Shown here: one piece after another, positions 1-64,000 of the stretch
Layout of the letters: every line of letters begins with the position of its first letter
How positions within the stretch are numbered: position 1 is the stretch's first letter
Source of the DNA: a virus
Virus record (IMG/VR): IMGVR_UViG_3300035670_000069
Location: 32,001-96,000 of that record
Strand: one strand, 5' to 3'
Length of the DNA stretch: 64,000 nt
Notes under the pieces: model-generated
What the model saw: the letters and a program-made list of their open reading frames with translations, nothing else
Databases searched by the model: none
What the model was told of the DNA's origin: nothing
Program-made: the position numbers and the translations under genes

Positions 1-28
1 GAAAAGATAAATTAATAAAGTTCCAGTG

Positions 29-37
29 TGATATAAT
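29..37 (+). promoter_or_regulatory. extended -10 promoter element TGaTATAAT
   Basis: tgatataat upstream of SD ggagg and ATG 64. Confidence 0.6.
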
Positions 38-63
38 TGGAAAAGTCGATAACGGAGGAATAA

Positions 64-399
64 ATGACGACAACAGTACATGAAAAGCAAACAGTATCCT
101 TGATGGATGGCACAGAAATACAACTTAAGCCACTTAATATTGCTCTGCTTCGTAAGTTTATGAAGAACTTTGAAAAGATTCAAAAGGTAGCAGACGATAA
201 TGATAAGTCAATGACTGTCCTTATGGAATGCGTACAAATTGCTATGCAGCAATACAAGCCAGACTTGGCGGGGGATCTAGAAAAGTTAGAAAACAATATT
301 GATCTTCCAACAGTCTATAAAATTGTGGATGTTGCATCAGGTATTAAATTAGGAGAAGATAACCCTCTTGGCAATCCTCTCGTAAATGTAAATGCCTAA
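64..399 (+). CDS. tail assembly chaperone (probable)
   Basis: 111 aa directly upstream of tape measure gene; strong SD. Confidence 0.65.
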   Translation: MTTTVHEKQTVSLMDGTEIQLKPLNIALLRKFMKNFEKIQKVADDNDKSMTVLMECVQIAMQQYKPDLAGDLEKLENNIDLPTVYKIVDVASGIKLGEDNPLGNPLVNVNA

Positions 400-424
400 T
401 TAAATAAAAAAGAGGTGGAAATGA

Positions 425-3400
425 ATGGCAGATGTTAATGCTAATATTAGCGTTAATATTGACACGTCTGCAGCGCTATCAGAGTTAAAAAATTTACAGC
501 GTCAAATATCAAATTTCCATAACTCTATTGCAAAGTCTAGCGCTTCTGCAGCGATAGCACAAAGAAATCTGCAGCAGGGGTTCGTCGATTCAATAAATTC
601 AACGGGACAGTTTGCTGCCCGTATACAAACAATCCGAACCTCTGCTGAATCTTTTACTAATTCTCTTGAGAAGAATAAGTTCTCAATGCGAGAATACTTT
701 AGATATGGCATTGCATCTTCTAAGATGTTTGGCAAGGTATTTAAAACCGAATTTGATACTATAAATAAAGTTGCCATAGAAAGAACAAGAAAACTTCAAA
801 CCCAGTATATAAAAATGGGTCGTGATGCTAATGGAGCAATGAAGGCAATTGCCGTAACACCTCTTGCTCTTGATATGGAAGATTTAGCAACAAAGACTAT
901 GATTGCTGCACAAAAACAGCAACTATTTAATCAACTTTTATCACAAGGCAGCACCAACTTAATTAATTTTGGTAAGAACACTCAGTGGGCTGGACGACAG
1001 TTAATGGTTGGTTTTACCCTTCCACTATCTGTATTTGGCAGCACAGCATCCAAGGTCTTTATGGATCTTGAGATGGAAATGATTAGGTTTAAGCGTGTTT
1101 ATGGAGATTTGTTTACCATAGACGAAGAGACTGATGCTAATATGCAAAGCATCAGAGGTTTGGCTCAAGAGTTCACAAGATATGGCGTTACAGTACAAGA
1201 AACTCTTGCAACAGCAGCAGATGCAGCAGCAGCAGGTTTTAGTGGAACAAAACTTGAAGCAACAGTAAGACAAGCAACTCGACTTTCTGTACTTGGTGAA
1301 GTTGAAAGGCAAGAGGCGTTTAAGGCTACTATCGCACTACAAACAGCATTTAAATTAAATAATAATGAATTGGCAGACTCTATTAACTTTTTGAACGCAG
1401 TTGAAAACCAATCTGTTGTTAGCCTTCAAAATTTAACTGATGCTATACCAAGAGTTGCTCCTATTATTAAAGGACTTGGCGGAGACGTTAGAGATCTTTC
1501 CGTATTTCTTGCTGCTATGCAAGAAGGTGGTGTAGATGCAGTATCTGCAGCAAATGGTTTGAAATCAGCGCTTGCTTCTATTATTAACCCAACTAAAGTT
1601 GCAAAAGAAATGCTTAATAGTGCGGGTATTGATATTAAAAATATTGTAGACAGAAATGTTGGCAATCTAATGCGTACTGTATTAGATCTTGGAGACGCAC
1701 TAAAAACACTGACTCCATTAGCAAGACAAAAAATACTTGAGCAATTATTTGGTAAGTTCCAGTTTGCTAGAGTCGGAGCATTGTTTGAAAATATAGCAAA
1801 AGAAGGATCTCAGGCTCAACGCACCATGGAACTTATGCAGATGTCTGCACAAGATCTTGCACAACTTGCAAATAAAGAATTGGCTGCCATTGAAGAAAGT
1901 TCTGCTACAAAATTTAAGGCTGCTGTTGAAGAATTAAGAGCAGCAATTGCACCAATGGGAGAACTATTCCTTGAAATTGTTACTCCAGTTCTTAAGGCAA
2001 TAACTTCATTGGTTGAAAGATTTAATAATCTATCAGACAATAGCAAGAAAACAATAGGTACTATTATTACAATATTGGGTGGAGTAGCCCCAATTGTTCT
2101 TATGCTTGTCGGTTTATTTGCTAACTTTGCTGGTAACTTAATGAAGTTTTTTGGCATACTAAGAAATGGATATTTAAAACTAACTGGTCAATCTAAATAT
2201 CTTGGAGAGCAAACTAATTATTTGACCAGCGAGCAAATGGAGGCAGAGGCTGTTGCTTCTTCTCTTGATCAGGTACACGCAAGACTAACACAAAGATTTA
2301 CATCAGAAGCAGAGGCATTATTTGCTTTAACTAATGCATATCGACAAGCATCAGAAGCAGCAAGAAGATTTGCAATTAATAACCCTGGCATGATGAATCC
2401 ACAAGGGCCAATGCGTAAATATAATAAGGGTGTCAGCATAGTTCCAGGTAGTGGCAATAGAGATACAGTTCCCACAATGCTAACCCCTGGAGAATCTGTA
2501 ATTCCAGCAGATATGACCAAGAAATATGGCGGTCTTATTCAGAGTATGATTTCCGATAATATTCCAGGATTTAAAAAAGGCGTTGCTGGAGTTGGTACTG
2601 GTGCAACAATAGGAACTGTACTAGGAGGAACTTTTCAGCAAAGAAGATTCTCTCCTGTAGCAATGATGGCACCAGGTAATTATGCTGGTGGATTTGGTAT
2701 GGATCCAGAATGGCTTGCTTTAAATGAAGAAGCAAAGGCATCTTTTGCATCTGCATTAAGAACTGCAGCAATGGCAGAGGCTGGAATTAGACAAACTAAA
2801 GATAATTATCAAAATTTCTGGTCTGGTCTTAATCCAGTATTAGACGGAATATTTGATATTTTTGCACAAGGAATAACTCCTGATGTAAAAAATGTTGCAG
2901 ATGTTGGACAATCTCAATATCCATTAATGATAAATCATATTGATCAATTAGAAAGCAATCTTGCAATTAGTGCAGATGTTGCAGAACAATTACGTAACTC
3001 ATTAAGAAAATTAGTTGTACCTTTAGAGTCTGATTTAACTCAACAGGATGTTAGAAGAGCAGAGATAGCAGTAGATGATTTAGGCGAGGCATATGTTAAA
3101 AGAGCATCATACGAAAGATCTGGAACAACTCTAAAACCACAGGTTGTAAGAAATTTTCCAAGAGAATTAGAGATGCGAGGATTGCTTCCTCCAACATATG
3201 AAGATTATACGTTTGCACACATACCACAAGCAATGTCTTCTGAAGTAACAATTCCTCCATATTTGAGAAAGAAATCTGGAACTGGTAATCCTGCAGAACT
3301 TGCTTTAATGGAACAAATAAGTTCTGGAGCAGTTATAAAAGAAGGATATCAAATAGGTGTTAATTTAGGTAAAGAATATAAGGCTGGAGTAGAAAAAAGT

Positions 3401-6400
3401 GGGGCACAGGATATATATTTAGAAACTCGTGACAGACAAAGCCCCCATAGATTAGCGCCACAAGATGGAAAAGATGATGCTATTGCTTATACTAGTGCAA
3501 GAGATCAAGAATTAAAGAGGGCTGCCTCTAATTATGTTCAAACAGATTCTGGCTTATTAGTTCCACCTGGAACTCCAACTGGAGGAGGGACAACTTCTGG
3601 CAGTTCTCCAGTATTCCTAGGCATGCCAGGTGTAAGACAAAAAGAATCACTTGGACAAAGAATGCGAGGAAAGTATTCTGCACTATCAGACAGAATGGCT
3701 AACACTAGAGCAAGTATGCAACCAATGATGAATAAGTTTAATGGCGCTGCTATGGCTTTGACAAGTGTCGGTATTGCTGCTTCTATGATACCTGGTCCAT
3801 TTGGTCAAATAGCACAACAGGCAATGCCAGTTATTATGGGTATTCAGGGATTAGCAATGGCACTTCCAATGCTAATGACTCCAATGGGTGCTGCTGTAGG
3901 AATTGTTGCAGCAGTAGCAGCAGGGTTTTATTTAGTTAATAAAGCACAGAAAGATTATGTAAAGAGCGTAAAAGAAAATGCAGAGAAAGAGGCAAAGATA
4001 AGACAAGGATCCGCAGACTCTGTAAGGTCATACTCTGAATTTTTGGGAGAAGGCGGTACTCCAAGTCAAAGACAATTTAATCGTCGTGGAGATACAAGAT
4101 TTATTAGTGCTGAAAATGCCAAGTTGGCAAAGTTTAGAGAGTATTACGAAGGTGTTGGCAAAGAGTCTGCTGAAGTTATTAAGTTTTCAGCAACGAAGGG
4201 AAGCGCTGAAGCATTAGCAGCAACTGCACAAGATATAGCAAATAGAGTTTCTGTATTTGGACTAGATCCAAAAGACATTGCTGCAAACATTAAGGCTGCT
4301 GCAGAACTTTCTGGGGTAAATGAATTAGAACTTAAGGCTAAATTACAAGAACTTCTTGCTCCCAATGGACAAGATATTCTTACTACTCCATTGACTATTG
4401 AGGCAAGAATAAAGTTTTTATCTAAAAGTTTAACTAAAGACTTGAAGGGTATAGAGTCTCAAATATCTTCTTTGACTGGAACACAAGTTGCTGGCTTTGG
4501 CACTAGGATGCTAAGAAGTCTTGGAACCGCATACTTGGGAACAAAAGACAAAACAGGTGATGAACAAAAAGCCTTTGAACAAGACCAAAAAGCAATGGCA
4601 TTAATTCAAAACCAGTTAGATGTTTCTTTTACAAAATCATCTGAGGCTCTTGCAATGTTGAATGCCCAATATGTAGATGGAGCAATAAACGCTAAAGAAT
4701 ACAATGCTCAGCATATGGCAATTATGCAATCATTTGATGAATTATCAGAAAGTACTAATTCTTATCTAGAAAAACTAAAAGAAATTGATCCAACAGGCAA
4801 GTATGCAGCAGATGCAATGTCTGATATTGCAGACAATGTCTTGGCGCCATTTGTAAAGGCAAATAAAAAAGTTGGGGGGCAGATAAAAGAAATAATAACA
4901 TCTTTGCCAACCGAAGTACAAACAAATGTTTTGGTAAATCTTTCAAGAGGAAGTTTAACTCCTACAGATATATTGCAAATGGATTTATTGTTAGAGCAAA
5001 TGCAAGGAAAAACAGTAGAGCAAAAATATCAATTTATAGCCGATCTTCCCTCTTTGTCTAAAAACTTAAAAGCAATAATGAATCTTCATATTGCATATGA
5101 GGAACTAACTGCAGCAGAAAGAGTTAAAATACAGGCAATGGCAAATTGGACCATTGGACAAATGATTACAATGGAACAGGCAAGAGCAAACAATGCATAC
5201 TTAAATGCTAAGGATAAGGTTGATAAATTAGAGGCAAGAATTAAGAAAATGAATCGTGTTACCAAAGATTCTCCAGAACTTGATGGAACTACTGATATAA
5301 CAGAAGACGGGTCTGGCTCAGATCCATATGCATTCTTAGACCCATTGCTTTCTAGATTAAAGCAGGTACGAAAAGAATCAATAAATGCTGCTGGTGGCGT
5401 AGAATATTTTGTTAAACTATTAAGCAAGGACATGAAGGGCTTCAAGGGCATGGACCAAATGCTTCGTGCTGCTGGAGCAACTCAAGGATTTATTGATATT
5501 GTAAATGGACTTGATTCAGATCAACTTAAATTATTTGGCGACAGACTGTATAAGATTAAAGATGGCAAGATTATATTTGGTGATCTTGGTAAGGCAATTC
5601 AAAGATTTACTAAAGAGGTAGAACTTGGCAATTTCCAAGATCAAATGCAACAAACAATTGTAGATGCAGAAAATCAATATAAAGCGTATGTTAAGTTACG
5701 TGCTGCAGGCTTAAGTGCTTCTAAGACATTAGAGATTTTAGCAGAACAAGGACTTGCAGCAGCAATTGCAGCAGAAAGTGTTGATAGTGTTGACTTTAAA
5801 AACTTTATTGCGGGTGCAAAAAAGAGCACAGAAGAAACAAAAAAATTAGCAAAAGAACTTAAGGCTTTAAGATTTGAAGCAGAGCAAGAACAGGAAACTG
5901 AAGCAGATAAGATAGATGATTTCTTTGCATATGAAGAAGCCAGAATTAAATTAGAAAAATATCGCCAGTTTGTTGAAAAACAAGGAATGTCTCCTGCAGA
6001 CTTTGAAAGAAATAGAATTAAGCCTGCTGAAAAAGCAGTTGAAGCAGCACAAGATGCTGTAGATGCAATACAAGATCAAATAGATGCAGAACAAGAATTT
6101 ATTGATCAATACAATCGTGGAATAGAACTCATTGGTAGACAAGAGGATATAATTAATGAAGAGTATGATAAACGAAATGAAGCAATAGATCAACAGATAA
6201 ATGCTTTAGATAAAGTTCAGCAATTAAATCAAAATATTGCAGAAAATCAAAAGAGACAAACAACTCTTGCAGATGCCTTAAGCACTGGTGATATCGCTGC
6301 TGCAGCACAAATTGCACAAGAGATGAGATCTGCCTCTGCACAGCAATCTATTGAAGCACAAAAGGCTGCTCTTGAGGAACAAAAGAATAGATTAGAACTA

Positions 6401-7486
6401 GAAAGACTTGCTAAAATTAAAGCATTACAAGTTAGTATTAATGGGGTACTTTATACAAGAGATCAACTAAATGCTCTTATAACTGAAAAAGAAGATAAAA
6501 TTTATGAAATTCAAAATACAACATTAAAAGATGCAGAAAAAATAGTTGTAGAAAAACAAAATGAACTTAAGGTTTTAGAGGATATTCTTAGAACATATGA
6601 AGAAGATTTGTCTGCTGCAATTGCAAATATTAAAACAGAGTCTGGTTTGACAAAAACAGAATGGGAACTTATTAGAGATGCTGTAAATGCTACAAATGAT
6701 TATTTTGATACCATGGTTCTTGATTTGGATGCTATTGCTACAGGAACATTGAATATTGCATCAGCATGGGATGCTGTAACTGCTGCAATTAATGCTGCTA
6801 TTGCTGCTCAGGCTGCTTTTGCTGCAGGCGCAGGCGCAGGCGGAGGCGGAGGCGGAGGCGGTGGAGGCGGAGGCGGTGGAGGCGGAGGCGGCTCACAGGT
6901 TGTTATGACTAGTGTTGGGGGTACTGAATTTACTGCCGATCAAGTTAAAGATCAAATAAAAACTCTTACAGATTTAAGAGAAACAACAAAAGTTGGTACT
7001 GGAATTAACTTCTTGCTAAAAGAGAATATAGATGAATTAACTGATGCCTTAAAAAATCCAAAAACAGGACCAAATGTTGTTGATGAACAAACAAAACGTG
7101 CTGCCATGGCTGCAGCAACCGTAGCCTCAAATGCTTCTAAGCCTACATTCGGCGGTGGCGGTGGAAGGTATGGAATGCTATTTGAATCTAAGGGTGGATT
7201 TATTAAGCCTAAATATTTAGCAGCAGGAGGATTTGCAAGGGGATCCGACAAGATACCAGCAATGCTTACCCCTGGAGAATTTGTAATGAATAAATATGCT
7301 GTTCAATCTTATGGCCTAGATAAAATGAAGGCTATTAATTCTGGAGAATACAATGGCGACAGCATGTATAATTATAATCTAACGGTTAACGTAAAGTCTG
7401 ACGCTAATCCAAATGAAATTGCAAATACTGTCATGGGTCAACTACGACAGATTGAGTCTAAGAGATTGAGGAGGGATAAAATCTAA
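425..7486 (+). CDS. tape measure protein
   Basis: 2353 aa, Ala-rich helical, TP901-like TMP core, hydrophobic segments, coiled coils, two PxMLTPGE motifs. Confidence 0.92.
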   Translation: MADVNANISVNIDTSAALSELKNLQRQISNFHNSIAKSSASAAIAQRNLQQGFVDSINSTGQFAARIQTIRTSAESFTNSLEKNKFSMREYFRYGIASSKMFGKVFKTEFDTINKVAIERTRKLQTQYIKMGRDANGAMKAIAVTPLALDMEDLATKTMIAAQKQQLFNQLLSQGSTNLINFGKNTQWAGRQLMVGFTLPLSVFGSTASKVFMDLEMEMIRFKRVYGDLFTIDEETDANMQSIRGLAQEFTRYGVTVQETLATAADAAAAGFSGTKLEATVRQATRLSVLGEVERQEAFKATIALQTAFKLNNNELADSINFLNAVENQSVVSLQNLTDAIPRVAPIIKGLGGDVRDLSVFLAAMQEGGVDAVSAANGLKSALASIINPTKVAKEMLNSAGIDIKNIVDRNVGNLMRTVLDLGDALKTLTPLARQKILEQLFGKFQFARVGALFENIAKEGSQAQRTMELMQMSAQDLAQLANKELAAIEESSATKFKAAVEELRAAIAPMGELFLEIVTPVLKAITSLVERFNNLSDNSKKTIGTIITILGGVAPIVLMLVGLFANFAGNLMKFFGILRNGYLKLTGQSKYLGEQTNYLTSEQMEAEAVASSLDQVHARLTQRFTSEAEALFALTNAYRQASEAARRFAINNPGMMNPQGPMRKYNKGVSIVPGSGNRDTVPTMLTPGESVIPADMTKKYGGLIQSMISDNIPGFKKGVAGVGTGATIGTVLGGTFQQRRFSPVAMMAPGNYAGGFGMDPEWLALNEEAKASFASALRTAAMAEAGIRQTKDNYQNFWSGLNPVLDGIFDIFAQGITPDVKNVADVGQSQYPLMINHIDQLESNLAISADVAEQLRNSLRKLVVPLESDLTQQDVRRAEIAVDDLGEAYVKRASYERSGTTLKPQVVRNFPRELEMRGLLPPTYEDYTFAHIPQAMSSEVTIPPYLRKKSGTGNPAELALMEQISSGAVIKEGYQIGVNLGKEYKAGVEKSGAQDIYLETRDRQSPHRLAPQDGKDDAIAYTSARDQELKRAASNYVQTDSGLLVPPGTPTGGGTTSGSSPVFLGMPGVRQKESLGQRMRGKYSALSDRMANTRASMQPMMNKFNGAAMALTSVGIAASMIPGPFGQIAQQAMPVIMGIQGLAMALPMLMTPMGAAVGIVAAVAAGFYLVNKAQKDYVKSVKENAEKEAKIRQGSADSVRSYSEFLGEGGTPSQRQFNRRGDTRFISAENAKLAKFREYYEGVGKESAEVIKFSATKGSAEALAATAQDIANRVSVFGLDPKDIAANIKAAAELSGVNELELKAKLQELLAPNGQDILTTPLTIEARIKFLSKSLTKDLKGIESQISSLTGTQVAGFGTRMLRSLGTAYLGTKDKTGDEQKAFEQDQKAMALIQNQLDVSFTKSSEALAMLNAQYVDGAINAKEYNAQHMAIMQSFDELSESTNSYLEKLKEIDPTGKYAADAMSDIADNVLAPFVKANKKVGGQIKEIITSLPTEVQTNVLVNLSRGSLTPTDILQMDLLLEQMQGKTVEQKYQFIADLPSLSKNLKAIMNLHIAYEELTAAERVKIQAMANWTIGQMITMEQARANNAYLNAKDKVDKLEARIKKMNRVTKDSPELDGTTDITEDGSGSDPYAFLDPLLSRLKQVRKESINAAGGVEYFVKLLSKDMKGFKGMDQMLRAAGATQGFIDIVNGLDSDQLKLFGDRLYKIKDGKIIFGDLGKAIQRFTKEVELGNFQDQMQQTIVDAENQYKAYVKLRAAGLSASKTLEILAEQGLAAAIAAESVDSVDFKNFIAGAKKSTEETKKLAKELKALRFEAEQEQETEADKIDDFFAYEEARIKLEKYRQFVEKQGMSPADFERNRIKPAEKAVEAAQDAVDAIQDQIDAEQEFIDQYNRGIELIGRQEDIINEEYDKRNEAIDQQINALDKVQQLNQNIAENQKRQTTLADALSTGDIAAAAQIAQEMRSASAQQSIEAQKAALEEQKNRLELERLAKIKALQVSINGVLYTRDQLNALITEKEDKIYEIQNTTLKDAEKIVVEKQNELKVLEDILRTYEEDLSAAIANIKTESGLTKTEWELIRDAVNATNDYFDTMVLDLDAIATGTLNIASAWDAVTAAINAAIAAQAAFAAGAGAGGGGGGGGGGGGGGGGGGSQVVMTSVGGTEFTADQVKDQIKTLTDLRETTKVGTGINFLLKENIDELTDALKNPKTGPNVVDEQTKRAAMAAATVASNASKPTFGGGGGRYGMLFESKGGFIKPKYLAAGGFARGSDKIPAMLTPGEFVMNKYAVQSYGLDKMKAINSGEYNGDSMYNYNLTVNVKSDANPNEIANTVMGQLRQIESKRLRRDKI
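6824..6892 (+). repeat. GGC/GGA/GGT tandem repeat encoding AGAGA plus 18 Gly
   Basis: gcaggc x3 then ggcgga/ggcggt units, in frame in TMP. Confidence 0.9.
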
Positions 7487-8127
7487 TGTCAACAGCAGAT
7501 TATATGCTTGGTAGAAAGAAATATCAAAGGCCACAGGCCATGCTTTGGTCTGATAATTCTGGAACACTTGTTGATGGGTTATATGTTCCAAATGGTCTAG
7601 AGGTAGGCCAAGATGTTGGTTCAGAAACCGATGAATCTTTATATAATCAATTTTTAATATTATCTGACAACAATAGATCTCCTATTGATATTTCTCCAAC
7701 AAGAATTGAAAAAAGAGAACGAATGATTAATGGTCGTATGCGTTCATACCATATTGCTGACAAACTTACTATTAGTACATCATGGGAAATGCTACCATCT
7801 AGATCATATTATACTGTTCCAGAATTTAACGCAACAACTGGAATATCACCTCATGCTGGAGACAATAGCCTTGAATATACTACAGACGGAGGAGCAGGCG
7901 GAGTAGAGTTGTTAGATTGGTATGAAAATCATCAAGGTCCATTCTGGGTATATATGGCATATGATAAGTATTCTAATTTTGGAAAAGACTCAAATGCATA
8001 TGCACATTTATCTCAGTATAATCAATTGGTTCAAATGTATTTCGCTGATTTTAATTACTCCGTTGTAAAGCGAGGCGGTAGTAATTTCGACTTCTGGAAC
8101 ATATCAGTAACACTGGAAGAGGTATAA
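7486..8127 (+). CDS. distal tail / minor tail protein (probable)
   Basis: position after TMP, TAATG coupling, ends in beta-strand WNISVTLEEV typical of Dit-like proteins. Confidence 0.6.
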   Translation: MSTADYMLGRKKYQRPQAMLWSDNSGTLVDGLYVPNGLEVGQDVGSETDESLYNQFLILSDNNRSPIDISPTRIEKRERMINGRMRSYHIADKLTISTSWEMLPSRSYYTVPEFNATTGISPHAGDNSLEYTTDGGAGGVELLDWYENHQGPFWVYMAYDKYSNFGKDSNAYAHLSQYNQLVQMYFADFNYSVVKRGGSNFDFWNISVTLEEV

Positions 8128-11100
8128 TGTTTCAGAACGAAGATTTAAAATCTCATCTAGAATCATCTAGTACAGTAAAAACACAAGCAGCAATTATTGC
8201 TGAGTGGAATATGAATACTGCAGACAATATATTTAAAATAGGTAACTATAGATATAGGCCTACTGCTTCAAACAATACTGAAGACCCAGATTTTAAATAT
8301 AAGATTATTCCAAATACATTCGATGTAAATGATGTGGGAAATTTTTATACTGGAGCAACAGACTCAGATGTAAAAATAGACGGTGGAATAAATCCAGTAG
8401 ATAATGAGCAACCATGGTTTTTATTGTCACAAAACCAAAAAAACAAAATGCTTTATTCTTTAGAGGATTGTTTTAAGCGTTTTAGACCAAGGTCGGGAAT
8501 TAATAAGGCAGTTGCTATGCCAGGTAGAAAATTACATCACTCAAATCTAAATATGTCAAACAGACCACGATACTATATGGCAGATAAGAACGATAACTTC
8601 AAATATTGGACCTCATATAGAAAAGAGTCTGGAGAAGAAAGGGGCATAGCAAATATACCTCTTAATGGCCAACATTACATTAAAGATGCCTGCCCATTTG
8701 TTGTGTATGAAAACGAAGTCCCTGCTAACAGAGTTGTAATTAAAATGCAAACAAATGTTGGGTCTATTGATCTTGGCCCATTCTCAAATGCTTCTGGATC
8801 ATTTTCTGATCCTTTGTATGGAGATGAAAATAGAACCGTACCATCAAAATGGAAGATTCAACATTTAAAAGGCAATAACTGGGTTGATGTTATTAGTTTT
8901 AATTCTTCTTCACGCAGAAGTAACGGAACACAAATTATTAAAAATGATGGATATGTAGAATTGGCTTATGGGCTAAAGGTTCCAGACAAATATAAAGATA
9001 TTTTTATTAGAGCAGAAGAATATAATAATGAATCATTTTTACCAGAAAAAGCAATTAATGGATATGCTTATTTAATAAAAGAAAACGATAACGATCTTGG
9101 GGTTTATCATATTTGGGTAGATGGGACTTGGCAAACCTTTGTTCCAGAATATGGCTGGTATCTTGAAGAAGAAACAGTTACAAGATTAACTAACTTTGTA
9201 ACAGATTTAACAGACCCCATTAGTTTTACATCACCAACTGATGGAAGTAATATATTCAGAGAGTTTGAAAAAATCAGGGGAGTCAGGGTAGTTGTTGAAA
9301 CTATGAACAAAGTAAACTCTACTTTTGATCTAATAGAAATATCTCCAAGGCTAGTTGTTGATATATCAGAAAAGGCTGTATCTTTTAATGTACAAAAAAT
9401 AGCATCAGATCTTGGAACTAGTGGTTTGCCAGTTGGACAACTTTTGGCATCTATCGGAAGTCTTGATATTTTTGATTATGACGATGCGTTTAACGATAAT
9501 AATACTGGAAGCCTTGTAAATAATTACTTATCAAATAATATACAATTTAAGTTTTATGATGTTGTAGTAAATGTAGACGGATATGATTATTTGATTCCAT
9601 TAAAAACTTTATACTCTGAAGGTTTTCCACAATATACGCCAGGAGAAAGAAGGGTTACTCTTGAATTAAGAGATCTATATTTTTATTTTGAATCAATAAA
9701 GGCTCCAGAGATGCTGGTTACAAATGTATCATTGAGTTATGCTATATCACTTTTGCTAGACTCTGTAGGTTTTTCAAATTATACTTTCAAAAGAATTGAT
9801 CAAGAAAAAGAATTAATAATTCCATTTTTCTATATAGCACCAGATAAAACTGTGGCAGACATATTAAACGATTTAGCGGTATCAACACAAACTGCAATGT
9901 TTTTTGATGAGTATAATAATTTTGTAATGATGAGTAAAAACTACATGATGCCATCAAATGGCGAAAGAGATGTAGACTTTACGCTATACGGAACAAATGA
10001 CTTTGTGGATTCTGGTGTTATTGAAAATCAAAATGCAAATGTTAAACTTACAAACATTATAGACATTGCCTCTACAGACAAAAATATTTTTAACGACGGC
10101 AAAATCAATTATACAAATAGATATATTCAAAGATCATACGGCAGTTTAAAGCAAGCCACAATGATAGATAATGAGGCTGCTGCTAAAAACTGGATATATA
10201 AACCAGCACTGCTTTGGGAGATAACTGGAGATCAATCTCTTAGGTCTATAAATGAAGAAACGTCAACTCAGTCTAAATATAGTTTATCGGCTATACCATT
10301 AAATTCTGATATATCAGCAAATGTTCCGTCAGTTGTAAATAATCAACTAATAAACAACGTCATAGATTTGGGAGAGGCTGTTTATTGGCTTGGAAGACAT
10401 GCTGGATATTTTTATGCCAACGGAGAAATTATTAGGTTTGATGCTATTCAATACAATATTCCAGGAGCGGAAAAAACAATTATTAGAGAAGAATCAAATG
10501 GAACATCAACATTTACAACCGAAATATCTGGGGCAATTGGAAATGTATGGATAAGTAGTAATCAAGAGTACCAATATTATATGTCTAAACTTCCTTTTAA
10601 TGGAAAGATATATCCAACTGGACTAGTTAGAATTTATACAGAGCCAAAATATGAGGAGATTGATGGAATCACCATTATGAAAAATGGCGAGGTAGCACGA
10701 CATGGTCGTGGACAATTCTCTACTCCAGTATTAGAACACAAGGCTGGACTAAACAGTTATTGGTCTAATAACTCTTATATTCGAGGTATGGAGATGGAGT
10801 CTAAGCATATTTTTGGATTAATTGATGGAGATATCCTAGACAATACAGATATTGCTGAACTATCATTAACAACTAATGCAGCAGGAATAAGCAACACAAG
10901 AGCAAGAGAAAATGTAAGAACTGGTGTAATAAAAAACTTTTTGTCAACCTCATATACAAATGAAGTTCAGAATAATACCATAAAGTCAACACAGACTGGA
11001 TCAGTTCAGGCTTCTGCCCTTGTAATGAGTGGTCCGTCTTTTAGTACGACAGAAACTCCGATAGACTTTGTTTCATATCAGTATAAAGCGCTTGACAATA

Positions 11101-12536
11101 AGTTTAAGCATTTTGGAACTAGGATGAGAATTATTGGAAAGGTAGAGTCTAGCGAGACAAGAGGTCAAACTGCAATCAATGCAACGCCTTATTACGTTTT
11201 ATCTGGTTCACAACCCAATCAAAGTTTAAATATATCTGGAGGCTCTGGCGGAATTGCTGTGATGGTTAATCCAGATACAAACGTTGGTTATTACTTTGAA
11301 ATTATAGCCCTAACAGAAAGAAATGTTAGTGAATACTCTACAGAAGCAGACATACTTCATAATATAGTTTTTTATAAAATTTATGCTGACTCATCTGGAA
11401 ATGCCATACCAATAAAACTTTGGGGCGGATTGGGAAATATAATTGTTGACGACGGAAAGTTTACTGGACAATATAGATTTGTAGGAGAAGAGAATCCAAC
11501 AGTTTATGATCTTGCCGTTGAGTACCAAGACATAGGATCAACAAGAAGATTCTATCTTTATATAAATAACAAACTTATAGAGGTGGTAGATGATACCAGT
11601 CCATTACCAATCTATAATAATATGGCCCTGTTTGTTCGTGGCGGATCTAAGTGTATGTTTGAAAACGTTTATGCATTAACAAATAACTATAGTCAAAATA
11701 CTGTTTTTGCTTTAGATACTCCAGTAGCAGCAGCCTTTGGAGACGATGAAATTAATGCAAATGAATCGTTTAGAAAATATGCAATGAGTGGAGTTGTTCA
11801 GTCAACATATCTTGCGGGGTTAAGTACCAATCAGCCACCAAAATTTAATATGTATTTTGAAGAGTTTGGAACAATTATGAGAGAGGCTGCGTACTTAAAG
11901 GTAAGATATGACAAAGCCTATCCAGCATTATATGCACAGATATCTCCAACATTTAACAGAATAAAGGGCTATGTTGTTTCTGGATTTAGAGCAGGATCTT
12001 ACGGTGCAGAATTTTTAATATTTAATTCTACTGATACAACTCTTAATTTAGACGAAACGAGCGGTAACTATTTAAGAATTCAAGGAATTACATTTACACA
12101 ACAATCAACAAATGAGTTAAGTGTTGATAATTATTTTGCTAAAAATAGCAACTTTTCTGATCCAGAAATTAGCAAGAGCGGAATTATAATTTCTCCACTT
12201 AGGGCACAGAAGGATTATGATAAAATCAAAACAAGCAGACTGACTTACGGTAAAAAAGAATTTGTCATAGATCCACAATACATTCAAACAGAGGATGATG
12301 CAAAAGACCTAATGTCATGGATTATTCAAAAAGTAATGAGGCCAAGAAAAAATGTGGGTGTTTCAATATTTAGCACACCCATTATCCAGTTGGGAGACAT
12401 AGTAAATATTGTTTATAAAAATGAATTAGAGCAAAATGTTATAGCGCCAGAAACATCAAACTTTGTGGTATATAATATAGAATATTCTAGGGATATAGGT
12501 GGACCTAACATGACCCTATATTTGAGTGAGGTATAA
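8127..12536 (+). CDS. large minor tail / tail tip hub protein
   Basis: 1469 aa beta-rich; C-terminal PIIQLGDIV motif typical of Tal/hub proteins; synteny. Confidence 0.65.
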   Translation: MFQNEDLKSHLESSSTVKTQAAIIAEWNMNTADNIFKIGNYRYRPTASNNTEDPDFKYKIIPNTFDVNDVGNFYTGATDSDVKIDGGINPVDNEQPWFLLSQNQKNKMLYSLEDCFKRFRPRSGINKAVAMPGRKLHHSNLNMSNRPRYYMADKNDNFKYWTSYRKESGEERGIANIPLNGQHYIKDACPFVVYENEVPANRVVIKMQTNVGSIDLGPFSNASGSFSDPLYGDENRTVPSKWKIQHLKGNNWVDVISFNSSSRRSNGTQIIKNDGYVELAYGLKVPDKYKDIFIRAEEYNNESFLPEKAINGYAYLIKENDNDLGVYHIWVDGTWQTFVPEYGWYLEEETVTRLTNFVTDLTDPISFTSPTDGSNIFREFEKIRGVRVVVETMNKVNSTFDLIEISPRLVVDISEKAVSFNVQKIASDLGTSGLPVGQLLASIGSLDIFDYDDAFNDNNTGSLVNNYLSNNIQFKFYDVVVNVDGYDYLIPLKTLYSEGFPQYTPGERRVTLELRDLYFYFESIKAPEMLVTNVSLSYAISLLLDSVGFSNYTFKRIDQEKELIIPFFYIAPDKTVADILNDLAVSTQTAMFFDEYNNFVMMSKNYMMPSNGERDVDFTLYGTNDFVDSGVIENQNANVKLTNIIDIASTDKNIFNDGKINYTNRYIQRSYGSLKQATMIDNEAAAKNWIYKPALLWEITGDQSLRSINEETSTQSKYSLSAIPLNSDISANVPSVVNNQLINNVIDLGEAVYWLGRHAGYFYANGEIIRFDAIQYNIPGAEKTIIREESNGTSTFTTEISGAIGNVWISSNQEYQYYMSKLPFNGKIYPTGLVRIYTEPKYEEIDGITIMKNGEVARHGRGQFSTPVLEHKAGLNSYWSNNSYIRGMEMESKHIFGLIDGDILDNTDIAELSLTTNAAGISNTRARENVRTGVIKNFLSTSYTNEVQNNTIKSTQTGSVQASALVMSGPSFSTTETPIDFVSYQYKALDNKFKHFGTRMRIIGKVESSETRGQTAINATPYYVLSGSQPNQSLNISGGSGGIAVMVNPDTNVGYYFEIIALTERNVSEYSTEADILHNIVFYKIYADSSGNAIPIKLWGGLGNIIVDDGKFTGQYRFVGEENPTVYDLAVEYQDIGSTRRFYLYINNKLIEVVDDTSPLPIYNNMALFVRGGSKCMFENVYALTNNYSQNTVFALDTPVAAAFGDDEINANESFRKYAMSGVVQSTYLAGLSTNQPPKFNMYFEEFGTIMREAAYLKVRYDKAYPALYAQISPTFNRIKGYVVSGFRAGSYGAEFLIFNSTDTTLNLDETSGNYLRIQGITFTQQSTNELSVDNYFAKNSNFSDPEISKSGIIISPLRAQKDYDKIKTSRLTYGKKEFVIDPQYIQTEDDAKDLMSWIIQKVMRPRKNVGVSIFSTPIIQLGDIVNIVYKNELEQNVIAPETSNFVVYNIEYSRDIGGPNMTLYLSEV

Positions 12537-12537
12537 A

Positions 12538-13041
12538 ATGGCAGAAGTAAATGCAACACCTAATCTACCAAGGCTAGTAATCCCAGAGTCCGTAGAAGTA
12601 AAAAATGTAAAGCCAGCAACCCCAGATGTAATTTTGTTTGATGATGAGTCTGTTCCAATTGAGGTAATGACTGACCTTATATTTGAAAATATTGGAGGGC
12701 AGGAATTAATAAATATCGTAAGATCAGATATAGTAAATGGACAAGATGTAATATATCAGCCAATCAAGAATTTAAGTAGTGTATATTTTCAGTATAACCC
12801 ACAAAATATATTAGGTCTTCAGGATATAGATTTTAATTATTTTAAAAAGTTTCCTATTAATTTTGCAAACAAGGTGCCAGAATGCGGAACTGGGCCAGAC
12901 TGTTCTATAGTATATATTGACTCAGAAACGGGTAATTTGATAATAAATGTAGTGAATATGGCAAACGACGAACAGGTAGAGGTTTCAATAATAGCAGACG
13001 GGGCAGTGTTAGATGATACAATATACGAGGTGAATTTATGA
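12538..13041 (+). CDS. virion structural protein (tail module), hypothetical
   Basis: ORF 12526..13041; ATG 12538 after SD-like gagg preferred. Confidence 0.5.
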   Translation: MAEVNATPNLPRLVIPESVEVKNVKPATPDVILFDDESVPIEVMTDLIFENIGGQELINIVRSDIVNGQDVIYQPIKNLSSVYFQYNPQNILGLQDIDFNYFKKFPINFANKVPECGTGPDCSIVYIDSETGNLIINVVNMANDEQVEVSIIADGAVLDDTIYEVNL

Positions 13042-14156
13042 TAACTAATACAGGCAAAAGCATATTGGCAAAGTACTTAATTGGTCAGGCACCAGCATAT
13101 GCCTCATATGTTGCCGTAGGCTGTGGAGCAAAACCTTTAGCAACAAATGAAGAATTTGGAGACTATTCTGATAAAGAAACTTTAGATTTTGAAATGTTTC
13201 GAGTGCCAATTACATCTAGAGGATATGTAAATGATGCTGGAGTAAATAAAATTGTTTTAACTGCAGAGTTGCCAACAGATGAAAGGTATGAGATTTCTGA
13301 AGTAGGTATTTATTCTGCGGGAGCAAACCCATCTGCTGGAGCATACGATAGCCGTTCTCTGTTTGCCTTTACTGTAAATGAAAATTGGGAATATCACACG
13401 GAGGATACAGCAGTTGCCCTTCCAATCATATACGAACCATTGGACGGTGTTTTAGAGGATGGAAATATAAACCAAACAGATTTAGTATTTCAAACAAATT
13501 CAGACAATAGATTATTTACTAATACAGATAGAATTGCAAGATACGAACGTGCTAGATTTTTTAATAACATTGTAATGATGCGAGGAGATACATCAGAACT
13601 TAATGTATCTGGTGATCATTTAGAAATAGGAACAAATACAAACCACATTCATCTGCTTGGAACTGGATTAGACTTTAATAAAAATGCTCCAACAGATCAA
13701 ATGAAGTTAGCATTTAATATTATAAATAAAGATCCAGACCCCTCAATAGTTCCTGACGAAGTAAGAATTTTGTTAGAATTTGCAGAAAGTGATTCTCCAG
13801 GAACTGGGGAGTGGGCAAGGTTTGAAGTTATTATGGCAGCAGAAGATTATGATTTTGCTAATAATAGATATTATGTAATAACAAAAGAACTTCAAGAATT
13901 GTATAAAAGCACAGGCTTTACCTGGAACAATGTAAGTATTATAAAAATATACACAACAATAATTAATGGCGGTGTGGCCTCAGAGGATTTTTATATTGGG
14001 CTAGATGCAATTAGATTTGAAAATGTTTCTACAACAAATCCAGTATATGGATTAACTGGATATACAGTATTAAAAAATACAAATGCAGAAACTATTGTTA
14101 AGGCAGCAAATACAACAAACTATATAGAGTTTAGATTTGCGATGGATGTGCAATAG
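13038..14156 (+). CDS. tail/baseplate-associated structural protein
   Basis: N-terminal MITNTGK..LAKYL and ISEVGIYS motifs resemble tail-collar/baseplate proteins. Confidence 0.55.
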   Translation: MITNTGKSILAKYLIGQAPAYASYVAVGCGAKPLATNEEFGDYSDKETLDFEMFRVPITSRGYVNDAGVNKIVLTAELPTDERYEISEVGIYSAGANPSAGAYDSRSLFAFTVNENWEYHTEDTAVALPIIYEPLDGVLEDGNINQTDLVFQTNSDNRLFTNTDRIARYERARFFNNIVMMRGDTSELNVSGDHLEIGTNTNHIHLLGTGLDFNKNAPTDQMKLAFNIINKDPDPSIVPDEVRILLEFAESDSPGTGEWARFEVIMAAEDYDFANNRYYVITKELQELYKSTGFTWNNVSIIKIYTTIINGGVASEDFYIGLDAIRFENVSTTNPVYGLTGYTVLKNTNAETIVKAANTTNYIEFRFAMDVQ

Positions 14157-14596
14157 TGGCAACACCAGATCGTGGAATAAAAAAAATAATTATTCCTAAG
14201 TCTAGCCTACCTGGATTTTTTGGGGAAAATAAGCAATATATTTTGAGATATAGATTTGTGTCAGAAGATAAAAATAGGACCTCACATTGGTCTCCTGTTT
14301 ATAAGATTATTGCCGAAGATACTCCAACAGAAATTTTAAATAGTATTATTATAGATACTTCTAATAGAGTTGTTAATTTAGCGTGGGAGCCACAAGAAAA
14401 TTTACAGGAATACTTTATTTATGTACAGTGGAATAGCGGAGATTGGCAATATTATGCAAAAACATCTCAAACAAATTACTCTATAGTTTATGGAGTAGAT
14501 AAAGAATACATAAATGTTGCAGTCCAAACAAACACTATCCCGCTTGAAAGATTTTCAAATGCTACATTATTTGAAAATGAGGGAAGTCTGATATAA
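14156..14596 (+). CDS. hypothetical structural protein, FnIII-like C-terminus
   Basis: GTG start; VNLAWEP...YFIYV...YS pattern. Confidence 0.45.
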   Translation: MATPDRGIKKIIIPKSSLPGFFGENKQYILRYRFVSEDKNRTSHWSPVYKIIAEDTPTEILNSIIIDTSNRVVNLAWEPQENLQEYFIYVQWNSGDWQYYAKTSQTNYSIVYGVDKEYINVAVQTNTIPLERFSNATLFENEGSLI

Positions 14597-14597
14597 T
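14589..14597 (+). promoter_or_regulatory. extended -10 overlapping stop codon
   Basis: tgatataat whose TAA is the stop of 14156..14596; SD aggagg follows. Confidence 0.6.
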
Positions 14598-14612
14598 TAG
14601 ACAGGAGGAATT

Positions 14613-15056
14613 ATGGCAAAAATACCATTACCAGAACTAGGTCAACCAATAGATGTTTCTTATATCTATCAAATAGTAAACGCTATTAATGAGGTGTCTG
14701 TGCAGGTTTCTCCAGCCATCTATAAGTATGTTACAGTTGACGTCCCTAATGGCGTACAACAAAGCGCAAAGGCCTCAGAGACCCGTTTTATAGGCGGGTA
14801 TGTAGATGTAGTCAAAAGTTCGAACCAAAGCGTAGGAAGCCAACAAGCATTTACCTATAATTTTCCAGCAGATTTTAAGTTTGTTCCAATAGTAACTGCA
14901 ACCCCAGTTAATATCGGCGGAACAGAGGCTGGTAAAAATGTTTCAGTTGTATTGAAATCAGTAACGACATCAAAGGTAGATGGAGTGGTAAACTTTAATT
15001 CTGGCGGAGATGTTTCAATCGGCGTTAATATAATTATCGTCGGCATACCTAATTAA
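14613..15056 (+). CDS. small tail-fibre-like protein (H-type lectin/gp53-like C-terminus possible)
   Basis: F.ADFKFVPIVTATP ... VNIIIVG pattern. Confidence 0.45.
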   Translation: MAKIPLPELGQPIDVSYIYQIVNAINEVSVQVSPAIYKYVTVDVPNGVQQSAKASETRFIGGYVDVVKSSNQSVGSQQAFTYNFPADFKFVPIVTATPVNIGGTEAGKNVSVVLKSVTTSKVDGVVNFNSGGDVSIGVNIIIVGIPN

Positions 15057-15247
15057 TGATCAAGTGCAAAAAATGCAAAAGAAATATGATGGTAGACAGG
15101 GTTTATACATCGATATCTCATTTAGAAATTTATTGTTTGACTTGTGGCTCAAGGAGGTTTTTTCATCCACCCTCAGATTCGGAGGAAGGTAGATGGCTAC
15201 TCGTAAAGGAAATAAAACGATCGAAGAGTACAACAGCGCCCCTGTAA
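15056..15247 (+). CDS. zinc-ribbon protein
   Basis: CKKC ... CLTCG. Confidence 0.6.
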   Translation: MIKCKKCKRNMMVDRVYTSISHLEIYCLTCGSRRFFHPPSDSEEGRWLLVKEIKRSKSTTAPL

Positions 15248-15735
15248 TTCCTGGTAATAAAAAAGTTTGGTTTTTGAACGGGGACTTAGTAAGAGTTCAT
15301 CATTTAAATAAATCTAATGGAATTATGTCTGTATATAATATTACAAAAGATCAGATTGAAAGTTGTTTAATAAACGATTTTAAAAATAAAAGAGAAAGAG
15401 CATACACTGTTGGAGAAACAGCAGACCTTGTTAACAGACATAAAAAATATATGCCATCATTAATGAAACGTGGAATTATACCATTTCCAACGGGATCACA
15501 AAAGGGCGGAGCAAGAGGTTGGCAAGTTAGATCTTATTATTCTGAGTCGCAAGTAAAAGACATACGTGATATACTGGCAACGTACCATATTGGTAGGCCA
15601 CGCAAAGATAAGTTAATAACAAATGATATAACGCCTACAAAGGCTGAGTTGACACGAAGAATGGGCGATGGTATACTTACATATACGAGAACTGAAGATG
15701 GTAGATTTATACCGATTTGGTCAGAATCAATTTAG
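15193..15735 (+). CDS. MerR-like HTH DNA-binding protein
   Basis: YTVGETADLVNRH...RGIIP...RSYYSESQV pattern. Confidence 0.6.
   Translation: MATRKGNKTIEEYNSAPVIPGNKKVWFLNGDLVRVHHLNKSNGIMSVYNITKDQIESCLINDFKNKRERAYTVGETADLVNRHKKYMPSLMKRGIIPFPTGSQKGGARGWQVRSYYSESQVKDIRDILATYHIGRPRKDKLITNDITPTKAELTRRMGDGILTYTRTEDGRFIPIWSESI
15649..15677 (+). promoter_or_regulatory. sigmaA-type promoter inside CDS
   Basis: TTGACA-17 nt-TATACT with TG extension. Confidence 0.7.
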
Positions 15736-15749
15736 CAGAAGGGTATGAA

Positions 15750-15956
15750 ATGGAAGATACAAAAGTATCTGTAACACTTGGATATACACTTAATCTTGGA
15801 AACTTTCAATCGCTTAGATTAGATCTAGGCGTAACAGATTCAAAGCGTGATGGAGAAAATACAGATCAGGCCTTTGAACGTGTATACAAGTTTGTTGAAG
15901 AAAAACTAACTAACAAAATCACAGAAGCCAAAGCGGAACTAGAAGAAAGCGAATAG
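15750..15956 (+). CDS. hypothetical protein
   Basis: ORF 15717..15956, likely start ATG 15750; TLNLGNFQSLRLD. Confidence 0.6.
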   Translation: MEDTKVSVTLGYTLNLGNFQSLRLDLGVTDSKRDGENTDQAFERVYKFVEEKLTNKITEAKAELEESE

Positions 15957-15957
15957 T

Positions 15958-16266
15958 GTGACCGATAAACAGAAGCGATTGGCTCTGTTAAGTAGGTTTG
16001 ATAAACACTATAAGTTTAAATTCGGACAGGCGCCAAAGTATAACAAGTGGGTAGAACAGTGGTCTGCTGATGCTTTAATAGAATCATATGGTCTCGATGG
16101 TTGTTATGAATTGTTAGAATATTATTTTGAAGTTACGGAAAATCCAACCTGGAATCATTTCTCATATATAGCACATGATATACTGGAAGCAATACAGGCA
16201 CAAAGCAAAGATTTAAAAGAAAGACTAGAGCGTAGACAGAAGGCAAAGGAATGGCTAAGTGAATAA
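15958..16266 (+). CDS. hypothetical protein upstream of helicase (possible loader/initiator)
   Basis: GTG start, overlaps dnaB start; function inferred from position only. Confidence 0.5.
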   Translation: MTDKQKRLALLSRFDKHYKFKFGQAPKYNKWVEQWSADALIESYGLDGCYELLEYYFEVTENPTWNHFSYIAHDILEAIQAQSKDLKERLERRQKAKEWLSE

Positions 16267-17485
16267 TACAGAGTCTAAGTTAATATCAGCCGTCCTTAAA
16301 GATAAGCAAGCACATGTAATGCTTCAGGCCAACGTCGATGGAATATTAAAAACTCACTTAGATGTATGGCAGTTTATTAGAAAATACTATGAGACTAATG
16401 GGACAGTTCCGCCAACAGATCTGGTGGTTGAAAAGTTTAGGGACTTTGAGCCAGCAGATGGTGTAGGTGCCACCAAACATCATCTTGAAGAGTTACAGTC
16501 TGAATATTTAGTAAATAGTTTAAAAGATATCATTCGTGCTGCAGCAACAGATGTTCAGGGTGGTTTGGGAGTAGAGGCGCTAGAGACATTAATTACTAAA
16601 ACTGCAGAATTAAGAAAAAATACTGCAGCAATTAGGGACATTGATGTAACAGATTTAGACTCTGCAATCGGGTATTTTGAAAATCTAAAAAAACAACAAG
16701 AGGCTGGTGCACTTGGAATTAAAACTGGCTTGCCAGGATTTGACAACTATTTACCATCTGGAATCATGCCAGGACAGTTAGGAGTTTTTCTTGCATATCC
16801 AGGCATAGGAAAGTCATGGCTGTCTCTCTATTTCGCCGTACAGGCTTGGAAACAGGGTCGTAGCCCAATGATCATAAGCCTTGAGATGTCTGAGGTTGAA
16901 GTTAGAAATCGTGTCTTTGCTATTATGGGCGAAGGAGTTTGGTCACATAGAAAATTAAGTGCTGGACAGATTGAACTAGATATGCTTAAGTCGTGGCACG
17001 AAAAACATGTTAAGGGTAAGCCAGAGTTTCATATTATATCTAATGATACAGGTGGAGACATTACTCCTTTAGTTTTAAGGGGAAAGATAGATCAATATAA
17101 ACCAGATTTTGTTATTGTAGATTACCTACAACTTATGTCTCCAAACCAAAAGTCTGATAATGAAACGATTAGAATGAAAAATTTATCTCGTGAACTAAAG
17201 TTAATGGCAATTTCAGAAGAAGTTCCTATTATTGCTATTTCTTCTGCTACTCCTGATGATGTAACTAAACTTGAAACCGTTCCAACTCTTGGTCAAACTG
17301 CATGGTCAAGACAGATTGCCTACGATGCTGACTGGGTATTAGCATTAGGTCGTGGCACAAATAGTGATATTATAGAGTGTGTTTTTAGAAAGAATCGTAA
17401 TGGTTTTATGGGAGAATTCTTAGTCCAGGCCGATTTTGATAAGGGATATTACAGATATAAAGATTATGAAGATAAGTCAGTATAA
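16259..17485 (+). CDS. dnaB: replicative DNA helicase DnaB-like
   Basis: Walker A AYPGIGKS, SLEMS, VIVDYLQLM, KNRNG. Confidence 0.93.
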   Translation: MNNTESKLISAVLKDKQAHVMLQANVDGILKTHLDVWQFIRKYYETNGTVPPTDLVVEKFRDFEPADGVGATKHHLEELQSEYLVNSLKDIIRAAATDVQGGLGVEALETLITKTAELRKNTAAIRDIDVTDLDSAIGYFENLKKQQEAGALGIKTGLPGFDNYLPSGIMPGQLGVFLAYPGIGKSWLSLYFAVQAWKQGRSPMIISLEMSEVEVRNRVFAIMGEGVWSHRKLSAGQIELDMLKSWHEKHVKGKPEFHIISNDTGGDITPLVLRGKIDQYKPDFVIVDYLQLMSPNQKSDNETIRMKNLSRELKLMAISEEVPIIAISSATPDDVTKLETVPTLGQTAWSRQIAYDADWVLALGRGTNSDIIECVFRKNRNGFMGEFLVQADFDKGYYRYKDYEDKSV

Positions 17486-17493
17486 TATGTTCC

Positions 17494-17820
17494 ATGGAAA
17501 TGTATCAGCACAAGCCTATAAAAAGGTTTGGTTTGGATGGGGTAATTTATGATGACTCATCCATATATAGATTACAGCAAGAATATATTAGGCTTGTTGT
17601 TATGGAAATGCGTCTATCTGGATATGTTCCAAGACTTGACATTGATCCACAATTTACGATAGAATATAATGAGAATAAAAACACATATAACTTTACATTA
17701 AGCATATATGGAATATATACAGGGAGAAAAAAGAGCGAATGTATAATAGGGATAGACGGAACGAGACCAATATATACACAGCCAATCAAATTAAAAGAGT
17801 ACTCGCAGGATCTGGCATAA
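17494..17820 (+). CDS. hypothetical protein, probably leaderless
   Basis: TATAAT 17481-17486 lies 7 nt before ATG. Confidence 0.6.
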   Translation: MEMYQHKPIKRFGLDGVIYDDSSIYRLQQEYIRLVVMEMRLSGYVPRLDIDPQFTIEYNENKNTYNFTLSIYGIYTGRKKSECIIGIDGTRPIYTQPIKLKEYSQDLA

Positions 17821-18683
17821 CTGTTGAAAAAGAAACAGAGTCAGAGTATATAGTATTTTGTCCCTTTCATTCAAATCACAGAACCCCTGCTGGAGAAATA
17901 AATAAGTTTTCTGGATTATTTTTTTGTTTTTCATGTAGCAAAACTGCAGACCTAATTGAACTTGTCATGCATTTTTCTAATAGAACATATTTTGAATCTA
18001 TAAGATTTATTAAGAGTAAAGAGGTAGAGATAGATATAATTGCTGACATTTCTTCAAAGTTAAAAGATAAAGAAGAGTGGTCTGAATTTGATAGTAATAC
18101 AATTAATAGGCTATGCGATCAGGCAATACACAGTGCTAGGGCAGTTGATTATTTTAAGATTAGAAAAATCTCTTTAGACTCAATCAAAAACTTTAAACTT
18201 GGTTATTCAGAAACACAAGATATGGTAACTGTGCCAGTTCATAATCATGAGGGGGTATGTGTTGGATTTGTTGCAAGATCTATTGAGGGAAAAGATTTTA
18301 AGAATACTCCAGGTTTGCCAAAATCTAAAATATTATTTAATTTAAATCGTGTAAAAAATGCCAGCAGGGTCTATGTTGTAGAATCCTCTTTTGATGCTAT
18401 TAGGCTTGACCAAGTTGGTATGCCAGCAGTAGCAACTCTTGGCGCTAATATATCGTTAAAGCAAACTGATTTGCTTAAAAGGTACTTTAGTGATATAATA
18501 ATTATTGCTGATAATGATGAGGCTGGGGGTAACATGAAAGACAAAATAATCGAAAGATTAGGCTCAAGTGTTACTGTTGTAAATATAGACAAGCAGTACA
18601 AAGATATTGGCGATATGGAAGATAAGTCAATAAAAGAACTGGATTTACAGTTTGACAAATCAATAGTTTCCATGCTAAACTAG
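17739..18683 (+). CDS. dnaG: DNA primase (CHC2 zinc finger + TOPRIM)
   Basis: CPFH...CFSC, VVESSFDA, IADNDEAG. Confidence 0.9.
   Translation: MYNRDRRNETNIYTANQIKRVLAGSGITVEKETESEYIVFCPFHSNHRTPAGEINKFSGLFFCFSCSKTADLIELVMHFSNRTYFESIRFIKSKEVEIDIIADISSKLKDKEEWSEFDSNTINRLCDQAIHSARAVDYFKIRKISLDSIKNFKLGYSETQDMVTVPVHNHEGVCVGFVARSIEGKDFKNTPGLPKSKILFNLNRVKNASRVYVVESSFDAIRLDQVGMPAVATLGANISLKQTDLLKRYFSDIIIIADNDEAGGNMKDKIIERLGSSVTVVNIDKQYKDIGDMEDKSIKELDLQFDKSIVSMLN
18652..18681 (+). promoter_or_regulatory. sigmaA-type promoter in primase 3' end
   Basis: TTGACA-18 nt-TAAACT with TG extension, upstream of SD aaggag and ATG 18703. Confidence 0.6.
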
Positions 18684-18702
18684 AAAAAACAAAGGAGAAA
18701 AA

Positions 18703-19362
18703 ATGAGCGTTATTAAAGGACTAAAGAATATCAATGCCTTGCTCGATAAGAAAAATGATGAAGGCGCACCAAAGGTAAAGTGGCTAAAGTTGGCAGATGG
18801 TCAGTCTGTAAAGATTAGATTCATCGAAGAATTAGACGAAGACTCTGCACACTACAATGCAGATCGTGGACTTGCTCTTGTTGTTAAAGAGCATACAAAT
18901 CCAAAAGATTATAAGCGTAAGGCTGTAGATACAATGGATGCTGAGGGTCGTGACTGGGCAGAGGAAATGTACCGAAAAGATCCAAAGGGAAATAGCGGAT
19001 GGCGTGGCCGTCTTCGTTTCTATTGCAACGTTTTGGTTGATGACGGAATTGAGTCACCATATGTGGCAATTTGGTCAATGGGTGTAAGTAAGCAATCAGC
19101 ATTTAATACTATTCGTGAATATGCACTTGAGACTGGAAGCATTTCTAATCTTCAGTGGAAGTTAAAGCGAAACGGTCAGGGAACAGAAACATCATATACC
19201 CTTATCCCATCTGCTCCAGACAAGGAGCCTTTTACATGGGAAGGTATTGAACCATATCCACTAGAGAAGGCATTACGTCGTGTGCCTTATGCAGAACAAG
19301 AAGCGTTCTATCTAGGATTTGATTCTCCATCTACTACATCAGCGACTAACATCGACTGGTAG
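18703..19362 (+). CDS. phage single-stranded DNA-binding protein (gp32-like)
   Basis: KLADGQSVKIRF, KLKRNGQGTETSYTLIP, tail ending IDW; lies between primase and polymerase. Confidence 0.7.
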   Translation: MSVIKGLKNINALLDKKNDEGAPKVKWLKLADGQSVKIRFIEELDEDSAHYNADRGLALVVKEHTNPKDYKRKAVDTMDAEGRDWAEEMYRKDPKGNSGWRGRLRFYCNVLVDDGIESPYVAIWSMGVSKQSAFNTIREYALETGSISNLQWKLKRNGQGTETSYTLIPSAPDKEPFTWEGIEPYPLEKALRRVPYAEQEAFYLGFDSPSTTSATNIDW

Positions 19363-19365
19363 TAG

Positions 19366-22300
19366 ATGAACTACGTCCCATTACATTTACATACTCACTT
19401 TTCATTATTCGATGGTATTGGGTTGCCATCTGAATATGTTGAACGTGCTACAAAGTTGGGCATGCCTGCAATAGCGATTACTGATCATGGCTCACTTTCT
19501 GGTCATAGAGAAATGTATCGTGTTGCTAAATCTAATGGGATAAAGCCTATTCTTGGCATAGAAGGGTACATGTGCGAAGATAGATTTGATCAGCGAGATA
19601 AAGCAGATCGAACTACTCCACTTGATATGGTTTATAATCATATTATCCTTCTTGCCAAGAATAAACAGGGATTAGAAAATCTTAATAAATTAAATGAAAT
19701 AGCATGGACAGAAGGCTATTATAAAAAACCAAGAATAGATTTTGAGATTCTCTCAAAGTATAAAGAAGGAATTATTGTTTCATCTGCTTGCCCAAGTGGA
19801 ATTATTGCCAAGTCAATCGAACTTGGCGAACTTGGCATGGCAAAAAAATATATTAAATGGTTTAAAGAAGAGTTTGGCGATGACTATTACCTTGAGGTAA
19901 TGCCACACAATAATGAATCAATAAATAGTACCATATTACAACTAGCAGACGAGTTTAAGATTAAGCCTATAGTTACTCCAGACTGCCACCATGTTGATTC
20001 ATCACAAAAAGAAATACAAGAATTAAAATTAATTCTAAATACTTATTCTAATAAGATTCAAAAAGATGCTACATATGAGAAGTCGAAAAAGCAAGGGGAT
20101 CTAATGAAACGCCTTGACTATCTATATGGTGCAGATAGGCAAATGTCATTTAATAAGTTTGATATTCATTTGTTGTCATATGAAGAAATCCAGGCTGCTA
20201 TGGAAAAACAAGCAATTTTCAGAACAGATATTTACGAAAACACAATTGACCTTGCCAACAAGATTGAAGACTATGATATTAAAGATAATCTAAATCTATT
20301 ACCTGTTCAATACAAAAATCCAGACAAGCAATTGTCAGATCTTGCTTATCAAGGATTAAAAGATAAAGGCCTTGCAGATAATAAAGAATATATAGATAGG
20401 CTTGAAGAAGAACTAAAGGTTATCAAAGATAAAAAATTTGGTCCATACTTTCTTGTTGTTCAAAGTATGATATCTTGGGCTAAAAAAGAGGGGATTATGG
20501 TAGGCCCAGGCCGTGGATCGTCTGCTGGATCCTTGCTCTGCTACACCCTTGGAATTACAGATATTGATCCAATAGAGAACGGTCTTTTGTTTTTTCGATT
20601 TATTAACCCAGAGCGTAATGACTTTCCTGATATTGATACAGACATTCAAGATACACGTCGTGATGAAGTAAAAGACTACTTAATAAGACAGTACAAGCAT
20701 GTTGCTTCTATTGCAACATTTTTAGAATTTAAAGATAAAGGCGTAGTGCGAGATGTTGCTCGTGCTTTAAATATTCCATTGGCAGATGTTAACAAGGTTC
20801 TTAAGTTGGTTGACACTTGGGATGAATACTGCACTTCAAAAACAACTGCATGGTTTAGAGAGAAATATCCAGAGGTAGAACAATATGGAGAACAATTACG
20901 TGGTCGTATTAGAGGTACTGGCATACACGCTGCTGGTGTTGTCACTAGTAAAAATCCTATTTTTAGGTACGCACCGTTGGAGACACGCTCTTCTCCTGGT
21001 TCCGATGACCGCATACCTGTTGTGGCGGTGGACATGGAAGAGGCTGAAAAAATCGGGCTTATCAAGATAGATGCCCTTGGTCTTAAGACTCTTAGTGTTA
21101 TTAATGATACATTAAAAATTATTAAAGAAAGAGAGGGCACATCTATAGACTTGCTTAATATAGATATGTCTGATCAAAAGGTTTATCAAATGCTTTCAGA
21201 AGGATATACAAAGGGAGTCTTTCAGTGTGAAGCAACACCATATACCAACCTTTTGGTAAAGATGGGCGTAAAGAGTTTAGCAGAACTTTCAGCATCAAAT
21301 GCGCTTGTTCGTCCAGGAGCAATGAATACTATTGGGAAAGACTATATTGATCGTAAGCACGGCAGACAGGCGGTAAATTACCTTCATCAGACCATGAAGC
21401 CTTTCACAGAAGAAACATATGGGTGTATCCTATACCAAGAGCAGGTTATGCAGGCTTGCGTCGAGTTGGGAGGGATGTCTTGGTCTGAAGCCGATAAGGT
21501 TCGTAAGATTATTGGTAAAAAGAAAGATGCGAGAGAATTTGATGCGTTCCAGGAACAGTTTGTTAAAGGTGCTTCTAGGTTTATTAGTCCTAACCAGGCT
21601 CGTGATTTATGGCATGACTTTGAAGCGCATGCGGGATATTCGTTCAACAAGAGTCATGCGGTTGCTTATTCTACGCTCTCGTATTGGACGGCATGGCTAA
21701 AATACTATTATCCAATTGAGTTTATGTATTCACTATTAAAAAATGAAAAGGACAAAGATGCACGAACTGAATATCTTATTGAAGCGAAAAGAATGGGGAT
21801 TAGCATTAAACTACCTCATGTTAATGATTCGGATATTGATTTTAAGATTGAGGGTAAAGGTATTCGGTTTGGACTCTCAGGGATCAAGTTTATCTCTGAT
21901 AAGATTGCAGAACGATATATATCAGCACGACCTTTTAAGTCTTTTGAGGAACTTAGAGAGTTTACATTCACAAAAGGTAATGGAGTAAACAGCAGAGCCT
22001 TAGAAGCATTGAGACTTATAGGTGCTGCAACATTTCCAGATAATCCAAGAAATGATAATGAAATTAGAGATAATCTATATGAGTATCTAGGATTACCTGA
22101 ATTTACTCAAACTGTTCCATCACACTATCATGCATTTATTAATCCAGTAGAAGATTTCGAAGAAAAAGGTTCGTTTATTCTTATGGGTATGGTTAAGGGA
22201 ATTAAACGAGGCAAGGGTTGGTCTCGTGTAGAGATATTAGATAAGACTGGAAGCATAGGAGTATTTGATGAAGAGCAAACAACAATTGAGGCTGGACGAA

Positions 22301-22641
22301 GTTATATTGCACTCTGTTCTGATAATAGAATTGTTAGTGCTGTTCCTGTAGATGAAATAAAAGGATCAGACTCTGCCTTAATTAAATTCTTAAATTATAG
22401 AATGTTGCCATACAAAGACGATGAACTTTTTGTGGTATCATTTAAGCCTAGAATAACTAAAGCAGGAAAGAAGATGGCTTCATTAACATTAGCAGATACA
22501 TCAAGAGAACTTCATCCTGTAACTGTATTTCCTACAGCATTTGCTAAAGCATATATGAAAATTGAAGAGGGTAATGCATATAAATTTGAATTAGGAAAAA
22601 CAAAAGACGGAACTGTTATATTGGAGGATATAAATGTTTGA
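19366..22641 (+). CDS. dnaE: DNA polymerase III alpha subunit (family C)
   Basis: PHP HLHTHFSLFDG/TDHG, GRGSSAGS, FPDIDTD, HAAGVV, GYSFNKSH. Confidence 0.97.
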   Translation: MNYVPLHLHTHFSLFDGIGLPSEYVERATKLGMPAIAITDHGSLSGHREMYRVAKSNGIKPILGIEGYMCEDRFDQRDKADRTTPLDMVYNHIILLAKNKQGLENLNKLNEIAWTEGYYKKPRIDFEILSKYKEGIIVSSACPSGIIAKSIELGELGMAKKYIKWFKEEFGDDYYLEVMPHNNESINSTILQLADEFKIKPIVTPDCHHVDSSQKEIQELKLILNTYSNKIQKDATYEKSKKQGDLMKRLDYLYGADRQMSFNKFDIHLLSYEEIQAAMEKQAIFRTDIYENTIDLANKIEDYDIKDNLNLLPVQYKNPDKQLSDLAYQGLKDKGLADNKEYIDRLEEELKVIKDKKFGPYFLVVQSMISWAKKEGIMVGPGRGSSAGSLLCYTLGITDIDPIENGLLFFRFINPERNDFPDIDTDIQDTRRDEVKDYLIRQYKHVASIATFLEFKDKGVVRDVARALNIPLADVNKVLKLVDTWDEYCTSKTTAWFREKYPEVEQYGEQLRGRIRGTGIHAAGVVTSKNPIFRYAPLETRSSPGSDDRIPVVAVDMEEAEKIGLIKIDALGLKTLSVINDTLKIIKEREGTSIDLLNIDMSDQKVYQMLSEGYTKGVFQCEATPYTNLLVKMGVKSLAELSASNALVRPGAMNTIGKDYIDRKHGRQAVNYLHQTMKPFTEETYGCILYQEQVMQACVELGGMSWSEADKVRKIIGKKKDAREFDAFQEQFVKGASRFISPNQARDLWHDFEAHAGYSFNKSHAVAYSTLSYWTAWLKYYYPIEFMYSLLKNEKDKDARTEYLIEAKRMGISIKLPHVNDSDIDFKIEGKGIRFGLSGIKFISDKIAERYISARPFKSFEELREFTFTKGNGVNSRALEALRLIGAATFPDNPRNDNEIRDNLYEYLGLPEFTQTVPSHYHAFINPVEDFEEKGSFILMGMVKGIKRGKGWSRVEILDKTGSIGVFDEEQTTIEAGRSYIALCSDNRIVSAVPVDEIKGSDSALIKFLNYRMLPYKDDELFVVSFKPRITKAGKKMASLTLADTSRELHPVTVFPTAFAKAYMKIEEGNAYKFELGKTKDGTVILEDINV

Positions 22642-22951
22642 TGAGTTGGCAGAAGAAATACATAAAAACGCTATAGATAAAGGATTTTGGGATAGAACTG
22701 TAGATCCAATTTTTATAGCAAAACAGATGATGATGATTGTTTCTGAGGTATCAGAGGCAATGGAAGCGCTTCGTAAGGAGATGGATCCAGAGCAAATATC
22801 AGATGAGTTTGCAGATATTCTTATCCGTACCTTAGATTTATACGCAGGCATAGCAGAAGCAGGGTATGTAACAAAATCATTAGACTATGCAGTAAAAGAA
22901 AAGATGGAGAAGAACTCTAAAAGACCAATGAGGCATGGGGTGAGATTCTAA
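22634..22951 (+). CDS. MazG-like NTP pyrophosphohydrolase
   Basis: SEVSEAMEALRK...DEFADILIR. Confidence 0.8.
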   Translation: MFDELAEEIHKNAIDKGFWDRTVDPIFIAKQMMMIVSEVSEAMEALRKEMDPEQISDEFADILIRTLDLYAGIAEAGYVTKSLDYAVKEKMEKNSKRPMRHGVRF

Positions 22952-23964
22952 TGACAGTTTCAGTAGAAGATGTAATTGCTCAACTTAATCCAAAGTTAAG
23001 AAAAAGCATATTAGTTGGAGATGCTGTTCCTAAAACAGAGTATGCTCCAACGCCAAGTTATGGATTAAATAGAGCACTAAATGGTGGTCTTCCGTATGGA
23101 CGCCAAGTTCTTATTTGGGGAAGCAAATCTAGCGCAAAGTCTTCTCTATGTTTGCAAACAATAGGTCTCGCACAAAAAGAAGGAAAGATCTGCGCTTGGA
23201 TTGATGCAGAAATGTCTTATGACAAAGCATGGGCAGAAAGTCTTGGCGTTGACACCTCAAAGTTAATTGTTTCACAGGCAAGAACAATTAATGAGATGGT
23301 TGAGGTTGGGGTTAGTTTAATCGAGGCGGGAGTAGATATAATTGTTATTGATTCTATAACATCACTGCTTCCAGCGATATATTTTGAAAAAGATTCTGAT
23401 GAATTAAAGGCTCTTGAAAACACAAAACAGATTGGCGCAGAATCTAGAGATTTTAGTAATGCTTGGAAAATGCTTAACTATGCAAATAATAAAGTTAAGC
23501 CTACACTATTAATACTTATTTCTCAGTCTCGTAATAATATTAATGCAATGTATACTAGCCAGCAACCAACTGGTGGTCAGGCTACAAAGTTTTACTCATC
23601 TACAGTTGTTAAGTTGTTTTCTTCTGAATCAGATAACCAAGCCTTGAAGGGAAAGATATATGTTGGCGACAAGGCTATTGAAGAAAAGGTTGGAAGAAAA
23701 GTTAGATGGGAACTCCAGTTTAGTAAAACCAGTCCTGCCTTTCAGTCTGGTGAATATGATTTCTATTTTAGAGGCGATAACCTGGGCATCGATGGGGTCG
23801 CTGATCTTGTTGATACTGCTGAGTTAATGGGTATAGTTGAACGTACTGGCGCTTGGTATTTGCTTCCAGATGGCTCAAAGGTTCAGGGTAGAGAAGGATT
23901 TGTCAATAGAGTAAGAGAGGACCTTGATCTACAAGACATGATTAAGAACAAAATCAGTGGATAA
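22951..23964 (+). CDS. recA: RecA-like recombinase
   Basis: GGLPYGR, GSKSSAKSS, WIDAE, VIDSI, TGGQATKFYSS, GAWY. Confidence 0.92.
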   Translation: MTVSVEDVIAQLNPKLRKSILVGDAVPKTEYAPTPSYGLNRALNGGLPYGRQVLIWGSKSSAKSSLCLQTIGLAQKEGKICAWIDAEMSYDKAWAESLGVDTSKLIVSQARTINEMVEVGVSLIEAGVDIIVIDSITSLLPAIYFEKDSDELKALENTKQIGAESRDFSNAWKMLNYANNKVKPTLLILISQSRNNINAMYTSQQPTGGQATKFYSSTVVKLFSSESDNQALKGKIYVGDKAIEEKVGRKVRWELQFSKTSPAFQSGEYDFYFRGDNLGIDGVADLVDTAELMGIVERTGAWYLLPDGSKVQGREGFVNRVREDLDLQDMIKNKISG

Positions 23965-24142
23965 GTATACAATTTACGAAGGTCAGTTTCCTTGTAAAGT
24001 ATGTAAGAAAGAGGTTAGAACAATAAGACTGTATGCAAAAACTGGAATGGCTTCTTGGATGTGTCCAGACAAACATTTATCAGAGGTGTTATTATTTAAA
24101 GTAGGTTATAAAAAGAAGCAGGGCAATGAGCGAAAAGAGTGA
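23957..24142 (+). CDS. small zinc-binding protein
   Basis: CKVC ... CPDKH. Confidence 0.55.
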   Translation: MDKYTIYEGQFPCKVCKKEVRTIRLYAKTGMASWMCPDKHLSEVLLFKVGYKKKQGNERKE

Positions 24143-24425
24143 AAGTAAAAGATTAGGTGCTAGTCAGCATAAAAACTCTGGAAGAAATACCAAAAAGGGT
24201 GATGCTACTTGGCAAAACTTTACTGTAGATTTTAAAGAAGTCAAAAAATCATTTACCATTAATCAAGACATATGGGCAAAAGCAGTTACTGATGCAATTA
24301 AAAATAATAATGATCCAGCAGTAGTTTTAATTATTGGGGAGGGTAACAAAAAAATTAGACTTGCACTTTTAGAATTAGACTTATTAGAAAATATTTTGGG
24401 GTATAATAATGTATATGATAAATAA
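24126..24425 (+). CDS. Holliday junction resolvase-like PD-(D/E)xK nuclease
   Basis: E...KNSG...KGD...VDFKE motif pattern. Confidence 0.6.
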   Translation: MSEKSESKRLGASQHKNSGRNTKKGDATWQNFTVDFKEVKKSFTINQDIWAKAVTDAIKNNNDPAVVLIIGEGNKKIRLALLELDLLENILGYNNVYDK

Positions 24426-25035
24426 TAAACTTAAAGATGTTTTTACGAAAAATGAAAGGGCTGAGATTTATTCCTCTATTAATAAAGAGTTGTCCTCAAG
24501 AGAAACTGTAGAGTGGGATGATGCCTCAATGGGGGGGACTCACAAAGAAAACCTTATAAGAATTAAAAGAAAAGGACTGGGCAGACTAGAGATTAACAAT
24601 CTTCCATTGCCAAATACAATTATTCAAAAAATATTTAGAATAAGCCAACAAATTTATCAGTTGGATGTTTCATACCCTAAAAATATAAGTGGAATTACCT
24701 ATGTAGAATATAATCCAAAATATGGAGAGCCAGTTTTAAATGTTCATAAAGATAACGGCACATGCGGATTAATATTAGACTATCAATTAGAATCTAATAC
24801 ATCCTGGGAATTCGGAGTAGAAAAAACGCTTTATACTCTAGAAGATAATGAATTAATTGCAATGTACCCAATAACTCATTATCATTGGAGACCAAAAAAG
24901 GTTTGGAACGAGGGCGAATATATAAAATTAATATTTTTTGAATTCTTTACTCCAAAATTAGAAAAGTTAGAAGATGAAAGTTTAAAAAATGAAATTATAA
25001 ACTTTTCAAAGGAGTACTTACAAAATGAATTATAA
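24415..25035 (+). CDS. 2OG-Fe(II) oxygenase, array copy 1
   Basis: LNVHKD...LDYQLESNTSW...HYHWRP; TATAAT 7 nt before ATG 24415. Confidence 0.7.
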   Translation: MINNKLKDVFTKNERAEIYSSINKELSSRETVEWDDASMGGTHKENLIRIKRKGLGRLEINNLPLPNTIIQKIFRISQQIYQLDVSYPKNISGITYVEYNPKYGEPVLNVHKDNGTCGLILDYQLESNTSWEFGVEKTLYTLEDNELIAMYPITHYHWRPKKVWNEGEYIKLIFFEFFTPKLEKLEDESLKNEIINFSKEYLQNEL

Positions 25036-25681
25036 TGAATTTAAAAAAGACTCTGGTTTTGTAGAAAATGAAAACTTTAATCCTATTATTGTTAAAGATA
25101 TTTTTTCTGCAGATCAAATTAAAAGAATATATGATGCAGTTAATAATACCAAAATTGAAAATACTCATTTACAAAAATGGGCAGGACACAGGGCTTGGGA
25201 TACAAAATTTGATAAAGATATTGAAGACTCTATAACTGAAAAAGCAAAAGAGCATTTTGGAGATAATATATCGCTGTGCGGAGACTATTCATTTGCAAGA
25301 TATTCTCCAAGTTACGGATATGTATGTAAATTATTTCCACATTATGATACAAGAGACTACCAAAGAATTACATTTGACATTCAGTTAAATGCCTCAGAAG
25401 AATGGGCTATTGTTGTTGAGGGCAATCGTTATGTTCTTGAAAACAATCAAGCCTTAATGTTTGCTGGAACACAGCAGATACATTGGCGAGAGAACAAGCA
25501 AATTAACCAGGAGGCTTCTATAGACATGATATTTTGTCATCTTCAGTATGTTCCAAACAAAGAAATAGAAAATGGGCAAAATGAAATTTTAACAAAAAGG
25601 GCTAACTTTTTAATAGAAGAAACAGGCATTTCAAATGAAGAAATTGAAATAGGGTATAATATACTAGGAGGCAAATTATGA
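25025..25681 (+). CDS. 2OG-Fe(II) oxygenase, array copy 2
   Basis: LFPHYD...TFDIQLN...W...QIHWRE. Confidence 0.72.
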   Translation: MNYNEFKKDSGFVENENFNPIIVKDIFSADQIKRIYDAVNNTKIENTHLQKWAGHRAWDTKFDKDIEDSITEKAKEHFGDNISLCGDYSFARYSPSYGYVCKLFPHYDTRDYQRITFDIQLNASEEWAIVVEGNRYVLENNQALMFAGTQQIHWRENKQINQEASIDMIFCHLQYVPNKEIENGQNEILTKRANFLIEETGISNEEIEIGYNILGGKL

Positions 25682-26292
25682 AATATGATGAAATAAATAC
25701 AGTAGTTGAGCAAGTTTTTACCAGTGATGAAATTAGTGATATCTATAAGGCAATAGAGAATAATGTTGGGGGAGACTTTGTAAAAGTACATTCTCAAGCC
25801 AATACATTTATTTCTTTACCAGAAAATATATTAAATAAGGTTAGAGATAAATCAAGAGAACTTTCAGGAAATAACAATTTAGAAATAACCGAATATTGTC
25901 ATGCAAGATATAACAATGTTACAAGTAATTGTGGACAGTTTCATTTTAAGCCATCCTTGTTCCCACACTATGATGAAACATTTAAGCAGCCTAGATTTAC
26001 TTTTGACTATCAACTTAATTCAAATATAGACTGGGCTTTAGTTGTTGAACCAGATAAAGAGTTTATCTTAAAAGATAACGAGGCTCTAACATTTAGCGGG
26101 ACACATCAAATACATTGGAGAAAACCTACACATTTTGAAGATGATCAATATGTAGAGATGTTATTCTTTCATTTATCTGATCCAAACTCTGGACCCAAGG
26201 GCGAGGATGTAAATAAAATTATGAATGAAAAAGCAAATTATTATAAAGAAATATTTTATGCAAATGGTGGATTTAGTAATTTGGATAAATAA
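25678..26292 (+). CDS. 2OG-Fe(II) oxygenase, array copy 3
   Basis: LFPHYD...TFDYQLNSNIDW...QIHWRK. Confidence 0.72.
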   Translation: MKYDEINTVVEQVFTSDEISDIYKAIENNVGGDFVKVHSQANTFISLPENILNKVRDKSRELSGNNNLEITEYCHARYNNVTSNCGQFHFKPSLFPHYDETFKQPRFTFDYQLNSNIDWALVVEPDKEFILKDNEALTFSGTHQIHWRKPTHFEDDQYVEMLFFHLSDPNSGPKGEDVNKIMNEKANYYKEIFYANGGFSNLDK

Positions 26293-26954
26293 TGAAAAAA
26301 TCAGCATTTGAGTATAAATATTTAAATGGTTCAAAAAATTTTAAAAAGCAGGTTCCATTTTATATTGATAACTTTTTAACAAATCAAGAAATTGTTGATT
26401 TAAAAAAAGCAATATTGGATGGCAAGGACACGTCTGTAAATAAAAATGGGACAGATTATGTTAACTTTATTTGCCCAGATAGCATTGAAAAAAAATCAAC
26501 TGAAATAGGAAATGACGTATATGATTTAGAATTAAAACTTTTACATAAATCATATATTGCGTATAAATATAATTCTGAACAAGAAACAATTTTGTCTCCA
26601 CACATAGATAATACAGAAAATATAATTACTATAGATTATTGCTTAGATACAAATATAGATTGGCCTATAACTATATGTGATATAGATAATAATTTTGATT
26701 GTAATGATTTTTCTATAAGGCCAAACCAAGCACTAGTTTTTAGCGGAATAAATCAGGTTCATTGGAGGCCAAAAAGAATTTTTTCTGAGGGCGAATTTTG
26801 CGACATTGTTGTTTTATCATTATCTTCTATAGAAGCGGATATAGAAAAAGATAACAATTCCAAAGTAAATCATGTTTTAAAATATTTAGAAATAAACAAA
26901 AGACCAGAAATAATTGATGCTTTTAAAAAATATAATGGGGGTAGCCTTGGCTGA
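26292..26954 (+). CDS. 2OG-Fe(II) oxygenase, array copy 4
   Basis: LSPHID...TIDYCLDTNIDW...QVHWRP. Confidence 0.72.
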   Translation: MKKSAFEYKYLNGSKNFKKQVPFYIDNFLTNQEIVDLKKAILDGKDTSVNKNGTDYVNFICPDSIEKKSTEIGNDVYDLELKLLHKSYIAYKYNSEQETILSPHIDNTENIITIDYCLDTNIDWPITICDIDNNFDCNDFSIRPNQALVFSGINQVHWRPKRIFSEGEFCDIVVLSLSSIEADIEKDNNSKVNHVLKYLEINKRPEIIDAFKKYNGGSLG

Positions 26955-27735
26955 ATTACACAAATACTTAACTGGGTTTGATCAATATAATAAGGATTTG
27001 CCATTTTATATTGATGATTTATTTTCAGAAGATCAGGCTACAAGAATTAAAAACTTGATAGAAAAAAATAGAAAAATTGAACCTTTTATAATTGGGGATA
27101 GAATTGAAGATGGTTATATTAGGACATCAACTTTTAGAAGTAGGTATCAGCCAAAAATTGCTAAAAATATGTCTAGAACATTGATTGAATTTGATATGCC
27201 AGAAGATTGTGAAAAACGACTAGATGAAATAGCAAAACCACTATATAAAGAAGATATAGCGCTATGTCATTGGAATTATATAGATTATAATTTAAAGTAT
27301 GGGTATGGAGACAACAGTCCAGCGCTTCCGCCACATTTAGATGCAGATGAAAATTTAGTAACAATAAATTATTGCCTTGACACTAATATAGAATGGGATT
27401 TGTATGTGGGGAACTGGAATGATACTGGGAATTTTACTAAATATACTTTGGGTGCAGGACAAACAATTGTATTTAGTGCTGTTAATCAAATTCACTGGAG
27501 ACCAAAACGTAAGTTTAAAGATGGTGAATTCTGTGAAATTATAAGCATGGATTATTGTAGACTAAGCAGTTATAGATTTACTGGAGAAAAAAATCCAATA
27601 GATCCAGAGCATTTTCCAGAAAAAAGAAAAGAATATTTGGATAAGTTACAGTCTAGGCCAGACATGATTTCTGCTTTTAATTTATGGAATTCCGAAGGAA
27701 TAAAAAATAACATACCTATAGAATCGATGGGATAA
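26947..27735 (+). CDS. 2OG-Fe(II) oxygenase, array copy 5
   Basis: LPPHLD...TINYCLDTNIEW...QIHWRP; likely TTG start 26947. Confidence 0.72.
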   Translation: MAELHKYLTGFDQYNKDLPFYIDDLFSEDQATRIKNLIEKNRKIEPFIIGDRIEDGYIRTSTFRSRYQPKIAKNMSRTLIEFDMPEDCEKRLDEIAKPLYKEDIALCHWNYIDYNLKYGYGDNSPALPPHLDADENLVTINYCLDTNIEWDLYVGNWNDTGNFTKYTLGAGQTIVFSAVNQIHWRPKRKFKDGEFCEIISMDYCRLSSYRFTGEKNPIDPEHFPEKRKEYLDKLQSRPDMISAFNLWNSEGIKNNIPIESMG

Positions 27736-28040
27736 TGGAAAATCAACAAACAACAATAGAAATGATTAATGGTTTATCTGAAATATCTGAGTATATGGAA
27801 GATGAAGAACTTACGTCAGCACTAACAACAATAGCAAAACTTATTTTAAAGCCAGACATTCCAATGAATGTAGCAACTCTTGAAATAGTTAGGCTTCAGG
27901 CAATTGCTGCAAAAATGTCACTAAAGGCTACGTGGATGGCTAATGTTGATAAAAGCAATAGGGGTAAAAAGAATATTTATTATACAGCAGCAGAGGCAAT
28001 TAATAATCTTGTATCTGCTCTTAAATACATCACTCGCTGA
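27735..28040 (+). CDS. hypothetical protein
   Basis: 101 aa helical, translationally coupled. Confidence 0.6.
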   Translation: MENQQTTIEMINGLSEISEYMEDEELTSALTTIAKLILKPDIPMNVATLEIVRLQAIAAKMSLKATWMANVDKSNRGKKNIYYTAAEAINNLVSALKYITR

Positions 28041-28044
28041 TTTC

Positions 28045-28053
28045 TGATATAAT
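28045..28053 (+). promoter_or_regulatory. extended -10 TGaTATAAT
   Basis: intergenic, upstream of SD aagga and ATG 28076. Confidence 0.65.
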
Positions 28054-28075
28054 AGTTAAAACTTAAAGGATACTT

Positions 28076-28936
28076 ATGACAAAAAACTTGTTAAAAGAAG
28101 TAATGATTAAAAAAGAAAAGAAGCCAGAAATTGTCAAGCATGAAGTGTTTGATGTAGAAGGAATGATTGAAAAAATACAGTCTGGATACCTTGTTGGGCG
28201 TGAGCCAAAACAAGAAAAAAAGAAAACCTTTGCTCCATCAACTTTGGCGTACGGCCAAGGAGAATGTCCTAGATATTGGTATTTAGCATTTGAAGGTGGA
28301 ATGTTTGAGAAAAATGACACACCATATGGCGTAGCCAATATGACTTCTGGAACATTATCTCATGACAGGATTCAGGATGCTATGCTTAAATCTGGCATAG
28401 CAAAATCTTTCTTGGATGAGAAAGAAACAGAAAAGCAGGGTAAAGAGGTTTATACTACAGAGTTTAAGGTTATAAATAATGATCCACCAATCTTTGGATA
28501 TGGCGATGCTATGATCCTGTGGAATGATGAAGAGATTGTTGGAGAAATTAAAACAATGCCTAATGATGCATTCGAATATTTTAAAACTGTACAAAAGCCT
28601 AAAAAGGGTCATGTTATTCAGTTATTAATATATATGAAGGTATTAGATAAAGCAAAAGGTGTTTTAATTTATGAAAATAAAAATAATCATGAATTATTAA
28701 CATTTCCAATACAAGTAAACAGTCACTATATTCGGTGGGTAAATCAAACATTTGACTGGTTGCGTGAGACAAGAAAGGCATGGGTTGACAAAACCTTGCC
28801 CAAGAAAAATTATAGATCTAATTCAAAGGTCTGTAAGGTATGTCCATTGCAACAGGCATGTGCTGATGCTGGGGACGGAACTATAAAAATCAAATCCCTG
28901 GAGCCACTAGAAGATGAAACATTGCCAATGGTGTGA
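28076..28936 (+). CDS. Cas4-like / PD-(D/E)xK exonuclease
   Basis: PS...CPR, GYGD, GEIKT, QLLIY, C-terminal CxxC...C (Fe-S-type Cys set). Confidence 0.8.
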   Translation: MTKNLLKEVMIKKEKKPEIVKHEVFDVEGMIEKIQSGYLVGREPKQEKKKTFAPSTLAYGQGECPRYWYLAFEGGMFEKNDTPYGVANMTSGTLSHDRIQDAMLKSGIAKSFLDEKETEKQGKEVYTTEFKVINNDPPIFGYGDAMILWNDEEIVGEIKTMPNDAFEYFKTVQKPKKGHVIQLLIYMKVLDKAKGVLIYENKNNHELLTFPIQVNSHYIRWVNQTFDWLRETRKAWVDKTLPKKNYRSNSKVCKVCPLQQACADAGDGTIKIKSLEPLEDETLPMV

Positions 28937-29204
28937 TAAAGAGTTTGAATCAAAGATATCTTATCAGATCTATTGTTCTGAAGAATGCAGAGATGCTGCA
29001 ACTAAAGAAAAAATAGCACAAAGGTATATTCAAACAAGAAGGCAAAAACGAAAGGGAAAGCATAGGGTTTGCAAACAATGTGGAGAAAAATTGTCTATAT
29101 ATAATGACGATCCACTATGCGTTAAATGTAATATTCATCCAGGAGACGTAAAAAAAGCATTAAAAGAAATAAAAGGAATGACAAATGCTAAACGAAAAAA
29201 GTGA
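28914..29204 (+). CDS. zinc-finger protein
   Basis: CQWC, YCSEEC, CKQC, CVKC. Confidence 0.65.
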   Translation: MKHCQWCDKEFESKISYQIYCSEECRDAATKEKIAQRYIQTRRQKRKGKHRVCKQCGEKLSIYNDDPLCVKCNIHPGDVKKALKEIKGMTNAKRKK

Positions 29205-29748
29205 AATATATAATATTTGTGCAATAGATGCAAGCACAAATAGTTTAGCCTTTGCTATTTATTCTCACGGCAAGTTAGCAAAATATGGAAAGATAAACTT
29301 TGAAGGCAAAGATGTATACGAAAAAATAATTGACGCATGCAAAAAATCTAAAGCACTGTTTACTTATTATAATTGCATGCAGGCTATAGTAATTGAGCAT
29401 ACTGTTTTTATGAATTCCCCCAAAACAGCAGCAGACCTAGCACTTGTTCAAGGTGCAATTCTTGGAGGTGCTGGTATGGCGGGGATTAATAAAATAGGCA
29501 AGGTCTCGCCAATAACCTGGCAAAGTTATCTGGGTAACAAAAAATTAACTAAAGAAGAACAATTACAGATAAGGTCCGCCAACCCAGGCAAATCTATTTC
29601 TTGGTATAAAACCTACGAAAGAGATTTTAGAAAGAAAAGAACCATCAAGTTATTAGATATTATTTATGATAAAAAAATAGATGACTATGACGTAGCAGAC
29701 GCCTGCGGTATAGGTCATTGGGCAGTCAATAATTTGGAGAAGGCATGA
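29185..29748 (+). CDS. ruvC: RuvC-like resolvase
   Basis: AIDAS, IVIE, DVADACGIG acidic catalytic set. Confidence 0.75.
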   Translation: MLNEKSEIYNICAIDASTNSLAFAIYSHGKLAKYGKINFEGKDVYEKIIDACKKSKALFTYYNCMQAIVIEHTVFMNSPKTAADLALVQGAILGGAGMAGINKIGKVSPITWQSYLGNKKLTKEEQLQIRSANPGKSISWYKTYERDFRKKRTIKLLDIIYDKKIDDYDVADACGIGHWAVNNLEKA

Positions 29749-29981
29749 ATAAGGCTGAACTTAAAGTAGAAATGTTGATGGAACATCTTTTGCTACAAAA
29801 TGCAATAGAGGTTGAGGGGTTTGACAAAAGCACTGGGGAGACGGTATACTCTATTACAGACAAACTAAAAGAGGTGGCCCCAGAAATGTATGCTGACTTA
29901 AACAAACAATTCACCGCTCACATGCTGGCCCTAATTGATGAGGGGCCAAAAACAATGAGGTGGAAAATAAATAATGCCTAA
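29745..29981 (+). CDS. hypothetical protein, paralogue of 49726..50046
   Basis: shared A.E...DK.TGE..YS.T.KL.EV.PE. Confidence 0.6.
   Translation: MNKAELKVEMLMEHLLLQNAIEVEGFDKSTGETVYSITDKLKEVAPEMYADLNKQFTAHMLALIDEGPKTMRWKINNA
29821..29850 (+). promoter_or_regulatory. sigmaA-type promoter inside CDS
   Basis: TTGACA-18 nt-TATACT. Confidence 0.55.
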
Positions 29982-30129
29982 TAAATTTTATACTAACTCT
30001 GATTGGCTGCGTAAAAGATATGCTGTAGATAAAAGATCTCCACAAGATATTGCAAAAGAGTGTGGTGTATCCGTAGAAACAATATATGTATATTTGGCAA
30101 AATTTGGATTAAGGAAATCAAAGCGATGA
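29974..30129 (+). CDS. 51-aa HTH DNA-binding protein (absent from ORF track)
   Basis: MPNKFYTNSDWLRKRYAVDKRSPQDIAKECGVSVETIYVYLAKFGLRKSKR; ATGA-coupled to next gene. Confidence 0.75.
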   Translation: MPNKFYTNSDWLRKRYAVDKRSPQDIAKECGVSVETIYVYLAKFGLRKSKR

Positions 30130-30371
30130 CAGAAAAATTTAATATTACAGTTGATCAGGTAAATCATCCAACTCATTACACCTCAGATCCTTCAGGTGTT
30201 GAGTGTATTCAAATTACAAGACATAGAAACTTTAATATAGGAAATGCCTTTAAATATCTTTGGAGAGCGGGATTAAAAAACCAAGACACTCAAATTGAAG
30301 ATTTAAAAAAGGCTATCTTTTATATTCAGGATGAAATTAAAAGACTAGAGGGCAGACATGTCAACGACTGA
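30126..30371 (+). CDS. DUF3310-family protein
   Basis: DQVNHPTHY, GNAFKYLWRAG.K, EDLKKAIFY; start ATG 30126. Confidence 0.8.
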   Translation: MTEKFNITVDQVNHPTHYTSDPSGVECIQITRHRNFNIGNAFKYLWRAGLKNQDTQIEDLKKAIFYIQDEIKRLEGRHVND

Positions 30372-30894
30372 AGAAGACTTAACCAAACACTTAGATGAGA
30401 TTAACACCGTTGTTGGAGAATATCTAAAAGGTAATGACGCTACCAAAATATCTAAAGATCTTGCTATACCAAGAACCCGTGTAGTACAGCATATCAATGA
30501 GTGGAAAGTTATGGCCTCTGCCAATGATGCAATTCGTGCACGTGCAAAAGAAGCCCTTGCTGTTGCAGATACACATTATAATAAATTAATATCTAGATCA
30601 TACGAAGTAATTGACGAGGCATCTCTTACTAATAATCTAAGTGCTAAGACTGCAGCAATTAAATTAGTAATGGATATTGAATCTAAAAGAATTGATATGT
30701 TACAAAAGGCAGGTTTGTTAGAGAACAAAGAACTGGCAGAAGAAATGCTGCAAATAGAAAAGAAGCAAGATATTCTCATGGGTATTTTAAAAGATATAGC
30801 ATCAGAATATCCTCAAATACGTGATGAGATTATGCGTAGGCTATCTGATATTTCTAAAAAGGATGAAGTGATTACAATTGTCCATGATGTTTGA
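30358..30894 (+). CDS. terminase small subunit (probable)
   Basis: N-terminal HTH plus coiled coil, immediately upstream of TerL. Confidence 0.55.
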   Translation: MSTTEEDLTKHLDEINTVVGEYLKGNDATKISKDLAIPRTRVVQHINEWKVMASANDAIRARAKEALAVADTHYNKLISRSYEVIDEASLTNNLSAKTAAIKLVMDIESKRIDMLQKAGLLENKELAEEMLQIEKKQDILMGILKDIASEYPQIRDEIMRRLSDISKKDEVITIVHDV

Positions 30895-32662
30895 TGATTT
30901 TTTAGAGGCCCTTGCTGATAATCATTTTGAAGAAACTCCAGTAGATGCAAAAACTTTTGTTGAGTCTCCAGATTATTTGGGACAGCCAGCACTTTCTGAT
31001 ATTCAATACGACATTGTAGAAGCAATGAGTCAAATTTATCGCAAAGAAGATCTTCAAACAATTATGGGAGAAGAGGAAGGAGCAAGATATTATGAAAAAT
31101 ACACAAAGAACGAAATTATTCTTCAACTTGGGAAGGGCAGTGGGAAGGACTTTACCTCTACTGTTGCCTGCTCTTATATTGTATATAAGTTATTATGTCT
31201 TAAAGACCCTGCAAGATATTTCGGAAAACCAAGTGGAGATGCAATAGATCTTATCAATGTTGCTATTAATGCACAGCAGGCTAAGAATGTTTTCTTTAAA
31301 GGCTTTAAATCAAAAATAGAAAGATCACCTTGGTTCGCTGGCAAGTATGAAGCAAAGGTAGATTCTATTAGTTTTGACAAATCAATTACAGTTTATTCTG
31401 GACACTCAGAAAGAGAGTCTCATGAGGGCCTTAATCTTTTATTAGCAGTTCTTGACGAGATTTCTGGTTTTGCATCAGAGGTGGCAACAGGAAATGAACA
31501 AGGAAAGACTGCTGACAATATCTATAAAGCATTTCGTGGATCAGTTGACTCTCGCTTCCCTGATCTTGGCAAAGTAGTTCTTCTTTCGTTCCCAAGATAT
31601 AACGGAGACTTTATTTCTGAGCGGTACGAATCAGTAATTGCAGATAAAGAAGTTATAAGCAAAACACATAGGTTTATTATTAATCCATTATTACCAGAGG
31701 ATGATAAAGATAATTGGTTTGATATTGCTTGGGATGAAGATCATATTAAATCATATAAATACCCTGGAGTATTTGCATTAAAAAGACCAACATGGGAAGT
31801 TAATCCTACAAGAAAAATTGATGATTTTAAGATTGCCTTTATGACTGACCTTGGAGATGCAATGATGCGTTTTGCTTGTGTGCCAACATATGCTTCTGAT
31901 GCATTTTTTAAGCAGGCTGACAAAGTAAGGGCATGTATGACTATTAGAAATCCTCTTGATGCCTTTAGAAGATTTGAGGAAAACTTTAAGCCAGACCCAG
32001 AAAAAATTTATTATGTTCATGCCGACCTTGCACAAAAGCATGACAAGTGTGCTGTTGCTATCGCCCATGTTGAGAAATGGGTTAATGTTCAAGTAATTAA
32101 GGACTATGAACAAATATCCCCAATTGTTGTTGTCGATGCCGTTGCTTGGTGGGAGCCAAAAGTAGAGGGTCCAGTTAATCTATCTGAAGTGAAGCAGTGG
32201 ATACAAAATCTAAGAAGGCTTGGATTTAATATAGGATTAGTTACATTTGACCGTTGGCAATCGTTTGATATTCAAAATGAATTGCAGGCGGTAGGCATGA
32301 GAACAGAAACAGTATCAGTAGCAAAGAAGCACTATGAGGACATGGCCATGCTTGTGTATGAAGAACGACTCGCTATGCCTGCTATAGAACTTTTGTTTGA
32401 AGAATTAACTGAACTTAAGATTATGAAAAATGATAAGGTTGACCACCCCCGTAAAAAATCTAAGGACTTGGCAGATGCTGTGTGTGGTTCTATTTTTGGT
32501 GCAATATCCCATACCCCACGAGATCAAAACCTTGAAGTAGAAGTTCATACTTTTAAGGATAGGCCTAAACGAGTTGACACGCTCCCTGAGAACGTGATAC
32601 AATATAAACCTAGTCAAATAGAAGACATAAAAGACTATTTGGATAGACTTAAAACAATATAA
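30878..32662 (+). CDS. terL: terminase large subunit
   Basis: GKGSGKD Walker A, VLDE Walker B, HADLA, TFDRWQS, DHP...SKDLADAV nuclease motifs. Confidence 0.9.
   Translation: MSMMFDDFLEALADNHFEETPVDAKTFVESPDYLGQPALSDIQYDIVEAMSQIYRKEDLQTIMGEEEGARYYEKYTKNEIILQLGKGSGKDFTSTVACSYIVYKLLCLKDPARYFGKPSGDAIDLINVAINAQQAKNVFFKGFKSKIERSPWFAGKYEAKVDSISFDKSITVYSGHSERESHEGLNLLLAVLDEISGFASEVATGNEQGKTADNIYKAFRGSVDSRFPDLGKVVLLSFPRYNGDFISERYESVIADKEVISKTHRFIINPLLPEDDKDNWFDIAWDEDHIKSYKYPGVFALKRPTWEVNPTRKIDDFKIAFMTDLGDAMMRFACVPTYASDAFFKQADKVRACMTIRNPLDAFRRFEENFKPDPEKIYYVHADLAQKHDKCAVAIAHVEKWVNVQVIKDYEQISPIVVVDAVAWWEPKVEGPVNLSEVKQWIQNLRRLGFNIGLVTFDRWQSFDIQNELQAVGMRTETVSVAKKHYEDMAMLVYEERLAMPAIELLFEELTELKIMKNDKVDHPRKKSKDLADAVCGSIFGAISHTPRDQNLEVEVHTFKDRPKRVDTLPENVIQYKPSQIEDIKDYLDRLKTI
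32574..32603 (+). promoter_or_regulatory. sigmaA-type promoter in terL 3' end
   Basis: TTGACA-18 nt-TACAAT with TG extension. Confidence 0.7.
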
Positions 32663-32685
32663 GAAATGAATATAAAAGGAGAAAA

Positions 32686-33837
32686 ATGAATTCATTGAAG
32701 AAAATCGCTCTAGCCGTGGTTGCAGCCATGACTATGGGCACACTTGTCGCAACACCTGCAAGTGCTGCTGTCATGACAGTTGCTGTAGATTTGAACTCAG
32801 TTGCTAATACAACTGCTTCATCTTCTGCAACACCTGCTGCGCTACCAGTACCAGCCGATAACACTATCGATGCTACTGACGCACTACGTTTTGTTGCAAC
32901 AGTTGATACGGGAACAGCCGTAACTGTAACTGCAACAAACGCAACTATCGTAACAGCACTACATACAGTTGCTGCACCAGTATCAGCAAGTTCTGGATCA
33001 TCCAGCATTACAATTGCTACTGGCACAGGTACAACCGCAACGTTCTATGTATATACTAAAACGACTGCCGTTGGTACCGTTGTTGTTACCAATCAAGGAA
33101 CAACTCTAACATATTATGTACAAGGTACTGCAGGTTTAATTAATAACCTTACAGTTTCTGCTCCAGCAAATGGTGCTGCAGGAACTAAGCAGGACATTGT
33201 TGTAACTGCAACAGACGTATTTGGAAACAAGATTTCTGGTAAGTCTCTAACCGCTACAGTATTTGCTGGTCTTGGAACACTTGATTCCGCAACAGCGACA
33301 ACTGGTGCAACACTATCTGACTTCGGTCAGGCAAAGTTTAAGTTGACACTTCCAACAACTGGAACTCGTTCACTCGTAACATTTGCTCCAACTACAGCAG
33401 GAGAGGCTACTTCTGCAGATGTAACTGGTCTAACAGCACGTACACTATCTCCATTTGCTGAGATTGCAGTTCGTGATCTTTTGACAGAGTTGGCTTCTGC
33501 AAATGCTGCACTTGCTGCAGAAAAGGCTGCTCGTGAGGCTGATAAGGTTGCTGCTGCTAAGGCTGCTTCTGATGCAAAGTTGCTTGCTGATACAGAAGTT
33601 CTTTCTCTCAAGTCAGAGATTGTAACTCTTAAGGCTGATGCAGTAACCGCTAAGGTCGCTGCAGATAAGGCTCTTGCTGATGCTCTTGCTGCTGCTAAGG
33701 TTGCTTCCGATGCAGAACTTGCAAAGGTAAAGGCTGATAATGATGCCTCTATGGCAGCATTGAAGAAGGCATTTAATTCTCTTGCTCGTAAGTGGAACAA
33801 GAAGAATCCAAAGGCTAAGGTAGCACTTATTAAGTAA
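32686..33837 (+). CDS. secreted Thr/Ala-rich surface protein with Ala/Lys coiled coil
   Basis: signal peptide KKIALAVVAAMTMGTLVATPASA; basic C-terminus WNKKNPKAKVALIK; strongly biased codons. Confidence 0.7.
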   Translation: MNSLKKIALAVVAAMTMGTLVATPASAAVMTVAVDLNSVANTTASSSATPAALPVPADNTIDATDALRFVATVDTGTAVTVTATNATIVTALHTVAAPVSASSGSSSITIATGTGTTATFYVYTKTTAVGTVVVTNQGTTLTYYVQGTAGLINNLTVSAPANGAAGTKQDIVVTATDVFGNKISGKSLTATVFAGLGTLDSATATTGATLSDFGQAKFKLTLPTTGTRSLVTFAPTTAGEATSADVTGLTARTLSPFAEIAVRDLLTELASANAALAAEKAAREADKVAAAKAASDAKLLADTEVLSLKSEIVTLKADAVTAKVAADKALADALAAAKVASDAELAKVKADNDASMAALKKAFNSLARKWNKKNPKAKVALIK

Positions 33838-33858
33838 TTAACTTAAATAGTGTTAATA

Positions 33859-33888
33859 TAGGGGGAGAGGGGAAACCTTCTCCCTCTA
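33859..33888 (+). terminator. intrinsic terminator-like hairpin
   Basis: 13-bp stem (2 G-U) with GAAA loop right after the surface-protein stop; weak U tract. Confidence 0.7.
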
Positions 33889-33910
33889 ACTATTTAAGGA
33901 AGTGATTTAA

Positions 33911-34333
33911 TTGGTAAACCCAGTTCCAGGTAAGAAAATTACCTCAAAATATCGTATTCCAGGAAAGCATTGGTCTTGTGGATATCATACTGGAGTAGAT
34001 TATGCAGCACCTACGGGTACAGAGGTTGTTGCTTGTAAAAGCGGTAAAGTATTAGAAGCAAAAAACGGAGTATCGTTTGGACCTTCATATGGACTAGCAG
34101 TAATAATCGATCATGGAGATGGTATGAAAGCAGTATATGCACATCTATCAAAGATTGATGTAAAGGCTGGAGACAGAGTGCGATCAGGAGATAAGATAGG
34201 TGAAGTTGGTTCAACTGGCAATAGTACAGGACCACATTTACATCTTGAAGTAAGAATATCTCCTTGGAAGTATGCAAATAAAGATATTGATCCAAGCATT
34301 ATCATAAACCATAAGCCACAAAAACTAAAATAA
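33911..34333 (+). CDS. M23 family peptidase
   Basis: HTGVD, YAHL, GNSTGPHLHLE; TTG start. Confidence 0.9.
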   Translation: MVNPVPGKKITSKYRIPGKHWSCGYHTGVDYAAPTGTEVVACKSGKVLEAKNGVSFGPSYGLAVIIDHGDGMKAVYAHLSKIDVKAGDRVRSGDKIGEVGSTGNSTGPHLHLEVRISPWKYANKDIDPSIIINHKPQKLK

Positions 34334-34342
34334 TGTTATAAT
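34334..34342 (+). promoter_or_regulatory. extended -10 TGtTATAAT
   Basis: immediately after M23 stop. Confidence 0.55.
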
Positions 34343-36464
34343 GTCTTTGTATGGAAACATGCATTGGAGAAAGGAAATTAAACATAACTTATTTAGAATA
34401 ATTCTTTCAGTTATATTTGCGCTAGGGTGGACATTTTCAACGGCATCTCAAGCAGATTCTGACTCATTAATACAAGCGTATGAAGATATTCAACAACTAC
34501 AATCAGATATCAATAAATTAAATGACAAGGCAAAAACTCAAGAATTATTAGATATAGCAATAGATAAGTATAACTATGCAGTACAGTCAAAATATAACTT
34601 AGAAGAATCTGAACAAGAATATAATACGGCGGTAGAGCAGGAGTCCTTGGCATTAGAGGCTAAAACTCTTGCTCTATCTGCTGTAGATGGTCAAACAGTT
34701 ACTGTGGCTACCGCATTAGAAGATAAGGATCAAGCATTACAAGATAAAAATAATGCACAGGATCAACTTGATATTGCCAATATAAATCTTCAGACGACAC
34801 AATTGACAATTCAAAACTCAGGAAATCAAGGATGGCAATTTACAGCCTATACCCTTAACAGAAGTGGTGATTTTGCTTATGCTGGAACAGCATATTGTTC
34901 TGGTGTAATAACACAGGCATATCAAGGTATGCCAGTATGTGGCAGGTATGAAAACTTATTTGTGGTTTATTCTGGAAAAATAACAGCACCTGAAGGTGTT
35001 AACTTGGTTTCTTTTGCAGGGTATACGGATGATGGATTTAGAATGTATGTAGATGGTCAATTGGTTATTGATCAGTGGGTAGATCAAGGATCAACATGGA
35101 GTCCATATTATTATCATACCTTTACAGCCGAAGATAGGGTTATAGATGTAGTATTTCATTATTTTAATGGTGGGGGTCCAGGTGTATTTCATGTAGGATG
35201 GGGGCATAGTGGTATCTGGACTGGAGTAGCCTCAAGTGCAATGTCTTATGGACAAGGAGCAACACAGGCACAGATAGACGCATACAATCAGGCTGTATCA
35301 GATCAAGCCCAGGCACAACAAGACTATAACTCTATGGCTGAGATTTATAATAATAAACTATCTTATTACAATGAACAGAACTCTATATTATTAGCATACC
35401 AACAAACTCTTTCTGAGGCAGAAGCAAACCTAACACAGGCTCAAGAAAGCCTAACACTTGCATTAGAAAACCTTACACAAGATCAAAATGAATATGAGGT
35501 TTCAATACCAGACATGCAGCAAGCAATACTAAATGCTCAAACTGAGTATAACAAACAATGGCAATTTGAAGAAAATCAAAGGGTGGCTGCAGCAATTGCA
35601 CAGGCTATAGCAAACCAGCCACAACCAATGCCAGAGCCAGAACCAATCCCCACGCCAGAAGAAAGTACACAGCCAACTCCAGAGCCAACCCCAGAGACAG
35701 AGCCAGAACCTTCCATAGAGCCTTCACCAGAGCCTACCCCAAATCCTGAGCCATCGCCTGAGCAAACAGAACCAGATTTCCCCAATCCTCAGCCAACCGA
35801 TCAAACAGATGATGAATCATCCGTAACTCCAGACCCTGAGCCTGAGATATCTCCAGAGCCTCAGCCAGAGCCAACACCTCAGCAAACGGATATAGATCCT
35901 CTTCCCACTCCAAGTCCTCAACCAGAGAAATCTCCCGTAGCACCTTCTCCAAAACCATCACCACCTAATAATACCACCATTGACTTAACTAGCGTTATTG
36001 CTAACCTAACTAGCAAAGATAATATTATTGTTAAATTAACACCAGAACAAATGTCTGCTGTTGGTCAATCTTTGACTACCCTGGCTCCAGAGGCTAAGGT
36101 TGAACTAGCACAAGATCTTGGAGTAAAGACAAATGAGATAGCAATACTTGCAGAAGAAGCACAAGATAATCCTGCAGTCGCTGCTGCCATCGTAACATTT
36201 GCTGAAAAGGCAGAGGAAAACGCTGATGCTCCTATGCCATATACAATTGCAGACGCTATTACTGAGGCTGCTGCTGAGTTATTTTTAGAGGATCCCTTGG
36301 CGGTATTTAATAATATAGATTTAGAAGAATTATCTGACCCTACTCAATGGGGCAAAGATATGACAGATGATCAGAGAGAAAAGGCACAAGAGGTAATTGT
36401 TCCAGTTATTCTTGTTTCTAATATAATTTCTTCTGTGGCTTCTGCGTTAACAAGGAGGGTATAA
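34341..36464 (+). CDS. secreted coiled-coil / PA14 / Pro-rich protein
   Basis: signal-like segment, PA14 motifs TDDGFRMYVDG..VIDQW and FNGGGPG, PE/PT-rich stalk, hydrophobic C-terminus; start uncertain. Confidence 0.7.
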   Translation: MSLYGNMHWRKEIKHNLFRIILSVIFALGWTFSTASQADSDSLIQAYEDIQQLQSDINKLNDKAKTQELLDIAIDKYNYAVQSKYNLEESEQEYNTAVEQESLALEAKTLALSAVDGQTVTVATALEDKDQALQDKNNAQDQLDIANINLQTTQLTIQNSGNQGWQFTAYTLNRSGDFAYAGTAYCSGVITQAYQGMPVCGRYENLFVVYSGKITAPEGVNLVSFAGYTDDGFRMYVDGQLVIDQWVDQGSTWSPYYYHTFTAEDRVIDVVFHYFNGGGPGVFHVGWGHSGIWTGVASSAMSYGQGATQAQIDAYNQAVSDQAQAQQDYNSMAEIYNNKLSYYNEQNSILLAYQQTLSEAEANLTQAQESLTLALENLTQDQNEYEVSIPDMQQAILNAQTEYNKQWQFEENQRVAAAIAQAIANQPQPMPEPEPIPTPEESTQPTPEPTPETEPEPSIEPSPEPTPNPEPSPEQTEPDFPNPQPTDQTDDESSVTPDPEPEISPEPQPEPTPQQTDIDPLPTPSPQPEKSPVAPSPKPSPPNNTTIDLTSVIANLTSKDNIIVKLTPEQMSAVGQSLTTLAPEAKVELAQDLGVKTNEIAILAEEAQDNPAVAAAIVTFAEKAEENADAPMPYTIADAITEAAAELFLEDPLAVFNNIDLEELSDPTQWGKDMTDDQREKAQEVIVPVILVSNIISSVASALTRRV
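35615..35965 (+). repeat. low-complexity PEP/PTP/PSP repeats
   Basis: repeated ccagagcc units. Confidence 0.75.
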
Positions 36465-36471
36465 TACGATC

Positions 36472-36741
36472 ATGACAAAACTTAAGACTATTTTATCTAA
36501 AATAAAAGTGGTCAATGCTTTAAGGAAGGCTATAGAATGGCTTTTAAAGGGCGTAAAAGGGCTTCTGAGGTGGTTTGGTAAGGCCATTAAGGAGAGCATC
36601 GCACAGGTGTGGACATTGCTTGGATTCTTCATTGCATGGCTTACCCTAACTGGTACTGCCCAACAAATTGTGGGTATAGCAACAGTAGCAGCCACAGTAT
36701 TATGGCTTATAACAATACCGCTTAGAGAGGAAAAAGAATAG
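36472..36741 (+). CDS. small membrane protein (holin candidate)
   Basis: basic amphipathic N-terminus, two TM segments. Confidence 0.5.
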   Translation: MTKLKTILSKIKVVNALRKAIEWLLKGVKGLLRWFGKAIKESIAQVWTLLGFFIAWLTLTGTAQQIVGIATVAATVLWLITIPLREEKE

Positions 36742-36754
36742 TATAATGTCAATA

Positions 36755-37093
36755 ATGAAGACCATAGCATCTATATTTTCTGCCCTTCTATTGGTTATTG
36801 GATTAACCGCATGTGGTGTTTTTGAAGGCAAGTATAGGTATGAATGCCAAGACCCAGAAAATTGGGGCACCCCTGGATGTACAAAACCACTATGTACAAG
36901 TTACTGCACAGAAGATCTGCTTGGATATGATCCAACCGAAGGTAAAGAAGAAATATCAGAAATGCCAGAAATGTTAGATGAACCACAAGAAGAAACAACT
37001 TCTGATATAATTGAAGAACCAAAGAGTGCGCCAGCACCAGAGAATGTAGATGAGATTAACCAAATGGTTGATGACTTATCGAAAGGAAACTAA
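36755..37093 (+). CDS. lipoprotein
   Basis: MKT + hydrophobic + LTAC lipobox, Cys-rich core, acidic tail; TATAAT 7 nt before ATG 36755. Confidence 0.7.
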   Translation: MKTIASIFSALLLVIGLTACGVFEGKYRYECQDPENWGTPGCTKPLCTSYCTEDLLGYDPTEGKEEISEMPEMLDEPQEETTSDIIEEPKSAPAPENVDEINQMVDDLSKGN

Positions 37094-37462
37094 GTGAGTA
37101 CAAAAGTTAGATATACACCAGCAGAATTAGATTCAAGGCTAAAGTTTATATTGGCAATTATGTTGGGAGCAATGGTTTTTTTGATTGTTGCAGGTAACTT
37201 GTACGCATTAATTTTTGTTGAGCAGCCTATTGGGGCACAAGCAGAGAACGATAAAATGTTTTTTAATCTTTTAAATTCTATTGCTACTTTTATTACTGGT
37301 ACTCTTGCAGGCATATTAATTGGTAAAACTAATTCTGGATCGTCAGAAGAAACATCTGTAGCAATTTCTGAAGATGTAGTTGAAGAGCAAATATCTGAAG
37401 GAAAGCCTGAAGGTGAGATGCCAGAAGAAACTGAAATTGATGAAGATTGGGATAAAGACTAA
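37094..37462 (+). CDS. two-TM membrane protein with acidic tail
   Basis: GTG start; two hydrophobic helices. Confidence 0.6.
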   Translation: MSTKVRYTPAELDSRLKFILAIMLGAMVFLIVAGNLYALIFVEQPIGAQAENDKMFFNLLNSIATFITGTLAGILIGKTNSGSSEETSVAISEDVVEEQISEGKPEGEMPEETEIDEDWDKD

Positions 37463-38082
37463 TGGCAGAACTTGGTACAGCAGCCAAACTTATTGAGGTT
37501 GCTAAAGGCGAATTAGGAACTATTGAAGGCCCCAAAGATAACGAAACAAAATATGGAAAGTTTATGAAGGCCAACTTTCAGCCATGGTGTGGTTCATTTG
37601 TTAACTGGTGTGCTGTTCAGGCTGAAGTTAAGATTCCTAATACAGTATATACTCCATCAGGCGCAGCAGCATTTAAGAAGGCTGGTCGTTGGTATGACGC
37701 ACAAGTTTGTGATCCAGAACCAGGCGATATAGCCTATTTTGATTTTCCAGCAGATGGTGTTGATAGAATTTCTCATGTTGGAATTGTAATCAAAGATAAT
37801 GAAGATGGAACTGTTTGGTGTATTGAAGGAAATACCACTAACCGTAAAGGCGGAAGCCAGCGTAATGGCGGAGAAGTTTGTAAACAACTTCGTGCCTATA
37901 AGAAAAATAAAAAGGGCGTAATGATTTCTATTGTTGGATTTGGTCGTCCTAAATTTAAAAATGAATCTAAGAATAAAGTTAAAGAAACCCCTGTTTCAGA
38001 AAACAAAATATGTCCAACATGTGGACAAAATATGCCCAAAAAGTTGACAGGCGGAGGCGGAACTGGTACACTAATTCAATAG
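37462..38082 (+). CDS. CHAP-domain endolysin
   Basis: PWCGSFV, PGDIAYF, SHVGIV, IEGNT. Confidence 0.85.
   Translation: MAELGTAAKLIEVAKGELGTIEGPKDNETKYGKFMKANFQPWCGSFVNWCAVQAEVKIPNTVYTPSGAAAFKKAGRWYDAQVCDPEPGDIAYFDFPADGVDRISHVGIVIKDNEDGTVWCIEGNTTNRKGGSQRNGGEVCKQLRAYKKNKKGVMISIVGFGRPKFKNESKNKVKETPVSENKICPTCGQNMPKKLTGGGGTGTLIQ
38044..38072 (+). promoter_or_regulatory. sigmaA-type promoter in endolysin 3' end
   Basis: TTGACA-17 nt-TACACT with TG extension. Confidence 0.65.
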
Positions 38083-38098
38083 CATAGAAAGGCTTTGA

Positions 38099-38632
38099 AT
38101 GACTTGCATTGCGGTAGTTCGTGATAAAGTAAATAATAAAATTTGGATGGCTGGAGATCGTGGTGTCTCTGATGATAATACGATTAATGTTTGTTCTAGT
38201 CCAAAGATATGGAAAAAAGAAGGATACCTTTTTGGCTATGCTGGCTCAATGGACGGGGACAGAATAAAGCACTTATTCGTACCCCCACAACCAGAACCTA
38301 GAGTAAACATAGATAAGTTTATGTATAGTAAATTTCTTAAAGCCCTTAGAACATTTTACGAAAATTGGTGGGTAGATACTTCCACATCGTCAGATTTTGG
38401 AATGATTATATGCATTAAAGGAAAAATATACGAGCACAATGCTGGAGACATGTCTTTGACTCAATATGAACAAGACTATTTAGCAATGGGTTCTGGCGGA
38501 GATTTGGCTTTAGGATCTTTATACTCTACACAAAAACAAAAAGATTCTAGAAAAAGGGCGGTACTTGCTGTAAATGCTGCAATAAATCATTCAACAACCT
38601 GTAAGGGTCCTATTGACATATTAAGTATTTAG
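38099..38632 (+). CDS. HslV/proteasome-like Ntn-hydrolase
   Basis: N-terminal Thr (MTCIAV), AGDR, KI, GYAG, AMGSGGDLALG. Confidence 0.8.
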   Translation: MTCIAVVRDKVNNKIWMAGDRGVSDDNTINVCSSPKIWKKEGYLFGYAGSMDGDRIKHLFVPPQPEPRVNIDKFMYSKFLKALRTFYENWWVDTSTSSDFGMIICIKGKIYEHNAGDMSLTQYEQDYLAMGSGGDLALGSLYSTQKQKDSRKRAVLAVNAAINHSTTCKGPIDILSI

Positions 38633-38641
38633 GTATATACT
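38613..38641 (+). promoter_or_regulatory. sigmaA-type promoter, leaderless start
   Basis: TTGACA-17 nt-TATACT, ATG 6 nt downstream. Confidence 0.75.
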
Positions 38642-38647
38642 AAATAT

Positions 38648-40045
38648 ATGAGAGACATTCGTAAAGCCTTTATTGTAACCTTTTCAATATTTTTGCTATA
38701 TATCTATACACCACAATCACTTGCCAATGATAATATCAATTACTCTTTTACAAAAAAGCCTTGTTCTAAAAATAAACTAAATACAATAGTAAAAAATAAA
38801 ATATGCCTAAAGAATGGAAAGGTTTATAGATGGGCTGTATTAGATAATAAACAATCCGTTTCTGAGACTAATTCAGTTGATAATATGTCTCCAAAACATT
38901 ATTACGATACTAATTTTTTAAATTATAACGAGTGCAATGTTAACTTTCCTTATTGGGAAAATAGAGATGGTAGATTTAATTCTTCTTATAAAATTAAAGT
39001 TATACCATTTCAAACAGAGGACTATAAATCTTCTAAATCCCCTAAAGAAGAATGGGGTGAATTTTTTACATATTTTCACCAGACATTAAAAAACCTTTCA
39101 GATGTTAAAACAAATCATGTTATTGATATTGAAAATAAATATATTGATTTACCAATTAATCTAAAATCATTGGATCTAGGCTCAAAGTATGACCATGGAG
39201 ACATTAGCGTAAGGCCTCGTACTACTAAACTATTTAGCCTTGCTGTACAAAAATTAGATCCCGATATTGATTTTTCTAAATATGATGCCATTTGGCTGGT
39301 TCCACCAATATCTGTACCGACAACAGTTTTATCTAATTTTATTATTGAGGGGCCAGTTTTAACACAGGGAAAAAGATTTATGGTTGGTCTTTATTTAGGT
39401 TCAAGGCCTAATGATTTTTTTGATAAGGGAATAGATAATAAAAGTTTGCCACTAATAGTTCATGAATGGCTGGTTCATGTTACCAGTAGTTTAGATGATA
39501 CATATGGAGATATGCATTATTATAATGGCGTCGGCAATTATGGGACAGGGCTATGGTCAAATACTTCTAACTTTTCAGTAGATTTTTTAGGTTATAATAA
39601 ATGGCAACTTGGAATGTTAAGCAACTCACAAATAAGTTGTGTGGACAAAAATAAAACTTATTTTGTTTGGTTAAACCCACTACAGTCGACGAACACATCA
39701 AATAAATTGGGAATAATAAAAGTTGACAAATATGTTGCAATTACTATTCAATCTATGAGATCTTTAGGTTACAATTATAAGTTGCCAATAAACCAAAATG
39801 GTGTTCTTGTTTCTGAAATTAATACAGAAAAAATGTATGATAATAATGTTCATGGAGATGGACAATATGTTATATGCCCGAACAGAGGCAATGAAGCAAA
39901 AATTCATGGTGGTTGCAAAACAAAAGAATTATATGATGCAGCACTTAAACTAAATGAAACAGTATCGTATAAAGGTTACAAAATAACTGTTGTTGATTCT
40001 GGAGATTTTGGAGATGTTGTTAAGATAGAATATATTGGTCTGTAG
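38648..40045 (+). CDS. secreted M6/InhA-like metalloprotease-like protein
   Basis: signal peptide, C..C...YRW module, DPDIDFSKYD, HEWLVH..LDDTY, YNKWQLG, GVLV. Confidence 0.6.
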   Translation: MRDIRKAFIVTFSIFLLYIYTPQSLANDNINYSFTKKPCSKNKLNTIVKNKICLKNGKVYRWAVLDNKQSVSETNSVDNMSPKHYYDTNFLNYNECNVNFPYWENRDGRFNSSYKIKVIPFQTEDYKSSKSPKEEWGEFFTYFHQTLKNLSDVKTNHVIDIENKYIDLPINLKSLDLGSKYDHGDISVRPRTTKLFSLAVQKLDPDIDFSKYDAIWLVPPISVPTTVLSNFIIEGPVLTQGKRFMVGLYLGSRPNDFFDKGIDNKSLPLIVHEWLVHVTSSLDDTYGDMHYYNGVGNYGTGLWSNTSNFSVDFLGYNKWQLGMLSNSQISCVDKNKTYFVWLNPLQSTNTSNKLGIIKVDKYVAITIQSMRSLGYNYKLPINQNGVLVSEINTEKMYDNNVHGDGQYVICPNRGNEAKIHGGCKTKELYDAALKLNETVSYKGYKITVVDSGDFGDVVKIEYIGL

Positions 40046-40107
40046 TTCAATGGCAGAACAATCGGCTGTTAACCGATGGGTTGTAGGTTCGAATCCTACC
40101 AGACCAG
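40036..40107 (+). tRNA. tRNA-Asn(GTT)
   Basis: acceptor tggtctg/cagacca, anticodon arm atcgg-ctGTTaa-ccgat, T loop ttcgaat; no encoded CCA. Confidence 0.95.
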
Positions 40108-40111
40108 CGAA

Positions 40112-40120
40112 TGCTATAAT
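40112..40120 (+). promoter_or_regulatory. extended -10 TGcTATAAT for tRNA-Asp/ssb
   Basis: 8 nt before tRNA-Asp. Confidence 0.7.
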
Positions 40121-40128
40121 AAAAGTAA

Positions 40129-40202
40129 GGTCCGTTAGTTCAGTTGGTTAGAACGCTACCCTGTCACGGTAGAGGTCGTCGGTTCAAGTCCGATACGGAT
40201 CG
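40129..40202 (+). tRNA. tRNA-Asp(GTC)
   Basis: acceptor ggtccgt/acggatc, ctacc-ctGTCac-ggtag, T loop ttcaagt. Confidence 0.95.
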
Positions 40203-40245
40203 CTCACCAAATTGGTGAATTATAAATCGAGGAAGGGAGTTCAAA

Positions 40246-40599
40246 TTGAACCCTAAGATAACACTAGTTGGTCGTATTGGACAGGAACCAGAAGCAATCG
40301 GCACTGGTATTCGTTTCAGAATGGCCACAAACGATAGAGTAAAAAATGAAAACGGAGACTGGGAAGATAAAGATACTTCTTGGTTCACTGTTAAGGCTTG
40401 GAAAACTTTAGCAGAGCATTCAAAAAATAACCTTAAAAAGGGTAATGAGGTAATAGTTGTTGGAGTTATGCGTGAAGAAAATTGGACAGATAATGAGGGT
40501 AAAAAGAGAACATCTTTTGAAGTAGTTGCTGAGTCAATTGGAGTTACAACAAAAACTTTAAACAAAAATACTTCTGCACAACCAAGTAATTGGTTATAA
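40246..40599 (+). CDS. ssb: bacterial-type single-stranded DNA-binding protein
   Basis: ITLVGRIG..PE, FRMATN, TSWFTVKAW..LAE, LKKG..VIVVG; TTG start; no acidic tail. Confidence 0.88.
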   Translation: MNPKITLVGRIGQEPEAIGTGIRFRMATNDRVKNENGDWEDKDTSWFTVKAWKTLAEHSKNNLKKGNEVIVVGVMREENWTDNEGKKRTSFEVVAESIGVTTKTLNKNTSAQPSNWL

Positions 40600-40610
40600 C
40601 TAGTAGTATT

Positions 40611-40682
40611 GGCACTATCGTCTATCGGTTAGGACATCGCCCTTTCACGGCGAAAAGACGGGTTCGATTCCCGTTAGTGCTA
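40611..40682 (+). tRNA. tRNA-Glu(TTC)
   Basis: acceptor ggcacta/tagtgct, tcgcc-ctTTCac-ggcga, T loop ttcgatt. Confidence 0.95.
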
Positions 40683-40683
40683 C

Positions 40684-40755
40684 GCCTCCTTAACTCAGGG
40701 GTAGAGTACCCGCCTTGTAAGCGGGTTGTCGTAGGTTCAAATCCTACAGGAGGCT
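40684..40755 (+). tRNA. tRNA-Thr(TGT)
   Basis: acceptor gcctcct/aggaggc, cccgc-ctTGTaa-gcggg, T loop ttcaaat. Confidence 0.95.
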
Positions 40756-40776
40756 CGAAGGGTGTATAATTAAAAT

Positions 40777-41457
40777 ATGAAAAATCCTAAAATGCTTCAT
40801 GACATGAATTATAATTTTAATATATGGTATGAAACAAATGATCCAATTTTTTCTGATATTAGTTTAAATTCTAGATTACCCGCAAAGTGGGTTGAATTTA
40901 AATATGTTGAAAATTACAAAGATTCTATAATTAAACCGATAAATAAATATGTTGAAGCATTATATCCACCACCCAAATTAATATCAATAGAAGGAAATAA
41001 CATTAGATTAAGGCAAGGGAATCATGCGGAATTTTTCTTGTTAACTAATCCAGATGGATCTTTTTATAATTTAGATAGACCATGGATGAGACAATATTAC
41101 AATACATCTCATCAAATACAAGAGCCAGATGACTGTTTCCCTGGGACTTATATTTTTTATACACCATGGTATGTAGACGCTAACGTAAAGGTATTTTATG
41201 AAAAGCCAGAAAAAGAAACCACCTTTTTTGTTTATAGCAATGTGTCAATTCATAAAGAGTTTAATGACAGTGATACATATCTAGAACCAGATTTTATAAG
41301 GTTTCATTTTAAAAAAGAAGGAGATCATATGGATAGACCAGGATTTGGCAAAATACCTAGGCAAAGTCCAATGTTTGATATTGTTTTTGAATGCGATGAT
41401 ATAATGTTAAATAGAGTAAAGGAGTTTTATGAACAAGATAAAGTTTTATCCTTTTAA
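40777..41457 (+). CDS. hypothetical, distant relative of the next two genes
   Basis: GKIPRQSPMFDIVF resembles GxIKxGTPxxQxxPF; TATAAT 6 nt before ATG. Confidence 0.55.
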   Translation: MKNPKMLHDMNYNFNIWYETNDPIFSDISLNSRLPAKWVEFKYVENYKDSIIKPINKYVEALYPPPKLISIEGNNIRLRQGNHAEFFLLTNPDGSFYNLDRPWMRQYYNTSHQIQEPDDCFPGTYIFYTPWYVDANVKVFYEKPEKETTFFVYSNVSIHKEFNDSDTYLEPDFIRFHFKKEGDHMDRPGFGKIPRQSPMFDIVFECDDIMLNRVKEFYEQDKVLSF

Positions 41458-42157
41458 TAATAAAACGATAGAATTTGCACCAAGTCCGTATCCAGCATCA
41501 AAAAATATACCAGATTGGTATAAAAAGCAACCAGGAAATGTTCCAGAAAAAGAACAATTTTCAATGATGAACGGGGCAAGCACTTCTACAATAAAAAGAT
41601 GTATGCCTATTTTTGATATAATGACTGCTGGCTATATTATACCAATTCCATGCGATATATACATAGATGCTACAAATCCAGAAAAAATAACTTGGTCAGT
41701 TCCACTTGGAGTTAAAATTTTTGGATCCGATATGGTGTCTCATCATTCTAGAGAACAATACTCTCATTATCCAATTAATACTGATAAATATCATAAAGAC
41801 CTGTTTAGAATAATGCCATTCTGGTCTGTAAAAACAGAAGAAGGCTATAGTTCTTTATTTATAAACCCAATACACAAAGATGAAGTACCATTTTGGACCT
41901 TTGGTGGATTAATAGATACCGATAAGTTTATAACTGATGGACATATATCAATGTTGATTGAAAAAGACTTTAAGGGTGTAATTAAACAGGGTACACCATT
42001 TGTTCAGGTAATTCCTTTTAAAAGAGAAGAGTGGGAAATGGAAACCATTAGCCCAGATGATGCACAAAAAGAAGTTGTTAAGCAAAGATTAAGCCTTAGA
42101 AGTGTATTTGTAAATGGTTATAAAAATAAAATGAGAACAAAAAAAGTATGGAACTAG
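41429..42157 (+). CDS. DUF6065-like (dUTPase-like fold possible) protein
   Basis: PDWYK, TIKRCMPIFD..TAGY, GLIDTD, IKQGTPFVQVIPFKRE. Confidence 0.6.
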   Translation: MNKIKFYPFNNKTIEFAPSPYPASKNIPDWYKKQPGNVPEKEQFSMMNGASTSTIKRCMPIFDIMTAGYIIPIPCDIYIDATNPEKITWSVPLGVKIFGSDMVSHHSREQYSHYPINTDKYHKDLFRIMPFWSVKTEEGYSSLFINPIHKDEVPFWTFGGLIDTDKFITDGHISMLIEKDFKGVIKQGTPFVQVIPFKREEWEMETISPDDAQKEVVKQRLSLRSVFVNGYKNKMRTKKVWN

Positions 42158-42918
42158 CAAACAAGATATCTTTTATTCCAGCATTCACTGGACATTCTGG
42201 ACTATTAACTCCTCCAATGCCAGCAACAAAAAATGTGCCAGAATGGTATAAAAGTTTGGCCAAATTTGATAAATCTAATGATGACATAACTTTAGGAGTT
42301 AAGAATAGTATAGGAACTGACGGCGCCCTAGTTTCTACTAAAATGTGTATGCCATTTTTTGATGCATTAACTGGAGGGTATCATTATGTTTTAGAAGATG
42401 ATGTTCATGTCGATTTAGATAAAAACGGTAAACCGATTCTCACCTGGGATGGAAACGTAATGATGGTTGATAAAAGACCAATCATAGACATTCCAGTTCC
42501 AGACAACTGCCACCCAGTTCACTATGGCTGGAGAATGAATTGGTATTATGAAACTCCGCCAGGATATTCTGTTTTAATTACACATCCAATGAATAGATAC
42601 GACCTACCATTTTATACAATGTCTGGTATTGTAGAGTCAGATATTTGGGGACTCCCCGTTTTCACGGCATTTTTCTTAAAAAGAAACTTTATAGGCACAA
42701 TTAAAAAAGGCACTCCAATATTTCAAATATTTCCTTTTAAAAGAGAATCTTGGGAGTTAGAAGAAAAGGAAACAGAGCATGATCTAGATAGACACGAACT
42801 CATGGCTGAAAATAGAAGGTCAAGGCTATATGGATATTATAAACAAACAGCGTGGCGCAAAAAAATATTTGGTGTAAGTGGCAAAAATAATAAAGAGATT
42901 AATCATGACGATGAATAA
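42148..42918 (+). CDS. DUF6065-like paralogue
   Basis: PEWYK, TKMCMPFFDALTGGY, GIVESD, IKKGTPIFQIFPFKRE. Confidence 0.6.
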   Translation: MELANKISFIPAFTGHSGLLTPPMPATKNVPEWYKSLAKFDKSNDDITLGVKNSIGTDGALVSTKMCMPFFDALTGGYHYVLEDDVHVDLDKNGKPILTWDGNVMMVDKRPIIDIPVPDNCHPVHYGWRMNWYYETPPGYSVLITHPMNRYDLPFYTMSGIVESDIWGLPVFTAFFLKRNFIGTIKKGTPIFQIFPFKRESWELEEKETEHDLDRHELMAENRRSRLYGYYKQTAWRKKIFGVSGKNNKEINHDDE

Positions 42919-43765
42919 TGTTTTAGTTTGCATTTATTCCTATAAAGGAAAATATTTAAAAGATGTTGTATATCAGTTAAGGGAAACTCAAAGTAATAAT
43001 AATAATATAAAAGTTGTTATTTGGGATCAAAATCCCTTAGATAGATCAAAATTTTTTCCTGATGAAAATTATAATCATGTTTTATGGGATCAAATAATTA
43101 GTCCATCTGTTTATAAAAATTTATGCATTAAAGATAATTTTGATTATATCTTATTTATATCTGATGAAATTTTATTAAATGAAAGTTGGGATGAAAAATT
43201 AATTAATTTAATTAAAGATAAAGATATAGTTTTATCTGGAAATAAAAAAATAAAAATAAAATCAAAAAATTTATTTTATCTAGACAAAGAATATTTTGAA
43301 AATATTGAAGAGTTGTCCCTAACAAACTTTATAGATAGATCTTTTGTTTTTGCATCAAAAGATATTATAAATAAAATAAAGTTTCCAGAATATATAAAAT
43401 ATCATGGAGAAGAAGAAATTCTTTCATTAAAAATTTTTTCTAAAAAAATAAATGTATATTCTGTTTCACAAGAAATATACTCTAAGCATTTTGAAAATAG
43501 TTTTATTTCAAAATATGTACCATTTTCTTTAGATCATAACTATAATGATGCAATAGACCTTCTTAGGCATGGCTATAATAGATGGGAAAATTTAGGGATG
43601 GGTAAAAAAATATGTGAGGAATTTTCTCAGTTTCATGATTTTAATTTTAAACAAATAGAATATTTACCATTTTTAAAGAATGACGTAGAATATGACCCCT
43701 ATATGCTTAATTTTGACAGGGTAGACTCAAGAAGATTTGTGGCTAGGACAAAGGCTATACACTAG
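42911..43765 (+). CDS. GT-A glycosyltransferase, GT60/Gnt1-like
   Basis: VCIYSYK, DYILFISD...WDEKLI, FVFA, YHGEEEILSL...NVY; start 42905 or 42911. Confidence 0.55.
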   Translation: MNNVLVCIYSYKGKYLKDVVYQLRETQSNNNNIKVVIWDQNPLDRSKFFPDENYNHVLWDQIISPSVYKNLCIKDNFDYILFISDEILLNESWDEKLINLIKDKDIVLSGNKKIKIKSKNLFYLDKEYFENIEELSLTNFIDRSFVFASKDIINKIKFPEYIKYHGEEEILSLKIFSKKINVYSVSQEIYSKHFENSFISKYVPFSLDHNYNDAIDLLRHGYNRWENLGMGKKICEEFSQFHDFNFKQIEYLPFLKNDVEYDPYMLNFDRVDSRRFVARTKAIH

Positions 43766-43790
43766 TGTATAATATAAAGAGGAGGAATAT

Positions 43791-44468
43791 ATGAATGAAG
43801 TAAAACCAGTAGAACCACTAAGTAATGAAACATGGCACGGACATAAAATTTTCATAGTTAAAAATTTTATAGACCCACAAGATGCAGAATTATTAATTCA
43901 AGAAATGAGAAATCCAAGCGAACAAAACGAATATCCATCATATTATAAAGATAGATATGGCGGAACTTCTCTTCCATATAATAAAAAAGTAATGGATATA
44001 ATGATTAAGTATGGACACAAATCTAACGAAATGCATAAAAAAATAAATGGATTTGTTAATGATATTTATGTTTTTAAAGGATTTGGCTCCTGGTGGACAA
44101 CTGGTACTAAGGGGGACCTACATATTGATGCACAAGGACCAGAACCCTGGATTGAATGGAGCACTATTATGTATTTAAATGGTGATGAAAACCCTGGGGA
44201 AGAATTAGAAACTAGAGAAGATTACAAGTTTACTGGGGGTCAGATATATTTTCCAAATCAAAACTTTGTATATAGCCCACGAAGATATTCTGCTGTATTT
44301 TTTCAAAGTGCTGGAACGGAATATATACATGGAATAACTAAAGTAAAAAGTGGAAATAGATATACTGCGCTATATATGCATACGAGTTTACCAGATCATG
44401 CAGATCCAGATTTTCACCCTGGTCCGTTGCAATGGAAAGCAAGGAATTATCCATTAAACTATGTTTGA
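43791..44468 (+). CDS. 2OG-Fe(II) oxygenase, prolyl-4-hydroxylase-like
   Basis: IFIVKNFI, LHID, STIMYLN, GGQIYF, HGITKVKSGNRYT. Confidence 0.85.
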   Translation: MNEVKPVEPLSNETWHGHKIFIVKNFIDPQDAELLIQEMRNPSEQNEYPSYYKDRYGGTSLPYNKKVMDIMIKYGHKSNEMHKKINGFVNDIYVFKGFGSWWTTGTKGDLHIDAQGPEPWIEWSTIMYLNGDENPGEELETREDYKFTGGQIYFPNQNFVYSPRRYSAVFFQSAGTEYIHGITKVKSGNRYTALYMHTSLPDHADPDFHPGPLQWKARNYPLNYV

Positions 44469-45123
44469 TTATGAAGTCTTAGATTTAGGATTAGTATATT
44501 ACAAAAATATACTAAAAAATCCAAACTCTTTAATTGAAAAAATTGAAGAATTAGACGCCAGATGGCATAAAGATTCCCCTAAACCATATGAAACTAGTGT
44601 AAAGCCATGGGTGCCGTGGAAAAATGATAATGGATCTGAAGAGATATTTAATTATCAAAAATTTATTCCACAGGTAAAACATATAGCCCCTTGGGATAAA
44701 TATAAAGAAGAGCAAACTCTTATCTCGTCTGAATTATTTGGAGCATTAGATGTAACTTTAGAACATTATTCCACAGAACTTTATCCTTTTGCAAAAAAAA
44801 ATATTAAATCAAGAGAGGCAACAATGCATCTTTTGAGATATGATAAAACAGGTCATTTGCCAGCACACCAAGATCAAGGGGTAAGCACAAGGGTGTTGTC
44901 TGTATTATTATATTTAAATGATAACTACGATGGCGGAGAGATTGAGTTTAGACACTCTAATGTAAAAATTAAGCCTGAGCCTGGTAGTGTTTTATTTTTT
45001 CCTTCTAATTTCTTATATGTTCATGAAGTCTATCCAGTAACTAAGGGACCAAGATATGCTTTGCCAAATTGGTACCATAATGTTGCTGGAGATGAGTTTA
45101 GAAATTCTACGGGGCAAGAATGA
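44461..45123 (+). CDS. 2OG-Fe(II) oxygenase, prolyl-4-hydroxylase-like
   Basis: HQD, SVLLYLNDNYDGGEIEF, HEVYPVTKGPRYA. Confidence 0.88.
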   Translation: MFDYEVLDLGLVYYKNILKNPNSLIEKIEELDARWHKDSPKPYETSVKPWVPWKNDNGSEEIFNYQKFIPQVKHIAPWDKYKEEQTLISSELFGALDVTLEHYSTELYPFAKKNIKSREATMHLLRYDKTGHLPAHQDQGVSTRVLSVLLYLNDNYDGGEIEFRHSNVKIKPEPGSVLFFPSNFLYVHEVYPVTKGPRYALPNWYHNVAGDEFRNSTGQE

Positions 45124-46553
45124 AAATTTTAGGAATTAACGAAACAACACACGATGCATCAATATCCTTAATAGAAAATGGGAACATATTGTTTGCTGGA
45201 CATGCAGAAAGATATAGTAAGAAAAAAAATGATTGGTTCACTAATAATGAACTTATTGATGAGGCTTTGAGTTATGGAAAACCAGATAGAATAGCCTATT
45301 ATGAAAATAGATGGCTAAAAAAATCTAGAATTGTTACCCGTGGTGGATTTGGTGGAGGTAAGCCATACTATTTAGAAAGAAAAGATCTCAGGTGGATTCC
45401 TAGAGAATCTTTTAGCCATCATCACTCTCATGCAGCAGCAGGCTATTACACTAGCAAATTTGATGATGCGGTGGTTGTTGTGCTTGATGCAATTGGTGAA
45501 TACAACACTTCAACAATTTGGATAGGCGAGGGAAGTAATTTAAAAAGAGTATACGCAAAAAATTATCCATTTAGTTTTGGATTATTTTATTCTGCATTTA
45601 CACAATTAGTAGGGTTAAAGCCAAATGAAGAAGAATACATTTTTATGGGAATGGCAGCGTATGGAGATTGGACAAAGTTTTACCTTACAGTAAAAAAATA
45701 TTTTCCAGATATTAATACTCAAAAATATAATTTTCATAAAGGTATAAGGGACTGGGGCCTGATAACAGAACAAGATAAATTTGATATTGCAGCAGCAGTT
45801 CAAAAAGTATATGAAGAAAGATTAGTTAATTTTATGGCTATGGCCAAACAAATAACTGGTAAAAGAAATCTTGTTTTTATGGGTGGGTGTGCTCTTAATT
45901 GTGCAGCAAATACAATGCTCTGGAGGATGTTTGATGATGTCTGGATTATGCCAAACCCAGGAGATGCTGGATCGTCTCTAGGAGCGGCTGCTGCAGCCTA
46001 TGGAGAGCATTTAAAATGGGAGCATCCATATCTTGGCCATGATTTAGGCGGGGAATATCCAGTAAAATCTATTATGACAGAATTAATCAGAAATAAAATT
46101 GCTGCAGTAGCAACAGGAAGAGCAGAATATGGGCCAAGGGCACTGGGAAATAGAAGTATACTAGCAGATCCAAGAGATCCCAACATTAAAGATAAGGTTA
46201 ATTTAATTAAAAAAAGAGAAATGTTTAGGCCATTTGCCCCAGTAATATTAGAGGAGCATGCAGGAAAATGGTTTGATATGAAATATACATCACCATATAT
46301 GCAATATACTCCAAAATGTTTAAAGCCTGATTTAATACCATCAGTGGTTCACAAAGACGGCACCTCTAGAGTTCAAACAGTAAATAAAAATCAGCATCCA
46401 GGACTTTACAATTTGCTTTCAGAGTGGTATGCTATAACAGGTGTTCCTATATTATTAAATACCAGCCTAAATATTAAGGGACAGCCACTTTTAAATGATC
46501 AAGAAGATATTAAAAATTGGGAAGGCCTATATGGAACCAGAATCATATCCTGA
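45120..46553 (+). CDS. O-carbamoyltransferase (NodU/CmcH family)
   Basis: HDAS...ERYS, HHHSHAA, DAIGE, GGCALNC, GDAG, EYGPRALGNRS, RPFAP, DGTSRVQ, NTSLN. Confidence 0.95.
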   Translation: MKILGINETTHDASISLIENGNILFAGHAERYSKKKNDWFTNNELIDEALSYGKPDRIAYYENRWLKKSRIVTRGGFGGGKPYYLERKDLRWIPRESFSHHHSHAAAGYYTSKFDDAVVVVLDAIGEYNTSTIWIGEGSNLKRVYAKNYPFSFGLFYSAFTQLVGLKPNEEEYIFMGMAAYGDWTKFYLTVKKYFPDINTQKYNFHKGIRDWGLITEQDKFDIAAAVQKVYEERLVNFMAMAKQITGKRNLVFMGGCALNCAANTMLWRMFDDVWIMPNPGDAGSSLGAAAAAYGEHLKWEHPYLGHDLGGEYPVKSIMTELIRNKIAAVATGRAEYGPRALGNRSILADPRDPNIKDKVNLIKKREMFRPFAPVILEEHAGKWFDMKYTSPYMQYTPKCLKPDLIPSVVHKDGTSRVQTVNKNQHPGLYNLLSEWYAITGVPILLNTSLNIKGQPLLNDQEDIKNWEGLYGTRIIS

Positions 46554-47469
46554 TAGGGGAACTATTTGGGACAATTGGGAAATAACCATTGATTCTATTT
46601 ATAGTACATCCGAAAAAATGGTAAAAAAAATAGGAAATCCTAAATCTATATTTGATGACAATACAAAAAGTTTATTTGAATATAAACTAAATTCACATGG
46701 ATTTAGATCTAATGAATTTGTTGAAAATAATAAAAATCCACAAATACTTTTTGCGGGATGTTCAGAAACTTTTGGACAGGGAGATACTTTAGAAAATTCT
46801 TGGCCTGAAATGTTTTTCAAAATGTTTGAAAATCATAAAAGTGGATATGAAGTATATAATTTGAGTGTACCAGGACATGGATTTCAATTAATAATAAATT
46901 CAGTTTTACAATATATTAAAAAATTTGGCACACCAGAATATATTTTTATATTATTCCCTGATTTTCAAAGAGAAATTATTTGGCAGTATAAAGATAAAAA
47001 TAAAAAAAGTTTTTCGCCTCTTGGGGCAGAAGAGGATTTTAAAAATGGAAATTGGACACTTGTCCATCAAAGGTTAATAGATAAAAGAAAAAAAGATTTT
47101 TCATTTTTTCTTGCAGGAACTGATATAGAGATAGATCCATTAAATTCTTTTTCTTTTTTTTATTCATGTATATTGTTTTTGGACCTGTTAGAAGAATTAT
47201 GCATGGCAAAAAATATAAAGTTATTTTGGACGACTTGGGATAGCCTTACTGATTATGTTATTCGAACATTAAAATTAAAAAATGAGAATTTATTTAAAAA
47301 CTATTTTAATTTATTAAATTATGATGAAAAAGATGTTTTAGAAATAATAAATACCGATCCTAAAAAATACAATCTTAAGAAAGAAGATGGACATAAGGGG
47401 TCTGCAATTCATTATTTATGGGCCAAGGCCTTTTATGATGAATTAATAAGTAAGGATGCTATAATATAA
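46531..47469 (+). CDS. SGNH/GDSL-like protein
   Basis: NSHGFRS.EF, FAGCSETFGQG, NLSVPG, DGH; likely start 46531. Confidence 0.55.
   Translation: MEPESYPDRGTIWDNWEITIDSIYSTSEKMVKKIGNPKSIFDDNTKSLFEYKLNSHGFRSNEFVENNKNPQILFAGCSETFGQGDTLENSWPEMFFKMFENHKSGYEVYNLSVPGHGFQLIINSVLQYIKKFGTPEYIFILFPDFQREIIWQYKDKNKKSFSPLGAEEDFKNGNWTLVHQRLIDKRKKDFSFFLAGTDIEIDPLNSFSFFYSCILFLDLLEELCMAKNIKLFWTTWDSLTDYVIRTLKLKNENLFKNYFNLLNYDEKDVLEIINTDPKKYNLKKEDGHKGSAIHYLWAKAFYDELISKDAII
47457..47465 (+). promoter_or_regulatory. extended -10 TGcTATAAT
   Basis: followed by SD aaggagg and ATG 47482. Confidence 0.65.
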
Positions 47470-47481
47470 AAAGGAGGAAAA

Positions 47482-47700
47482 ATGGAATCTAAAAAGAAAA
47501 GTCTTTTAAAAACACTGAGTTGGGAAACTTTTCACCTTGTCGGTGTTGCTGGTGTTATTGCTGTTATAACTTACATTATGACAGGAGAAGTCGAATATGA
47601 GTATGCCACATTGGGAGCACTCGTATATATTTTGTGGGAAGCGCTAGGATATTTTTTGCACGAAAGAGTTTGGGCCAAATTTGGCAAAGGGGTAAAATAA
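47482..47700 (+). CDS. DUF2061-like membrane protein
   Basis: SLLKTLSW ... YFLHERVW. Confidence 0.75.
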   Translation: MESKKKSLLKTLSWETFHLVGVAGVIAVITYIMTGEVEYEYATLGALVYILWEALGYFLHERVWAKFGKGVK

Positions 47701-47810
47701 TGAGAATTAAAATTATTAAATTTGTTGTAAAACTATTAGGATATGAATGGTCTGGAGACAATGTAAATCTTCCAGTTTGGCAGGTTAAAGCAAAAAAGAA
47801 GGCAAAGTAA
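47700..47810 (+). CDS. 36-aa basic peptide (absent from ORF track)
   Basis: MRIKIIKFVVKLLGYEWSGDNVNLPVWQVKAKKKAK; TAATG-coupled at both ends. Confidence 0.6.
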   Translation: MRIKIIKFVVKLLGYEWSGDNVNLPVWQVKAKKKAK

Positions 47811-47995
47811 TGCCATCATATGAATATGATTGTATGCCTTGTGGCAGAAGGTATACAAAAGTGCGTTCTATGTCAGACAATGATCCAGGATATTTATGCG
47901 ATACTTGCAATAAACCCTTGGTTCGTGTATACTCTAATGTAGGGGCTGTTTTTAATGGTCCTGGTTTTTATACAACTGATAATAGAAAGGTATAA
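47810..47995 (+). CDS. FmdB-family zinc-ribbon protein
   Basis: MPSYEYDC..CG, CDTC, FNGPGFYTTD. Confidence 0.85.
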   Translation: MPSYEYDCMPCGRRYTKVRSMSDNDPGYLCDTCNKPLVRVYSNVGAVFNGPGFYTTDNRKV

Positions 47996-47997
47996 TT

Positions 47998-48255
47998 ATG
48001 TTTAAGATGTTAGAACAAAAACAAGATGAAGTTTGGTTGCTAGATGCAACAGATAGATGTGATCGTTGTGGGGCACAAGCCTATATTAAAGTTATTGGAA
48101 AAGATAATAACGATCTGCTTTTTTGTGCACATCATTATAACAAGATTATGGACAATGCTGTGGGTTATGACAAAATGATGAAATTTGCTCTTGAGGTTAT
48201 AGACGAACGAGATAGGCTTGTAGAAAATAAATTAAAAGGAGAGTCATACTCTTGA
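47998..48255 (+). CDS. actinobacterial-type small zinc-binding protein
   Basis: DRCDRCGAQAY ... LLFCAHH. Confidence 0.7.
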   Translation: MFKMLEQKQDEVWLLDATDRCDRCGAQAYIKVIGKDNNDLLFCAHHYNKIMDNAVGYDKMMKFALEVIDERDRLVENKLKGESYS

Positions 48256-48773
48256 TTATTCAAATGTTTGGCATGGACGTATCTACAAGAGAAAAGGTTG
48301 GTAGAGAAATTGCTAAAAGATTAGATGCTTGGTATCTCGATAGTAGAGATCTCCCCATGGGACACACACAGCCACAACAGGCCAGATGGCTTCGTGTTGT
48401 TGCAAAAGCATTTGACAGAAACTATCATGGAGATATAATTACAAGCGGATACTTTGCTACTGCTGAGGCAAGAGAACAATATAGGATAGAGCCAGGAAGA
48501 CAAATTCCAGATTTTTCTGTTTTTATAGATACTATACCCCATGATCAATTCCATACAATACCTGGATATCTAGAAAGAAAAATACAATTAGTTGATAGCC
48601 ATTCAGAAAATGAAATGCAGGAATTAAGTTATTGGGAAGAAACATTAGAAAGCGACTATGATATTCGTATAACAGAAAATAATGGTATATATGAAATGGC
48701 CACCTTTATTATTGATAAATATCAAGAAAAAATGAAAAACTATAAGGTGGAATATAAATATGAGCAAGGCTAA
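48252..48773 (+). CDS. degenerate P-loop kinase-like protein
   Basis: layout like APS/gluconate kinases but Walker A reads GMDVSTREK. Confidence 0.45.
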   Translation: MIIQMFGMDVSTREKVGREIAKRLDAWYLDSRDLPMGHTQPQQARWLRVVAKAFDRNYHGDIITSGYFATAEAREQYRIEPGRQIPDFSVFIDTIPHDQFHTIPGYLERKIQLVDSHSENEMQELSYWEETLESDYDIRITENNGIYEMATFIIDKYQEKMKNYKVEYKYEQG

Positions 48774-49329
48774 AGAAAGTTTTAATTTTATATTCCATGG
48801 CAATTTTAATATAAGTCCAATAGTTGAGCATTTAAAAAAATATAATTCAGAATGGTTTTTAAATACAACAAGGCAAGATGCTTTTGGAGTTCATAAATAT
48901 ACCAATTCTATTTTTATATATGATCATGACGCAAATTGGAAAAAAAATACTAAATATTCTATAGAAAAAGCAACAAATGATGAAGATATGTTAAATCTTA
49001 TAAGTCCAATAATTAAAGTTTTAGAAGAAAAGCACAATGGTAAAGTTGGAAAAGTCTTATTTATAAGACTATCTTCGTCAAAAAATATTGATAAGCATGT
49101 AGATGTTGGCGATTATTTGGAATCTATAAGAAGGCATCATGTTCCAATTATTACAAATGATAATGTTTCTTTTGTTGTAGGTAATGAAACAAAAACTATG
49201 CGTATAGGTGAAATTTGGGAGGTAAATAACAATAAAATGCATGAAGTATTAAACGCTGGAGATGATGAAAGAGTACATCTCTTAATTGACATTATCCCAA
49301 ATAATTATATTGGAGAAGACAATGTATGA
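48760..49329 (+). CDS. aspartyl/asparaginyl beta-hydroxylase-like oxygenase
   Basis: IDKHVD, RHHVPIITN, GEIWEVNN..MHEVLN.GDDERVHLLID. Confidence 0.85.
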   Translation: MSKAKESFNFIFHGNFNISPIVEHLKKYNSEWFLNTTRQDAFGVHKYTNSIFIYDHDANWKKNTKYSIEKATNDEDMLNLISPIIKVLEEKHNGKVGKVLFIRLSSSKNIDKHVDVGDYLESIRRHHVPIITNDNVSFVVGNETKTMRIGEIWEVNNNKMHEVLNAGDDERVHLLIDIIPNNYIGEDNV

Positions 49330-49729
49330 ATATAGAGTAAAAAACATTACAAAAGTTGTAGACGGTGACACAATTGATGTTGATATAGACCTTGGATTTA
49401 ATATATCCTATTCTCAAAGAGTTAGGCTTGCTGGAATAGATACACCAGAATCAAGAACTTCTGACAAAGCAGAAAAGATTTTGGGGCTTGAGTCTAAAGA
49501 GTATTTGAAATCTAAACTAAAAGATGCTAAACTTATAGTAATAAAAACAGAAAAGCCAGACTCTTCTGAAAAATATGGCCGTATTTTAGGATGGCTATAT
49601 GTTAATGGAGATACAATTTCTATAAACGATCATATGATAGAGGATGGTTATGCTTGGGGATACCTTGGAGATACTAAGGTAAAAGACTTTGCTGCACTTG
49701 CTGCACAAAGAGAAAAGGCAAAAAAATGA
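49322..49729 (+). CDS. thermonuclease (SNase-like)
   Basis: VVDGDTI, VRLAGIDTPE, KYGRILG, MIEDGYA. Confidence 0.9.
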   Translation: MYEYRVKNITKVVDGDTIDVDIDLGFNISYSQRVRLAGIDTPESRTSDKAEKILGLESKEYLKSKLKDAKLIVIKTEKPDSSEKYGRILGWLYVNGDTISINDHMIEDGYAWGYLGDTKVKDFAALAAQREKAKK

Positions 49730-50046
49730 ATGAGCCGACAGATGTTGAAAAATTAATACTGGCTGGAGCCTTAGAGCCTGCTGCAATAGATAAAGATACT
49801 GGAGAAGTTTTATATAGTTTTACTTCAAAACTAGAGGAAGTAAGCCCAGAACTTCACAAGAAATTAACTAACTCTATTATGTCTGCAACTATGCACCTAT
49901 GGGAGTTAGGATTTTTAAATATGGATTTAACTAATCCAGATCCTATCATTTCTTTGACTGAAAAGGCTTATGATGAAAATGAATTGTCAAAACTAGATTT
50001 TGATTTAAGAAGATTTTTAGAAGATGCGAGGCGAGGTTTAGAATAA
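49726..50046 (+). CDS. hypothetical protein, paralogue of 29745..29981
   Basis: shared motif block. Confidence 0.6.
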   Translation: MNEPTDVEKLILAGALEPAAIDKDTGEVLYSFTSKLEEVSPELHKKLTNSIMSATMHLWELGFLNMDLTNPDPIISLTEKAYDENELSKLDFDLRRFLEDARRGLE

Positions 50047-50060
50047 CAAAGTAGTATAAT

Positions 50061-50498
50061 GTGTATACTATGCAATATTTAGCAGGATTTATATTTGCTT
50101 ATTTTATTTTGTATGTTATTTTTAAATTTCAAAATAAAAATAACGTCCTAAAAGAACCGACAATAAAGCCTATTAGATATAGTCAAAGCCACTTACATTC
50201 TTTGATCTATCCCCTATTGCCTAAAAATAAAAAAATAAAACCAAATAGAAAGTCTCAGTCTACTATCCATGAAGCAAAAACAAATATAAGGGTAATTATT
50301 ATGAATAATGTGGCCTATTGGATCAAAGATACCGCTTTTTATATGGCTGAGGTAAACCTTGATGGCACTGTAAATAAAGATACAACACAAAGAGTTGACA
50401 CAGCCACCATGGATAAGGTACAATTAGATAAGATGCTGTTCATTGTAGATAAACTTAGGGAAGGGACTTTTGATGATAGTGGGAGTGCAGGGAACTAG
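50061..50498 (+). CDS. membrane-anchored hypothetical protein
   Basis: N-terminal TM; start 50061 (GTG) or 50070. Confidence 0.55.
   Translation: MYTMQYLAGFIFAYFILYVIFKFQNKNNVLKEPTIKPIRYSQSHLHSLIYPLLPKNKKIKPNRKSQSTIHEAKTNIRVIIMNNVAYWIKDTAFYMAEVNLDGTVNKDTTQRVDTATMDKVQLDKMLFIVDKLREGTFDDSGSAGN
50395..50424 (+). promoter_or_regulatory. sigmaA-type promoter inside CDS
   Basis: TTGACA-18 nt-TACAAT. Confidence 0.6.
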
Positions 50499-50823
50499 TA
50501 GTTTTAAAGACTACAATGTTTTCCTTAGAGCAATGGGGGTTGCTCTTTCTAGTCTTCCAGAAAACGATAAATATTTTTATATTTATAGCGCTGGCCCAGC
50601 AGCAACCAACTCTATGGCTATGGAGTTTGTAAACGTTTCTGAACGTAATATGAAATCCCGTGGGATAAAAATAAAATTATATAAAGTTCCACCTTCCTGG
50701 ATTAGTGAGAACATGCATGAAATAAACTATTTTGCTTTTTTATCAAATGAAAAAGAGCAAGTTTCAAAGTTAGTAAAAGATGCCGAACTTCAAAACATTG
50801 AAGTTGGAATATTTAGATACTGA
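50470..50823 (+). CDS. SLOG/YspA-like protein (possible)
   Basis: IVGVQGTSSFKDY resembles GSRxFxDY of DUF2493. Confidence 0.45.
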   Translation: MMIVGVQGTSSFKDYNVFLRAMGVALSSLPENDKYFYIYSAGPAATNSMAMEFVNVSERNMKSRGIKIKLYKVPPSWISENMHEINYFAFLSNEKEQVSKLVKDAELQNIEVGIFRY

Positions 50824-50829
50824 GGGAAT

Positions 50830-51042
50830 ATGAATATCACATCAATTGAAAAAATGGAAACAATCGTAAACAATAATAAGTCCTTGTCTTGGGATGGCTG
50901 GACAGTTGTAAATAAATATAAAAGTGAAAAGGGTAGAACATCCAAATATGGCAAGTATATTGACGGTGCTTGGTATATGACTAGAAGATTTGTGCCAGGT
51001 AAAAATGGGTGGGAAATACCAGAAAGATTTACAGATGCATAA
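50830..51042 (+). CDS. hypothetical protein
   Basis: 70 aa Trp-rich ORF with SD. Confidence 0.55.
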   Translation: MNITSIEKMETIVNNNKSLSWDGWTVVNKYKSEKGRTSKYGKYIDGAWYMTRRFVPGKNGWEIPERFTDA

Positions 51043-51322
51043 ACTTAAATGGAAAGACAACGCATCATGTATAGATTACGATACAAATATATTTTTTGAA
51101 AAGTATGAAGACGATGAAGGTTTAAGGCCAGCAATAGACAATCTTTGTCAGGCCTGCCCCGTAGTAAAAACATGTTTTGCTGTAGGAGTTTCTAGTAAAG
51201 AATGGGGCGTTTGGGGAGGGGTCTACCTTGAAAGTGGAAATATTTCAAAAGAATATAACTCTCATAAAAAAGATTCAGATTGGTCAAACATTTGGCAAAT
51301 TTTAACATTGGATAGAGATTAA
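51035..51322 (+). CDS. whiB: WhiB-family transcription factor
   Basis: W...ASC..FF..C..CPV...C...EWGVWGG; start ATG 51035. Confidence 0.9.
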   Translation: MHKLKWKDNASCIDYDTNIFFEKYEDDEGLRPAIDNLCQACPVVKTCFAVGVSSKEWGVWGGVYLESGNISKEYNSHKKDSDWSNIWQILTLDRD

Positions 51323-52227
51323 TGTTTGTGCTTGGAACAGAACAGGAACCATCAAAATTTTTTGGAACCTATAAAATATCTGTAGAAAAAAGTAATCAAC
51401 TTAATTTTACAAAAATTTCAGATGATAAAAATGAAATTGAAAATTTAGTTATTATACTTAATAGTAGATTTTATCATACAATGATCGAAGTATTAGGTAC
51501 AATTTTAAATATTTATGAAAAAAATAATCAATTTCATTTTAATATAATAATGACAAAATTTGAACAATATTATGATTCTCCACATACAAAATTTTTATTT
51601 AAAATATTAAAAGATAATAACATTAATTATACAATTTATGATGAAAGAAATAATAATAAAGAAATTATTGTTAGTAACTTTATTTATTATGGAAATTTTA
51701 TAAGGATTAATGATAATGCAATAAACAATATATATAAGTATTGTTTGCCATATGTAAAGCAAAAAAAATATGCTGCAGACAATAAGGTTTATTTAAGCAG
51801 GAAAAAAACAACATATCAAACTGGGGAGCCAATACTTGGCTTTGATAAAAACAAATACGCCTCTTTACCATTTAAAGATGACCTGAGAGTTGACAACGAA
51901 GAAATTTTAGAAGAATATTTTAAAAATAAAAAATATAAAATTGTATATCCTGAAGATTTTGATAACTTTGAAGATCAAATAAATTATTTCTATAATGTAA
52001 AAAATCTTGTATCTTTGAGTGGTGCGGGGCTAACTAATCAATGCCTTATGCAGCCAGGGGCCAATGTTGTAGAAATATCAACGCCTTTGATGGTTATGGG
52101 TGAAACCGAATTACATACTTTATATTTTTGTATGGCATGGGCAAAGGACCATAACTACTACTCTATTCCCAGTTTAAGAAAGTCCAAAGAAATAATAAAC
52201 AGGTTAGAAAGGTCTGGGATAATATAA
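51322..52227 (+). CDS. GT61/DUF563-like glycosyltransferase, copy 1
   Basis: FYH, KVYLSR, PEDF..FEDQI, GAGLTN..MQPG..VVE. Confidence 0.75.
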   Translation: MFVLGTEQEPSKFFGTYKISVEKSNQLNFTKISDDKNEIENLVIILNSRFYHTMIEVLGTILNIYEKNNQFHFNIIMTKFEQYYDSPHTKFLFKILKDNNINYTIYDERNNNKEIIVSNFIYYGNFIRINDNAINNIYKYCLPYVKQKKYAADNKVYLSRKKTTYQTGEPILGFDKNKYASLPFKDDLRVDNEEILEEYFKNKKYKIVYPEDFDNFEDQINYFYNVKNLVSLSGAGLTNQCLMQPGANVVEISTPLMVMGETELHTLYFCMAWAKDHNYYSIPSLRKSKEIINRLERSGII

Positions 52228-52229
52228 TT

Positions 52230-53204
52230 ATGACATTAAAATTTAACGATGACGATAGATATCCAACTAAAAACAATGGATTTCATTCTATAGAATTAAA
52301 CACATTAGATGTACACAAAAGACTTTCGCCAAAACTATTACAAGAAACCGAAATTATTAGTTTAAAAAATATAATAAATATTGATACAGACAATAAAGAA
52401 ATATACTATGTTGAATTACAAGATTCATTCTTTCATTTTTTATTAGAGGACATGTCAAATATATTGTATAATTTTAATTTAAATAAAGACATTGTCTTTA
52501 TTCTTAATGCACACAATGTCTTAACATCTAATCAACCGCAGGTACCATGGCTTTTAAAATTATTTAAATTTTTAGATATTAATTTTATCTTATTAAATTT
52601 TGAAAAAGGTAAAAATTTAATAATAAAAGACTTTTATTCAACGAATAACGATAGCCTATATTATGATCATGTGGATAATTTTTATCATATTATACAAAGA
52701 TATAAAGACAGGTATGGATTAATAAATCATGTTGGTCCATATAGAAAAGTTTATTTGAGTAGAAAAAAAATATCAGACAAAAGTAAACAGATTATGTTTA
52801 GTAACAATAATCCAGATAACTATAATTTTCAAGATGATATTCGTGTTGACAATGAAGAAAAAATAGAACAATATTTTAGTAATTTTGGATTTGAAATTAT
52901 TTATCCCGAAGAGTTTCATAATTTTGATGATCAAATAGACTATTTTGATACTGTAAAAACTCTTGTTTCTTTAACGAGTGCTGGACTGAGTAATGCTTTG
53001 TTTATGAGGCCAGGACAAATGCTAGTAGAGTTATCCGTTCCATTAATTGTTGACGGCAGAGAATCTATTCACACTCACTATCAAGGGCTATCTTTTGCAA
53101 AAAACCATCGATATATATCAATTCCAAGCATGAGAAATTCTGATGATATAATTGGACATATAGAAAATAACCTAAAACTAAAAGAGTTGATATCAAATGG
53201 ATAA
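52230..53204 (+). CDS. GT61/DUF563-like glycosyltransferase, copy 2
   Basis: FFHFLLE, KVYLSR, DQI, SAGLSNALFMRPG..LVE. Confidence 0.75.
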   Translation: MTLKFNDDDRYPTKNNGFHSIELNTLDVHKRLSPKLLQETEIISLKNIINIDTDNKEIYYVELQDSFFHFLLEDMSNILYNFNLNKDIVFILNAHNVLTSNQPQVPWLLKLFKFLDINFILLNFEKGKNLIIKDFYSTNNDSLYYDHVDNFYHIIQRYKDRYGLINHVGPYRKVYLSRKKISDKSKQIMFSNNNPDNYNFQDDIRVDNEEKIEQYFSNFGFEIIYPEEFHNFDDQIDYFDTVKTLVSLTSAGLSNALFMRPGQMLVELSVPLIVDGRESIHTHYQGLSFAKNHRYISIPSMRNSDDIIGHIENNLKLKELISNG

Positions 53205-54558
53205 ATTAATTATTTTTGATTTAGATGGAGTATTAATTGATAGTAAAACTTTACACTTTGATGCATTTAATTTAGCATTAAAAGAAGCAGATCCATCTTA
53301 TGTTATATCAAAAGAAGATCATAAAAATATTTATGAAGGTCTTCCAACTACCGAAAAATTAAAAATTTTAACAATCCAAAAAAATCTTCCAGAGTCAATG
53401 TATCAAAAAATTTGGGATATTAAACAAAAGCATACAATGAAAATGCTTGAAGATATTTCTGAAGATCAAGAATTAAAGACAATAATTAGTTTTATAAAAG
53501 AAAATAATTTTAAAGTTGCAGTTGCAAGCAACAGCATAAAAGAAACTATTATAACTGTATTAAAAAAAATAGGAATTTTTAACGATATAGATTTTATAGT
53601 TGGAAATGAAGATGTTTTGCATCCCAAGCCACACCCAGAAATGTATTGGAAGTGCATGTCTTATTTTAATACGGTGCCAGATAGCACTATAATTTTTGAA
53701 GATAGCGTTGTTGGCAAAGTTGCTGTTTATAATAGTAAAGCAAAATTAGTTCACGTAGAAAATAGAAAAGATTTAACGCTTAAAAAAGTTTCTGATTCAA
53801 TTGAAACTATTAAAAATAGCCCAATTTCTATAATTGATAAAACAATAAACATACTTATTCCAATGGCTGGTGCTGGCAGTCGTTTTGCTGATGCTGGATA
53901 TTCGTTTCCAAAACCCCTAATTGATATCAATGGGAAAACAATGATTGAACTAGTTGTTAAAAATTTAGGAATTAAGGGAAATTACATTTTTTTAGTACAA
54001 AAAGAACATTACAACAAATATAACTTACAAGAAACTTTAGAATTAATTTCCCCTAATTGTAAAATTGTTCAGGTGGACTCATTAACAGAAGGTGCAGCCT
54101 GCACCTCACTATTAGCAAAAAATTTAATTGATAATGACAATCCGCTTATTATTGCAAATTCAGATCAGTATGTGGAGTGGGATAATAGGGAATTTTTATA
54201 TAATAGTTTAATAAAAAATACCGACGGATCAATTTTATTATTTAAATCATCACATCCGAAATGGTCTTATGCAAAACTAAATGATTTTGGGCTTGTGTCA
54301 GAGGTAGCAGAAAAAAAACCAATTAGCGATAACGCAACTGTTGGTATTTATTTTTGGTCTAAAGGATCAGACTATGTCAAATATGCAGAACAGATGATAA
54401 ATAAAGATATTAGAACAAATAATGAATTTTATATTTGCCCCGTTTATAACGAAGCCATTGAAGATGGTAAAAAAATTGGATCATTTTTTGCAAATGCAAT
54501 GTGGGGACTTGGCACTCCTGAAGATTTAAATTTATTTTTAAGGAACAAAAATGATTAA
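53197..54558 (+). CDS. HAD phosphatase fused to nucleotidyltransferase
   Basis: FDLDGVL, ASNS, KPHP, FEDS; then IPMAGAGSRF..PKPLI, NSDQ, EKKPIS, GLGTPEDL. Confidence 0.88.
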   Translation: MDKLIIFDLDGVLIDSKTLHFDAFNLALKEADPSYVISKEDHKNIYEGLPTTEKLKILTIQKNLPESMYQKIWDIKQKHTMKMLEDISEDQELKTIISFIKENNFKVAVASNSIKETIITVLKKIGIFNDIDFIVGNEDVLHPKPHPEMYWKCMSYFNTVPDSTIIFEDSVVGKVAVYNSKAKLVHVENRKDLTLKKVSDSIETIKNSPISIIDKTINILIPMAGAGSRFADAGYSFPKPLIDINGKTMIELVVKNLGIKGNYIFLVQKEHYNKYNLQETLELISPNCKIVQVDSLTEGAACTSLLAKNLIDNDNPLIIANSDQYVEWDNREFLYNSLIKNTDGSILLFKSSHPKWSYAKLNDFGLVSEVAEKKPISDNATVGIYFWSKGSDYVKYAEQMINKDIRTNNEFYICPVYNEAIEDGKKIGSFFANAMWGLGTPEDLNLFLRNKND

Positions 54559-54991
54559 AATTTCTCATAGAGGCAACCTGCATGGTCCTAATCTTAATGA
54601 CGAAAACAATCCAGACTATATCTATGAAGCCATTAAGTCTGGGTATAATGTCGAAATTGATTTTTGGGTAGTTGATCGTAACTTATATTTTGGACACGAA
54701 GAGCCTACCTATAAGGTTAATGATTATTTTTTACATTATAATATAAAAAACATATGGCTTCATTGTAAAAATTTAGAAGCATTAGATTTTGTTTTGACAG
54801 TGCCAAAATATTATAAAGCATTTTGGCATCAGGAAGACTCTTACACAATAACAACTAATAACTATATATGGACATATCCTGGAATGCCAGTCACCGATAA
54901 AAGTATTTTGGTGCATAAGGATATGCCAACAAAGGATGTTTTATCTTTAAATATGGCTGGGATTTGTAGTGACTATATAGGCAAAATATGA
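54551..54991 (+). CDS. GDPD/PLC-like phosphodiesterase
   Basis: ISHRGN, EN, VEID, GH, HCKN, GICSD. Confidence 0.75.
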   Translation: MIKISHRGNLHGPNLNDENNPDYIYEAIKSGYNVEIDFWVVDRNLYFGHEEPTYKVNDYFLHYNIKNIWLHCKNLEALDFVLTVPKYYKAFWHQEDSYTITTNNYIWTYPGMPVTDKSILVHKDMPTKDVLSLNMAGICSDYIGKI

Positions 54992-55905
54992 TTTTTTACG
55001 ATAATACTACTGAAGGTAAGTTTTATCAAGGAATTTATAAATTAACTAATTCTGGAAACTCTTTGGTTGTAGAAAAATCTAACCTAATTGTTAACGGGGT
55101 TTTTACAGAAAAAAACAAACCGAAAGTTTTCTTATTTATTAAGGATAGATTTTATCACCAAATAGTAGAAACATTTGCAATAATTTTATTTTCTATAAAG
55201 GAAGATCCAGATACAATTTTTATATTAGATTTAACCCAACAGCCTAGACTAAACGAATTAGACTTTTTGTTTAAATATTTAGATGAAAACAATATCAAAT
55301 ACTACATAACTAATTTAAGAAAAAGTGGTCCCCTATATGTTTCTGATTTTAAAACATACATAAACTATCAAATTCATAAAAAATGTGTAGATGTCTTATA
55401 CGAAATGTCTCAAAAGTTTGTCAAGAATCATAAACCATTTCGAAAGGTATATATTAGTAGGGCAAAAACCATTAATCATAGCGAAATAGCAATGTTTGGT
55501 CCAAATAATGATTCGTCTAAATTTAATTTTAACAATGATATAAGGCTAGATAATGATAAAAAAATGGAATCTTATTTTTCATCTTTGGGCTTTGAAATTA
55601 TTTATCCAGAAGACTTTTTAAATTTTAATGATCAATTAATATTTTTTAATGAAGTAAAAATAATTGCAGGGGTTACCAATGCTGGCCTTTTGAATTCTAT
55701 ATTTATGCAGCCAGGGGGAATTGTATTAGAATTAACTGTCCCATTGATAGTGTATGGAACAGAAAAAATTCATCATCAATACAAAGGACTTGCAGATGTT
55801 AAGGAGCACATGTATTTATCATTATTTAGTATGAGAAAAGTCGATGATTTTATTGACAAAATAGAAAATAATAAAATGATAAAAGAATTGCTTTTAAGTA
55901 GTTAG
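54988..55905 (+). CDS. GT61/DUF563-like glycosyltransferase, copy 3
   Basis: FYH, KVYISR, DQL, NAGLLNSIFMQPG..VLE. Confidence 0.75.
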   Translation: MIFYDNTTEGKFYQGIYKLTNSGNSLVVEKSNLIVNGVFTEKNKPKVFLFIKDRFYHQIVETFAIILFSIKEDPDTIFILDLTQQPRLNELDFLFKYLDENNIKYYITNLRKSGPLYVSDFKTYINYQIHKKCVDVLYEMSQKFVKNHKPFRKVYISRAKTINHSEIAMFGPNNDSSKFNFNNDIRLDNDKKMESYFSSLGFEIIYPEDFLNFNDQLIFFNEVKIIAGVTNAGLLNSIFMQPGGIVLELTVPLIVYGTEKIHHQYKGLADVKEHMYLSLFSMRKVDDFIDKIENNKMIKELLLSS

Positions 55906-55907
55906 TC

Positions 55908-55916
55908 TGATATAAT
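55908..55916 (+). promoter_or_regulatory. extended -10 TGaTATAAT, leaderless start
   Basis: 6 nt before ATG 55923, no SD. Confidence 0.7.
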
Positions 55917-55922
55917 AAAATA

Positions 55923-56162
55923 ATGTATACTACAAAAATGTCAAAAGCCTTTAGGTCTTTAGATCATTTTTGCCCAAAAGGATTCCAAGTAGAATTAATA
56001 GACAATGAACATTTTATTACCATCCGTGCTTCTGAAAAATCCTTCATGTCTTTACTTGACACAGACAAGAGACGTGCTGTAGAATATATGGTAAGGGTTA
56101 AAAAAGCCCTTGAAGACAATGGCGCCATTGTTTTGTTAGTTCGTGAAGGCGGTAAAGAATAA
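55923..56162 (+). CDS. hypothetical protein
   Basis: 79 aa, own promoter. Confidence 0.6.
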   Translation: MYTTKMSKAFRSLDHFCPKGFQVELIDNEHFITIRASEKSFMSLLDTDKRRAVEYMVRVKKALEDNGAIVLLVREGGKE

Positions 56163-56659
56163 TGCAAACATTCTTAACATCTACCAACAGTCTTGAATGT
56201 GCACAAAATCTTGACAATAAAAGATTAAACAAGCAGATACTTGAAGGCTATCAAATTCTTAATGTATTATCTGGCAGATCAAAGACTGGCGGATGGCGTA
56301 ATCATCCTGCTGTGCTTATGTGGAAAGGTTATGAACATGGACTTTGGTCATATATTGAAAGCATGGTACAAATTGCTAATCTTCGTGGCATTAAAACAGA
56401 AAATAATGTAAAGAATTTAAATGCTTTATATGCAGAGTGCTATGAAGACTGGGGTAATGAGCATCCAGCGTTTTGGCGGGATGATAATAAAATAATGCGT
56501 ATCATTACTACTCACCGTGCTAATCTATTTAAAAAAGATCCACTTTACTATGCTAAGTATCAATATGCAGTAAATAGCCCACATAACGTTCCTTGCTGTC
56601 CAGATCGTAAAGAGCCTTGCAAATATTATTGGCCAACACATGAGGTCTCTAATGCTTGA
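56162..56659 (+). CDS. pyrimidine dimer DNA glycosylase / DenV-like (MSMEG_6728 family)
   Basis: MQTFL, LDNKRLNKQILE, GWRNHPAVLMW, THRANL..KD, YYWP. Confidence 0.85.
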   Translation: MQTFLTSTNSLECAQNLDNKRLNKQILEGYQILNVLSGRSKTGGWRNHPAVLMWKGYEHGLWSYIESMVQIANLRGIKTENNVKNLNALYAECYEDWGNEHPAFWRDDNKIMRIITTHRANLFKKDPLYYAKYQYAVNSPHNVPCCPDRKEPCKYYWPTHEVSNA

Positions 56660-57056
56660 TTTGTTAATATTTATAGTGGTTGTTGTTGTAATCGTAGGCG
56701 CTGTATTAGAAAACATTAGATTGAAAAACAATAATACAGAATTACTATTTTTATTGGCCCAGTCAAATATTGATAATTCTTTAATAAAGAAAAAAATAAC
56801 AACAGAACAAGATATAGAAAAAGACCACCTAATAAAATTTTTATCAGATTCTAGAGATTCCTCATATCAATATATAGAAGATGTTCAAAATGAATTAAAA
56901 AATTTTAAAAATGATTTAGAGCGTCACGTTGCATATTTTGATTCATACGGAATGCTTGCAGAGCCATATGATGTGCACTATGACATGTCCGTAAAGTTTG
57001 TAGAATATTATAAAAAATTAATTAGTTTTATTCCAAAGGACGAAAATGGCAATTGA
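56652..57056 (+). CDS. membrane-anchored hypothetical protein
   Basis: N-terminal TM, coiled coil. Confidence 0.55.
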   Translation: MLDLLIFIVVVVVIVGAVLENIRLKNNNTELLFLLAQSNIDNSLIKKKITTEQDIEKDHLIKFLSDSRDSSYQYIEDVQNELKNFKNDLERHVAYFDSYGMLAEPYDVHYDMSVKFVEYYKKLISFIPKDENGN

Positions 57057-57249
57057 CTTTAGAGGAATACCAACAACGGCATGTCCAATATGTGGTTGTA
57101 AAACTTTTAACATAAAGGCAGAATTTGATCCAACAGACTATGAAATAGGATTATATTATTTAGATGGAAATTGTTCACAATGTGGTACACTATTAACAGT
57201 GCCAACACCACTAGACCATCCAAGTAATAGGGAGAAAAATGGATTATAA
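57046..57249 (+). CDS. zinc-ribbon protein
   Basis: CPICG ... CSQCG..LTVPTP. Confidence 0.7.
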   Translation: MAIDFRGIPTTACPICGCKTFNIKAEFDPTDYEIGLYYLDGNCSQCGTLLTVPTPLDHPSNREKNGL

Positions 57250-57826
57250 AGAATTAGCAACTGGGATAGTAGTCGTAAATGATATAGGAAACGGCAAAAA
57301 ATATTTAGAAGAAATAGAATCTTATGTTGATAAAAAAATATTATCTTGGGTTCCTCATGATCAAAAAAAGATTGACGAAGATCTTAATCGTAAAGCAATG
57401 AATACAATGTATATTAAAAATATTCGCAGATGGGGTTTTGGCAAAACTCCAACTCCAAGTCAAATCATACATGATTATTTTTTTGATAGATTTGAAAGAG
57501 ATTTTCATGAAGCCTATGAGAAATATACCCAAGATTTTCATGTTCCATATAGCCAAAAAGAGGACTACGAAATATTAAAATATGGACCAGGAAACTTTTT
57601 TATAGATCATATAGATGATGGACTATTTATGACAAGAAGGGTTTCTGTTGTATATTATTTTAATGATGACTATAAAGGGGGAGAAATAATTTTTCCAAGA
57701 TTTGATTTAGAAATTAAACCGAAAGCAAACCAACTTTTGCTTTTCCCAGCAAACTATATATATAATCATAATGTAAACGAAGTTACGGAAGGCACCAGAT
57801 ATTCTATGGTGAATTGGTTAAAATAA
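57239..57826 (+). CDS. 2OG-Fe(II) oxygenase, P4H-like
   Basis: HIDD, SVVYYFNDDYKGGEI.F, HNVNEVTEGTRYS. Confidence 0.88.
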   Translation: MDYKELATGIVVVNDIGNGKKYLEEIESYVDKKILSWVPHDQKKIDEDLNRKAMNTMYIKNIRRWGFGKTPTPSQIIHDYFFDRFERDFHEAYEKYTQDFHVPYSQKEDYEILKYGPGNFFIDHIDDGLFMTRRVSVVYYFNDDYKGGEIIFPRFDLEIKPKANQLLLFPANYIYNHNVNEVTEGTRYSMVNWLK

Positions 57827-57984
57827 TGAGAGAGATACTGTTATCAATAATTACTGGTTTTGGCTGTGGCGTAATATTTGCAGCGTTTAAACTACCAGTT
57901 CCAGCACCACCAGTGTTTGCTGGAGTTGCTGGTATAATAGGGTTATGGCTTGGTTATGATGTCATAACTAGAGTCATATCCTAG
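57826..57984 (+). CDS. DUF1427/XapX-like small membrane protein (absent from ORF track)
   Basis: 52 aa MREILLSIITGFGCGVIFAAFKLPVPAPPVFAGVAGIIGLWLGY; PxPAPP signature. Confidence 0.75.
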   Translation: MREILLSIITGFGCGVIFAAFKLPVPAPPVFAGVAGIIGLWLGYDVITRVIS

Positions 57985-57992
57985 GAGGAAAA

Positions 57993-58286
57993 ATGAATAT
58001 GTTAAAAGAAGAACACAAGAAAATGATTGCGTCTTATGGACGATCTGTTCTTGCTGGTGTTGCAGCGCTTTATGTTGCTGGTGTCACTGATCCAAAAGAA
58101 CTTTGGGCAGCACTTGTAGCAGCGATTGCCCCAGTAGCATTAAGAGCGTTGAATCCAAATGATCCAGCGTTTGGCCGTCTTCCTGCAGCAAAGGCTGTAG
58201 AAGAGGCAATGAAGGCAGTTAAGAAGCCAGTAAAGAAGGTTGCAAAGAAATCTTCTGGTGGTGGATCTAACCACAATATGGCTTAG
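57993..58286 (+). CDS. holin-like membrane protein
   Basis: SYGRS, two hydrophobic helices, LRALNPND.AFG, basic tail. Confidence 0.55.
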   Translation: MNMLKEEHKKMIASYGRSVLAGVAALYVAGVTDPKELWAALVAAIAPVALRALNPNDPAFGRLPAAKAVEEAMKAVKKPVKKVAKKSSGGGSNHNMA

Positions 58287-58304
58287 TTCATGCTATAAGA
58301 ATTT

Positions 58305-58331
58305 GGGGGCCGAAAGGCCCCCTTATTTTTT
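58305..58331. terminator. intrinsic terminator between convergent genes
   Basis: gggggcc-gaaa-ggccccc followed by ttatttttt. Confidence 0.85.
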
Positions 58332-59001
58332 AATCTTGTAAATGCGGTGGCCTTAAAAAATATTTAAATTTTGGTTCATAAGGGAAATCTATAGAGTCAA
58401 GCCTATGCTGTCTTTCTTCTTCTGTTATCTCACATCCAAAAAAAACTATAGTATATCTAGTATTGCCACCAGTTTTTGAATGTATTTTATGTTGATATGA
58501 ATAAGCAGAAGGGAAAATTATAAATTGTCCTGCTTTGGGTTTATACTTAATTCCAAAATGCACAAACTCTAACTCTCCTCCTTCATAATCATCATTTGGA
58601 TAATGAACAAAAGAAACAGTCCTTGGCGTTCCATAAGAATCGTCAGGATGCATAGAAAAGAATTCACCATCTTCAAATTTTGTAACTCTATATGCTTCCC
58701 TAGTAATTGGGGCTATGTCCCACATTTGACAATACGAATCTACAATTTCCTCAAAAGCCTCACACATATCATCATTTTCATAAATCCATGTTGTGCTTGC
58801 CTTTTTCCCAATCTCTTCATCGTAATAATCTTCTCTTTCAAATTTCCCAGAATCTTCAAGTTTTTTCATGAGATCCATTGCACCTGAAAAAACATTGTCA
58901 TATACATGTATTGCTGGGCCAAGTTCTGTAAATTTAAACTCGTTACCCTTCCTGCTTCTGGTTATGCGATTTTCTTTTAATGATAATTTTTCTTTATCCA
59001 T
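58330..59001 (-). CDS. 2OG-Fe(II) oxygenase, P4H-like
   Basis: HPDD, YPNDDYEGGELEF, HKI...RYT; start ATG 59001 with SD aaggag. Confidence 0.85.
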   Translation of the reverse strand: MDKEKLSLKENRITRSRKGNEFKFTELGPAIHVYDNVFSGAMDLMKKLEDSGKFEREDYYDEEIGKKASTTWIYENDDMCEAFEEIVDSYCQMWDIAPITREAYRVTKFEDGEFFSMHPDDSYGTPRTVSFVHYPNDDYEGGELEFVHFGIKYKPKAGQFIIFPSAYSYQHKIHSKTGGNTRYTIVFFGCEITEEERQHRLDSIDFPYEPKFKYFLRPPHLQD

Positions 59002-59021
59002 ATTTCTCCTTAGACTATACA

Positions 59022-59044
59022 ATTATACCACCTTGTGGTATACT
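59022..59044. promoter_or_regulatory. back-to-back divergent extended -10 elements
   Basis: TGgTATAAT on - (59022-59030) and TGgTATACT on + (59036-59044). Confidence 0.7.
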
Positions 59045-59050
59045 TATATT

Positions 59051-59102
59051 ATACCTGCCCAAAGGGGGGTATAAACTGAACTCGCTTAACAAGGAGGAAA
59101 TA
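59051..59102 (+). promoter_or_regulatory. ROSE-like RNA thermometer in hsp20 leader
   Basis: 5' hairpin, then ctc(g)ctt-aac-aaggag pairing the SD with a bulged G (UCGCU motif). Confidence 0.65.
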
Positions 59103-59519
59103 ATGGTAAGTTCATTTAGTCTGGATCTATTTAAGGATCCATTTTTTATTGGTTTCAACAAAGAGTTGGACCGTCTTTCAAACATCCATCGTGAGGCAAC
59201 TCGTCAATCCTATCCACCATATGATGTGGTAAGAATTGATGAAGATACTTATAGATTATCTTTGGCTATTGCTGGCTTTAATAAAGATGAGATTGAGGTA
59301 TCTGTTGAAAACGGAAGTCTAATTATCAAGGGCGAAAAGGCTGAAGAAGAATTAGACTATCTTCATAAAGGCATTGCAACCAGAAAGTTCACAAGAACAT
59401 TTGCTCTTGGAGAACACATGGAAGTAGATCGTGCTGAGGCTGAAGATGGAATTCTGCATGTTGTTATTTTACGCAACATCCCAGAAGAAAAGAAACCAAA
59501 AACAATCAAAATAAAATAA
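59103..59519 (+). CDS. small heat shock protein Hsp20 (IbpA-like)
   Basis: YPPYDV, LAIAGF, YLHKGIATRKFTRTF.L, DGIL; start ATG 59103. Confidence 0.93.
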   Translation: MVSSFSLDLFKDPFFIGFNKELDRLSNIHREATRQSYPPYDVVRIDEDTYRLSLAIAGFNKDEIEVSVENGSLIIKGEKAEEELDYLHKGIATRKFTRTFALGEHMEVDRAEAEDGILHVVILRNIPEEKKPKTIKIK

Positions 59520-59521
59520 AC

Positions 59522-59530
59522 TGATATGAT
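59522..59530 (+). promoter_or_regulatory. extended -10 TGaTATGAT
   Basis: ends about 8 nt before the structured element. Confidence 0.5.
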
Positions 59531-59537
59531 ATAGTCA

Positions 59538-59617
59538 GGTCCCCTGCAGGACCTTGGGATGATTAGTTACCATCTTATTAACCTGGGCCTTCGTGCCTGA
59601 ATTTCCTGCGGGGGATT
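59538..59617 (+). ncRNA. candidate structured small RNA (three-way junction)
   Basis: 13-bp closing stem gtcccctgcagga/tcctgcgggggat enclosing two hairpins; G-U pairs favour + strand. Confidence 0.5.
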
Positions 59618-59621
59618 TATA

Positions 59622-59918
59622 ATGTCCAGTATAATTATCCTATCTATGACAGACAAAGAACTTCATAGGCAAAAGCAGGCTTATAAACAAAGACTGACAG
59701 AAATAAAACAGTCTAGTGGATGTGTAGACTGCGGAGAAAATAATCCAATAGTATTAGACTTTGATCATCTTAAAGATAAAAAATACAATGTATCCAGAAT
59801 GATTCACGATGGTTTTTCCTGGAAATCAATTAAAAAAGAAATAGCAAAGTGCGAGGTTGTATGTGCTAATTGCCACAGGATAAGAACTCATAACAGGTTT
59901 ATTGAAAATGCTAGTTAG
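59622..59918 (+). CDS. HNH endonuclease
   Basis: CVDCG...LDFDH...CEVVCANCHR; start may be ATG 59646. Confidence 0.85.
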   Translation: MSSIIILSMTDKELHRQKQAYKQRLTEIKQSSGCVDCGENNPIVLDFDHLKDKKYNVSRMIHDGFSWKSIKKEIAKCEVVCANCHRIRTHNRFIENAS

Positions 59919-60094
59919 ATATTTTTAATGTGGTTGATTATGGCATCTGATAAATTTTTATCAAAATGGTGATGGCCAGTTGCTAATTTTTCTAATTGTG
60001 GTTGCAAAGAAAGTACTATCTTTTCTTTAGTGGCCTGCATAATTTGATGAGTCAGTATTTCTGCTTTTTGTTCTGTAGTTAATGATTCTTCCAT
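59915..60094 (-). CDS. 59-aa hypothetical protein (absent from ORF track), leaderless
   Basis: MEESLTTEQKAEILTHQIMQATKEKIV...; TGgTAAAAT 6 nt upstream on - strand. Confidence 0.6.
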   Translation of the reverse strand: MEESLTTEQKAEILTHQIMQATKEKIVLSLQPQLEKLATGHHHFDKNLSDAIINHIKNI

Positions 60095-60100
60095 ACCTTA

Positions 60101-60125
60101 ATTTTACCATAACATATGATATACT
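60101..60125. promoter_or_regulatory. second divergent extended -10 pair
   Basis: TGgTAAAAT on - (60101-60109) and TGaTATACT on + (60117-60125), each 6 nt from an ATG. Confidence 0.7.
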
Positions 60126-60131
60126 ATTTCT

Positions 60132-61217
60132 ATGCCATATCATGTAGGTGCTAAAGGGTCATACGGGTGTTCTGGATACCCTGCCTTAAAAGACACAGGA
60201 GAGGTTATGGGGTGCCATAAGACTCGCCGTGAGGCAGCAGCACAGATCTATGCTATAAACCGCTCTGAGGGCAATATAGGCAAGGCTATGGTCAAAGAGG
60301 GCGATATGGTGATGGCCCCACACGAAGAAGAAATGTATGTTGGCCGTGTAGTTCATGTAATGACAGAAGGTATGCTTGGAATGCCAGGATCAGAATATAG
60401 TATTGAGGCTACTTCAACAGAGCCTGCTATACTTATCCAACTGTTTGAAATGGAAGAAGGCGGTCTTGAAGAGACTGAATATTTCGTTGGAGCAAAAGCA
60501 TCGGAGGTAATGGTAATGCCATCATTAGAAGAAAACGTAGGCATGGATAAAGCATACGAAGGATGCGGATGTCCAATGTGTAAAGAATTAGATGTAACTT
60601 GTGACCAATGCCCACAATGTCAGTCTGGAGATATGAAATCGGATTGTTGTGGTAGTGTTGAAAAGAAATCGCCATGTTGGGAAGGATATGTACAGCGTGG
60701 AATGAAGCCAGGTAAAAATGGTAGCATGGTTCCTAATTGTGTCCCTGTTAAAAAAGCAGATGATCTTTGGGAAGATGATGATACAGTTGTTTACGAAACA
60801 GAATCGATGTTAAAGGCTGAAGGATATTCTCCACCAGCAGGTGCTCGTGCAGCAGCACGTAAAGCGATTAGATTTAAAGAACAAGGTAAGGCAAAAGGTG
60901 CGGGTACATCAGTAGGATGGACTCGTGCAGGACAGTTAGCAAGAGGAGAATCACTTTCTCTAAGCACTGTTAAAAGAATGTACTCTTATTTTTCTCGTCA
61001 CGAGGTTGATAAAAAGGGGAAGGATTGGGCTAATCAATCAAATCCGTCTAATGGGTACATAATGTGGTTAGCATGGGGTGGGGATGCTGGCTATTCTTGG
61101 TCACGTCGTATCGTGAATGCAGAAAAAGATAAGGCATTGTTTGCTGATACCTTTAATACAATAGAAAAACAAAGCAAGAAAATTCGTGGTAGCGGTAATG
61201 TCTTCTGGCAAATATAA
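60132..61217 (+). CDS. modular protein, probably head-associated
   Basis: GCH.T...A.AQ module, Cys-rich module, PCWEGY..GMK..VPNCVP module, VKRMYSYFSRH...WLAWGGDAG module. Confidence 0.6.
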   Translation: MPYHVGAKGSYGCSGYPALKDTGEVMGCHKTRREAAAQIYAINRSEGNIGKAMVKEGDMVMAPHEEEMYVGRVVHVMTEGMLGMPGSEYSIEATSTEPAILIQLFEMEEGGLEETEYFVGAKASEVMVMPSLEENVGMDKAYEGCGCPMCKELDVTCDQCPQCQSGDMKSDCCGSVEKKSPCWEGYVQRGMKPGKNGSMVPNCVPVKKADDLWEDDDTVVYETESMLKAEGYSPPAGARAAARKAIRFKEQGKAKGAGTSVGWTRAGQLARGESLSLSTVKRMYSYFSRHEVDKKGKDWANQSNPSNGYIMWLAWGGDAGYSWSRRIVNAEKDKALFADTFNTIEKQSKKIRGSGNVFWQI

Positions 61218-61338
61218 AAGACACGATAAGTTTAACCCAATTCAAATTAAAGATGGAATGGTTGTTCGTCTAAGAAAAGATGGAACTATAAAAGCAATAC
61301 TTGGTAAATATGGAGAATACAAAAAAAATACTAAATAA
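61198..61338 (+). CDS. 46-aa basic protein (absent from ORF track)
   Basis: MSSGKYKRHDKFNPIQIKDGMVVRLRKDGTIKAILGKYGEYKKNTK; fills the gap before the convergent gene. Confidence 0.55.
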   Translation: MSSGKYKRHDKFNPIQIKDGMVVRLRKDGTIKAILGKYGEYKKNTK

Positions 61339-62110
61339 TTTTAGAAATTTTGCCATCAATTACTATACAGCAATTTCCAGGTAATCTTTCATTGTTTTTA
61401 ACAAAATCATATAAATACTTTAATGTTCCCCTAAACACAGATTGTGGATGACCATAATCTTCTGAAGTTAAATTATACATCAAAACGGCCTTTCTGTTTT
61501 CTCCAAATGTTTCCATTGCTTCTTCCATTAATTCAAAAATGTGATCGCTATATGGGCCAGGTAAATCTGGTATAACATTTCTTTCTCTGTTTTTAATTAA
61601 AAAAACCATTGGGTTAACTCTATTTTTTAACTCTTTCCATTCATGGCCTCTGTCCCAACTATCAAAAGACAAAAACCCTTCAAAAGAAAATTTATGCAAA
61701 CATCCAGCAATAGCAACAGCAGAAAGTACAACTGAAGGTCCAGGTGTAGCATATATATTTATATCATTTTTTATTGCTTCTCTTATTAGAAGTTCTCCTG
61801 GATCTGCTATTCCTGGCATTCCCTCATCAGAAACTAAATAAACATCTTCTCCATTTTTTAAAATATTTATAATTTTATCTAAATTTTCTAACTCTAAAGA
61901 TTTTCCTGGCTCTCCAGCCAAAGAGACATATTCGATTGGGATTAATTCTCCAGTTGGATTTGGCGCATTAAATTTTTTTAACTGATCAAATAAAATATCT
62001 ATCTGCTCTACAACTAAATATTTTGCTTTTTGTATAGACTCTATAAAAAATGGCGATGCATCTTTTTTATTTCCGATTGGCCCACCAACTATGTACAAAG
62101 TTCCGCTCAT
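61331..62110 (-). CDS. rsmI: RsmI-like tetrapyrrole-methylase-fold SAM methyltransferase
   Basis: GTLYIVGGPIGN..D, LVSDEGMPGIADPG, PGPS, FSFEGFL. Confidence 0.8.
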   Translation of the reverse strand: MSGTLYIVGGPIGNKKDASPFFIESIQKAKYLVVEQIDILFDQLKKFNAPNPTGELIPIEYVSLAGEPGKSLELENLDKIINILKNGEDVYLVSDEGMPGIADPGELLIREAIKNDINIYATPGPSVVLSAVAIAGCLHKFSFEGFLSFDSWDRGHEWKELKNRVNPMVFLIKNRERNVIPDLPGPYSDHIFELMEEAMETFGENRKAVLMYNLTSEDYGHPQSVFRGTLKYLYDFVKNNERLPGNCCIVIDGKISKII

Positions 62111-62190
62111 TAGTATATATATCCTTTAGGTTTTTTTAATTCTTTTTTAATTTTTCTAATTAAAAGCCACTGTTTTATTTTTTTAATCAT
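62110..62190 (-). CDS. 26-aa basic micro-ORF
   Basis: MIKKIKQWLLIRKIKKELKKPKGYIY; overlaps upstream stop and is TAATG-coupled to rsmI. Confidence 0.5.
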   Translation of the reverse strand: MIKKIKQWLLIRKIKKELKKPKGYIY

Positions 62191-63199
62191 GTTCTATCCA
62201 TCCCCTTTTTACTAATTGGTCATAATATTGTTCTGCCCAATCATTCTGTAATAATCTTCCAGGATGTCTATCTCTAAAACTTATATCATCATGTTTTAGG
62301 GTGAGTCCATTTTTTATAACGTTTTGTGCCAAGTCTGTAGCAGATACTGGCTTTAAATAGAAAAAGGTTTCTGTAAATAAACTTGAACAATGTATATTGA
62401 TTGACTCTATATAATGCCAGGTAGTCCATAATAATTTTGTACCTATTGAATTGCAATACTCTTGAAAAAGCATCATGGCAGTTAGAAAAACTGGAAAATG
62501 AACTCTGTGCATTTGCAGATCAGATTCTTCATAGTTAGTTTTTATTACATTATCTCCATATGGAACTTTTTGATGATATATCCAATCACTTTCCCAAAAC
62601 CTTAGTATATTTGGCATATGAATTACTAATATATCTGGCGCTCCATAATTAACCACGTATTCTCTAAAATTATGTACAATCTTATGCCAGCCACTTCCAC
62701 CCCTACCTAAATTATAATATCCACTAACATTATTTTTTTCTTTAATTTTATTGTATAAGATATGGCTCCAAGTGTCTTCTATGTTTCCCCCAACCCCTTC
62801 TGTGTTTGAACATCCAGAAAAAACAATATGTAGCCCGTCATGGTTTTTAGAAAATTCGTCACATCTAAACCAATCAGAGTTATACTCATATCTAACTTTC
62901 CATGTTTTTCTATCTTCTTCTATATAAGATAACTCAGGAGGAATAAAATCTAAAACATGCTTATTGTTTTCTAATCTATAATTTGTCTCATGCCCCAAGA
63001 TATCTATTATTTCTAAATTTTCTCGTCCCATATAGGCAGCCTCAGCCCACGTTCTATCAAAAGTATAAAATGGCAATGATAAAAAATTTTGATAATTAAT
63101 TATATATGGTGATCTGGAATCTTTAGAATAAACAGAATGTGATTGAGAAATATCATTAAAATTTGATTCACATAGCCTTAAATAATCATCATGCTTCAT
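62183..63199 (-). CDS. SGNH/GDSL-like protein, paralogue of 46531
   Basis: NSDWFRCDEF, FSGCSNTEGVG, NLGRGG, DRHPG. Confidence 0.55.
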   Translation of the reverse strand: MKHDDYLRLCESNFNDISQSHSVYSKDSRSPYIINYQNFLSLPFYTFDRTWAEAAYMGRENLEIIDILGHETNYRLENNKHVLDFIPPELSYIEEDRKTWKVRYEYNSDWFRCDEFSKNHDGLHIVFSGCSNTEGVGGNIEDTWSHILYNKIKEKNNVSGYYNLGRGGSGWHKIVHNFREYVVNYGAPDILVIHMPNILRFWESDWIYHQKVPYGDNVIKTNYEESDLQMHRVHFPVFLTAMMLFQEYCNSIGTKLLWTTWHYIESINIHCSSLFTETFFYLKPVSATDLAQNVIKNGLTLKHDDISFRDRHPGRLLQNDWAEQYYDQLVKRGWIEHD

Positions 63200-63893
63200 T
63201 GTTTTTCCTTATATATATATCATAAAATCCTAAATTATGCAATGCAATTGCATCTACAGACCAATTTTTATTTTTATCTAAAAACTCATTCACTGTTTGA
63301 AAAGTCCCGTATGGCATATCTTCAATTATACCATCATAGATTAGATAATCATTTAAACCTATAATGCCACCAACATCTACTAAATTGGCACAGTGTTTTA
63401 TACATTCCCTGGTTTGATATCTATCATTGCTAATATCAATATATATAAAGTCATATTTTTTATTTAAAGATGGAAGGATATCTAATGCGTCACCTTTGAC
63501 GGTGTTTACGTTTTTTCTATCTTTAAATAAATCAATTATATATTTTTCATGAGTTTCTGGTGTATATAAAAGTTCATGCTTAAAGCCTTCACACTGACAA
63601 CTGCCAAATTTTCTCCAAGACCAACATTTTAAATCTTGATTGTATAAGTCTAATAAGTCTGCCGATGAAGCATCAGATTCTTCTATAAACATTTTTGCCG
63701 AATAGCCCCAAGCAACTCCTACCTCTAAATACTTAATTCCCCTTTTTAGACTTTTAGCATATTCTTCTCTAGAACTAAAAAGTTTTGCACCCAATAATTG
63801 GTTTTGAGATATTTTTGGGCTATCCTCTATTTGATCATTATTGATAATTTTAATTTCGTTTTCATTAAATGGAGGAACTGGTTTTTTAGGCAT
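63189..63893 (-). CDS. class I SAM methyltransferase (Methyltransf_24-like)
   Basis: LEVGVAWGYSA, KGDA, YDFIYID, GGIIGLNDY. Confidence 0.85.
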   Translation of the reverse strand: MPKKPVPPFNENEIKIINNDQIEDSPKISQNQLLGAKLFSSREEYAKSLKRGIKYLEVGVAWGYSAKMFIEESDASSADLLDLYNQDLKCWSWRKFGSCQCEGFKHELLYTPETHEKYIIDLFKDRKNVNTVKGDALDILPSLNKKYDFIYIDISNDRYQTRECIKHCANLVDVGGIIGLNDYLIYDGIIEDMPYGTFQTVNEFLDKNKNWSVDAIALHNLGFYDIYIRKNNEA

Positions 63894-64000
63894 TTATGTA
63901 TTCCTTAAAATTAAATCACGACAGGATAAATATTTTGAATGCAAATCTTTAAAAATACTAAAAGAGTTTACCATTTCTTTTGCTTCATAATATACATCTG
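63894..64000 (-). CDS. 3' end of a truncated CDS
   Basis: open frame ...DVYYEAKEMVNSFSIFKDLHSKYLSCRDLILRNT-stop abutting the next ATG. Confidence 0.5.
   Translation of the reverse strand, partial: DVYYEAKEMVNSFSIFKDLHSKYLSCRDLILRNT

Follow-up and report, generated by a model that had tools for sequence, protein, structure and literature searches.

Does a run of overlapping genes in an uncultured freshwater phage encode a pathway that hydroxylates, glycosylates and carbamoylates proteins, as the initial annotation proposed? The locus lies in a 64,000-nucleotide stretch (the window; positions 32,001 to 96,000 of IMG/VR record IMGVR_UViG_3300035670_000069) of a 108-kb, 100%-complete genome. Eight ORFs occupy window positions 40777–47469, and the earlier description of contiguous, mostly overlapping genes was upheld, with all ORFs co-directional and their coordinates confirmed:

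A, 40777–41457, plus strand: 226 aa; divergent paralogue of B and C, dUTPase-fold family
B, 41429–42157, plus strand: 242 aa; phrog_7084 / DUF6065-like, G-L-I-D-T-D motif
C, 42148–42918, plus strand: 256 aa; phrog_7084 / DUF6065-like, dUTPase-like fold
GT, 42911–43765, plus strand: 284 aa (ATG at 42911); predicted soluble GT-A glycosyltransferase, distant PF11397 (GT60-type) relative
Ox1, 43791–44468, plus strand: 225 aa; P4H-type Fe(II)/2OG oxygenase, H111-x-D113, H180, R190
Ox2, 44461–45123, plus strand: 220 aa; P4H-type Fe(II)/2OG oxygenase, H136-x-D138, H188, R198
CT, 45120–46553, plus strand: 477 aa; NodU/CmcH/TobZ-type O-carbamoyltransferase, accessory
S, 46531–47469, plus strand: 312 aa; SGNH/GDSL-like, G-C-S-x-T and D-G-H motifs, variable accessory gene

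Organisation and conservation of the cassette

Neighbouring genes overlap by 29, 10, 8, 8, 4 and 23 nt, in that order, and the sole gap (25 nt) separates GT from Ox1. Such start-to-stop overlaps suggest translational coupling, and within the protein-modification reading that we prefer, the eight genes are most likely one co-transcribed tailoring cassette. Inspection of the translations revealed no obvious membrane segment in any cassette protein.

The order A-B-C-GT-Ox1-Ox2 is kept in nearly all of 57 related IMG/VR contigs, including divergent loci with different flanks, and the conserved linkage across phages that had been proposed as a check on the pathway is thus borne out. GT is present in all 57 loci, B and C in 54 each, A in 53, Ox1 in 51 and Ox2 in 50; of all cassette genes, C is the most strongly conserved. 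CT (41 of 57) and the SGNH-like gene (14 of 57, in varying positions) are accessory and do not belong to the core.

Since syntenic relatives make up most of the 57 loci, much of this linkage could be gene order by inheritance, and flanking genes (HslV-like, endolysin and small ORFs) are likewise common to most of them. The locus might accordingly hold no single pathway and represent a hyperplastic island of independently acting oxygenases, GT, CT and dUTPase-fold proteins, kept adjacent by the shared ancestry of the phage group. This would fit the gain, loss and shifting position of CT and S, the many further oxygenase paralogues in the genome (which has seven PF13640 oxygenases) and the occurrence of B/C-like genes without GT: in other contigs they lie amid arrays of P4H-like oxygenases, and in alphaproteobacterial chromosomes they adjoin TPR genes. 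However, A-B-C plus GT persists as a unit at 31–34% GT identity where the flanks differ, the gene overlaps point to coupled translation, and GT and oxygenase activities are joined elsewhere in natural fusion proteins (see below). We therefore regard an island of unrelated activities as quite improbable.

Glycosyltransferase, oxygenases and accessory enzymes

The GT of the window scores 16.8 bits against PF11397, which is below the gathering score (Pfam cut-off, 21), but 25 of 30 GT relatives match this family at E < 0.1 (best 2e-7), and 13 of 65 carry a precomputed PF11397 label. The GT family alignment matches the bona fide PF11397 protein P0214 (itself 164 bits) over 247 columns (hhalign 98.1%, E 1.2e-13), and the family profile also finds multi-PF11397 proteins at 3e-23. 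The AF2 model (pLDDT 87, pTM 0.85) has a GT-A fold. In a structure search with this model, the top 29 entries are all GT27 polypeptide GalNAc-transferases (Z 20.6–17.3; rmsd of 2.8 Å over 238 residues for the best), with the next family at 16.3 and the LH3 GT domain at 14.7; no GT60 entry is among the matches. By profile, GT is homologous to PF11397/GT60 along its full length, and by model it is a GT-A enzyme. The original GT60 call thus stands as to fold and remote homology, but the protein falls below the Pfam cut-off and does not keep the DxH motif.

The segment YHGEEEILSL is present as annotated, with GEE kept across the family, and its surroundings (GEE-x-x-S-x-[KR]) resemble what we take to be the Gal/GalNAc-T motif of GT27. 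The suspected degeneracy of DxH is confirmed: D-S-H of P0214 aligns with S-D-E of the window GT, and the family reads x-D-[N/E/D/S/H] at this position, with only D85 invariant. Characterised GT60 enzymes glycosylate Hyp or Thr of a polypeptide (PMC6939170), and by analogy the window GT may transfer GlcNAc from UDP-GlcNAc to such residues.

Ox2 matches PF13640 at 7.6e-19 (68.9 bits; cut-off, 27). Ox1 has no match in a Pfam search and is homologous to Ox2 (hhalign 99.6%). H136, D138 and H188 are invariant in the Ox2 family and R198 is nearly so (at least 90%), while H111, D113, H180 and R190 are invariant in the Ox1 family. Against solved chains, the Ox2 profile matches Bacillus anthracis P4H best (1.1e-9), followed by P3H1, PiuC, PHD2 and LH3 (oxygenase domain, E 0.004), whereas Tet-like chains reach only 0.03; the Ox1 profile finds prolyl 3-hydroxylase 1 at 2.4e-7 and B. 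anthracis P4H at 2e-4. These profiles and the intact HxD...H...R residues agree with the two P4H-like oxygenases of the initial annotation. Ox1 and Ox2 are thus prolyl-hydroxylase-type enzymes with intact iron and 2OG residues, and their nearest solved relatives are the prolyl 4- and 3-hydroxylases, a relatedness from which the substrate cannot be read. PF13640 oxygenases are abundant in aquatic phages, an observation that we count against a dedicated protein-modification pathway.

Natural proteins of 1,297–1,928 aa, found with the GT profile, carry five to eight PF11397 matches (493–889 bits) and a C-terminal 2OG-FeII_Oxy_3 domain; in fusion protein P0190, this domain is homologous to Ox2 (97.3%). 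By homology, the fusions provide an independent link between GT and oxygenase activities.

CT contains both expected domains, Carbam_trans_C (2.3e-52, 177.4 bits) and Carbam_trans_N (3.6e-39, 135.6 bits). It matches NovN at 2.9e-55, as well as GdmN and TobZ, and its H-H-H-S-H-A-A aligns with the H-H-x-A-H-A motif of NovN and GdmN; the full carbamoyltransferase reported earlier is therefore present with its His-rich metal motif. The profile of S matches only TesA/GDSL chains, weakly (best E 0.006), with G-C-S placed against GDS (block I) and D-G-H (DGxH) against block V. G76, C77, S78 and H288 are invariant in its family. The exclusive TesA/GDSL matches and the aligned blocks favour the SGNH-like label given previously, at the weak level that this E-value conveys.

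SGNH enzymes often O-acylate or de-acylate glycans, and homologues of NodU, TobZ, NovN and GdmN carbamoylate sugars and natural products. Acting alone or with a glycan-type GT61/HAD-nucleotidyltransferase cassette 4 kb downstream, the cassette could thus build or decorate a product of the infected cell other than a protein, namely a polysaccharide, a glycolipid or a nucleoside-like metabolite. The GT model also fits polysaccharide synthases and other GT-A enzymes (Z 15–16), and one divergent locus has gained a short-chain dehydrogenase/epimerase-type gene. Nevertheless, the closest sequence family (PF11397) and fold (GT27) of GT are those of polypeptide transferases, Ox1 and Ox2 are closest to protein prolyl hydroxylases, the cassette proteins lack obvious membrane segments, and the most glycan-typical parts, CT and S, are the dispensable ones. 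Tailoring of a glycan or small molecule is thus rather unlikely in our view.

The dUTPase-fold trio and the question of DNA modification

B and C match phrog_7084 at 1.3e-49 and 5e-30, respectively, and are clear paralogues (hhalign E 1.8e-80). A is remotely related to C (hhalign 90%, E 1.5e-6) and is missing the acidic GxxDxD motif. All three had been described as DUF6065-like. This holds for C in a loose sense, with 22.4 bits against PF19541 (below the gathering score of 26.6), and 26 of 42 B/C relatives match DUF6065 at E < 0.1 (best 1.5e-5), but a Pfam search of A and B returned no DUF6065 match, and the fold proved to be dUTPase-like. When the AF2 model of C (pLDDT 80) was compared with 48,161 PDB representatives, the top 22 matches were all dUTPases or dCTP deaminases (Z 9.4–5.6), after which Z falls to 5.1 and then below 4. 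Foldseek searches against PDB and BFVD concur. A cupin/oxygenase fold, also considered for the DUF6065-like proteins, was rejected, since cupins reach a Z of only about 3.5. An alignment of C with Escherichia coli Dut (hhalign, 24% probability) pairs motifs III and IV and not motif II, and PF00692 (dUTPase) has no match anywhere in the phage genome at E up to 10.

Complex prediction places A on the C-terminal arm of C, with a contact value of 0.68 against 0.00 for the best control. This mark is reached by 58 of 80 solved complexes and 2 of 110 mismatched pairs, counts that apply only roughly to A–C because that prediction used custom alignments and three chains. Between runs, at least 81% of the contacts coincide, and the partner pLDDT is at least 84. 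The modelling thus supports a contact between A and C.

A fold shared with nucleotide enzymes raises the question of whether the cassette modifies DNA or nucleotides. The trio would then reshape the dNTP pool, an oxygenase would make a hydroxymethyl pyrimidine (e.g., 5hmU from thymine), GT would glycosylate it (cf. base J and glucosyl-hmC), and CT would carbamoylate the base or the sugar. Precedents exist in phages for a NodU-family enzyme acting on 5hmC in DNA, RNA and dNTPs (PMC8670742) and for thymine dioxygenases and DNA glycosyltransferases (PMC13229309). The motif III-/IV-like residues of C, the SSB gene immediately upstream of the cassette, and the ribonucleotide reductase that adjoins the trio or its homologue in divergent loci and haloviruses also fit this proposal. 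The known DNA-modification routes, however, lack their usual parts in six of six near-complete genomes. Neither the phage genome nor five 92–100% complete relatives contain a thymidylate synthase/hydroxymethylase homologue (PF00303), and the phage genome has no ThyX, C5-methyltransferase or canonical dUTPase. No TET/JBP (PF12851) match exceeds the threshold of 34.9 bits, with a best score of 20.2 in the genome and at most 22.5 in the five relatives. In addition, the oxygenase profiles favour prolyl hydroxylases over Tet-like chains by about seven orders of magnitude, a tblastn search of 50,697 phage records with GT gave no match, and the DNA-modifying carbamoyltransferases of the eLife study accompany thymidylate-synthase homologues (PMC8670742). 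We consider modification of DNA unlikely. The trio still hints at nucleotides, and the Skp1 paradigm, in which a hydroxylated protein is glycosylated, has no place for it; this weighs against protein modification.

A candidate protein-modification pathway and its relation to known systems

Hydroxylation of a protein, followed by O-glycosylation and carbamoylation of the sugar, is the reading that we prefer, and we give it an even chance of being correct. The GT and oxygenase families, their linkage and the natural fusions speak for the pathway as first annotated, whereas the trio is not explained by the Skp1 analogy and CT and S are not core. The cassette would act on a protein in the cytoplasm of the infected cell. 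Ox1 and Ox2 would hydroxylate an amino-acid side chain, for which proline within a Pro-rich or collagen-like stretch is the likeliest candidate, and GT would next add a sugar onto that hydroxyl or a nearby Ser/Thr. Where present, CT would use carbamoyl phosphate and ATP to O-carbamoylate the sugar, and the SGNH-like protein would add or remove an O-acyl group. A, B and C may assemble into a hetero-oligomer that handles nucleotides or nucleotide sugars for the pathway or acts as its adaptor. The acceptor does not follow from family resemblance, and we infer its protein nature and the hydroxyproline within it, along with the sugar, the substrate, the sequence of steps and what the trio does.

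Two candidate substrates are encoded in the genome. A PA14 protein 4.3 kb upstream has a P/T/S/E-rich stalk of about 115 aa, and comparable stalks are found upstream of the cassette in many relatives; its signal peptide and membrane anchor make cytoplasmic modification harder to explain. Another protein, encoded elsewhere, has 14 collagen-like G-X-Y repeats. The genome also contains an Asp/Asn beta-hydroxylase family gene 1.3 kb downstream of the cassette and three GT61 genes, and characterised members of both families mostly modify proteins.

A fuller version of the protein-modification reading is more doubtful, and we offer it tentatively. A freshwater phage family would possess complete O2/2OG-dependent protein glycosylation, with prolyl/lysyl hydroxylation, GT60-like HexNAc transfer and sugar O-carbamoylation on a virion fibre/adhesin-like protein, aided by a hitherto unrecognised heterotrimeric factor of dUTPase fold, which would also work with P4H-like oxygenases in other phages and with TPR proteins in bacteria. 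In the literature searched, we found no phage protein glycosylation with a hydroxylase step or carbamoylation, and we know of no such case. If the preferred reading is right, hydroxylation-dependent O-glycosylation, familiar from protist Skp1 oxygen sensing and collagen biology, would extend to bacteriophages. Through its need for O2, 2-oxoglutarate and carbamoyl phosphate, its output would follow the metabolic state of the host. Aquatic phages carry P4H-type oxygenases and NodU-type carbamoyltransferases in great abundance, and some of these would gain a first testable function. The trio would represent a new, apparently hetero-oligomeric dUTPase-fold branch (phrog_7084 / DUF6065-like), widespread in phages, haloarchaeal viruses and bacteria.

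Like the trimeric dUTPases and dCTP deaminases whose fold it shares, C has a C-terminal arm predicted to extend onto a neighbouring subunit, and its G-[IL]-[IV]-[DE]-[ST]-D and G-x-P-I-x-Q segments align with Dut motifs III and IV. Unlike dUTPases, C has unrecognisable motifs I, II and V and an N-terminal extension of about 100 aa, and its motif III does not keep the ribose-excluding Tyr. The trio consists of three different paralogues, whereas dUTPases are homotrimers.

The Skp1 pathway of Dictyostelium and Toxoplasma (PhyA and Gnt1, GT60) likewise pairs a soluble P4H-type oxygenase with a soluble HGEE-bearing PF11397/GT60-type GT-A transferase (PMC6939170, PMC3515798). Its hydroxylate-then-glycosylate logic fits the cassette, whose genes are those of a phage. 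In contrast to the Skp1 enzymes, the phage GT is half as large as typical PF11397 proteins and lacks DxH, the cassette has two oxygenases plus a carbamoyltransferase, an SGNH-like gene and the dUTPase-fold trio, and the extension enzymes PgtA and AgtA/Gat1 are absent from it. The GT27 enzymes of mucin-type O-glycosylation are the best structural match to the phage GT, but sequence identity is only 10–13%, and the phage protein has no lectin domain, membrane anchor or verifiable metal site of DxH and distal His.

Virion glycosylation in mycobacteriophages is a precedent cited in the literature. Both mycobacteriophages and giant viruses (collagen hydroxylation/glycosylation by the LH3-like Mimivirus L230) encode enzymes that glycosylate their own structural proteins, although their GT families differ from that of the phage GT. 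To date, a single phage NodU-type carbamoyltransferase has been characterised, and its substrate is 5hmC in DNA (Yang et al. 2021, eLife, PMC8670742), which counts against a protein-modifying pathway. That system shares with the cassette a phage-encoded NodU/TobZ-family O-carbamoyltransferase, but it needs nucleotide-pool enzymes and a dCMP hydroxymethylase of the thymidylate-synthase-like kind, and the six genomes analysed here yielded none of these. On unmodified contigs, carbamoyltransferase genes adjoin unrelated genes such as those for glycosyltransferases (PMC8670742).

Organization and conservation of the cassette

Eight ORFs, all co-directional, fill positions 40777–47469, and the overlapping eight-gene arrangement noted in the initial annotation is borne out: cassette neighbours overlap by 4–29 nt, and the single gap is 25 nt. 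Pfam found no family for A, Ox1 or S.

40777–41457, plus strand: A, first gene of the A-B-C trio
41429–42157, plus strand: B, second gene of the trio
42148–42918, plus strand: C, third gene of the trio
42911–43765, plus strand: glycosyltransferase (GT)
43791–44468, plus strand: oxygenase Ox1
44461–45123, plus strand: oxygenase Ox2
45120–46553, plus strand: carbamoyltransferase (CT)
46531–47469, plus strand: SGNH-like gene (S)

We confirmed GT in 57 IMG/VR loci and found 65 GT relatives in a collection of 5.8 billion proteins. When the window proteins were compared with the 57 loci by tblastn, the order A-B-C-GT-Ox1-Ox2 was recovered in nearly all of them, with the individual genes present in 57 (GT), 54 (B and C each), 53 (A), 51 (Ox1) and 50 (Ox2). 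CT is found in 41 of the 57, in some shifted upstream or sitting between Ox1 and Ox2, and S in only 14, at variable positions. The proposed conservation of linkage across phages holds for the core order; since flanking genes are common to most loci, this linkage is in part inherited synteny. That the genes form no single pathway is the least probable of the readings considered here. In most relatives, an HslV-like peptidase homologue (window 38099–38632; phrog_1040, 1.5e-20) is retained on the left side of the cassette.

In divergent loci (GT identity of 31–34%), A-B-C and GT are retained with other neighbours. Mtd_N and fn3 tail-fibre-like genes come before the cassette, and it is followed by a class II ribonucleotide reductase gene in one locus and by an SDR gene and a ConA-like lectin gene in another. 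Protein p38648 shows no similarity to the fn3 fibre protein of L049, one of these divergent relatives. Between C and GT, divergent relatives carry one or two paralogues of ~220 aa with no Pfam hit:

L049:6665–7989: ORFs intervening between C and GT
L043:7357–8001: ORFs intervening between C and GT

These ORFs contain the motifs W-H-D-H...F-H-G-Y-Y...G-H-P-H and may represent another type of metal-dependent oxygenase. They are unrelated to Ox1 and Ox2 by hhalign, and we rejected them as relatives of these enzymes. Searches of cultured phages, by megablast for the cassette and by tblastn for GT, returned no match.

The glycosyltransferase and the neighbouring enzymes

The 284-aa GT matches PF11397 weakly (E 0.005, Pfam). 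Among 30 members of its family, PF11397 is detected in 25 (best 2e-7) and GT2 in 12. An exhaustive GT profile search of 1.84 billion representatives yielded 451 relatives, the distant ones being bona fide PF11397 proteins, and in hhalign the GT family aligns over 247 columns with a PF11397 protein of 306 aa (98.1% probability). HGEE occupies the same columns in both. The D-S-H of the PF11397 protein lies opposite S-D-E in the phage enzyme, and D85 alone is invariant in the DxH region across the GT family, so the earlier caution that this motif looks degenerate was correct. Many residues of the GT are invariant, which argues against a dead enzyme.

A search of PDB sequences with the GT profile gave nothing at E up to 10. 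The AF2 model, predicted with 30 relatives in the input, is confident (pLDDT 87, pTM 0.85), and its top Foldseek match is GalNAc-T2 (E 4e-11). In VIA-align, 29 GT27 polypeptide GalNAc-transferase entries score Z 20.6–17.3, followed by chondroitin and heparosan synthases, BcsA and SpsA at Z of 16.3 or less. The assignment to GT60, a family that includes the Skp1 hydroxyproline GlcNAc-transferase Gnt1 and a T. cruzi polypeptide GlcNAc-transferase (PMC6939170), is thus upheld in part: profile homology to PF11397 and a GT-A fold nearest GT27 speak for it, but D-S-H is not kept.

Ox2 matches PF13640 (7.6e-19, Pfam), and comparison of profiles of the two families from related loci indicates that Ox1 and Ox2 are homologous (99.6%). 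The Ox2 profile finds B. anthracis prolyl 4-hydroxylase best (1.1e-9) and then prolyl 3-hydroxylase 1 (P3H1; 1.1e-8), with PKHD/PiuC hydroxylases, PBCV-1-type P4H, PHD2 and LH3 next in order; Tet-like dioxygenases come last, at 0.03 only. The Ox1 profile matches P3H1 (2.4e-7) and the same B. anthracis enzyme. Neither family shows variation in the iron triad; the arginine that binds 2OG is likewise invariant in Ox1 and nearly so (at least 90%) in Ox2.

CT has both carbamoyltransferase domains (Pfam). Its alignment with NovN, GdmN and TobZ spans the full length of the protein, and both the metal-binding histidines and the YrdC-like domain are conserved in it. Its closest cultured-phage homologue (44.6% identity) is found in Ralstonia phage RsoM2USA (L094, 118482–130026), where three DUF6071 genes and a radical-SAM-like gene come before it and DHFR after, all annotated as hypothetical; this neighbourhood is uninformative for the window cassette. 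S has few relatives. Its profile matches GDSL/TesA chains only (E 0.006), aligning G-C-S to block I and D-G-H to block V, a weak indication that it could be an SGNH-like esterase or acyltransferase.

Four distant matches of the GT profile are giant metagenomic proteins of 1,297–1,928 aa (P0183, P0187, P0190 and P0202), each with five to eight PF11397 matches (493–889 bits) and a C-terminal 2OG-FeII_Oxy_3 domain. Ox2 and the oxygenase domain of the fusions are homologous (97.3%, E 2.5e-11, 33% identity, HxD/H/R aligned), so GT60-type transferases and P4H-type oxygenases are joined in one protein elsewhere in nature. Independently of synteny, this supports a functional coupling of the adjacent phage GT and oxygenase genes. 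The Skp1-like order of hydroxylation and then glycosylation, which had been proposed for the cassette, is supported in part and gains from these fusions; the carbamoylation and acyl steps that completed the proposal are accessory. Protein-directed tailoring by the cassette is the best explanation, one that we hold with about even confidence, and a literature search returned no description of such a hydroxylase–GT–carbamoyltransferase system in phages. An AhpC/TSA (peroxiredoxin) domain is also present in one of the four fusions.

Genomic setting and candidate acceptors

The virus record measures 108,556 bp, of which the window is bases 32001–96000, and is rated 100% complete. It codes for a terminase, replicative helicase, primase, Pol III-alpha-like polymerase, UvsX-like recombinase, SSB and endolysin and therefore represents a large tailed phage. 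In 2-kb windows, GC content varies over ~29–42%, and the cassette region (0.29–0.35) lies inside that range. Counts from a promoter and terminator scan were no higher than chance. The whole genome contains seven PF13640 domains. Five tandem paralogues are located at window 24409–27735; four of them (25025–27735) weakly match phrog_2954, which is labelled ferrochelatase but is probably a 2OG-oxygenase-like family. Candidate substrates and further tailoring genes are as follows:

Window 34341–36464: 707-aa candidate substrate or adhesin, with a signal-like N-terminus, two coiled-coil regions and a hydrophobic C-terminus
Genome record (G000:C1) 81–800, outside the window: 239-aa collagen-like protein, with 14 G-X-Y repeats and then a globular C-terminal domain
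Window 48760–49329: 189-aa Asp/Asn beta-hydroxylase family protein (PF05118, 6.3e-16), encoded 1.3 kb past the downstream end of the cassette
Window 51322–55905: three GT61 genes (PF04577, ~1e-14 each) around an HAD hydrolase–nucleotidyltransferase-like fusion

The 707-aa protein has a weak PA14 match (E 2e-4) and a Pro/Thr/Ser/Glu-rich stalk of ~115 aa with PEP/TPE/SPE repeats. Many close relatives have like stalks a few kilobases upstream of the cassette, an observation not independent of synteny. The repeats of the collagen-like protein include GPQ (four times), GVP, GPR, GDK, GKD, GER and GPK, with Pro and Lys at the Y-position; the protein is probably a fibre and possibly a hydroxylase substrate. 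The beta-hydroxylase-family gene occurs in few relatives only, and the GT61 region looks, from its gene content, like a second glycan cassette. Together, these genes fit a phage investing in protein or glycan tailoring and do not thereby identify the acceptor. Tailoring of a glycan or metabolite by the cassette is improbable, ranking behind the DNA-directed alternative considered below and ahead of the absence of any single pathway.

The A-B-C trio

B matches phrog_7084 at 1e-49 and C at 5e-30; C scores under Pfam's cut-off for DUF6065. Profile comparisons identify B and C as close paralogues (E 2e-80) and link A remotely to C (90%, E 1.5e-6). With the AF2 model of C (pLDDT 80), dUTPases and dCTP deaminases rank first in Foldseek against the PDB, and when VIA-align was run exhaustively over 48,161 chains, the top 22 all belonged to the dUTPase/dCTP deaminase superfamily (Z 9.4–5.6). 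A BFVD search with C returns uncharacterised phage proteins first and viral dUTPases next; an atlas search matched unnamed viral clusters only. A weak hhalign alignment to E. coli Dut (24%) places G-I-V-[D/E]-S-D opposite G-L-I-D-S-D-Y (motif III) and G-T-P-I-x-Q opposite G-E-R-I-A-Q (motif IV), with motif II missing. A cupin/oxygenase assignment was rejected (cupins at Z ~3.5 versus 9.4 for dUTPases), and a bromodomain match of the B/C-family profile, its sole hit among PDB sequences (E 0.003), is spurious. A literature search on DUF6065 found no paper.

It is mainly this nucleotide-like fold that keeps DNA hypermodification in consideration, as an unlikely reading but the foremost of the alternatives. 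A phage NodU-type enzyme carbamoylates 5hmC (PMC8670742), and phage thymine dioxygenases and DNA glycosyltransferases are on record (PMC13229309). However, a PF00303 homologue is absent from the phage genome and from five relatives that are 92–100% complete, and neither ThyX, a C5-methyltransferase nor a canonical dUTPase was found in the phage genome, in which PF00692 has no match anywhere. Tet_JBP signals are sub-threshold only and fall on P4H-like genes. Furthermore, carbamoyltransferases on unmodified contigs in the eLife study adjoin unrelated genes, for example those with group 1 glycosyltransferase or tRNA threonylcarbamoyltransferase domains (PMC8670742).

Outside the cassette, four MAG contigs that are probably phage (L073, L075, L077 and L079) contain B/C-like genes within arrays that comprise as many as eight genes for P4H-like oxygenases, with GT absent. 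An alphaproteobacterial MAG chromosome (L083:4966–10310) has three DUF6065-like genes in alternation with TPR-repeat genes (~285 aa), also three in number and divergently oriented. The B/C family thus recurs in association with P4H-type oxygenases or protein-binding repeats. The chromosomal arrangement is a repeated two-gene unit. Haloarchaeal tailed viruses have lone C homologues (tblastn) in an uninformative context.

In a prediction of the A+B+C complex, which scored A against the other chains, A as partner reached 0.68; three controls were run, and the best of these scored 0.00. In a benchmark, this mark was reached by 58 of 80 solved complexes and by 2 of 110 mismatched pairs, counts that apply only roughly here since the prediction took alignments of our own and three chains as input. 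Contact agreement between runs is at least 81%, with a partner pLDDT of 84 or more. The confident contacts, listed for A and C only, link conserved residues of A with the C-terminal segment 214–227 of C, in which the conserved E-N-R-R-S lies, and the model supports binding between these two proteins. We replace the label "DUF6065-like" of the initial annotation with that of a putative dUTPase-fold hetero-oligomer, in which the predicted contact of the C-terminal segment of C with A recalls the arm exchange of trimeric dUTPases.

Follow-up and report, generated by a model that had tools for sequence, protein, structure and literature searches.

T4 SegB homes in the tRNA gene region of that phage (PMC2330249), and it has been shown to drive the amplification of RNA and anti-defence genes (PMC13096335). 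As in the T4 tRNA region with segB, the locus described here has a structured-RNA gene that adjoins a free-standing endonuclease gene, with block inheritance and a patchy presence among collinear phages. Unlike in T4, the RNA is not a tRNA, the nuclease is a 90-aa HNH core rather than a GIY-YIG enzyme, and cleavage and homing are predicted. In homing endonuclease genes of the T4 type, read-through transcripts form hairpins that mask the start site (reviewed in PMC2988022). Our locus is similar in that a structure lies directly upstream of a selfish nuclease with its own promoter and no good ribosome-binding site. It differs in that the RNA lies upstream of the nuclease promoter, leaves the start codon uncovered, has a promoter of its own and persists in places without the nuclease.

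The C4 RNA of P1/P7 and the CI RNA of P4, both antisense immunity RNAs (RF01695), are likewise phage RNAs of about 80 nt with paired ends, two hairpins and loops presumed active, but the RNA described here has no Rfam match, has no complementary sites nearby and belongs to another phage group and context. With the phi29-type Phage_pRNA (RF00044) it shares a three-way junction and a long helix made from the 5' and 3' ends, whereas it is much shorter, its loops are not mutually complementary and it again lacks an Rfam match. Because the RNA is absent from complete relatives, it is also a poor fit to an essential packaging part such as pRNA. The HEARO/omega RNA of IscB is another structured RNA beside an HNH-domain gene. 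IscB, however, is a RuvC and HNH protein of 400-500 aa with a guide RNA of 200-300 nt, and assignment to that system was rejected for an HNH-only protein of 90 aa (up to 98 aa, depending on the start) and an RNA of about 80 nt that lacks a variable, guide-like segment and has no HEARO match.

A survey of IMG/VR predicted 8,495 unnamed candidate structured RNAs (PMC10690425). The present RNA shares the source of that set and has a size class similar to its median, and it may be one of those candidates; the text of the paper describes no such motif. A full-text literature search likewise found no description of it. We call the family new in the sense that it has no match in Rfam 15, the comparison with PMC10690425 having been made by its text only.

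Results

A structured RNA in a phage auxiliary-gene island

The window analysed here is a 64,000-nucleotide stretch of the IMG/VR virus record IMGVR_UViG_3300035670_000069 (positions 32,001 to 96,000 of that record). The element of interest folds into a three-way junction, and its parts are as follows.

59537..59618, plus strand: structured RNA, whole; three-way junction of about 80 nt (MFE fold; covariance-model matches)
59537..59551, plus strand: 5' arm of the closing helix, partner of 59604-59618
59552..59554, plus strand: junction strand J1/2, CCU (alignments)
59555..59577, plus strand: hairpin 1, with a 6-7 bp stem and the 9-nt loop AUUAGUUAC at 59562-59570
59578..59584, plus strand: junction strand J2/3, A/U-rich, varying in sequence and in length, about 7-14 nt (alignments)
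59585..59598, plus strand: hairpin 2, with a conserved GGC/GCC core and a 6-nt loop; pairs 59585-59588 / 59595-59598
59599..59603, plus strand: junction strand J3/1, GAAUU (conservation line of the alignment)
59604..59618, plus strand: 3' arm of the closing helix (MFE fold; pair counts)

The first-pass annotation of this DNA had described a GC-rich island of about 80 nt with a closing stem, two hairpins and an upstream extended -10 box, and all of these were found exactly where it had placed them. Matched copies are 44-54% G+C, against about 35% for the window. The closing stem comprises 13 bp (59539-59551 / 59604-59616), two of them G-U, and the MFE fold lengthens it to 15 bp (59537-59551 / 59604-59618). 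Hairpin 1 pairs 59555-59561 with 59571-59577. U59555-A59577 is paired in the window's fold, and J1/2 lies within a conserved (A)C-CUU motif; in the alignments, J1/2 carries a UACG insertion in a divergent subgroup. The 9-nt apical loop of hairpin 1, NUUAGUUAC, is invariant across the family, and UAGUUAC in this hairpin is the most invariant stretch of all. J3/1 forms the 3' part of a nearly invariant YUGAA motif (C59597, U59598, G59599-A59601). Roughly 80 bases make up the RNA, and about 35 of them are invariant or nearly so, paired positions included.

The fold has an energy of -34.6 kcal/mol. Compared with 200 dinucleotide shuffles, one of which was as stable, this corresponds to z = -2.9, and the minus strand is less stable (-27.3, z = -1.9). 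The 10 nt that follow the helix form a terminator-like tail, with 52% T, 30% A and 3% G across copies. Many copies have an imperfect U-tail, and read-through of some transcripts into the next gene may result. A local hairpin GGUCC...GGACC at 59539-59553 is possible in the window's copy, and it was set aside because its 5' half is lost in several subgroups. The RNA occurs once per genome (in the window, in the genome and in its relatives), and a PeSL-like promoter/stem-loop repeat was rejected on this count.

Covariation across relatives

A sequence-pattern scan of IMG/VR returned at least 118 loci, and the counts given here were taken among the loci listed. The covariance model R1 matched 95 of the 100 pattern loci searched (69 distinct sequences), and the RNA recurs in more than 100 uncultured phage contigs. 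Among the 69 distinct sequences, the conserved core of the closing helix consists of 11 pairs that are 99.9% paired, with both sides changed at 8 of the 11. There are 25 G-U/U-G cells in this helix compared to a single unpaired cell. The observed covariation score and percentage of pairing were matched by none of 500 shuffles, and shifted helix registers paired at just 28-62%. The check for covariation among homologues that had been proposed earlier thus gave a strong signal. The RNA was assigned to the plus strand because the G-U cells would be A-C mismatches on the opposite strand.

Besides the 25 of the closing helix, many further G-U cells lie in the hairpins. In anchor-based counts, pair 1 of hairpin 1 is G-C in all 111 distinct copies, pair 4 is A-U in 95 and G-C in 14 of them, and pairs 2 and 5 alternate between G-U and G-C. 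The stem length of hairpin 1 shifts by one base, matched on both strands. Hairpin 2 has two invariant pairs and one that alternates G-U/G-C, and one subgroup swaps it for a GNRA-loop hairpin, GGC-GCAA-GUC. The covariation among relatives, rather than the fold of a single sequence, is the strongest evidence against a chance structure.

Predicted promoters of the RNA and of the nuclease

P1, the start site and the 3' end of the RNA were read from sequence alone. The predicted promoters are the following.

59522..59530, plus strand: promoter P1 of the RNA, extended -10 TG-A-TATGAT (TG 59522-59523, TATGAT 59525-59530)
59630..59635, plus strand: promoter P2 of the HNH gene, -10 box TATAAT, 10 nt before ATG 59646

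The -10 box of P1 ends 7 nt upstream of the first paired G (59538). A TAYAAT/TANNNT box ending 3-10 nt before the first paired base was found in 99 of 111 distinct copies, the hexamers being TACAAT (38), TATAAT (36), TATGAT (5) and others. The remaining 12 copies have a -10 box about 38 nt farther upstream, before an extra 5' hairpin. A second -10 box, about 10-15 nt past the helix, is present in 109 of the 111 copies, 63 of which have the extended form TGNTANNNT. Both copies without P2 have a convergent gene downstream, plus a U-run. As the downstream gene has its own -10 box after the RNA, the RNA would not be the leader of the HNH gene. The HNH gene has no Shine-Dalgarno sequence and P2 lies only 10 nt before its ATG, which suggests an mRNA that is leaderless or nearly so. 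The spacing of its own promoter, the U/A-rich tail and the variable neighbours, convergent genes included, point to a stand-alone sRNA gene.

The HNH gene and the RNA+HNH cassette

59646..59918, plus strand: free-standing gene for an HNH endonuclease; 90 aa when read from the conserved start (phrog_2255, E = 1e-24)
59520..59926, plus strand, approximate limits: RNA+HNH insertion (filled versus empty allele alignment)

An HNH reading frame just downstream of the RNA had been annotated from ATG 59622. The frame stands, and its likely start is the conserved ATG 59646 (MTDKE...), most relatives having no ATG at the equivalent of 59622. Depending on the start, the protein is 90-98 aa long, with a match to HNH only and no visible DNA-binding domain. 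A sequence search of the PDB with it returned no match.

The RNA begins 18 nt past the hsp20 stop codon, in a locus that in this phage group is an island of stress and auxiliary genes (hsp20, Dps, PstS and a peroxidase-like gene). In close relatives without the cassette, hsp20 adjoins a 361-aa gene with just a terminator between them; in these empty alleles the interval from hsp20 to the following gene is about 100 nt long and contains a GAGCA...TGCTC hairpin and a T-run. Filled alleles have the RNA in place of this canonical hsp20 terminator. Model R1 matched 76 of 80 HNH loci and 17 of 80 hsp20 loci. Whether the RNA travels with hsp20 or with HNH had been raised beforehand, and these counts place it with HNH. 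The HNH gene is present at 17/17 hsp20 loci that have the RNA and at 0/63 that lack it.

We compared gene content among 11 near-complete genomes (CheckV completeness of 100% for ten and 93% for one). The HNH gene was the only real gene co-distributed with the RNA, being present in 6/6 genomes with the RNA and 0/5 without it; five complete genomes have neither. Another ORF past the loose cut-off (5/6 versus 1/5) was judged to be a spurious frame antisense to the 361-aa gene. Core identity to the genome studied here is 73-74% for genomes with and without the RNA alike. Presence and absence at one site in collinear, equally related genomes is the pattern of a homing cassette.

The neighbours of the RNA vary. 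The gene downstream is HNH in 67 of the 87 copies with a callable downstream ORF, and is otherwise a homologue of the 361-aa protein, Dps, a methylase-like gene or others. The 20 copies without an adjacent HNH gene retain all invariant bases. Upstream, hsp20 is found in 67 of 93 copies, and PstS, Dps or other genes in the rest. Another gene separates the RNA from HNH in about ten loci, HNH-only alleles exist (L036, L037 and L039), and at five RNA-only loci the genomes carry just HNH paralogues of 35-45% identity, 1.4-8.5 kb away. In most cases, the RNA and HNH form what looks like an accessory two-gene insertion that appears to move together. So tight a linkage would also fit a functional tie between RNA and HNH.

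The HNH family was found in 475 phage records, often in several copies per genome. In all five of the Streptomyces phages inspected, the HNH homologue flanks a tRNA gene: either it begins 47-59 nt past the tRNA gene, or its end lies just in front of the tRNA gene or overlaps it. The phages that carry the RNA are probably actinobacterial and related to the Stanwilliamsviridae of Streptomyces.

Comparison with known RNA families

At gathering thresholds, Rfam 15 returned just four tRNAs in the window, all away from the element, and the element was unmatched at E <= 10 across 59300-60200. The sole overlap was the 5' edge of a GEBRO match at 59595-59760, which scored 11.6 bits against a gathering score of 284.7 and falls almost wholly in the HNH frame. 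These searches bear out the first-pass view that the element is not a tRNA and fits no hammerhead, twister, pistol, HDV or SRP consensus. A tRNA or tRNA-like element was rejected, with no ARAGORN call at default or relaxed thresholds and no match to RF00005; the mitochondrial mode of ARAGORN at an 80% threshold gave inconsistent junk only. The closing helix of 11-15 bp, compared to a 7-bp acceptor stem, and the main loop of 9 nt, compared to a 7-nt anticodon loop, argue against a cloverleaf.

Hammerhead and other small ribozymes were rejected because J2/3, which is needed for CUGANGA, varies, and no Rfam ribozyme matched. Against a purine-type riboswitch are the variable J2/3, the stable closing (P1) helix of 11-15 bp and the separate downstream promoter in 109 of 111 copies. 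Some RNA copies face a convergent gene, unlike a riboswitch in its leader position. A Y RNA/YrlA assignment was dismissed, as the terminal helix is continuous, covariation is free except in CAGG/CCUG and C/G runs, and Rfam gave no match. Likenesses to box C/D, K-turn, loop-E and anticodon-loop (tRNA-Asn GUUA) elements were considered by eye, and none held family-wide. As regards an intrinsic terminator, the features point both ways: the helix is G+C-rich and the tail U/A-rich, whereas about 52 nt of junction lie inside the helix, U-runs are often interrupted and a generic terminator scan did not call the element.

No relative of the locus or element was found by blastn against 50,697 phage records. 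Within 596 Gb of bacterial and archaeal genomes, 100 loci were tested without a model match, the pattern being too loose for this search to be informative on hosts.

Searches for targets of the RNA

Apart from the antisense strand of the RNA gene, the phage genome has no perfect complement to the loop. Complements with one mismatch occur at two gene starts (window position 13040 and genome position 7510), which is within chance for A/T-rich DNA, and no convincing complementary site was found within 3 kb of the RNA. Antisense control of HNH was also assessed and rejected: loop 1 paired with the HNH start region at -4.8 kcal/mol, compared to -4.1 +/- 1.8 kcal/mol for shuffles, 32% of which paired at least as well. 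For J2/3 and the whole RNA against the HNH start, cognate pairs were no better than non-cognate ones.

Discussion

We hold with moderate confidence that the RNA is the product of a stand-alone gene for a stable, trans-acting RNA of about 80 nt, belonging to an undescribed family, and that a homing endonuclease took this gene as a neighbour and landing site. Transcription would start at the first base of the 11-15 bp G+C-rich helix that joins the 5' and 3' ends, and the paired ends would shield the RNA from exonucleases. It would act in trans, through binding of its invariant loop and junction to a second RNA or to a protein of the host or the phage. The HNH protein would be a homing endonuclease from a family that settles beside stable-RNA genes (tRNA genes in its cultured relatives). 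Its neighbour or landing site here would be the conserved RNA gene, and both would spread via gene conversion. Among the ideas first proposed for the element, that of a new phage sRNA has held up best, given a covarying structure, a conserved promoter of its own, absence from Rfam and presence in more than 100 contigs. The RNA covaries strongly, matches no family in Rfam 15 and is probably more than a terminator of hsp20.

The remaining first-pass ideas concern the nuclease. It is possible, though we consider it unlikely, that the RNA is a cis-acting control or insulator module of the homing cassette. It would then block or dampen transcription arriving from hsp20 and leave the weak, leaderless promoter of the nuclease gene as the sole source of the enzyme. 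Read-through mRNAs, with the RNA as a long leader lacking a Shine-Dalgarno sequence, would be poorly translated, comparable to the restraint of homing-endonuclease genes in T4. The joint gain and loss of RNA and HNH at one locus, the replacement of the canonical hsp20 terminator in filled alleles, the G+C-rich helix with its U/A-rich tail and the missing Shine-Dalgarno of HNH are all consistent with such a module. Yet a terminator or insulator could do without a promoter of its own and without an invariant 9-nt loop and junction, and fully conserved copies stand without an adjacent HNH (20/87) or have an intervening gene before it (about ten loci). Some loci retain the canonical terminator hairpin upstream of P1, and complementarity between the RNA and the HNH start is at chance, cognate pairs equalling non-cognate ones. 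The proposal of a cis-regulator of the nuclease is not supported, with a second -10 box in 109/111 copies, RNA copies before unrelated or convergent genes, and loop-start pairing at the level of shuffles. That the RNA is merely how the hsp20 transcript ends, as an elaborate terminator or a stabiliser of its 3' end with no separate role, is the least probable of the explanations weighed here. Its position 18 nt after the hsp20 stop, its helix and tail, and its replacement of the empty-allele terminator would fit this, but the RNA is found at just 17/80 hsp20 loci, follows a gene other than hsp20 in 26/93 copies, encloses about 52 nt with invariant loops in its helix, and has a conserved -10 box of its own.

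It seems improbable that the RNA serves the mini-HNH protein as a cofactor, be it scaffold, specificity subunit or inhibitor, in a ribonucleoprotein nuclease. The earlier suggestion of an RNA partner for HNH keeps its footing in the tight linkage (76/80 HNH loci) and in HNH being the sole real co-distributed gene; moreover, the 90-aa protein is about a catalytic core with no visible DNA-binding domain, and its specificity might come from elsewhere. It is weakened by the RNA-only (20/87) and HNH-only alleles, by the five RNA-only genomes with just distant HNH paralogues, and by a multi-copy HNH family whose members in cultured phages lie beside ordinary tRNA genes without this RNA. The RNA also has no variable, single-stranded guide-like segment besides the A/U-rich J2/3. 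A small catalytic RNA or metabolite aptamer, meaning a ribozyme or an 'orphan riboswitch' without an expression platform, is an improbable reading as well. The density of invariant bases in junctions, in one loop and at paired positions is typical of such RNAs, and the shape resembles that of small three-way-junction aptamers and ribozymes. Nevertheless, no Rfam ribozyme or riboswitch matched even at E <= 10, J2/3 is variable compared to the conserved active-site or ligand junctions of hammerhead and purine-type RNAs, and a closing helix of 11-15 bp is too stable for switching, with a self-promoted gene downstream.

Returning to a stand-alone trans-acting RNA, the high invariance, which includes paired positions, makes a ligand- or protein-binding fold or a ribozyme likelier than a simple antisense RNA, and a decoy is one of several trans roles. 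Our preferred guess, and only a guess, is that the RNA serves as a decoy or sponge for host takeover or anti-defence. In its full form this proposal is tentative and carries a low probability: a nuclease-resistant decoy whose loop and junction would trap a host protein, with the linked HNH gene spreading, and perhaps amplifying, the RNA gene among co-infecting phages. An RNA-targeting defence nuclease and an RNA-binding regulator are examples of such a host protein. Such a decoy would parallel the SegB/tRNA system (PMC13096335) without involving a tRNA.

The RNA is widespread in one uncultured phage group and has a well-supported structure. RNAs this conserved usually bind something specific, which makes it a good candidate for biochemistry. 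If it is an anti-defence decoy or a nuclease cofactor, it would add RNA-based weapons of a new class to those of phages; if it is a cassette insulator only, it would be a modest addition to what is known of homing-endonuclease regulation. The occurrence of filled, RNA-only and empty alleles at a single locus among equally related genomes constitutes a natural experiment, one that bears on how homing endonucleases attach to non-tRNA stable-RNA genes and move them between phages.

A member of an uncatalogued RNA family between hsp20 and an HNH gene

An RNA element of about 80 nt was found to lie between the hsp20 stop codon and a small gene for a free-standing HNH endonuclease, and RNA folding placed two hairpins inside its closing helix. 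The + strand fold has an energy of -34.6 kcal/mol (z = -2.9), and the minus strand of the same stretch folds more weakly. The coordinates and both hairpins proposed in the first-pass annotation were all correct when checked by sequence and folding, as was its extended -10 box.

Features of the window
16259-17485: DnaB-like helicase
19366-22641: DnaE-type DNA polymerase III alpha
22951-23964: RecA
59103-59519: hsp20 gene (Pfam HSP20, E = 4e-19)
59522-59523 and 59525-59530: TG and TATGAT of the extended -10 box
59537-59551 with 59604-59618 (+): closing helix, 15 bp
59555-59577 (+): hairpin 1, loop AUUAGUUAC
59585-59598 (+): hairpin 2
59630-59635: second -10 box, TATAAT
59646: ATG of the HNH gene, 3' of the RNA (phrog_2255, E = 1e-24)
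60132-61217 (+): conserved 361-aa protein gene, no Pfam match

Relatives confirmed by tblastn in IMG/VR numbered 232 for HNH and 398 for hsp20. A search pattern assembled from the RNA's invariant parts recovered at least 118 IMG/VR loci. Of the 100 pattern loci searched with a covariance model built on 24 distinct copies (R1), 95 gave a match, one per locus. The R1 alignment contains 69 distinct sequences, in which the closing helix has a core of 11 pairs that is 99.9% paired, with 8 pairs changed on both sides. Neither the covariation score nor the percentage paired was equalled in any of 500 shuffles, and pairing fell to 28-62% when the 3' partner was shifted by 1-3 columns. Covariation, which the first-pass annotation had named as a check together with an Rfam search and linkage to hsp20 or HNH, is thus strong in the closing helix. 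The helix also holds 25 G-U cells, with many more in the hairpins; because these are A-C mismatches on the opposite strand, the structure belongs to the + strand RNA. We consider structure and strand established.

In 111 copies re-registered on the 9-nt loop of hairpin 1, pair 1 was always G-C, pair 4 changed from A-U to G-C in 14 copies, and a length change of one base pair was matched on both strands. Hairpin 2 kept its GGC/GCC core, and its replacement by GGC-GCAA-GUC in one subgroup indicates that the hairpin matters and its loop sequence does not. Invariant or nearly so across the family were the CUU before hairpin 1, the G-UGG of its 5' strand, UAGUUAC in its loop, the GGC at the core of hairpin 2 and the UGAA that follows; the J2/3 strand joining the two hairpins varied in both sequence and length.

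The earlier statement that the element is not a tRNA was upheld by ARAGORN, at default and relaxed thresholds, and by the Rfam tRNA model, and both tools found 4 tRNAs elsewhere in the window. A permissive cmscan of 59300-60200 (E <= 10) against all 4,227 Rfam 15 families returned no known family at the element, the sole overlap being the edge of a far-sub-threshold GEBRO match. No relative was found by blastn among 50,697 phage records, and a generic terminator scan did not call the element. With its covarying structure, conserved promoter geometry and lack of an Rfam match, the RNA is a real member of an uncatalogued family, in line with the first-pass suggestion of a new phage sRNA.

Promoters and probable host

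Of 111 distinct copies, 99 have a TANNNT hexamer (TACAAT in 38, TATAAT in 36) that stops 3-10 nt short of the first paired base. The remaining 12 form one subgroup: here the -10 box is set back by about 38 nt, and an extra 5' hairpin comes after it, some 40 nt upstream of the RNA. L201, L234, L245, L258 and similar loci were seen to carry an RNA extended by about 35 nt at its 5' end, with a hairpin GUCG...CGAC in the extension and the -10 box shifted upstream equally.

T makes up 52% of the 10 nt that follow the closing helix, A 30% and G 3%, and a second -10 box stands about 10-15 nt past the helix in 109 of 111 copies, 63 of which have the extended form TGNTANNNT. The 2 copies without this promoter are those with a convergent gene next, where a clear U-run follows the helix. 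The next gene's ATG lies 8-12 nt beyond the second box, with no Shine-Dalgarno sequence where that gene is HNH. This promoter geometry is conserved and, since the second box sits after the RNA, an HNH mRNA begun at that promoter does not include the RNA. We took ATG 59646 as the HNH start because it matches the conserved start and relatives mostly lack an ATG at 59622, the longest-frame start of the ORF list, which overlaps a TATAAT.

A sigma-70-like match (TTGATA, 16 nt, CATAAT, with TG) at 59937-59964 (-) is directed into the HNH 3' end and could yield an antisense transcript of it; such matches in this region are no more numerous than in shuffles.

The parent IMG/VR virus record comprises 108,556 bp, of which the window covers 32001-96000, and CheckV rates it 100% complete. 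The best cultured-phage match of its DnaE-type polymerase, at 55% identity, is to Streptomyces cluster BE phages (Stanwilliamsviridae), which points to an actinobacterial host despite 35% G+C. Promoters with only a -10 box and leaderless starts, as at the RNA and HNH, also fit such a host.

An accessory cassette of RNA and HNH

Of the two neighbours that the first-pass annotation had named for a linkage check, HNH is the one with which the RNA travels. The RNA lies upstream of HNH in 76 of 80 HNH loci; three others are HNH-only alleles (L036, L037, L039) and one has too little upstream sequence to judge (L055). Only 17 of 80 hsp20 loci contain the RNA, all 17 with HNH; both are missing from the other 63. 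Most of the 63 have a homologue of the 361-aa gene directly after hsp20, sometimes with a small reverse ORF between. Alignment of filled alleles, with RNA and HNH, to empty ones showed about 405 bp (roughly 59520-59926) in place of about 100 nt that include an ordinary terminator hairpin GAGCA...TGCTC and T-run.

In the empty-allele spacers (L104:3395-3500, L106, L125, L131, L140, L157) this conserved terminator-like hairpin is followed by TTTTATTATG, and in some RNA-bearing loci, such as L177, L202 and L203, it still stands upstream of the RNA promoter. The 361-aa gene closes the rightward block and is what usually lies to the right of the cassette. Its product begins MPYxVGxKGSYGCxGYP; the N-terminal part gives a weak hit to a head-maturation-protease PHROG, and the C-terminal part a match to phrog_2859, of unknown function.

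For a co-distribution test, all ORFs of this genome were compared with those of 10 relatives. RNA and HNH are both missing from five complete relatives, and the other five (four 100% and one 93% by CheckV) carry exactly one RNA copy each. HNH was the only real gene present in 6/6 RNA-positive and 0/5 RNA-negative genomes. The two kinds are interleaved in relatedness, three of each having a mean core identity of 73-74% to this genome; RNA and HNH, present or absent together in these genomes, thus form an accessory, single-copy, polymorphic cassette. Its patchy distribution is as expected for a homing element.

The RNA usually abuts the HNH promoter, and in about 10 loci the two are about 800 nt apart. 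A peroxidase-like ORF (about 260 aa) lies between them in L023, L029, L061, L063-L065, L068, L075, L076 and L081, and in different relatives the island also gains PstS, Dps and 2OG-Fe(II) oxygenase genes. This varied uptake marks a hot spot for auxiliary genes.

Persistence of the RNA without HNH

The gene after the RNA is not HNH in 20 of 87 copies with a callable downstream ORF; it is instead a 361-aa-protein homologue, Dps, a tetrapyrrole-methylase-like gene or another, and upstream neighbours besides hsp20 include PstS, Dps and others. Most RNA-only copies fall in one divergent subgroup, marked by a UACG insertion in J1/2, between closing helix and hairpin 1; these copies keep every invariant base and the covarying helix. 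The genomes of 5 RNA-only loci hold only HNH paralogues of 35-45% identity, 1.4-8.5 kb away. Purifying selection on the RNA therefore persists without a linked nuclease; the RNA does not need HNH and is independent of any single neighbour.

Antisense pairing of the RNA with the HNH start, including pairing of its loop to a ribosome-binding site, does not hold for this family. Pairing of the invariant loop to the region of the HNH start was no stronger than its pairing to shuffled sequence (-4.8 vs -4.1 +/- 1.8 kcal/mol), and the J2/3 linker or whole RNA paired with its own HNH start no better than with those of other loci. Neither the phage genome nor the stretch within 3 kb showed a convincing complementary site.

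Possible roles of the RNA and the nuclease

Members of the HNH family are present in 475 phage records, and a single genome often has several of them. In all five Streptomyces phages inspected (StarPlatinum, Tribute, Wofford, Bordeaux, JimJam), the closest homologue either starts 47-59 nt past a tRNA gene or has an end that overlaps such a gene or falls just short of it. The JimJam homologue (L466) lies between two tRNA-Pro(tgg) genes that in Tribute (L401) are adjacent, a few bases apart, and looks like a textbook homing-endonuclease insertion into a tRNA array. Judged from such contexts, this appears to be the behaviour of a free-standing homing endonuclease settling beside stable-RNA genes. 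T4 SegB likewise settles in a tRNA region (PMC2330249), and a 2026 study reported it to be significantly co-localised with tRNA genes and able to amplify RNA and other anti-defence genes (PMC13096335). Whereas the cultured relatives have a tRNA gene beside HNH, the present phages have the 80-nt RNA in that position.

The earlier observation of a structured RNA upstream of HNH is confirmed and strengthened, and a stand-alone, stable small RNA is its most likely identity. The main rival makes it a part of the nuclease cassette that controls or insulates it. The close linkage of the two genes speaks for this reading and the conserved copies with no adjacent HNH speak against it; we hold it to be doubtful. 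The same linkage speaks for a cofactor of HNH and the same RNA-only copies against it, and this is less likely. Also less likely is a bare terminator, given that the closing helix encloses invariant loop bases and that the RNA's own -10 box is conserved. The invariant bases of loop and junction would also suit a ribozyme or aptamer, likewise less likely, and the Rfam search returned neither.

As a stand-alone RNA, it would be transcribed and released as a species of about 80 nt and would act in trans by means of the invariant loop and junction. Our preferred guess for its role, a tentative one of a probability as low as that of the main rival, is a decoy or anti-defence function. HNH would be a homing enzyme, with the RNA gene as its neighbour and vehicle.

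Follow-up and report, generated by a model that had tools for sequence, protein, structure and literature searches.

The window analysed here, a stretch of 64,000 nucleotides, is part of a complete 108,556-bp IMG/VR virus record with a GC content of about 34%. The record holds a single copy of a gene for an RsmI-derived class III SAM methyltransferase (positions 61331–62110 of the window, minus strand), as identified from its open reading frame, matches to Pfam PF00590 and TIGR00096, AlphaFold2/Foldseek comparison and residue tables. The open reading frame begins with ATG and spans 259 codons, and a Shine–Dalgarno sequence, AAAGGA (62122–62127, minus strand), can be read in the sequence 11 nt upstream of the start codon. 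Genes in the record run nearly all on the plus strand from 0 to 93.2 kb and leftward in the final 15 kb; the RsmI-like gene is the last of the leftward arm and closes a compact leftward block of ten genes that meets the rightward arm in convergent orientation. A scan for consensus promoters and terminators between 60.9 and 64 kb gave fewer sites than were found in shuffled sequences, and no terminator. The genome carries a WhiB gene (PF02467), and its DnaE polymerase is 55% identical to those of large Streptomyces siphoviruses; together these point to an actinobacterial host, and a WhiB-based scan of genome contigs did not find a close cellular relative. Elsewhere in the window are a cluster of four tRNA genes (Asn-GTT, Asp-GTC, Glu-TTC and Thr-TGT; 40036–40756, plus strand) and a gene for a DenV-like pyrimidine-dimer DNA glycosylase (56162–56659, plus strand; PF03013, E = 6e-18).

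The genes upstream of the RsmI-like gene all lie on the minus strand. Separated from it by 72 nt is a gene for a 338-residue SGNH/GDSL-hydrolase-like protein (62183–63199), which is overlapped by 11 nt by a gene for a 234-residue cation-dependent (COMT/CCoAOMT-like) class I O-methyltransferase of the Methyltransf_24 family (63189–63893; PF13578, E = 2.9e-8; PF01596, E = 7e-5). The 3' end of a sulfotransferase-like gene follows (63894–64000); this gene leaves the window, encodes 222 residues and is complete at L052:5894–6562. The methyltransferase/SGNH operon proposed in the original prediction is present, with co-directional genes, the short overlap and gap, and a putative SGNH/GDSL fold. The fold assignment comes from an AlphaFold2 model of the 338-residue protein (pLDDT 85.7), for which all of the top PDB matches in Foldseek are SGNH/GDSL esterases, at weak significance (E of about 3e-5, TMt 0.4–0.6), and from the residues conserved in its family: G-C-S131 and H312 are invariant, G168 is conserved and D310 is nearly invariant, with a D-x-H rather than a D-x-x-H spacing. 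The protein has no Pfam match and its profile has no PDB match. For the Methyltransf_24 protein the best PDB sequence match, a weak one (4.6e-6), is TrmR, the tRNA ho5U O-methyltransferase, followed by CCoAOMT/COMT. The sulfotransferase-like protein belongs to a family of about 220–235 residues (c12; 11 distinct sequences) that has no Pfam match. Its alignment (A4) contains a PAPS-loop-like motif, I-N-S-x-P-R-S-G-H-x-W-L, and all 27 of the 27 PDB matches to the A4 profile are sulfotransferases, collinear over three segments, although the best E value is weak (1.3e-4). These sequence features suggest that c12 is a family of phage sulfotransferases that has so far gone unannotated.

Clustering of the open reading frames from 48 loci revealed a conserved leftward order of CDGSH protein, sulfotransferase-like protein, COMT-like O-methyltransferase, SGNH-like protein and, in terminal position, RsmI-like protein (clusters c10, c12, MT24, SGNH and RsmI-like). 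The SGNH-like family of about 340 residues is the direct upstream co-directional neighbour of 12 of the 35 distinct RsmI-like copies, in both subclades of the viral family described below; at four loci (L003, L006, L020 and L025) it occurs as two or three tandem copies directly upstream. Further upstream in the present genome lie the CDGSH Fe–S protein, another P4H-like oxygenase, a SAM decarboxylase and a second weak sulfotransferase match. The SAM decarboxylase (L052:7687–8214, minus strand; PF02675, E = 4e-15) shares the leftward block with three SAM-related genes. The other frequent neighbour, c3, is a family of 165–235 residues with no Pfam match (L015:4522–5184, L038:2600–3175 and 21 other loci; alignment A3) that often adjoins a second RsmI-like paralog. 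A relationship of c3 to the SGNH proteins was considered and rejected, as its invariant H-x-D...H-x-R signature is typical of 2OG-Fe(II) oxygenases, comprising the metal-binding triad and the 2OG-binding arginine; judged by this signature, c3 is a cryptic oxygenase family. Within 20 kb there are three more P4H-like oxygenases, a NodU/NolO-type carbamoyltransferase, three GT61 glycosyltransferases and a HAD fusion, and at some loci the island includes a trypsin-like protease. No obvious signal peptide could be read from the translations of the operon proteins, so a tailoring pathway made up of them is probably cytoplasmic.

Both of the RsmI motifs named in the original prediction were located in the 259-residue protein, V-G-G-P-I-G-N at residues 8–14 and S-D-E-G-M-P-G-I-A-D-P-G at residues 94–105. 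The protein matches the Pfam TP_methylase profile (PF00590) with E = 3e-14 and 53.9 bits (gathering score 27.8), residues 4–231 covering positions 1–209 of the 212 in the profile, which places it in the TP_methylase superfamily. The only NCBIfam models that it matches are the two for RsmI (best E = 6e-19), with scores far below both cutoffs. The score against TIGR00096 is 68.4 bits, some 100 bits below the equivalog cutoff of 167.9, so the protein falls outside canonical RsmI. Its alignment to TIGR00096 extends only as far as residue 170, in agreement with the diverged C-terminal half that had been noted beforehand.

An AlphaFold2 model of the protein (pLDDT 88.9, from an alignment of 39 sequences) has the two-lobed class III fold, and its top Foldseek matches are the RsmI structures 3KWP, 5HW4 and 9PZG (E of about 1e-18, TMt of about 0.85). 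CysG/SUMT structures follow about seven orders of magnitude behind (E of 1e-11 or weaker, versus 1e-18). CobA/CysG/SUMT and the borosin N-methyltransferases share the PF00590 superfamily and the overall fold with the phage protein, but as fold matches they are much weaker (E of 1e-11 to 1e-9, TM of about 0.55) and they lack the context of the RsmI metal triad. None of the cobA, cysG or cbi models in NCBIfam matched at E ≤ 0.01. An identity as a tetrapyrrole C-methyltransferase (CobA/CysG) was rejected on these grounds. Membership of another tetrapyrrole-methylase subfamily had been named in advance as the result that would speak against the proposed likeness to RsmI; the protein instead groups with RsmI in HMM comparison, fold and phylogenetic tree, and is a class III (TP_methylase) SAM methyltransferase with RsmI as its nearest relative.

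RsmI 2'-O-methylates C1402 of the 16S rRNA in the P site, a modification linked to the accuracy of initiation. A residue-level comparison was made against a study, published in 2026, that combined cryo-EM with mutagenesis of E. coli RsmI bound to the 30S subunit (PMC13037946). In that complex a Mg2+ ion held by E44, D92 and D100 contacts the 2'-O of C1402 and the next phosphate; E44 is essential for Mg2+-dependent catalysis and D100 for SAM binding. Helix 44 is unwound by a network comprising T19, P20, N23, D45-T46-R47, H68, F144/R174, K200 and R196/W202, in which F144 stacks on the next base and the K200A/E substitutions cripple the enzyme. Y103, H104, D137, K148, K150 and H173 contact h24a/h45, and a three-helix C-terminal domain of 42 residues, essential in E. 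coli, binds h23b (PMC13037946).

The phage protein and its viral clade were aligned with RsmIs using E. coli RsmI as the numbering reference. All 52 clade members retain the acidic triad (E44, D92 and D100, corresponding to E35, D95 and D103 of the 259-residue protein), the G-x-P...D-P-G SAM loop and F144. The G-x-P-I-G-N and S-D-x-G-x-P-x-x-x-D-P-G SAM loops, the T-P-G-P motif and the F-x-F/Y-E-G-F motif that includes F144 are likewise shared with RsmI. Strict conservation of the triad over 33–61% sequence identity argues for metal-assisted O-methylation and for purifying selection on catalysis. The contacts to the ribosome present a different picture. Only 28% of the tested h44 contacts are retained in the viral clade, compared with 83% in RsmIs and 80% in RsmIs that lack the C-terminal domain, and the 259-residue protein keeps only P20, N23 and F144 of the 12. 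Its replacements include K200 to S, R196 to Y, R174 to H and R47 to D. The residue at position 200 is lysine in 48 of 48 RsmIs and T, K or another residue across the viral clade, in which R47, K148 and R174 have become acidic or neutral and the EDTR motif (D45-T46-R47), H68, H173 and W202 are also replaced. Retention of the h24a/h45 platform contacts is 8% in the clade versus 39% in RsmIs; the 259-residue protein has none of the six, K148 being D here and D, N or E across the clade. A93, which lies beside a metal ligand, is E or D in all clade members, and E170/E227 are retained at 3% compared with 96% in RsmIs. A nearly invariant N174 could, from its place in the alignment, substitute for E170; the alignment around E170/R174 borders an insertion of 10–14 residues that is specific to the clade and follows strand 168–172, and it is less certain than the rest. 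Taken together, the residue tables and the structural model show a predicted SAM- and metal-binding catalytic core that is retained and ribosome-recognition residues that are lost.

The C-terminal three-helix domain is also missing, with only 0–1 residues past the equivalent of E. coli position 240. Its absence was considered as decisive evidence and dropped, because short proteins of 223–247 residues that lack the domain (for example P0153, P0120 and P0092) score 206–251 bits, above the RsmI cutoff, and keep essentially all of the 16S contact residues. These short RsmIs are similar in length to the phage proteins, which neither pass the cutoff nor keep the contacts. The discriminating evidence is therefore the loss of contact residues and not the absent domain. 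The net charge differs as well (−10 for the viral clade, −2.5 for RsmIs), but overall charge says little because E. coli RsmI is itself acidic (−7).

The family is recurrent within one group of viruses. A search of 5.8 billion proteins yielded about 55 clusters (at 90% identity) of 232–266 residues that are 33–61% identical to the protein, while ordinary RsmIs did not surface until about 30% identity. When 1.84 billion representatives were searched with a profile, 12 of them scored 215–352 bits, and after a sharp break came a plateau at ≤167 bits that consists of RsmIs of 274–300 residues. Homologs are present at 47 IMG/VR loci, many on contigs of 100–123 kb, while a scan of 185,579 species genomes for a clade-specific motif found no homolog. 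PHROGs contains no family for the protein and BFVD contains one viral protein with its fold, which fits the earlier remark that this is not a usual phage gene, yet the 47 viral loci show that it recurs in this phage lineage. Megablast of 9 kb of the window against a phage collection gave no match, and tblastn matches in that collection were at most 31% identical and looked like bacterial RsmI or contaminating host DNA. A literature search on phage tetrapyrrole methylases and phage RsmI found no description of this viral family. Proteins of the clade are named RsmI or '16S rRNA C1402 methyltransferase' by JGI pipelines; this label is probably an over-annotation. Clade members and paralogs score 65–91 bits against the TIGR00096 cutoff of 167.9.

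In a maximum-likelihood tree the viral clade is monophyletic (SH-aLRT 99) with a long stem of 0.85 substitutions per site and two subclades. When rooted on CysG it sits among the RsmIs, although its exact point of attachment is uncertain owing to the weakly supported backbone and a very long outgroup branch. Related complete phage genomes of about 100–120 kb carry one to three RsmI-like copies each. In some of these genomes a third, far more divergent TP_methylase copy is found at a distance from the island (G002:C1:69829–70413, G004:C1:112300–112911 and G001:C1:24448–25107), with scores of 38–74 bits to the clade profile. A 730-residue protein, P0082, has nine separate matches to the clade profile, all to the S-D-E-G-M-P-G region (profile positions 75–146), and is either a repeat protein of an unusual kind or a product of misassembly. 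No longer, fused forms of the RsmI-like protein were found, which is weak evidence.

Since the residues that grip the ribosome are nearly all lost and the gene lies in an operon of enzymes that decorate hydroxyl groups, the RsmI-like protein probably methylates something other than 16S rRNA. The presence of one to three paralogs in related genomes, compared with a single-copy rsmI, supports retargeting. We favour the reading, with a probability of about one half, that it is a repurposed metal-dependent O-methyltransferase of a hydroxyl- or glycan-tailoring pathway that acts on a substrate outside the ribosome, with a sugar in a glycan or glycoconjugate as the most plausible candidate. The residue losses and the operon context thereby favour the third option of the original prediction, repurposing within the methyltransferase/SGNH operon. 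In such a scheme the virus-specific RsmI descendant would bind SAM, hold a divalent metal by the RsmI acidic triad and transfer the methyl group onto a hydroxyl oxygen positioned by that metal, the apparatus for docking on the 30S platform and unwinding helix 44 having been lost. It would have been recruited among the hydroxyl-decorating enzymes of the phage operon (the CDGSH protein, the sulfotransferase-like and COMT-like proteins and the SGNH-like esterase or acyltransferase), and the hydroxyl that it O-methylates may be one of sugar type, carried by a glycan or glycoconjugate that is assembled in the cytoplasm of the infected cell and sits, for instance, on virion proteins. The shortest departure from a ribose 2'-OH would be the 2-OH of a furanose.

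Candidate acceptors are encoded in the same genome. A 239-residue, proline-rich, collagen-like protein with 14 G-X-Y triplets (G000:C1:81–800, equivalent to L053:81–800, plus strand) is a possible substrate of the P4H-like oxygenases of the phage. Two further proteins (window positions 34341–36464 and G000:C1:13045–14433, both plus strand) contain 30-residue tracts that are 67–70% Pro/Ser/Thr and could be linker or glycosylation regions. All three proteins could be acceptors of the modification. To our knowledge no class III methyltransferase methylates a glycan, so the glycan assignment rests on the gene neighbourhood. Against it, the island is hyperplastic and the neighbours need not cooperate, and the retained Mg2+-bridging residues and F144, as aligned, also fit a nucleotide or RNA substrate. 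The weak TrmR match of the Methyltransf_24 partner, which is to a tRNA enzyme, and the weakness of the sulfotransferase and SGNH assignments count against it too. A broader proposal is put forward tentatively, at rather less than even odds: that the RsmI-derived enzymes of aquatic actinophages form an unrecognised class of metal-dependent class III O-methyltransferases acting on a non-RNA hydroxyl. The substrate could then be a furanose or other sugar of a glycan to which the neighbouring enzymes also add sulfate and carbamoyl groups and add or remove acetyl groups, and the glycan may be displayed on hydroxyproline- or Ser/Thr-rich virion proteins.

Comparable islands have been described in other phages. 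Iyer et al. (2021; PMC7824862, section 3.4.10) reported cyanophage clusters of carbamoyltransferase, 2OGFeDO, HAD and O-methyltransferase genes, interpreted as serving polysaccharide decoration or secondary metabolism, and Cluster O mycobacteriophages (Corndog-type) carry a cassette of O-methyltransferase and glycosyltransferase genes with a proposed role in capsid modification (PMC4351075). The present island resembles the former in its carbamoyltransferase, 2OG-Fe(II) oxygenases, HAD phosphatase and O-methyltransferases; the descriptions in PMC7824862 and PMC4351075, however, include no RsmI-derived class III methyltransferase and no SGNH-like or sulfotransferase-like partner. RsmI itself differs from the family discussed here, which is virus-only, has one to three paralogs per genome and lies in an operon with non-RNA enzymes.

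Several other readings bear on the same evidence. The protein could be a ribose 2'-O-methyltransferase of RNA or a nucleotide with a new target, such as a tRNA of host or phage, a different rRNA site, transcripts of the phage or a signalling nucleotide. Defence ribonucleases need the 2'-OH for cleavage, and methylation of this kind could, for example, block them. The nearest family acts on RNA, and every clade member has kept all that RsmI deploys at the dinucleotide, namely the triad whose Mg2+ spans the 2'-O and the 3' phosphate, together with F144, which stacks on the next base. The phage carries tRNA genes, and the weak match of the Methyltransf_24 partner to TrmR is in keeping with this reading; a hydroxylase paired with an O-methyltransferase is the logic of mo5U synthesis. 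Two or three paralogs could serve different sites, and a prophage-encoded rRNA methyltransferase, reportedly on record, would be a precedent. We regard an RNA target as a serious alternative, though a less probable one than the favoured reading. Against it, four basic RNA-contact positions are lost or charge-reversed and nothing in the way of an added RNA-binding domain or fusion makes up for them, the viral proteins exceed RsmIs in acidity, and the conserved sulfotransferase-like, SGNH-like, carbamoyltransferase and GT61 partners have no known role in RNA metabolism.

A genuine RsmI that 2'-O-methylates C1402 of the host to tune initiation or P-site function during infection, as the original prediction suggested among its options, finds little encouragement in the residue comparison and appears very improbable. 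RsmI is the best and only family match, the catalytic residues are intact, the absent C-terminal domain is not in itself disqualifying given the short RsmIs, and the JGI pipelines assign this name. Set against this are the score of 68 bits versus a 168-bit cutoff and the replacement of K200, R174, R196, W202, K148, D45-T46-R47, H68, E170 and E227, with the helix 44-unwinding and 30S-docking residues changed clade-wide. Several of the replaced residues are proven to be necessary for C1402 methylation, the C-terminal domain is essential in E. coli, and RsmI is described as present in all bacteria (PMC13037946). With a further match of the RsmI family model to Corynebacterium glutamicum, an actinobacterial control, Cm1402 is to be expected in the host without any phage enzyme, and several paralogs per phage genome make little sense for one site. 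It is also improbable that the protein performs another class III chemistry, such as the transfer of methyl groups to N or C atoms of a peptide, protein or tetrapyrrole in the manner of borosin, Dph5 or CobA-type enzymes, or that it survives only as a SAM-binding remnant devoid of catalysis. The class III fold does support very different substrates, borosin and tetrapyrrole methylases appear among the weaker fold matches, the two glutamates that contact SAM via water in RsmI (E170/E227) are replaced, and the trypsin-like protease at some loci and the many P4H-like oxygenases are protein-modifying families. The fold and HMM likeness to those subfamilies is nevertheless much weaker than that to RsmI, and the RsmI-specific metal triad does not vary across the clade.

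If the favoured reading of a repurposed O-methyltransferase is correct, phages would have captured a universally conserved ribosome-biogenesis enzyme and turned it to a new substrate without loss of its metal-dependent O-methylation chemistry, itself a recent discovery, and the class III fold would be known to serve a wider range of substrates. The result would also flag a systematic mis-annotation, in that the approximately 55 clusters at 90% identity are named '16S rRNA C1402 methyltransferase' in JGI records. Should the target instead be RNA, the family would represent a new phage strategy of RNA protection or translation control. Should it be a sugar, the tetrapyrrole-methylase fold would gain its first member directed at carbohydrates, and an elaborate phage-encoded glycan-tailoring system would be indicated. 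Under the favoured reading the gene would also offer a way into the hydroxyl-tailoring island of abundant aquatic actinophages, which is large, conserved and as yet uncharacterised and comprises oxygenases, an esterase and transferases of sulfo, carbamoyl, methyl and glycosyl groups.
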